From an uncultured virus (IMG/VR IMGVR_UViG_3300037991_003250) (lineage: Duplodnaviria > Heunggongvirae > Uroviricota > Caudoviricetes), in the IMG/VR virus record IMGVR_UViG_3300037991_003250: a stretch of 20,000 nucleotides of DNA. One strand, 5' to 3'. Below the pieces are notes generated by a model. That model did not search any database. It saw only the letters and a program-made list of their open reading frames with translations, and was not told the origin of the DNA. A program made the position numbers and the translations under genes. Positions 1 through 20,000 of this stretch are shown piece after piece. How positions within the stretch are numbered: the stretch's first letter is position 1; each line of letters begins with the position of its first letter.

Positions 1-119
1 GCGGTTAGATCTAACTTATTGTTAGTGCTATCGTTAGTCAAAAGATAGCCCGGACCACTAACTGTGGTCGCATCCTTTAGTGTTGCATTTCGTGGGTCTG
101 CGCCTTCTCCGTAAGCCAT
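1..119 (-). CDS. Partial (5' end) head-module protein, possibly capsid decoration/cement protein: MAYGEGADPRNATLKDATTVSGPGYLLTNDSTNNKLDLT...
   Basis: ATG at 119 just after the protease stop, preceded by SD-like AAGGAGATGA; frame open to the window edge. Function inferred from position after the protease/scaffold gene. Confidence 0.55.
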   Translation of the reverse strand, partial: MAYGEGADPRNATLKDATTVSGPGYLLTNDSTNNKLDLT

Positions 120-120
120 C

Positions 121-1986
121 TTAAATCATCTCCTTTATTTCTGAGTATTTTCCTGCTCGCATATCATCTTTTTCGTTGCGAGCGAGAGTGTTATTCCATG
201 CAGAAGCCCATGCGTTCCATGCCTTCTCATATAGGTCTTCATCAGTTTCAACCATTTTTCCGTTTAGGTAGTTTGCTACTACCGACTTAGGGGCTGGTGC
301 TGATGCTTCCACTACTGTTTCAGAAGCAACGGCTTCCTCAACAGGTTTCATCTCAACAGGTTCGGGGGTAGGGTGTGCCTCAGCCCACGAAGCGATCAAG
401 CCTCTTAGCGTTTCAGTTGAAAGGTCTTCGTGGCCCTTCATACCCATTTCGCTGGCCTCAGTTACGAGAACTTGTCGCTCATCTTCCGCTCTTGCTTCGT
501 CTGCCGCTTCAAATTCAGCAACACGACTGTTAGCGAGAACTACTTGAGCCTTCAAGTCTTCGATTTGAGAAGCGAGGGCTTCCATTTCGTTTGTATCATC
601 AATAATCTCATCAGTCATAATCTTCACCGATTGTTGTTTTCCCTCAGAAGCCGAGTGATATTTAATGGTTGTCTGTGCTTCAACCCTTTTTACGCTTTCT
701 ATGTTGGCTTCATTGTATGCCGGTTTATGCACGATAGCCAAATGGTCGAAGGTAAAATCTTCCCCAAAGACTAAACCATCATCGTCTGCCTTTACCGGCA
801 CACCCGATCCGCCAATACTTACGCCATACCCTGCTCTTAACCAAAGGCCGGATTCTAATGCTTCAAATAATTCTGTTCTCACAACATGAGCGGCATATTT
901 AACAATGTAACCTTCTTCTCTTTCTTCAAAGGTTGCTTCTGTAATATATCCTACAACGGCTTCATCTATGTCGCCTTTCATGTTGCGCGTGAAGCCGCCG
1001 CCAGCCGTAGCCTTCGGGTGATTTAGTGTTAAATCGGAATCAACCATTTGCTCGGCAACAAATCGTGCGCCTTCTTTTGTTAAGGACCATTTGTTTTTAT
1101 TCATGCCTTCATGGAATGCTATTCCTCTAATTTCGATAACGGTTTTTCCTGTGGTGGCCTCAAGTATTGCTTCGGCCTCTCCGATTTCTAATTCAAGAGT
1201 TACTGCGACTTTTCGGCATTCGCCGTCAATCAATTCTTCACCGATACCGCAGGTTTGAGAAGCATACTCATCTTTCTTTTTGTAGCCCTCAACCTTAAAT
1301 TCATGTCCTTCATGTGCGGCCATACATTCGTCTTTTGAATATCCCATAGCCATACATCGGCTCATGTATTCTTCATGTGATTCATCATCTTTTGGAGTTG
1401 GTTCTGCCGCTTCTTTGCTTTCCATTTTACAAGTCTTATGGTCTGCACAGTAGGCTTGAGATGTGCAAGAAGCGCATACATCATATCCTGCTTCCGCTTT
1501 TTGCTTGATAGGAATACAGTTAGGCACACGGCGACCATTCTTTGTTTTCATGCCGTATTGCTCGTAGCCTTCTGTGCATGGGTCATCAGCGTCTTTGGCT
1601 TCAACAGATTCGTCTTCATTACAACCGCAACCACAAGGGCTACCGTCTTCGGCTTCAACCTTTTTACCGCCTCGCCATTGTCTGCAAGACCAATAACGGG
1701 CCTTCCATTTTGGGCCGGGAGAATCACAGTTATGTCGTGAGCGAAAAGATTTTCTTCTTGCGGGGTCATCTCTTTTAATTTCCATGTTAGGGTCGCCAAA
1801 CCTTACAAGAACGACATTACCTTTTTCATTTTTAGTATAAACGCCGAATTTTTTGTTTGCGCCTTTTGTCCTAAATGGTTTGTTTAGAGTTACTGAGCGG
1901 CCTTGATATTCCGCCGCTTCAACATCTATTTCTTCCCAATCCTCATAAGCGACTACTTCTCCGCCGCAACCACAACCGCAAGACAT
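121..1986 (-). CDS. Prohead (maturation) protease fused to a C-terminal scaffold-like region and N-terminal accessory modules
   Basis: Central HK97-type protease motifs (GIAFHEGMNKNKW, LNHP, GVSIG, FDHLAIVHKPAY), acidic coiled-coil C-terminus, location downstream of portal, TATA-like TTTAATAA about 32 nt upstream. Confidence 0.8.
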   Translation of the reverse strand: MSCGCGCGGEVVAYEDWEEIDVEAAEYQGRSVTLNKPFRTKGANKKFGVYTKNEKGNVVLVRFGDPNMEIKRDDPARRKSFRSRHNCDSPGPKWKARYWSCRQWRGGKKVEAEDGSPCGCGCNEDESVEAKDADDPCTEGYEQYGMKTKNGRRVPNCIPIKQKAEAGYDVCASCTSQAYCADHKTCKMESKEAAEPTPKDDESHEEYMSRCMAMGYSKDECMAAHEGHEFKVEGYKKKDEYASQTCGIGEELIDGECRKVAVTLELEIGEAEAILEATTGKTVIEIRGIAFHEGMNKNKWSLTKEGARFVAEQMVDSDLTLNHPKATAGGGFTRNMKGDIDEAVVGYITEATFEEREEGYIVKYAAHVVRTELFEALESGLWLRAGYGVSIGGSGVPVKADDDGLVFGEDFTFDHLAIVHKPAYNEANIESVKRVEAQTTIKYHSASEGKQQSVKIMTDEIIDDTNEMEALASQIEDLKAQVVLANSRVAEFEAADEARAEDERQVLVTEASEMGMKGHEDLSTETLRGLIASWAEAHPTPEPVEMKPVEEAVASETVVEASAPAPKSVVANYLNGKMVETDEDLYEKAWNAWASAWNNTLARNEKDDMRAGKYSEIKEMI

Positions 1987-2013
1987 TGGCCTTCGGTCGC
2001 AAATAGTGATTTA

Positions 2014-2100
2014 TTAAACTCCCGTTTCCATTTGTTTTTCAAAATCGCTAAGATTATCCCACCACGCCCAAAATTCGGCATCCAATTCTTCGTCAGACAA
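2014..2100 (-). CDS. Small acidic Trp-rich peptide, 28 aa (MSDEELDAEFWAWWDNLSDFEKQMETGV)
   Basis: TTG start 4 nt after GGTGA SD; fills the gap in the operon; not in ORF track. Confidence 0.5.
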   Translation of the reverse strand: MSDEELDAEFWAWWDNLSDFEKQMETGV

Positions 2101-2104
2101 TTAC

Positions 2105-2188
2105 TCACCATCCTTTTGAGGATAGCCACCGTTCCAAAGCGTATGAGATGAATCCAGCGATAATAAGAAATAAGATGTGTTCATACAT
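2105..2188 (-). CDS. Small single-TM peptide, 27 aa (MYEHILFLIIAGFISYALERWLSSKGW)
   Basis: TGATG overlap with the upstream stop; hydrophobic stretch; not in ORF track. Confidence 0.55.
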   Translation of the reverse strand: MYEHILFLIIAGFISYALERWLSSKGW

Positions 2189-2598
2189 CACTTACCGCCT
2201 TTCTTGCCGTTAGTAATTTGGAATGCCTCCATGTCGAGGGTGTGTTGCTTTTGCATTTTCTCCATTTCTAAGTCGTGCTTTAGTTTGTGTTCCTCAAGCA
2301 TTCTTGTGTGGTTCTTTTCTGCATCCGTAGCGGCTACATCAGAAGACAATTGGTCCGGCAAAACATTTATTTTTGCGGTTTCTTTACCCTTAAACAAATC
2401 AAGGACTGATGTAATGATAAGAAGTGCAGGACCGCCGAGAAGACCGATAACTGTTAATTGACTGTCGGATATTTCTCTTTGCTCAACGATACTAAAATAA
2501 GATGCAGTAGCCGCAATAACTACCCAAGCCATAACGACTCCCATACCGAAAGTTAGCATCAAAGCCTCGTTAGGGTTACCCATTTTTGTTCGACTCAT
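2188..2598 (-). CDS. Two-TM membrane protein with C-terminal coiled coil (holin-like topology), 136 aa
   Basis: Start revised to ATG 2598 (MSRTKMGNP) because AACC-TTGATAAA lies 30 nt upstream and the portal overlap disappears; two hydrophobic segments and a charged tail. Confidence 0.65.
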   Translation of the reverse strand: MSRTKMGNPNEALMLTFGMGVVMAWVVIAATASYFSIVEQREISDSQLTVIGLLGGPALLIITSVLDLFKGKETAKINVLPDQLSSDVAATDAEKNHTRMLEEHKLKHDLEMEKMQKQHTLDMEAFQITNGKKGGK

Positions 2599-2689
2599 GC
2601 GCTTCCAAGCCTTGAGTTGATTTATCAAGGTTTCAATTATCATTACCAAAATAACACCGTAAACAAAAGGAATTAAAGGTAATAATACA

Positions 2690-4084
2690 TCATTCGATAA
2701 CATCAGAAGGTCCTTGTTGTGAATTTTCTCTCGGTAATTCACCTGTGCCTACTGATGATTCTTTTCTTTCATCTCCACTTCGCCCTGCGCTCGGTAGGTT
2801 AAGAATTTCTAAGGATTGATTTAGTGTGAGAATGCCGGACTGATACCCCAACGATACTCTTTGCATTGTGTTTAGTGGTGTTTCGGTGTCCATAGCGTCA
2901 AAGATAATTGTTGGTAGGTCTTGCTTGCGGTGTTCAATTCCTAACAATTCAAGATGTAGCGAGAATAGCCCCATAACTGCATCTGAAAGTATGCGGTGCA
3001 TACGGGATATAGCACCAACCGCCCATAGGTTCGCGTTGTATGTTGCGGCAAAGGTTGAACCGCGCTCTTGACCTGCGGCTACTCTCGGCACTTGAAGAAC
3101 GGCGGCAATATCGCCATTTACTGCATCGAGGAAATCATTACTGTTTGGTATGGTGTTTTCCAAATTAACATGGTGTAATTCAACATAATGCGGTAGGACA
3201 GGGATTTGGTCGCCACGCAGACCCTCAAACAATGAGATAACTTCATCCATAATATGAACGAGCCTTTCCTGTTGCTCGGCTGGGTCTTGAATATGCTCGA
3301 TAGCAGATCTGTCTATTGTTACATACTGCTTAGTCATAGCGTCTTCAAGAGATAGCCTGTTATTCATTGTGTTATACTTCATGCGTATTGCTTGCTTTAG
3401 AGAAGTAAATCGGGATGCACCCCATATACCATAGGTTTTTCGACCTTTGTTATCAACAAACCAATTACTGCGATAATCAATTCGTATGTGCATGATTTCG
3501 TTTGCCGGAAATTCGGCTTCGGTCATTTTTGTTTCGCGTAGCATATATGTTACCGGCCTTGTTATCGGCGTGTCTTCATCGGCTACGAAGTAAGAGCCAA
3601 GCCCGCCGCGCTCATCAACAATTGTGATTTGCTTTACGGGTAGGCTTTGTAGGTTTGTGATACCGACTCCGGCTCGCCCTACAATTTTATTTATGTCGTT
3701 CCCATACACCATAAGGCCACGCATAGCGTTGATTAGGAAATCGTCAAAGTCTAAGTCGCCTTCTTCGACTAATTCTCTAATCGCATTTCGGATGCGAGCG
3801 TTTTTGCCGCGTGAATAATTGATTTCGTAATTGTTTGCAGTTAGCGATACTGCACGAACCGCACCGTTCAATTCGGGGTCTAACTTCAACATCGAATCAT
3901 ACAAGTCAAATTCGTTATCAAAATTGCTATCGGTTCTTATCTTCTCAGTATCACGGACAATATCGGGTATTCCTGCCGCTACTGAAAACGACTTGTTAGT
4001 GGGTAATCTCTTTGTTTGCGCTACTACCGGCTCTTTTTTCTGAAAGGTTCGGAAGAAGGGAAAACGCCTTCGCTCATCAGCCAT
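2690..4084 (-). CDS. Portal protein
   Basis: 464 aa; portal-like motifs (LYDSMLKLDPELNGAV, GLMVYGND, EIMHIR, YGIWGASRF, IAAVLQVP, GILTLNQ); sits between terminase and protease genes. Confidence 0.85.
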   Translation of the reverse strand: MADERRRFPFFRTFQKKEPVVAQTKRLPTNKSFSVAAGIPDIVRDTEKIRTDSNFDNEFDLYDSMLKLDPELNGAVRAVSLTANNYEINYSRGKNARIRNAIRELVEEGDLDFDDFLINAMRGLMVYGNDINKIVGRAGVGITNLQSLPVKQITIVDERGGLGSYFVADEDTPITRPVTYMLRETKMTEAEFPANEIMHIRIDYRSNWFVDNKGRKTYGIWGASRFTSLKQAIRMKYNTMNNRLSLEDAMTKQYVTIDRSAIEHIQDPAEQQERLVHIMDEVISLFEGLRGDQIPVLPHYVELHHVNLENTIPNSNDFLDAVNGDIAAVLQVPRVAAGQERGSTFAATYNANLWAVGAISRMHRILSDAVMGLFSLHLELLGIEHRKQDLPTIIFDAMDTETPLNTMQRVSLGYQSGILTLNQSLEILNLPSAGRSGDERKESSVGTGELPRENSQQGPSDVIE

Positions 4085-4375
4085 ATTTACAAGGTATGTT
4101 AGTTATCCTATAAAGGTTGGTTTTTATTTTTTTAATGATTTTGCGTTTTTTAGAAAGAATAAAACGCTTTACTGCGGATTTATTGTTTATTTATTTTATT
4201 TCTTCAAAGATATGTAAGGGAAATAGAGGGGGAACAAAAATACCTTTGAAGAAAAAAAAGAATAATGGTAATCGTTATACTGCGACTCGTTTATTTTTTC
4301 TGAGGCCGGAAAAAACATTGGAAATAATATGTGTTTATACTAACCTTTAATAAATACCCGAACATCGTTAGGTTC
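4085..4375. promoter_or_regulatory. AT-rich divergent promoter region for the portal and phosphoesterase/terminase operons
   Basis: AACC-TTTATAGG starts its TATA 30 nt before the portal ATG (minus strand); AACC-TTTAATAA starts 30 nt before ATG 4376 (plus strand). Confidence 0.7.
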
Positions 4376-5785
4376 ATGGGGAAACGCTATCACGGTGGAG
4401 AAGACCTTATCGCCCAACACATAAACAAAGGTTTTCCAAATGATAAAGAATTTGCAGTATTTTTGAACGAATTAGAACCAAGACGATCAATTGACTCATG
4501 GCGTATTAAAGTCGGCAGGTATCGCAAGGCTAATCCCTACGAACAACCAAAACAGGAAGTAATACACACATACTATGACGAAGGTAAAGACCAATACTTG
4601 ACCTTCTTATCTCATATTGATAACATATTAGTCATTAGTGGTAAAGACCATAGGAATATGCGCCGCTCTTATTCTAATGAAGGCGGCGGTTTAACTATTG
4701 ACGAAATGTGCGCTGAGTATGAAATGGATAGCATTACAATGTCTGCGTATATACGCGCATACAATTGGAAGCATACCATGAATCCTTTAACCGATGAAGA
4801 AATCACTTTGAAGGACACATCAAGTCTTGTGCAGGATTACCTTTCAATTAAGCGACAAGAAGTGGTCCTAAAGGCACAGAAGCAATTGAAAAAGGACTTA
4901 GAGGCTGATGCAACGGCATGGAGAGAGTTTAAGCATACTATTTATGATGATTTCCAGACCCTTGTGCCGAAGATTAAATCAACGGCTAAGAAGCCTAAGA
5001 CTAAGGCGGCACACGAATACGCTCTCGTCTTATCCCCAACAGATCTTCACTTTGGAAAATACGGCTGGAAGGATGAAGTCGGAGAAGAATACGATATGGA
5101 TATTGCTAAAGAGCGACTTATCGCAAGCACCGAAGCACTACTAACTCGACTACCACACCTGCCGGAAAAGATAATCCTAACTGCTGGTAGCGATTGGTTC
5201 CATGTTGATAACGACAACGGCACTACTACCAAAGGCACACCGCAAGATACCGATGCGACACCTGCTGAAATCTTGATGAAGGGTTGCTCTTTGGCTCGCC
5301 AGCATATTGATATGTTAAGAAAGGTAGCACCCGTTGATGTAGTCCTCATGGCCGGTAATCACGACAGGCATACTTCTCTTATGCTTATGATGTATCTTGA
5401 AGCGGCATACGAACAATGCGAAGATGTATCAGTAGTAATTAGTCCTCAATCACGACAATATGTGCAGTATGGCGACAACCTGCTCGGATTTACTCATGGT
5501 GATAAGATTCGGCTTAACACACTACCTGCTATTATGTCTAACGAAAAAAGAGAGGCATGGGGTGAATGCCGTAATCATGTATGGTTTCACGGTCATTTGC
5601 ATCATCTCAAGATTGCCGATACAAACGGTGCTACCGTAATTCAATTGCCGAGTCTTAGCGGCCACGACAGATACCACGCTCGTTCCGGCTATGTTATGGA
5701 ACGTAAAGGTCTGTGCGGCCACATGATAGACAAGACTCTCGGTGTAGTGGGTAACTTCTTCATACCGGTGGTTAAAGATGAGTGA
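4376..5785 (+). CDS. Calcineurin-like metallophosphoesterase with N-terminal extension
   Basis: Motifs DLHFG, GSDWFH, GNHD, THGD, GHLHH. Start revised from 4331 to ATG 4376 by TATA spacing. Confidence 0.85.
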   Translation: MGKRYHGGEDLIAQHINKGFPNDKEFAVFLNELEPRRSIDSWRIKVGRYRKANPYEQPKQEVIHTYYDEGKDQYLTFLSHIDNILVISGKDHRNMRRSYSNEGGGLTIDEMCAEYEMDSITMSAYIRAYNWKHTMNPLTDEEITLKDTSSLVQDYLSIKRQEVVLKAQKQLKKDLEADATAWREFKHTIYDDFQTLVPKIKSTAKKPKTKAAHEYALVLSPTDLHFGKYGWKDEVGEEYDMDIAKERLIASTEALLTRLPHLPEKIILTAGSDWFHVDNDNGTTTKGTPQDTDATPAEILMKGCSLARQHIDMLRKVAPVDVVLMAGNHDRHTSLMLMMYLEAAYEQCEDVSVVISPQSRQYVQYGDNLLGFTHGDKIRLNTLPAIMSNEKREAWGECRNHVWFHGHLHHLKIADTNGATVIQLPSLSGHDRYHARSGYVMERKGLCGHMIDKTLGVVGNFFIPVVKDE

Positions 5786-7274
5786 TACTAACTTTTCTAT
5801 GGAGAGAAGCAGGAAGGACATTTCCTATTTCTATAAATGGCTCGGCTACACATGGGGTAAGCACATCGGAGAATGGATGGAGTTATATTCCGATAGAAAA
5901 GGTGCATCCGTTCATCGTGTCTGTATTATCGCACCGAGAGATCATTCCAAATCAACAACCCTTCGTGTTAAATTATTGCACCAATGCCTCTTTGAAAAGA
6001 AGGGTGATGGTTCGCCTTTTACCTGCTGGCTTATCTCAGCGAGTAAAGATACTGCCGCCCAAAGACTTGAGGAAATACGAGGCGACCTAAAAAAACACCC
6101 ACAGTTAAGAAAATACATTAGCCCCTCTAAAGGCAACAAATTAGAATTGCATTTTACTAACGGCGCATGGATTCGTGCTACATCTGTTGGTTCTGCGATT
6201 CGTGGGGCGCACCCTGCCTGTGTAGCATTTGACGATGTGTTGGTTGATTCAGACGATACCAGCCCTAAAGCCCTGCAATCATGGTATAAGAAAGCAATTA
6301 TTCCTATGTTAAGCCCCGATTCGTGGTTTTACTGTGTGGGAACCCCAATGAGTATGGTTGATTTATACCACACGGAAATGTTAGAAAACCCCGTTTGGAA
6401 ATCAGCCGTGTATTCCGCTATTACTAACTATGATGAATGGCGAGCAAGTGATGGCGAGATAGAACCCGAAGTGCTTTGGGAAGAATATCGAAGCGCGGCT
6501 TATCTTCTTGAGCAACGAGAAGGTATGGGTGAATTGGCTTTTGTGCAGGAGTATTTGTGCAGGGTTATTGATGACGAAGCCGCAGTATATCCGAGAGAGT
6601 TAGTAAGAAAACATCTCGACATGGAAGGAATATTCCAAACAGAAAAAGATGATAACTGCAAGTATAGTATTGGGTTTGACCCCGCACACGGTTTAGGAAA
6701 GGACTTTTCAGTTATGGTTGTCCTCAAGCAAGACCAAGAGGGCTTTATCCACTTTGTAAATATGTGGCGGCGTAATGATTTCCCACCGGACAGACAAGCA
6801 GACATGATTATCGAATGGAATAAGAGATATGGTTATCCTGCCTTCGCATCCGAAGATGTGGGATTCCAGCAATTATACAAGAGTCTTATTGAGCAAAAGA
6901 ATGCAAATGTGGATTATCGCGGTAGCAAAGTTAGCAACCGCACACTAAAACAAGGTTTGCTTAACAGACTTCGTGTTTGGTTTGAGCGGGAGTTAATTAT
7001 ATTCCCATACGGCGACCACAACACACGAATGCAAGTGAATACTCTCTTTGACGAATTGGAAACACACGCATGGAAAAACGGCCTCATTGAAGACTTAGGA
7101 AAACACAACGACTGTGTTATGGCCTTTGCACACGCAATAGACCAATTCCAAGCAAAGGAATTTGAAATGCCCGTTATTATGAAGAAGGCGGAAGCCGGAG
7201 AATGGTTGGGCGGCTCTAAAACAAGACTAAATCGTGGGGCTAAAGGTATAGGCGGGAAGGTGATTAACAGATGA
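5778..7274 (+). CDS. terL: Terminase large subunit
   Basis: Walker A variant APRDHSKST, IRGAHP, Walker B CVAFDD, coupling motif VGTP, FVQEY, nuclease motifs GFDPA and HNDCVMAFAHA. Confidence 0.92.
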   Translation: MSDTNFSMERSRKDISYFYKWLGYTWGKHIGEWMELYSDRKGASVHRVCIIAPRDHSKSTTLRVKLLHQCLFEKKGDGSPFTCWLISASKDTAAQRLEEIRGDLKKHPQLRKYISPSKGNKLELHFTNGAWIRATSVGSAIRGAHPACVAFDDVLVDSDDTSPKALQSWYKKAIIPMLSPDSWFYCVGTPMSMVDLYHTEMLENPVWKSAVYSAITNYDEWRASDGEIEPEVLWEEYRSAAYLLEQREGMGELAFVQEYLCRVIDDEAAVYPRELVRKHLDMEGIFQTEKDDNCKYSIGFDPAHGLGKDFSVMVVLKQDQEGFIHFVNMWRRNDFPPDRQADMIIEWNKRYGYPAFASEDVGFQQLYKSLIEQKNANVDYRGSKVSNRTLKQGLLNRLRVWFERELIIFPYGDHNTRMQVNTLFDELETHAWKNGLIEDLGKHNDCVMAFAHAIDQFQAKEFEMPVIMKKAEAGEWLGGSKTRLNRGAKGIGGKVINR

Positions 7275-7558
7275 GAACGAAATTCGGACCAAAGAAAAGA
7301 AAGGAATTAGCCAACGATGCAATCGTAAAATTGTTTAACGAGGGCTACTTTGACGAATGGCGATTGGCGCGTGAAATCTCCGAACAAATCACAAAAAATA
7401 TCCCCTCTCGATGGGGTAACTTTAGACCGGAAGCCGTTAGATTCGCTATGCTCAAAACAAAATTACCATTCGTAACACGCAATAAGCACCAAAGACTTGA
7501 ATGGCGAGCCGATGAGGGGAATGAGGGGATCGGCTCAAATACAGATGAGCAAAAGTGA
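7271..7558 (+). CDS. Small basic protein, possible winged-helix DNA-binding protein
   Basis: ATGA overlap with terL, GGTGA SD, K/R-rich 95 aa. Fold is a guess. Confidence 0.6.
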   Translation: MRTKFGPKKRKELANDAIVKLFNEGYFDEWRLAREISEQITKNIPSRWGNFRPEAVRFAMLKTKLPFVTRNKHQRLEWRADEGNEGIGSNTDEQK

Positions 7559-7829
7559 TTTAAAAAAATTTGTAAAAAATTTCGCGTGAGGGTAGCCATA
7601 CCACAACGCCGGACTGCGGCTGATCTTTGGCGGCAAATTGCAGACCATAGCGGCGAGGGCGTATGGTTAGGCATGAGATGCAGGGGTGACCCCCCTTGAG
7701 TCCATCCAGCGAGGCCCACAGGGTGATTTTAGGGGTATTCCCCGATTATCTCCGCCGAGCAAATGATCATTGAATTTTCAAATCTCAATCGAGCCTTTCG
7801 GCCAAATCAAGAATTTGATTTTGAAAGGT
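7559..7829. other. Non-coding segment between convergent operons; candidate genome terminus/packaging site
   Basis: AAAAAATTT tracts, then a GC-rich block with GGGGTGACCCC and GGGGTATTCCCC palindromes; adjacent to the terminase operon; marks the structural/early boundary. Confidence 0.4.
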
Positions 7830-7862
7830 GGGCTGGTGGCGGTTATCCGCCGCCACCAACCC
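7830..7862 (-). terminator. GC hairpin terminator downstream of the 7876 ORF
   Basis: GGGCTGGTGGCGG pairs with CCGCCACCAACCC, 13 nt beyond the stop. Confidence 0.55.
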
Positions 7863-7875
7863 GATTTTATTTCGT

Positions 7876-9012
7876 TCAGACTTTGAACATAGACCAGCGA
7901 CCGAGAACCGAAGTCGTCAATCGTGCCGTTTCGTAATTCTTGTTTGACTTATCCTTGAGGGTTGGGCTTAGTCCAATCCTCAAAGCATGAACCAAAGGTG
8001 CGACCCTTTGAACGTCAGCGATAGTCGCATCAACCACGCCTCTTTCAAAGCCAGCCTCAAACACCCAAAACAGGAAGGTGAACGGTTCTCCGTTTGGGGT
8101 GGTTGCGTTGCCGATATATCGAACCATTTTACCAGCAATTGACTTCACGGTTCGCGCACCGCTTGTCGGTGCGATATCAATATCTAATTCCGGCACTACT
8201 AACCCGTTGGTTCTCTCGTATGCGAGAACGACTCTCGCGCCGGTCTTCTTCTGAACCTGCACCTTGATGGGTTGGCGGTATTCTCCACCAATCAAGGCAT
8301 AGGTCTTGAGGGTCGAGAACATATTGCCGCCGACTTCTCTTGATGACTCGACAACATCGCCGCCACAGGTCGGGCAACCCATGAACGGAGATGAGCCGAG
8401 CGGTAGCCATGATTCGGTTCCGCTCGGAGTATAGCAGCCGACACCATCGGCCACCTTTTCGCATACATATCTCGCACCCTGCTTAACCTGCTTAACCAAT
8501 GAACGAGTTAATTTCTGTTCTTTGGTGTAGCCGTTGATGGCGTAAAGGTTGTTTTCTATCGCGTTCCCCCTGCTCAATTCAAACAGGACAGGCATTGACT
8601 CAAGAGGGCCAATGTTGCCTTTACCGGCCCACTTTACTAATTCCTTGATGCCGTCTGATTTAGCATTGTTTAGAACGACCTTGACCTTTCGGCCAATGGT
8701 TGAATGAAGAAGCCCCATTTGGCCCATTTCCACCACGTCAGCGAATGAAAACGGGGTCGGCCATACCGGAACATTTGCTTGAGGGCTAACTGCCTCAATT
8801 ATTGCATCAATGTGGCTCGTCTTCTTTGCCTTGTTCTTTGGTGCGGCTTCGACCCTCTCCGAGAGAGCCTTAACCTTCTTCATCGGAAGAAGGCTAAGAG
8901 CCGCAACGATAAGGGATTTTAGCCACCCTATCGTTTTGACCTCAGCCGCCGCATTAACGGCGGTTGAGGCGTTCGTTTGTTGTGCCTCGTAGGTAATCGC
9001 ATCGGATTCCAT
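7876..9012 (-). CDS. Hypothetical protein, 378 aa, with a CPTC Zn-ribbon-like motif
   Basis: Long ORF. Start revised from TTG 9096 to ATG 9012 because ATATATAC begins exactly 30 nt upstream. Confidence 0.75.
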   Translation of the reverse strand: MESDAITYEAQQTNASTAVNAAAEVKTIGWLKSLIVAALSLLPMKKVKALSERVEAAPKNKAKKTSHIDAIIEAVSPQANVPVWPTPFSFADVVEMGQMGLLHSTIGRKVKVVLNNAKSDGIKELVKWAGKGNIGPLESMPVLFELSRGNAIENNLYAINGYTKEQKLTRSLVKQVKQGARYVCEKVADGVGCYTPSGTESWLPLGSSPFMGCPTCGGDVVESSREVGGNMFSTLKTYALIGGEYRQPIKVQVQKKTGARVVLAYERTNGLVVPELDIDIAPTSGARTVKSIAGKMVRYIGNATTPNGEPFTFLFWVFEAGFERGVVDATIADVQRVAPLVHALRIGLSPTLKDKSNKNYETARLTTSVLGRWSMFKV

Positions 9013-9109
9013 GAGCCGAGCGACTTCATGCGTAGTATATATGGCGTTCGTTTTTCGTAACTCCTTTGGTTTGATTTCTTGAGGGTATGAATCCAACGAA
9101 ATTTTAGCC

Positions 9110-9405
9110 GTTACAATAATAATAATATTTCTCGGATTTTTATTAAATTGCTCGATCTGAGCGTTACAATAATTTTTCCCACAGAAGCGTTACAAAAAAG
9201 AAAATCGTTACAATAAATAGAGTTACAATAAAAAAAGTTACAATAAAAGAAATCCGTTACAAAAAAAGAAATCCGTTACAAAAAAGAGATTTGGGCGGGG
9301 CGTTACAATGATCAATGTAACGTGAGGCGGCGTTACAAAACGCCCCACCCGTTGAGTGTTACAATTAGTATATGTTACAATTAAGCGGGGTTGGATCGTT
9401 ACAAT
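9110..9405. repeat. GTTACAA cluster 1 (13 forward copies plus 1 inverted variant)
   Basis: GTTACAA at 9110, 9163, 9189, 9207, 9222, 9237, 9256, 9275, 9302, 9332, 9358, 9374, 9398; most followed by A-tracts. Confidence 0.95.
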
Positions 9406-9429
9406 TTTTTGGTTTCGGATTTTTCTTTT

Positions 9430-9852
9430 TCATTCTGACTTCACCCCGAAGTAGTTATCCCAATCTGTAAGGGATAGAGGCTGCCGACAGGCGGTGCAGT
9501 TAGGGCACTCCCATATTGGATATGATTCAAGGGTTTCTTCACCAGCAAGGCCGAAATAATCGGTTTCAACGGACATTTTGAAATCGTGCTGGTTGTCTTT
9601 GCATAGCACCGGCCCAATCTTTTCTGATGGCTCAAATTTAACTTCCCATGCGATTCCGTCTTCGTCTTCGTATGTGTAAGACTTGATGATTTTACACGCC
9701 TTCGTAAAACGGCGTGATTGGAATGCGGGATTAGGGAAGGCCATGATGAATTGATAGAATGCGTCATGTATTGCTTGTTGAATTGCGTAGTCCTTAGAGG
9801 GGTGATTAGCAACAATCTCAGCCATTTTGTTGAAGTCGCGGCGTGAGAGCAT
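9430..9852 (-). CDS. Hypothetical protein: N-terminal small phage domain (SRRDF..MAEI...NPAF...RF..AC) plus C-terminal Zn ribbon (CPNC)
   Basis: TGATG overlap and GGGGTGA SD support ATG 9852; the N-terminal pattern resembles a recurrent small phage protein family (from memory). Confidence 0.75.
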   Translation of the reverse strand: MLSRRDFNKMAEIVANHPSKDYAIQQAIHDAFYQFIMAFPNPAFQSRRFTKACKIIKSYTYEDEDGIAWEVKFEPSEKIGPVLCKDNQHDFKMSVETDYFGLAGEETLESYPIWECPNCTACRQPLSLTDWDNYFGVKSE

Positions 9853-10325
9853 CAATTCACCCCCCGACTCTCTAACTCGTCTTCAATGTCGCAGGAATAG
9901 CCTTGAACGCGCACCCCTTCCAATACGCAAGTTATCTCGGCTTGATGGTCGCAAGTGCCTTCAAACACGCAAGAACAGGTCTTGATTATCAATTGCTTGA
10001 TGTTATGATAGAGGGAAAGTGGGTCGCTATCTTCGCCAGCGTCTAAGTCGGAGTCCTTGCGGATATTTTCGCGGGTAGCCGCTCTCAAGGAATCAATTTC
10101 TTCGTCTTCTCCGTTCCAGCCGTCATCGTCTTTGATTTTGGTTGTGATAATTCGCCCGTTGCATCCTGCTTCGGGGCATATTTCCCCGAATGAATCGGGG
10201 CTATTGTTAAGGTCGGTATGAACGAAATATTCGGTCATACCCCACATTTCGTCACTCGGTGTGCGGTAGTATTCGCGGTGACCGTGTTTCGCATACATGA
10301 AGGGCGTTGTGTCTGATTTTTCCAT
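9852..10325 (-). CDS. Acidic Cys-containing hypothetical protein
   Basis: Start revised to ATG 10325 (MEKSDTT): TGATG overlap with the upstream small ORF and GGGGTGG SD. Confidence 0.75.
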   Translation of the reverse strand: MEKSDTTPFMYAKHGHREYYRTPSDEMWGMTEYFVHTDLNNSPDSFGEICPEAGCNGRIITTKIKDDDGWNGEDEEIDSLRAATRENIRKDSDLDAGEDSDPLSLYHNIKQLIIKTCSCVFEGTCDHQAEITCVLEGVRVQGYSCDIEDELESRGVN

Positions 10326-10438
10326 CAAACCACCCCCAAAACGCAGGTGCATAATGTTAGCACCGCATCTGTGCGACCAACGCACGAATTAAAGTCAATT
10401 GTTAGGGCCTCATCTATGGGGTTGCATCCGCAAGCCAT
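10325..10438 (-). CDS. Small Cys-rich peptide, 37 aa (MACGCNPIDEALTIDFNSCVGRTDAVLTLCTCVLGVV)
   Basis: ATTGATAAG TATA-like element 30 nt upstream of ATG; stop overlaps the next ATG; not in ORF track. Confidence 0.6.
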   Translation of the reverse strand: MACGCNPIDEALTIDFNSCVGRTDAVLTLCTCVLGVV

Positions 10439-10482
10439 GACCCGCCGTTAGCATTGTTGCTTATCAATACTATGCTAATTTA

Positions 10483-10852
10483 TTGTAACGGTTATTGTAA
10501 CGCAAATGATCATTTATTGTAACGCTCAAGCAGTAGCGAAGCGATCATGTTACAATAATTTCGTAACGCGGATCTAAGCCCGTTACAATAAAAAAAAGTT
10601 ACAAAAAAAGCGTTACAATAAAAAAAAGTTACAATAAAAAAGTTACAATAACTCAGACCGTTACAATAAAACCGGTCTATAATATATGTCCTACCGTTAC
10701 AATAAAAAAAATACCTAAAAAAACCGTTACAAAAAAGAGAAAAAAAGAGTTACAAAAAACAAGCCAGATCTGGCGTTACAATAGCACGACTAAGGGAGTT
10801 ACAATTAACCCCCTTAGCCGCTTGCGTTACAATCAATGATCTTCTGTTACAA
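10483..10852. repeat. GTTACAA cluster 2 (3 inverted then 14 forward copies)
   Basis: TTGTAAC at 10483, 10495, 10517; GTTACAA from 10549 to 10846; hairpin at 10786-10821. Confidence 0.95.
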
Positions 10853-10855
10853 TAT

Positions 10856-11281
10856 TCAGTCTAAAGTGGAAATGTATGAATGAACGAATTTGAATCTGTA
10901 TTTGTAAATCGTAGGCCAATCGCGCAAATCATAGTAATGTCTGCTGACTTTAGTTACAATCATTTTTGCTTCGTGTGGTATTGAAGAATATCTCAAATTT
11001 ATGATTTCTGGTGTCGTCTTTGATTTGCCCCCATCAGCATACATTCCTTCTTCACCTTTCAGTATGTTTTCAACATAACAGCAGATATCCGCCATCCTAT
11101 CCGCGTCATCATCGTCTAAGTCGTTCCAATCCATTTGGTCTTGCTGGTGAATTACCTTGAATCGGTTATTTATCCCATCCCATGATTTTGCGAGTAATCC
11201 TTCCTCGCTACGAGCGAGGATAACCCGCTCATACTCTCTATTGCCGTTCTTCTCCTTGATGATGCCCCAATGCAACCTCAT
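10856..11281 (-). CDS. Hypothetical protein, 141 aa
   Basis: Start revised to ATG 11281 (MRLHWGII): CACCGAAGC-ACTTATAT with TATA 30 nt upstream, and GACTAATT-ATG context identical to 13128-13138. Confidence 0.75.
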   Translation of the reverse strand: MRLHWGIIKEKNGNREYERVILARSEEGLLAKSWDGINNRFKVIHQQDQMDWNDLDDDDADRMADICCYVENILKGEEGMYADGGKSKTTPEIINLRYSSIPHEAKMIVTKVSRHYYDLRDWPTIYKYRFKFVHSYISTLD

Positions 11282-11324
11282 AATTAGTCGTAGGCGGGGT
11301 TGGATATAAGTGCTTCGGTGGTTT

Positions 11325-12160
11325 ATTGTAACGGCATATTTCGATCTGGATTTAGCAGTTACAATAATTTCGTAACGCATGATCGCTTTTTACCGTTACA
11401 ATAATTCAGATCAGGGGATCGGGAGTTACAATAACTCGGACAACCACCTATATAACCTTTTAGTTACAATAACTCGGACAGGGAGTCTATAAAGATTACC
11501 CGTTACAATAGCGATTCTCGCCGGTTTAAGTCTTTCGTTTGTAACACCCAATTTCATTTGTGGTAAACAGGCTCGCAGTATAGCGTTTTTATGTGGTGCG
11601 TTACAATAATTAACAAAATTGGCGATTTTGCGGCCCAAGTGGGGGGGTTGAGCGTCATTTTTTCGTTACAATAAATTTAAATCGATCTACGCAATTTTTC
11701 CCCAAAAAAACGCAAATTTCGCAGGGTTACAAAAAAATTGTAACTTTTTGATTTGTAACTATTTTACCCTTATTGTAACGTTTTATTGTAACATCCGTCT
11801 GTTACAATTATTATTGTAACAACGACTTTTTTTTGTAACTCCCCAAATCAAATAGTGCAAAAAAGAAAGCGAGTGTTGTAAATAAAACTGACTGAAAAAA
11901 GTAAAGCCGATGTGCTTAATGCACTAAGGGTTTTTATTGTAACTTAATGTGGGTGAATGCAAATTATTGTAACTATTATTTATATCTTCGATCCTGAGCG
12001 TTACAATAAAAAATCATGGTTTTTTCCTGCGTTACAATAAGCCGTTACAAAAAGAACCACCCGTTACAAAAATGTTCATGCGTTACAATATATAAATCTC
12101 GATCTAAACCGTTACAATATACCGAGAGAAATTTTCGCATAAAAGATCCGTTACAATAGG
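11325..12160. repeat. GTTACAA cluster 3 (about 26 copies, both orientations) at the divergence point of transcription; candidate origin/regulatory hub
   Basis: About 850 nt without a credible ORF, AT-rich, with alternating blocks of GTTACAA and TTGTAAC and several GATC. Confidence 0.9.
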
Positions 12161-12223
12161 GCTAAAATTAAGTGAGAATGCCGCGTAGTAAAGTATATAT
12201 AGTAGTTATTTCCTGCTCTAATT

Positions 12224-12745
12224 ATGAGAAAAGTCATACCTACGCGCATATGTCCTATATGTAGTGGAGAATTTGAGGCAAATACGAGAGGCCGACCACG
12301 CCGCTTCTGTTCTCCCGAATGCACCACCAAAGCAAAGAATACTAACTTTCAACGCTATGAAAGATTTGACCGGCCAAAGTCAAAGGGCGGTCGGGGAAAT
12401 AAAATCCTTCGACCGTGTGGGTGTCCTACTCGCCAACATAAACCCGATTGCGTTTTATCTCGCGCATTCCATGTGTATGAAAATTCCAATGCACACCATG
12501 ACGCAATATCAGCCAGCAACGCTTCAAAGATTGCTAAAGCAAACAGAAGACTTGAGGCTCAACGACTACGGGCGGCAAACAAGCGAGCCGCCGCAATCAA
12601 GAAAGCCGGAATGATTCCGGTTGATTCAATCAGTAAAAATCTCCCTATCTATATCGCGTGTGTGAAATGTAAGGGGCGAGGCCCGATAAGGGATTTCACC
12701 GCATGGAAGCAAGCAGACAGAACGGGAGTATGTAAGAATTGTTAG
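12224..12745 (+). CDS. Basic multi-Zn-finger protein, putative DNA-binding regulator
   Basis: CPIC...RRFCSPEC, CGC...HKPDC, CVKC...CKNC; K/R-rich; AAAG-TATATATA 30 nt before ATG. Confidence 0.8.
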   Translation: MRKVIPTRICPICSGEFEANTRGRPRRFCSPECTTKAKNTNFQRYERFDRPKSKGGRGNKILRPCGCPTRQHKPDCVLSRAFHVYENSNAHHDAISASNASKIAKANRRLEAQRLRAANKRAAAIKKAGMIPVDSISKNLPIYIACVKCKGRGPIRDFTAWKQADRTGVCKNC

Positions 12746-12756
12746 GAGATGAAAAG

Positions 12757-13089
12757 ATGGATAGACACATTGAGAAAATAGACGAATTGAACAATGAAGA
12801 ATTGAGGATGATTGCTCATGCGTTAGGCGACAAAGAATCCCGCATGAGAGAATTGGCTCACGATGAGAACCACTTGAATTTATGTGCGGTTCGGCAAATA
12901 AGATTAGGTAAAAAACAAGGCCGCGATTACGCTAAGGAATGCGAGGAACGAAATAATCATCGAACATGGTTCGTTGAAATGATGGAATTTTACAAGTCGG
13001 AACGCAAAAACCAATACCTACAAGACGCGAGAAAATACAGGAGATTATCAAATCTGTTTTTTGATGTAGTCTGTGAAAGAATAGAATAA
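12757..13089 (+). CDS. Hypothetical helical protein
   Basis: ORF; ATG 12757 follows a GGAGATG SD-like site. Confidence 0.7.
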   Translation: MDRHIEKIDELNNEELRMIAHALGDKESRMRELAHDENHLNLCAVRQIRLGKKQGRDYAKECEERNNHRTWFVEMMEFYKSERKNQYLQDARKYRRLSNLFFDVVCERIE

Positions 13090-13135
13090 AGATCACCGCT
13101 AAAAGATATAAATACTAAGATAAAGAGGACTAATT
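13088..13135 (+). promoter_or_regulatory. Conserved promoter cassette copy 1
   Basis: AAAGATCACCGCTAAAAG-ATATAAATA; GATC 13091 to ATG 13136 = 45 nt. Confidence 0.9.
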
Positions 13136-13471
13136 ATGGAAAGAAGCCACACCAACGCAACCGTCTTACACTTGATGAACAAGACCCAAAAATTCATGGG
13201 CATTCATTCAAATGAATGTGATGCGATAGCCGCCTTTCATATCATAACGGGCGAGCAATTCAATTATGTTTTCGGCCATACTTTCAAGGGTAGCCGAAAC
13301 CACCTTTCTTTTGATATGTGCATTGAGTCTATGATAAGAAACGATTTCCCGCGCCTAAGTGATGATGAAGTCAATGATATGTATTTCAAAGTCATGGAAG
13401 TGAGAGATAAATTGCGAGCGTTTAGAGAGAACCTATGCCTTGAGTATGGGAACGACAAGCAGGACTCGTAA
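13136..13471 (+). CDS. Hypothetical protein
   Basis: ORF directly behind promoter copy 1 and followed by a terminator. Confidence 0.8.
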   Translation: MERSHTNATVLHLMNKTQKFMGIHSNECDAIAAFHIITGEQFNYVFGHTFKGSRNHLSFDMCIESMIRNDFPRLSDDEVNDMYFKVMEVRDKLRAFRENLCLEYGNDKQDS

Positions 13472-13479
13472 TCGGATCA

Positions 13480-13670
13480 TTGTAACGGGTCGGTGGGGTT
13501 AGAACCCCATCGGCCCTAAATTTTTTTTGTCTATCAAAAATTATTGTAACGGATCTGGATCCGAAATTATTGTAACGCTTTGTATCGGCCAGCACGAAGC
13601 GTTACAAAAAAAGATGATCTGAAAAAGTTACAATAAAAAAAGAAAAAAGCGCGTTACAAAAAAGTTACAA
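13480..13670. repeat. GTTACAA cluster 4 (3 inverted, 4 forward)
   Basis: TTGTAAC at 13480, 13544, 13570; GTTACAA at 13601, 13627, 13653, 13664. Confidence 0.9.
13487..13528 (+). terminator. Hairpin plus T-run terminator, immediately preceded by TTGTAAC
   Basis: GGGTCGGTGGGGT pairs with ACCCCATCGGCCC, then TAAATTTTTTTT. Confidence 0.75.
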
Positions 13671-13691
13671 AAAAACAAATTCAATCTAAAA

Positions 13692-13739
13692 AAAGATCAC
13701 CGCTAAAAGGGTTAAATACTAAGAAGAAAACGGAATATC
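13692..13739 (+). promoter_or_regulatory. Conserved promoter cassette copy 2
   Basis: AAAGATCACCGCTAAAAG-GGTTAAATA; GATC 13695 to ATG 13740 = 45 nt. Confidence 0.9.
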
Positions 13740-13856
13740 ATGGTTGAAACATACACCAAAGAGGATTTACCCGCGACCGACCTTAACGAATGGGGCTACC
13801 CATCCGATGACTATATGCACATCGGCAACGGATTATTCGTAAAGAGGGGAGAGTAA
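13740..13856 (+). CDS. Small acidic peptide, 38 aa (MVETYTKEDLPATDLNEWGYPSDDYMHIGNGLFVKRGE)
   Basis: ATG at the conserved +45 position; not in ORF track. Confidence 0.7.
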   Translation: MVETYTKEDLPATDLNEWGYPSDDYMHIGNGLFVKRGE

Positions 13857-13861
13857 AAATT

Positions 13862-13996
13862 ATGAATCAGACTAAGATATTTTACACGGACATGACTAAA
13901 AAAACAGACGCTAAAACCTGCAAGATTCACCACCCAAAAATTAGCGGTGAAAACCGTTGCCGGATATGCAATAAAAGCAGGAGTGAGGAAGAATGA
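13862..13996 (+). CDS. Small Zn-finger-like peptide, 44 aa (CKIH...CRIC)
   Basis: GGGGAGAG SD-like site; ends in GTGAGGAAGAATGA coupling to the next ORF. Confidence 0.6.
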   Translation: MNQTKIFYTDMTKKTDAKTCKIHHPKISGENRCRICNKSRSEEE

Positions 13997-14166
13997 ATGA
14001 GGAAGAAAAAATAATCGTGGATGCTTTAAGGTATTATGCCGCAGGTTTGAAAATTGCTTATGATAGACAATTCACTTCACATCACCCCCCCAACAAACCA
14101 CGCTCAGAAAGAAATTTAATCAAGTCAAAAAAATGCCGAGATATTATTAAAAAAATGGAGAGTTAA
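13993..14166 (+). CDS. Small hypothetical protein, 57 aa (MNEEEKIIVDALRYYAAGLK...)
   Basis: ATGA overlap with the previous ORF; open to TAA at 14166. Confidence 0.6.
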   Translation: MNEEEKIIVDALRYYAAGLKIAYDRQFTSHHPPNKPRSERNLIKSKKCRDIIKKMES

Positions 14167-14168
14167 AA

Positions 14169-14369
14169 ATGAAAGTTAGATGTAGTAATTGCCTATTTGG
14201 ATTTCATGTCGCCGCGCCCGATAGAAGCGTTTGGAATAGAAACGGTAAATTTGATATTATCACCTGCTTTGAATGTGGCTTCGACAATTGGAGAAAGATT
14301 CCTCATTCAGACAAAAAGATTTCAAAGAGGCCCGACAAAATAACCACCGTTGTTTTGATTGACGATTGA
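14169..14369 (+). CDS. Zn-ribbon protein (CSNC...CFECG)
   Basis: Two CxxC pairs; GGAGAG SD-like site. Confidence 0.75.
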   Translation: MKVRCSNCLFGFHVAAPDRSVWNRNGKFDIITCFECGFDNWRKIPHSDKKISKRPDKITTVVLIDD

Positions 14370-14374
14370 TCTAT

Positions 14375-14422
14375 AAAGATCACCGCTAAAAGGGTTAAAT
14401 AGTAGTAATGAGAGGGTTAATT
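14375..14422 (+). promoter_or_regulatory. Conserved promoter cassette copy 3
   Basis: GATC 14378 to ATG 14423 = 45 nt. Confidence 0.9.
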
Positions 14423-14557
14423 ATGGGAGAAGAAGTCCATACAGAAGGAATGCTGACTAATGAATTATTTAGGCGAATGATGGAAGCCGAGAATTGGTGT
14501 TGTGGCCGATTCTGTGATGTTCCAAATTCCCCTTTATGCACCTGCGAGGATAAGTGA
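14423..14557 (+). CDS. Small Cys-rich peptide, 44 aa (MGEEVHTEG...WCCGRFCDVPNSPLCTCEDK)
   Basis: ATG at +45 of the promoter; stop overlaps the next gene (GTGA); not in ORF track. Confidence 0.7.
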   Translation: MGEEVHTEGMLTNELFRRMMEAENWCCGRFCDVPNSPLCTCEDK

Positions 14558-14949
14558 AAAAAATGTATATGAAGATAGATGAACAAGATTTTGTAAATGC
14601 CTTTGATAGAATGAATCGGTCTAATAATTTCTCGGTGATTGGTCGCCGTATGTTATTTGAATACTTGACCGGTGTTGAAGATGATGTGGGAGAAGAAATG
14701 GAGTTAGATGTAATCGCATTCTGTTCTTCTTTTACCGAGTATGAATCAATTGATGAATACTGCGACACCTATGATTCAAGCCCGCTCACACGCGACCGCT
14801 TGAACCATGCCGTGAAAGAAGAAGATATTGACTACCTAAGAGAAATCTTAGGTCATAAGCACCATGCCGTTATAACATGGTTTAATCACCCATTAGTGGG
14901 TTATGGTGGCTACCAAAGGGTTTTCAGAATGATTCTGAGTGATTTCTAA
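14554..14949 (+). CDS. Acidic phage protein, possible antirestriction/DNA-mimic type
   Basis: FVNAFDRMNRSNNFS...LFEYL...EMELDVIAFCSSFTEY resembles a widespread phage early-protein family; D/E-rich. Function inferred; exact start uncertain. Confidence 0.65.
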   Translation: MKKMYMKIDEQDFVNAFDRMNRSNNFSVIGRRMLFEYLTGVEDDVGEEMELDVIAFCSSFTEYESIDEYCDTYDSSPLTRDRLNHAVKEEDIDYLREILGHKHHAVITWFNHPLVGYGGYQRVFRMILSDF

Positions 14950-15182
14950 TGCTTTACACAAAAAGATACGATAGAAAAACTAAGACCTATCATTACAGAA
15001 AGCACGATGGCTCAAATGTCTTTTACGGATTTAGGGCCGGTTTTGGTGGTGATGAAGAATGGACTTTTTGCTCGGCATTAGATAATTCGGCTTTTGGTAT
15101 GCCTTCATTTGAGCAGGGAGTCTATACAATGATGGGGTATAAAGATTTCATGGTTTGGATGGAAAACAGAAAGAGGCCATGA
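14949..15182 (+). CDS. Hypothetical protein
   Basis: TAATG overlap; followed by a terminator. Confidence 0.7.
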   Translation: MLYTKRYDRKTKTYHYRKHDGSNVFYGFRAGFGGDEEWTFCSALDNSAFGMPSFEQGVYTMMGYKDFMVWMENRKRP

Positions 15183-15189
15183 TTGGTTA

Positions 15190-15353
15190 TTGTAACGCCT
15201 CGCCGTCTAAATGGCGGCGGGGCTAAATTTTTTTTTCGGCTAAAAAATTATTGTAACGCTTCTGGATCGATCCCGCGCCAGCGTTACAATAAAAATATAT
15301 CATAACTCGTTACAAAAAAAGAAATCCAAAAAAGAGTTACAAAAAAGTTACAA
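15190..15353. repeat. GTTACAA cluster 5 (2 inverted, 4 forward)
   Basis: TTGTAAC at 15190, 15251; GTTACAA at 15283, 15309, 15336, 15347. Confidence 0.9.
15197..15236 (+). terminator. Hairpin plus T-run terminator, immediately preceded by TTGTAAC
   Basis: GCCTCGCCGTC pairs with GGCGGCGGGGC, then TAAATTTTTTTTT. Confidence 0.75.
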
Positions 15354-15362
15354 AAAAAGAAA

Positions 15363-15410
15363 AAAGATCACCGCTAAAAGATATAAATAATATGACGATG
15401 AGGATTTATT
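15363..15410 (+). promoter_or_regulatory. Conserved promoter cassette copy 4
   Basis: GATC 15366 to ATG 15411 = 45 nt. Confidence 0.9.
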
Positions 15411-15692
15411 ATGTCGAAAGAAGACTACTTCCTATGCACATGGAATGGAAATGAAATAATAGAATTACACACGAAAGAAAGCCTTTGGGAACAATACAAA
15501 GAAACGGGTTTGTTTGAAGATGATGATTGGTTTTATGAAACGGAAAATATAGAAAACGTAAGCCTAACGGATTTGATGAGCCTATGTATCTATAATGAAG
15601 ATAAAGATACGGTTCATTACAACGATAATATGACTATCATGTATGTCGGAAATGATTTTCAATTCTCCAAAGGTTATTTTAAAATCAAGTGA
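15411..15692 (+). CDS. Very acidic hypothetical protein
   Basis: ORF at +45 of the promoter; D/E-rich. Confidence 0.8.
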   Translation: MSKEDYFLCTWNGNEIIELHTKESLWEQYKETGLFEDDDWFYETENIENVSLTDLMSLCIYNEDKDTVHYNDNMTIMYVGNDFQFSKGYFKIK

Positions 15693-15693
15693 T

Positions 15694-15741
15694 AAAGATC
15701 ACCGCTAAAAGGGTTAAATAGAAGAAAGGAGAGGACTATAT
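15694..15741 (+). promoter_or_regulatory. Conserved promoter cassette copy 5
   Basis: GATC 15697 to ATG 15742 = 45 nt. Confidence 0.9.
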
Positions 15742-16179
15742 ATGGCGAGAAACAGTTATGGCCGACATGGAGAAGTATGCGAAAGAACGGATGGTAAAGT
15801 GAGGATGACTATAAGGCAAGACCCTGTTTTCCTTGACTTTGAAAAAGCGGTGGCGTTGGTGTTTTACGGTTGCGTTCCCGTTAGGAATAATAATTTCTAT
15901 CACGAATTAAAATCCATTGGGAAGCAAGCATTCACGAAAAATTATTGGGTGGAAAGACTCAAGCATTATTGTTCCTTTCTCAATGTTGATGAAGAAGAAG
16001 CGGCTACCTTTGATTATTGGTGCAATTCCCGATATTCCGCACATTCGGAAATCGAACAGAATTTAGCGATTTGGTCGGATATAGAAGACCATTTGAGAAT
16101 GATATTCCCCGCATGGGAAAATGAACCATCACTTACAGAACATCAAGATTGGGAAGACATAAGGGGTGAGGAAGAATGA
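15742..16179 (+). CDS. Hypothetical protein
   Basis: ORF at +45 of the promoter; ends GGTGAGGAAGAATGA. Confidence 0.8.
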   Translation: MARNSYGRHGEVCERTDGKVRMTIRQDPVFLDFEKAVALVFYGCVPVRNNNFYHELKSIGKQAFTKNYWVERLKHYCSFLNVDEEEAATFDYWCNSRYSAHSEIEQNLAIWSDIEDHLRMIFPAWENEPSLTEHQDWEDIRGEEE

Positions 16180-16604
16180 GAAAAATGCCGACAAACCTAA
16201 GCCACAAAGAAGCCACTTTTCTTTATTGGTGTGCTTTGGATAAATTAGAAAATGAAAGCCGCGACCATGCGGTTTTCATATTCGGTTCAGAAGAAAACGG
16301 CGGGCATGATTCCACCGAAATGATTACACAAAAAGAGATTCGGTCGCTTGTAAATAATTTGGCGGAAGAAGTCAAATGGCGACAAGATATGAAAATGATT
16401 CAAAAGGTGGTGTGTGCTGATTGCGGAACGGTTTGTCCGGCCAGCATGGAAACCTTTGGGTCGAAATTGTCTATGCACGATGGAATTTGGGCTGATTGCC
16501 CCGAATGCGGCTTGACCGGCTACGATGAAATCGTGGTGGATTGGGATCGATGGGCTAAAAATAATCTCACACATGAAGCGAGAGAAAGGTTTGTGAACCC
16601 ATAA
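16176..16604 (+). CDS. Hypothetical protein with Zn ribbon (CADCG...CPECG)
   Basis: ATGA coupling and two CxxCG motifs. Confidence 0.8.
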   Translation: MRKMPTNLSHKEATFLYWCALDKLENESRDHAVFIFGSEENGGHDSTEMITQKEIRSLVNNLAEEVKWRQDMKMIQKVVCADCGTVCPASMETFGSKLSMHDGIWADCPECGLTGYDEIVVDWDRWAKNNLTHEARERFVNP

Positions 16605-16650
16605 AGATCACCGCAAAAAGACTTATTAACTATGAATGAGAGGACTATAT
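16603..16650 (+). promoter_or_regulatory. Conserved promoter cassette copy 6 (variant GATCACCGCAAAAAG-ACTTATTAA)
   Basis: GATC 16606 to ATG 16651 = 45 nt. Confidence 0.85.
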
Positions 16651-16917
16651 ATGAGCAGGAGAAGAACCACCAGCGCAAATAAGATTGATGAGAAAATCCG
16701 CACGATAGATGATATCGTGAGCGGGTTGGATGAACGAACCGATGTAGTAAATCTTGAGATTTTACGAATCTTTGATGAAAAACTGAGGATGCTTATTGAG
16801 GATATGCGGCACGAAATCCAAACGAAAGAAACCGCATTAGAATTGTTGAGATTCAAGGATAGAGTCGAGAGAATCGGTATGGATAAAATAATGGAAATAA
16901 TTGAACAAAACAGGTGA
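16651..16917 (+). CDS. Coiled-coil hypothetical protein
   Basis: Start revised from 16636 to 16651 by promoter spacing; heptad-like pattern. Confidence 0.75.
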   Translation: MSRRRTTSANKIDEKIRTIDDIVSGLDERTDVVNLEILRIFDEKLRMLIEDMRHEIQTKETALELLRFKDRVERIGMDKIMEIIEQNR

Positions 16918-16922
16918 AAAAA

Positions 16923-17903
16923 ATGACTAAGAAAAACAAGACTATGCCCGCCTATGCTATGATGGGGAAGCAAGCGGTGGGCTCAACGACTGACGAAGTG
17001 CTAACGAATGCCGGAATGAATTTTTCGATAGGTATAGAACCAATTTATACCAAATCGGGAAAAATGATTCGGGGGGGTAATTTCCGCCGAGTATTCCGTA
17101 AAGATAACGACCATGATTTAGGGGTGGTAAAAAAGAATTATCAGATTTTACAACCTATCGAATGGGCCAACATAGCGAACACATTGAGTGGTGGCTTAGA
17201 GGCCGAATGGGATCGAATCGGTATGATAAACAAGGGAGAAAAAATGTTCGGGTCATTTACTTTGCCCGAACAAATCCAAATAGGCAACGGCGACAAATTC
17301 GCAACGAATATGTATCTATGGACTTCTAACGATGGTTCGGGTGCAGTAAATTGTTTGCCGACCTTAAGACGGCTGGCTTGTGCTAATCAATCACCGATGG
17401 CTTTCAGAACGCTCGCTACTATGGGCTTGAGAGCGAAGGATTTGTCTATCCCTCATTCGTCTATAATGAGAGGCAGGATTGATAATTTACCGCAAAAATT
17501 GAACATGATTAACACCATGCAACAGGAATGGTGCGCCATGACCGACCAATTGTTAGAGGTCGAAATGGAATTTGACGATAGGGTGCAATTCTATATTGAT
17601 GTGATGGGTTGGACTCAAAAAGACGAATTGAAGGATAAGGTCGAAAATCCTCATGGGCTGGCTACAAGAGGCCGCAACCAATTAGAGGCCATGCTTGAGT
17701 TAGAAGGTTCTCGCACAAACACAGGAAATGGTATGCGTGATACTCAATATCAAGCATACAATGTTCTGACGGAATTTATAGACCACCATAGCATTCTAAG
17801 CGGCGGCAAGCCCAAAGAATCAACGATGAATAATACCGTATTCGGCGCGGGGGCGAGGAAGAAGGATAAGGCGTGGGCGTTGCTCATGCAATCCCACCTA
17901 TGA
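16923..17903 (+). CDS. DUF932 / phage-plasmid-like protein
   Basis: LGVVKKNYQILQP, G.INKGEKMF, TSNDGSGAV...RLACANQ, TQYQAYNVLTEFIDH, FGAGARKK match the family as recalled; ATG 16923 follows AGGTGA SD. Confidence 0.8.
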   Translation: MTKKNKTMPAYAMMGKQAVGSTTDEVLTNAGMNFSIGIEPIYTKSGKMIRGGNFRRVFRKDNDHDLGVVKKNYQILQPIEWANIANTLSGGLEAEWDRIGMINKGEKMFGSFTLPEQIQIGNGDKFATNMYLWTSNDGSGAVNCLPTLRRLACANQSPMAFRTLATMGLRAKDLSIPHSSIMRGRIDNLPQKLNMINTMQQEWCAMTDQLLEVEMEFDDRVQFYIDVMGWTQKDELKDKVENPHGLATRGRNQLEAMLELEGSRTNTGNGMRDTQYQAYNVLTEFIDHHSILSGGKPKESTMNNTVFGAGARKKDKAWALLMQSHL

Positions 17904-17913
17904 GTATTGTAAC

Positions 17914-17941
17914 GGGGCTACGGGATCGATCTCGTAGCCCC
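17914..17941 (+). terminator. Hairpin preceded by TTGTAAC, with GATCGATC at the apex and no T-run
   Basis: GGGGCTACGGGAT pairs with ATCTCGTAGCCCC; abuts promoter copy 7. Confidence 0.6.
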
Positions 17942-17942
17942 A

Positions 17943-17990
17943 AAACATCACCGCTAAAAGAGTTAAATAGAAGAAAATCGAGGATTAAAT
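17943..17990 (+). promoter_or_regulatory. Conserved promoter cassette copy 7 (CATCACCGCTAAAAG-AGTTAAATA)
   Basis: CATC 17946 to ATG 17991 = 45 nt. Confidence 0.85.
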
Positions 17991-18006
17991 ATGAGAGGGA
18001 ATAAAC

Positions 18007-18534
18007 ATGACTGAATCATTTATTGGAAGACTGACTGACGAAATATATAGCGACACATTAGGCCGCTCTTACGCGCTGGCCTATTGGATGAACGCCACCA
18101 ATGGCGACTTCGCAAGAGAAGCATATGGTGAAAGCATACACCACGAATGGGGGAAGGTGGATTTAGAAGGCACTTGTTCTGATGATGCCGACACAATTTT
18201 TACGACCAATATGGGCGAGTATATTGTTCTTCGCGGAGATGAAGCATATCAAAAGGCTACGGAATACATTGAGGACACCCTATATGCGTTTAATAGCCAT
18301 TTCTTAGCGGGTTATACGGGCGTTGATGAATCGGTGTTTGAGCAATTATCTCAACAATATGAAAGTGCAAATCCGGCGGTTCGTTCATTGATAGAAGCCA
18401 ACGGTGGTTTAGAGGGCTTTGTTGGTGAGGCGATTGCCGCCGATGGTTTAGGGCATTTCATATCGTTTTATGACGGCGAAGAACATCAAATGATTATCGG
18501 TAGTAAAGCATGGAGTATCTTTAGGGTGAATTGA
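18007..18534 (+). CDS. Highly acidic phage protein
   Basis: 175 aa, very few K/R; FVGEAIAADGLGHFISFYDGEE resembles a recurrent phage early-protein motif. Confidence 0.8.
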   Translation: MTESFIGRLTDEIYSDTLGRSYALAYWMNATNGDFAREAYGESIHHEWGKVDLEGTCSDDADTIFTTNMGEYIVLRGDEAYQKATEYIEDTLYAFNSHFLAGYTGVDESVFEQLSQQYESANPAVRSLIEANGGLEGFVGEAIAADGLGHFISFYDGEEHQMIIGSKAWSIFRVN

Positions 18535-19229
18535 ACATGACTAATTATTACTTAGGCGACCCCTGTTATGTCTTATCGGAACACAATGACCCCGAAGATA
18601 GATTATGGAAGGCATTTCTAAAACCGTATTTTGCGAGGACTGATCTTTACCGTGAAAAAAAAGAGCAACCGCGTTATCCAATGTATTTCACATACAATGA
18701 AAACGATGGTAATTTTTACTTCGCATATCAAGACGAACCCGAAGAAAACAGGATCGAATTGTGGGATAGTCCGTTTGGAGATGGTTGTTGGACTTATGCT
18801 AACTCCGTCTTCGGTATGGAGAATTGGATTTGTGGGCGTGAGATACCCGTTGATGCTGGTTTGATAGCGGTTGTGCCGGTATCAATCCTTGAACAAATAC
18901 ATGGTTTTGATTTAGGGGGTATAGGCAGTCCACTTGACGACTACGGTATGCTTTTCTCAACAAAGCCCGAAATCGCAACAGGCGAATATTTAGACGGAAA
19001 TGTTATCGTTCAAGGATATTCACCGGATGGGTTCGATGAATGTTCAAATTGCGGGTGTATCAAGCACGAACAAGATATGGAATACTGCGACACCTGCGGT
19101 GAAGAAGGTTGCTACGATTGCTTCAATTGTGAATGTATGTGGTGCGTTTTGTGCAGAACACAGGTCGAATCAAATTATTATAACCATAGAAAGGATTGTT
19201 GCCTTGATTGTGTAGGTGAGGAAGAATGA
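18531..19229 (+). CDS. GDPCYV-type phage protein with Cys-rich C-terminal domain
   Basis: YYLGDPCYV, GDG, IPVDAGLIAVVP, then multiple CxxC. Start may be ATG 18537. Confidence 0.8.
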   Translation: MNMTNYYLGDPCYVLSEHNDPEDRLWKAFLKPYFARTDLYREKKEQPRYPMYFTYNENDGNFYFAYQDEPEENRIELWDSPFGDGCWTYANSVFGMENWICGREIPVDAGLIAVVPVSILEQIHGFDLGGIGSPLDDYGMLFSTKPEIATGEYLDGNVIVQGYSPDGFDECSNCGCIKHEQDMEYCDTCGEEGCYDCFNCECMWCVLCRTQVESNYYNHRKDCCLDCVGEEE

Positions 19230-19366
19230 TTTTTGATAATTACGGGCGCAACGATTTAACCGAAATAGATTGCGTTAATTGGTTTAACGCAACCTTAGTA
19301 TTATTTGATTCGGAAATGGAAGCGGTCTATGAGTGGATTCATCGTATGAGGGGTGATGTTGAATGA
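19226..19366 (+). CDS. Small hypothetical protein, 46 aa (MIFDNYGRNDLTEIDCVNW...)
   Basis: ATGA overlaps at both ends with GGTGA SD sites; not in ORF track. Confidence 0.65.
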   Translation: MIFDNYGRNDLTEIDCVNWFNATLVLFDSEMEAVYEWIHRMRGDVE

Positions 19367-20000
19367 AATTAAAAATCTTTGAAGGGTTTGCTGGCGCAAG
19401 CGGGCATCCTAAAATTGAAGCCGGTTGGACTAAAGAAGCGAGAAAGAGAGGGCATATCGTGAAATTGGGTGAATTAGAAAACCTATGGTATGAGCCAGAT
19501 CTTCACGGCGACATATTAGATTTTACCGCTCAAGATATTCTTAATTTGTTTGATGGAGAACCGCCCGATGTGTGTTGCTTTTCGCCACCATGCGAAGGAT
19601 TCTCTATCGCTGGTGCGATTAGTAGCAATTGGTCGGATTGGGATAAGGAAAAAAAGGATAATTTTAATCGTGCAAGATGGAACAAAGATTATGATTATTT
19701 TAACCAACCAAATGTCGGGCCGACTCCCACATCAGAAAGATCGATAAAAGGCCGTGAATTGCTTTTGCATACTCTAAAAATCATAGATGATTTGTTGGAG
19801 ATAAACCCGTTCATGCTTTACTTCATAGAGAATCCCACAGGTATGATGAGATACCAGCCGGAGTTAGCGAAGCGTTTTGATTTACTACCACCGTTTGAGC
19901 AGGGATTAGGGCCGAGCGAAACGCTCGCACCTTCTCCTTCTATTACCCATTCGTCTTACGCTGGCCCGTTGTCTAAATTGATATGCGGGCGCGAAGGACA
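19363..20000 (+). CDS. C5 cytosine DNA methyltransferase (partial, runs off the window)
   Basis: Manual translation MKLKIFEGFAGASG (motif I), GDI, PDVCCFSPPCEGFS (motif IV), FIENP (motif VI); missed by the ORF track because it has no stop in the window. Confidence 0.88.
   Translation, partial: MKLKIFEGFAGASGHPKIEAGWTKEARKRGHIVKLGELENLWYEPDLHGDILDFTAQDILNLFDGEPPDVCCFSPPCEGFSIAGAISSNWSDWDKEKKDNFNRARWNKDYDYFNQPNVGPTPTSERSIKGRELLLHTLKIIDDLLEINPFMLYFIENPTGMMRYQPELAKRFDLLPPFEQGLGPSETLAPSPSITHSSYAGPLSKLICGREG

What the first reader, a model, noticed from the sequence alone, without database searches (positions are those of the whole stretch)
9050..17945. About 70 oriented GTTACAA boxes bracket the early transcription units
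Seen: GTTACAA/TTGTAAC (often CGTTACAAWA plus an A-tract) occurs about 70 times in six intergenic sites. I saw none in 1-9100 and only one inside a CDS (10953). The copies nearest a gene follow a polarity rule on both strands. On the mRNA-like strand they read TTGTAAC right after a stop (13480, 15190, 17907; minus-strand 9398, 10846) and GTTACAA approaching a promoter (13601-13664, 15283-15347, 12000-12150; minus-strand 10483-10517, 11325, variant 9057). Each unit is therefore enclosed in inverted boxes. Inference: a high-density, directional protein-binding system. Candidates are activation or looping of early units, staged DNA injection/translocation signals, titration of a host factor, or cassette recombination sites (AAC after stop and GTT before the next gene loosely parallels integron attC polarity). 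I know of no description of this in archaeal viruses.
Basis: partly seen in the sequence, partly recalled or inferred. Interest (0 to 1): 0.9.

Follow-up and report, generated by a model that had tools for sequence, protein, structure and literature searches.

The report
Oriented repeat boxes framing viral early genes
An uncultured marine tailed virus, probably of archaea, packs about 70 copies of a short oriented DNA word into the gaps between its early genes, next to promoters and terminators; related viruses do the same with their own word, so these are most likely docking sites for a virus-made regulator.

Summary
Observation confirmed. GTTACAA occurs 71 times (2.5 expected), all between 9110 and 17913: 70 in six non-coding sites, 1 in a gene. 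Independent metagenome contigs from three studies carry the arrays. In the 92%-identical relative, box bases are better conserved than spacers (381/392 vs 1171/1285).

The trait is family-wide. At least 13 relatives carry such arrays beside the terminase gene, each with its own word around a shared TACA(A/T)A-like core. A complete 66.9 kb relative has 43 of 44 copies in 3.8 kb.

The polarity rule generalises. The box after a stop codon is anti-directional in 19 of 22 cases. The box nearest a promoter is co-directional in 22 of 30 and often about 62 nt before the ATG.

Best reading (0.45): binding sites of a lineage-specific, virus-encoded protein that bound the early transcription units. The conserved Zn-ribbon protein at 12224 is the best candidate, but binding is not shown. 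Integron-like cassette exchange is not supported. An archaeal host is plausible but unproven. I rate it a new variant of the multi-copy operator or boundary-element kind.

The parts
9110..9404 (+). Array 1: 13 GTTACAA boxes, all on +. It lies between the stop of the leftward gene 9430-9855 and the start of the leftward gene 7876-9012.
9055..9061 (-). Variant box GTTACGA on the minus strand, 49 nt before the ATG at 9012 and co-directional with that gene.
   Evidence: read directly
10483..10852 (.). Array 2: 3 boxes on - (10483, 10495, 10517), then 14 on + (10549-10846). The switch pair 10517/10549 is 32 bp apart with GATC between.
10953..10959 (+). The single box inside a coding region (gene 10856-11281, minus strand).
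11326..12156 (.). Array 3: 26 boxes of mixed orientation in the roughly 940-bp divergent control region between leftward gene A (ATG 11281) and the rightward Zn-ribbon gene (ATG 12224). It includes the palindromic pairs 11726/11738 and 11801/11814 and the outward-facing pairs 11326/11358 and 11967/12000.
13480..13670 (.). Array 4: 3 boxes on -, flanking a terminator-like hairpin, then 4 on + leading to the promoter at 13696.
15190..15353 (.). Array 5: 2 boxes on -, flanking a terminator-like hairpin, then 4 on + leading to the promoter at 15367. It is paralogous to array 4, with box spacings 26, 27, 11 against 26, 26, 11.
17907..17913 (-). Single box 3 nt after the stop of the DUF932 gene. It is followed by the hairpin 17914-17942 and the promoter at 17947.
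13487..13530 (+). GC-rich hairpin, then TAAA and a run of 8 T. Terminator-like.
15197..15240 (+). GC-rich hairpin, then TAAA and a run of 9 T. Terminator-like.
13092..13114 (+). Class-2 promoter-like 23-mer ATCACCGCTAAAAGNNTWAAATA. The ATG follows 21 nt after it. No boxes upstream.
13696..13718 (+). Class-2 promoter-like 23-mer, preceded by 4 co-directional boxes.
14379..14401 (+). Class-2 promoter-like 23-mer. No boxes upstream.
15367..15389 (+). Class-2 promoter-like 23-mer, preceded by 4 co-directional boxes. The nearest box starts 64 nt before the ATG.
15698..15720 (+). Class-2 promoter-like 23-mer. No boxes upstream.
17947..17969 (+). Class-2 promoter-like 23-mer. A 7-codon mini-ORF starts 21 nt after it, and the real gene starts at 18007.
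12194..12201 (+). TATATATA, 22 nt before the ATG at 12224, with no Shine-Dalgarno sequence. This is the class-1 promoter of the Zn-ribbon gene. The nearest box, at 12150, starts 74 nt before the ATG.
11304..11309 (-). TTATAT on the minus strand, 22 nt before the ATG at 11281 of gene A. There is no Shine-Dalgarno sequence. The box at 11326 lies upstream and is co-directional.
9036..9042 (-). ATATATA on the minus strand, 23 nt before the ATG at 9012 of the 378-aa gene. There is no Shine-Dalgarno sequence.
12224..12745 (+). 173-aa multi-zinc-motif protein: an N-terminal FCS/CGNR-like ribbon, a CGCPxRQH knuckle, a long helix and a C-terminal CxxC...CxxC ribbon. It is the first rightward early gene and the candidate box binder.
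7876..9012 (-). 378-aa hypervariable protein, the last gene of the leftward early operon. A positionally equivalent but very divergent protein follows the terminase gene in most relatives. It is the second candidate.

Best explanation
The boxes are cis-regulatory binding sites for a sequence-specific DNA-binding protein encoded in the same exchangeable early-gene module. Bound boxes mark the two ends of each early transcription unit. Copies upstream of a promoter read GTTACAA toward the gene and act on the promoter, either as an upstream activating site or as a block to divergent and read-in transcription. Copies after a stop codon read the other way and sit on and around the terminator, where they help stop or insulate transcription. 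Every polymerase leaving a unit therefore meets the same face of the box.

Shown: the location, polarity, conservation, lineage-specific variation and promoter-relative position of the boxes. Inferred: that a protein binds them, that it is virus-encoded (best candidate the Zn-ribbon protein 12224-12745), and the direction of its effect.
For: 1. Restriction and density. 70 of 71 boxes lie in about 2.4 kb of non-coding DNA in the early region. In the complete relative G003, 43 of 44 variant boxes lie in 3.8 of 66.9 kb. In G002 there is no box in the 14.7 kb beyond the early region.

2. Selection. Against the 92% relative, box bases are identical at 381 of 392 positions and other intergenic bases at 1171 of 1285.

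3. A family-wide trait with lineage-specific words. Examples are CGTTACAATAA, AGTTACATAAT, GGTTACAAAAAC, ACCCTACAAAATA, TGCCTACAAAACA, CTACTACAAAT and TATCTACAAAT. The word switches between viruses with 95-96% identical terminase, together with a swap of the whole early module.

4. Operator-like forms in relatives. Perfect palindromic pairs recur: 12 pairs at spacing 6 in L044, 9 at spacing 12 in L033 and 7 at spacing 10 in L022.

5. Fixed place in promoters. The box start lies 60-64 nt before an ORF ATG in 27 of 193 box-ORF pairs, against 7.4 expected if spacing were uniform. Catalogued promoters show box, then TATATATA, then 21-22 nt, then ATG. This occurs 5 times in L076 (2 with a variant box), 3 times in L078 and 2 times in L048, and L066 has a palindrome 17 nt before the TATA at 3 promoters.

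6. Polarity. The nearest box to a promoter is co-directional in 22 of 30 cases. The first box after a stop is anti-directional in 19 of 22, or 14 of 17 outside the window.

7. Candidate binder. The Zn-ribbon family is the only early protein found across box classes, in 19 loci. A source calls a cluster member a 'predicted nucleic acid-binding Zn ribbon protein'. Its identity tracks the box class: 85-88% between viruses with the same box, 59% where the flanks differ and 37% where the core differs. Its own gene carries a box promoter in the window, L076 and L048.
Against: - No binding was shown, and no tool here can test protein-DNA binding.
- The Zn-ribbon protein has no recognised DNA-binding family and no fold match at E <= 0.001.
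- Its co-variation with the box equals what simple linkage within one module would give. The hypervariable protein after the terminase gene co-varies as well.
- Three of six class-2 promoters work, by sequence, without any box, so boxes are not an obligatory promoter part.
- Copy number is very high: 13-14 tandem boxes behind two leftward genes here, and about 95 boxes over 9.5 kb in G005. This far exceeds what known operators need.
- In L066 the promoter-proximal box is anti-directional at 4 of 6 promoters.
- Box spacing is irregular, from 11 to over 60 bp.
- The first after-stop boxes in the rightward units lack a T-tract, which weakens a simple pause-and-release terminator model.
Confidence: 0.45

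Rival explanations
1. The boxes work without a dedicated binder. Read one way they give T-runs, which are termination signals for an archaeal polymerase. Read the other way they give A-tracts that bend DNA or exclude chromatin proteins. Their TA(C/T)A(A/T)(A/T)A core with a specific 5' flank acts as a weak TATA/BRE-like pad for the host's basal factors, either concentrating or soaking up TBP and TFB.
For: The core shared across lineages is TATA-like. In the L011 lineage the repeated box is GGGTATATAAAC, arranged in tandem. Anti-directional boxes follow stop codons in 19 of 22 cases, often within 0-3 nt. An A-rich tail follows about half of the boxes. The real promoters of this virus are TATA-like with constant spacing to the ATG.
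Against: The best-conserved part, GTTAC, is not A/T-rich, and it differs between viruses with near-identical structural genes. That pattern points to a specific reader. T-runs in several lineages are only 3-5 long. The first after-stop boxes in the window have no T-run and rely on a separate hairpin plus T8-9. Tandem units of 12-16 bp are too short for separate initiation complexes.
Confidence: 0.15
2. The arrays recruit or titrate a host DNA-binding protein, such as a global regulator or chromatin protein, to take over the cell or to protect viral DNA.
For: The boxes are numerous and take up much genome space: 71 boxes here and about 95 in 9.5 kb of G005. They lie in the region expected to act first after entry.
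Against: Viruses with 95-96% identical terminase, and therefore probably similar hosts, use different boxes. Boxes hold fixed positions in promoters. No host genome was available in which to look for the word.
Confidence: 0.13
3. The boxes are iterons of one or more replication origins, or centromere-like partition sites. The roughly 940-bp array 3 would be the origin.
For: Array 3 is a large non-coding region with boxes in both orientations, palindromic pairs and divergent genes. Short repeats in direct and inverted order are typical of origins and of parC/parS-type sites (established knowledge).
Against: There are six separate sites, each tied to a gene boundary. Box positions relative to promoters and stop codons are conserved in relatives. 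No Rep, Orc1/Cdc6, ParA or ParM family was found in the 27 window ORFs or in the 28 G003 proteins scanned, out of 81 called. The archaeal ORB/mini-ORB core (TTCC...GAA, as in TTCCAGTGGAA) is unlike the box (passages read in PMC1904270).
Confidence: 0.12
4. The boxes are signals read during DNA entry or packaging. They would be pause or handover sites for staged injection, or a polar guide for a translocase.
For: The arrays start within 2 kb of the terminase gene. In every lineage most boxes share one strand relative to that gene: 52 of 71 here, 35 of 43 in L003, 56 of 67 in L022, 75 of 89 in L066 and 23 of 24 in L014.
Against: Genome ends are unknown, and the contig ends of G003 and G004 differ. 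Local orientation flips at each gene boundary, which a single translocation direction does not explain.
Confidence: 0.07
5. The boxes are recombination sites for exchanging gene cassettes, with integron attC-like polarity.
For: Each unit is flanked by inverted boxes. Small early genes come and go between close relatives.
Against: None of the breakpoints seen lies in a box. The 77-aa gene 14949-15182 and the 145-aa gene 15742-16179 are missing from G002, with ends at stop, start or promoter junctions. The variant that skips 16632-17943 ends just before the promoter at 17947. No integrase or recombinase family was found in the 27 window ORFs. The units have their own promoters.
Confidence: 0.03

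Closest known systems
Stoperators of Cluster A mycobacteriophages (L5 gp71-type immunity repressor). Abstracts seen in search listing: PMC9283540, PMC6550527.
   Same: A short asymmetric site, present in many copies in non-coding gaps, whose orientation matters for transcription. A phage-encoded protein reads it and also stops elongation. The site consensus and the protein change together between related phages.
   Different: Stoperators are single sites spread over the whole genome in one orientation relative to transcription, a few dozen per genome (recalled, not from a call). Here 13-26 boxes stand in tandem. They are confined to about 9 kb, and both orientations are used in a bracket pattern. 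No HTH repressor or integrase was found. The host is probably archaeal.
Intergenic repeats of halovirus HF2 that carry promoters (PMC8707807; abstract and passages read).
   Same: An archaeal tailed virus with conserved repeated intergenic elements at the heads of transcription units. The TATA box begins at -26 and the BRE lies at -33 to -37. Some repeats are active in both directions. The six 23-mers in the window (ATCACCGCTAAAAGNNTWAAATA, with the ATG 21 nt later) look like this kind of element.
   Different: The HF2 repeats are the promoters themselves, 58 or 29 bp long and about nine copies. The GTTACAA boxes are 7-12 bp and about 70 copies. They lie beside promoters and terminators, and three of six class-2 promoters lack them.
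Sal-box/TTF-I (Reb1) terminator arrays of eukaryotic rRNA genes (established knowledge, not from a call).
   Same: Tandem copies of an oriented protein-binding box lie downstream of a transcription unit, with a further copy upstream of its promoter. Function depends on orientation.
   Different: This is a eukaryotic Pol I system. All its boxes share one orientation, whereas here the upstream and downstream sets are inverted. The comparison concerns how it works only; there is no homology.
Iterons and centromere repeats of plasmids and phages (R1 parC, pSM19035 omega heptads, P1 C1 operators; established knowledge, not from a call).
   Same: Short repeats, direct and inverted, occur in clusters near promoters. 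They are read by a small element-encoded protein and often serve as operator and structural site at once.
   Different: Those have one or two clusters per replicon beside rep or par genes. Here there are six clusters, each at a gene boundary, and no rep or par family was detected.

Membership tests
Stoperator/immunity-repressor system (Cluster A mycobacteriophages) | Asymmetric 13-14 bp site in many copies in non-coding gaps. | tested here: met
   There are 71 copies, and the asymmetric consensus sCGTTACAAWAA covers about 11-12 bp. 70 copies are non-coding.
Stoperator/immunity-repressor system (Cluster A mycobacteriophages) | Sites dispersed genome-wide in a single orientation relative to transcription. 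| tested here: not met
   The boxes are confined to 9110-17913, and to 3.8 of 66.9 kb in G003. Both orientations are used, anti after stops and co before promoters.
Stoperator/immunity-repressor system (Cluster A mycobacteriophages) | HTH immunity repressor and temperate life cycle (integrase). | tested here: not met
   No repressor or integrase family was found in the 27 window ORFs or in the 28 G003 proteins scanned out of 81 called. The remaining ORFs were not scanned.
Integron attC / gene cassettes | Integron integrase nearby, promoterless cassettes, and exchange at the GTT of the site. | tested here: not met
   No integrase family was found. The units carry promoters. None of the breakpoints seen falls in a box.
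Archaeal origin recognition boxes (ORB / mini-ORB) | Consensus with the conserved TTCC and GAA motifs (TTCCAGTGGAA-like), in inverted copies around an A/T-rich unwinding element and next to orc1/cdc6. | tested here: not met
   The box sequence is unlike this consensus (passages read in PMC1904270). No Cdc6/Orc1 family was found among the proteins scanned. Inverted pairs do exist.
Plasmid/phage iterons and partition centromeres | Repeat cluster adjacent to a rep or par operon whose product binds it. | tested here: inconclusive
   Repeat clusters are present, but no Rep, ParA, ParM or ParB family was detected. Many early ORFs have no family at all.
Promoter-carrying intergenic repeats (HF2 type) | The repeat contains a BRE/TATA element with the transcript start about 26 nt downstream. 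| tested here: inconclusive
   The six 23-mers have a TATA-like end and an ATG 21 nt later. The GTTACAA boxes show no constant downstream start. No RNA data exist.

The most novel reading that the evidence does not exclude
The arrays may be a virus-borne system of polar boundary elements, the first of its kind in a virus of prokaryotes. Each early gene unit would be fenced on both sides by tandem, inward-facing boxes. A lineage-specific viral zinc protein would turn these into one-way stops for RNA polymerase, in the manner of the Sal-box/TTF-I arrays of rRNA genes. Because the boxes carry a TATA/BRE-like core, they would at the same time draw the host's TBP and TFB onto viral DNA. Different viral lineages would have re-coded the box and its reader together, which would give mutually insulated early programmes during co-infection.
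Probability: 0.13. Interest if true: 0.85.

Novelty: new variant of a known kind. Interest (0 to 1): 0.62.

Why it matters
Regulation of early genes in uncultured marine viruses, above all archaeal ones, is almost unknown. This case offers a whole virus family in which 5-10% of the genome goes to a simple, countable cis-code. The code is a short oriented word tied to promoters and stop codons, and it has been rewritten many times between close relatives. That makes a natural experiment in the co-evolution of a DNA word and its reader.

It also supplies a ready set of specificity swaps for testing. One example is GTTACAATAA against GTTACATAAT in viruses with 96% identical terminase. In addition, two promoter classes can be read from sequence alone. 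If the boxes prove to be polar terminators or insulators, they would be compact, orthogonal parts for controlling transcription units.

Tried and rejected
- RNA evidence: no RNA holder was listed for 9000-18100, so transcript ends could not be mapped.
- Whole genome: none is held. The nearest record, G001, is the same 20 kb.
- Cultured relatives: none. There was no DNA match in the phage collection, and terminase matches were at most 26% identical.
- Host assignment. A first scan of genome contigs found nothing. A second found two 56-57% relatives in MAGs labelled Rhodobiaceae and Opitutales. The 21.5-kb stretch fetched from the 61-kb one (10 kb each side of its terminase gene) has no array.
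- tRNAs and RNA families: no tRNA in G002 or G003 and no Rfam family in the window.
- Cluster names gave nothing useful.
- The 378-aa protein. Only close homologues exist. The AlphaFold model is unusable, with pLDDT 34. It has no Pfam family, nor do the 17 positional equivalents.
- The Zn-ribbon protein. The model has pLDDT 65.6 and no PDB fold match at E <= 0.001. The Atlas gave only unnamed viral clusters. There are 42 representative relatives, and 14 of them scanned had no Pfam family.
- Widening the box-reader comparison failed. A narrower one returned 8 loci, 7 of them already held.
- Sigma-70-type promoters are not enriched: 22 found against 26.1 in shuffles.
- Box spacing shows no clean helical period.
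- The ORB reading was rejected on sequence.
- The integron reading was rejected on breakpoints.
- Earlier notes of this scan: none.
- Print searches found no description of such arrays. In the magrovirus paper the words repeat, intergenic and promoter occur 0 times.

Full report
THE OBSERVATION

GTTACAA or its complement occurs 71 times in the 20-kb window. Dinucleotide shuffles give 2.54 on average and never more than 8. All copies lie between 9110 and 17913.

They fall in six non-coding sites: 13, 17, 26, 7, 6 and 1 copies. One further copy lies inside the gene 10856-11281.

Aligning the 71 sites extends the word to about sCGTTACAAWAA. C precedes it in 42 of 71. T (52) or A (19) follows, then A in 59 and A in 59. 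An A-rich tail follows in roughly half.

The arrays are not an assembly artefact. Contigs from runs of three studies cover them, including one 7437-base contig that spans 9000-13463 with 13 differences.

Against a 92%-identical relative (G002), box bases are identical at 381 of 392 positions. Other intergenic bases are identical at 1171 of 1285. The boxes are therefore under stronger constraint than their spacers.

WHAT THE WINDOW IS

The window is a tailed virus. It encodes a portal (2690-4084, minus strand), an Mre11/SbcD-like exonuclease (4331-5785), a large terminase (5778-7274) and a DUF932 protein (16914-17903).

The window is nearly the whole of its 20-kb record. It has no cultured relative: there was no DNA match and terminase identity was at most 26%.

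IMG/VR holds many relatives (211 matched stretches, of which the best 80 loci were kept). These include two complete or near-complete genomes of 66.9 and 64.7 kb with 96% identical terminase.

That complete genome (G003) encodes a family B DNA polymerase, a 232-aa ERCC4 plus helix-hairpin-helix nuclease, a PD-(D/E)XK nuclease, a methylase, tail proteins and a collagen-like fibre.

The array region lies between the packaging genes and the long replication operon. Genes diverge from the largest array.

HOST DOMAIN

Evidence for this:
- Six copies of a 23-mer, ATCACCGCTAAAAGNNTWAAATA, all have an ATG exactly 21 nt after the TAAATA.
- Three unrelated promoters, those of the genes starting at 12224, 11281 and 9012, have TATATA-type boxes 22-23 nt before the ATG and no Shine-Dalgarno sequence.
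- In non-homologous early regions of relatives, TATA-like words also end 21-23 nt before ORF starts. The counts are window 7 of 15, L066 6 of 14 and L022 2 of 4.
- This is the geometry of archaeal leaderless promoters. In halovirus HF2 the TATA box begins at -26 from the start site (passages read in PMC8707807).
- The polymerase's best full-length matches are haloarchaeal tailed viruses at 23-27% identity.
- The nuclease's nearest solved relatives are the Pyrococcus Hef nuclease and topoisomerase V.

Evidence against:
- The six 23-mer promoters carry GAGGA-like words at Shine-Dalgarno distance.
- Two 56-57% terminase relatives sit in MAGs labelled Rhodobiaceae and Opitutales.
- The exonuclease resembles bacteriophage proteins.

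I put an archaeal host at about two in three.

THE TRAIT IS FAMILY-WIDE AND THE WORD CHANGES

The commonest 7- and 8-mers of the related loci are box-like words in the same place, just past the terminase gene. They include:
- AGTTACATAAT (L003, L004, L006, L007)
- GGTTACAAAAAC (L047, L056, L066)
- TGTTACAAAAC (L033)
- AGGTTACAATTTT (L035)
- ACTACATAAC (L022)
- ACCCTACAAAATA (L048, L062, L063, L068, L069)
- TGCCTACAAAACA (L053, L070, L076)
- CTACTACAAAT (L044, L045, L061)
- TATCTACAAAT (L079, L080)
- GGACAAAAA (L065)
- AAATCCAAA (L014, L016, L034)

Most share a TACA(A/T)A-like core.

In the complete genome G003, 43 of 44 matches lie in 47947-51765. In G005, 95 of 100 lie in 4500-13971.

Homology between the window and the 96% relatives stops at window 7598. 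The whole early module, arrays included, is replaced. A more distant relative (57% terminase, L207) has no array in the 21.5 kb around its terminase gene.

POLARITY

In the window every site has the form: leftward-pointing boxes, then a centre, then rightward-pointing boxes. The outermost box therefore points at the adjacent gene at 10 of 12 site edges (my count).

Five centres are inverted pairs 31-33 bp apart, with GATC in four of the five spacers.

Across lineages, the first box within 40 nt after a stop codon is anti-directional in 19 of 22 cases, often 0-3 nt after the stop. The box nearest a catalogued promoter is co-directional in 22 of 30.

The exception is L066. There a palindromic pair sits about 17 nt upstream of the TATA at three promoters, and the proximal half reads the other way.

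Independently of local genes, most boxes share one strand relative to the terminase gene in every lineage. Examples are 52 of 71 here, 75 of 89 in L066 and 23 of 24 in L014.

PLACE IN PROMOTERS

Two promoter classes can be read.

Class 1 consists of a lineage-specific box, a TATATATA-type box and 21-22 nt to a start codon with no Shine-Dalgarno sequence. The box starts 60-64 nt before the ATG in 27 of 193 box-ORF pairs, against 7.4 expected if spacing were uniform. This is seen 5 times in L076 (2 with a variant box), 3 times in L078 and 2 times in L048. In the window the proximal box starts 49-51 nt (genes at 11281 and 9012) or 74 nt (gene at 12224) before the ATG.

Class 2 is conserved across lineages as ATCAC-N11-TTAAATA, in the window and in L076. 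In the window only two of its six copies have boxes upstream, four each. Those two are the ones that follow a terminator-like hairpin plus T-run.

The boxes are thus tied to unit boundaries. They are not an obligatory promoter part.

WHO READS THE BOXES

Viruses with 95-96% identical terminase use different words.

Only one early protein is found across box classes: the 173-aa protein at 12224-12745, found in 19 loci. It has several zinc motifs and a weak CGNR/FCS-type zinc-finger match. In the model, a long helix and the C-terminal ribbon are confident (pLDDT 65.6 overall). No fold match was found.

Its family is small: 42 representative clusters among 1.84 billion proteins. The 14 relatives scanned had no Pfam domain.

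Its identity tracks the box class:
- 85-88% between viruses with the same box
- 59% where only the flanks differ
- 37% for the window against L003

Its own gene has a box promoter in three lineages.

The hypervariable protein next to the terminase gene co-varies as well. It is 378 aa here, and positional equivalents of 250-470 aa fall into 11 BLAST clusters that match the box classes. It diverges even between viruses with the same box (56-79%), and its model failed.

Both co-variations equal what linkage alone would give.

MECHANISM

I commit to protein-bound boundary elements of the early transcription units.

By the symmetry of the arrangement, a polymerase leaving a unit in either direction meets the A/T-rich side first and then TTGTAAC. 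A polymerase entering meets the other face.

Upstream copies would stimulate or shield the promoter, including against divergent initiation from a symmetric TATA box. Downstream copies would reinforce termination around the hairpin and T-run.

Shown: place, polarity, conservation, co-variation and promoter spacing.

Three things remain unexplained. The very high copy number is one: 13-14 tandem boxes behind two leftward genes, and about 95 in G005. The global strand bias is another. The third is the GATC sites at the centres.

RIVALS

- A binder-free reading, in which T-runs act as archaeal terminators, A-tracts shape the DNA and the core acts as a TATA/BRE-like pad. It is kept alive by the TATA-like core and by the L011 lineage, whose tandem box is GGGTATATAAAC.
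- Host-factor titration.
- Origin or centromere repeats.
- Entry signals.
- Integron-like exchange. This fares worst. The genes 14949-15182 and 15742-16179 are absent from G002, with ends at gene or promoter junctions. A population variant that skips 16632-17943 ends just before the promoter at 17947. No recombinase family was found.

COMPARISON AND NOVELTY

The nearest known systems are:
- stoperators of Cluster A mycobacteriophages, as seen in the abstracts shown in the listing;
- the promoter-carrying repeats of halovirus HF2;
- rDNA Sal-box terminator arrays (function only);
- iterons and centromere repeats.

None combines tandem arrays, confinement to the early region, the bracket polarity and lineage-specific re-coding.

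My searches found no description of this. I rate it a new variant of a known kind, namely multi-copy oriented operator or boundary sites, in a virus family that has not been studied.

Noticed in passing
window 13092-13114, 13696-13718, 14379-14401, 15367-15389, 15698-15720, 17947-17969: There are six copies of the 23-mer ATCACCGCTAAAAGNNTWAAATA, each with an ATG exactly 21 nt later. A homologous ATCAC-N11-TTAAATA element heads genes in the distant relative L076. This looks like a second, family-conserved promoter class. Mosaic breakpoints between strains fall at its edges.
   Followed up: partly
window, whole; GATC sites listed: GATC is under-represented overall: 47 against 81 expected, and only 10 in 1-9000. 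About 30 of the 47 lie in the non-coding arrays and promoters. Several sit in the spacer of the inverted box pairs, and one starts five of the six 23-mers. The virus family encodes DNA methylases.
   Followed up: no
window 7560-7875: This is a GC-rich non-coding stretch between the terminase operon and the 378-aa gene. It folds more stably than shuffles on both strands (z -3.5 and -3.2) and ends in a strong two-way hairpin at about 7828-7860. Homology to the 96% relatives stops inside it, at 7598. It could hold the packaging site or a structured RNA. No Rfam family matched.
   Followed up: partly
window 4331-5785: A 484-aa Mre11/SbcD-like phosphoesterase (phrog_704, E 1.9e-71) overlaps the start of the large terminase gene, where a small terminase is usually found. 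Its first 160 residues or so match nothing.
   Followed up: no
window 7876-9012 and the positional equivalents in L003, L022, L035, L044, L048, L053, L066, L079 and others: A 250-470 aa protein of no known family follows the terminase gene in most relatives. It is only 23-30% identical between viruses whose terminases are 95-96% identical. This is far faster divergence than its neighbours show.
   Followed up: partly
window 14949-15182, 15742-16179, 16632-17943: Whole small genes are present or absent between the window, the 92% relative G002 and population variants in two metagenome runs. The ends lie at stop, start or promoter junctions.
   Followed up: partly
L011 3070-7530 (also L008, L010, L012, L013): This lineage (71% terminase identity) has 18 copies of GGGTATATAAAC, mostly on one strand. 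In one stretch they stand in tandem with GGGGTTAAAAC every 25-50 bp, and no ORF follows at a constant distance. These are arrays of TATA-like boxes.
   Followed up: partly
window 17991-18014: A 7-codon mini-ORF starts at the position where the other five 23-mer promoters have their gene start. It overlaps the real start at 18007.
   Followed up: no
L207 (61-kb contig) and L206: Relatives with 56-57% terminase identity are binned in MAGs labelled Opitutales and Rhodobiaceae. The 61-kb contig is of whole-virus size, which suggests a binned viral genome rather than a prophage.
   Followed up: no
window 11426-11638 (-) and 12016-12159 (+): Two short ORFs (70 and 47 aa) lie inside array 3 and contain boxes. 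They are matched only in the 92% relative, at about the DNA identity level, so they are probably not genes.
   Followed up: no
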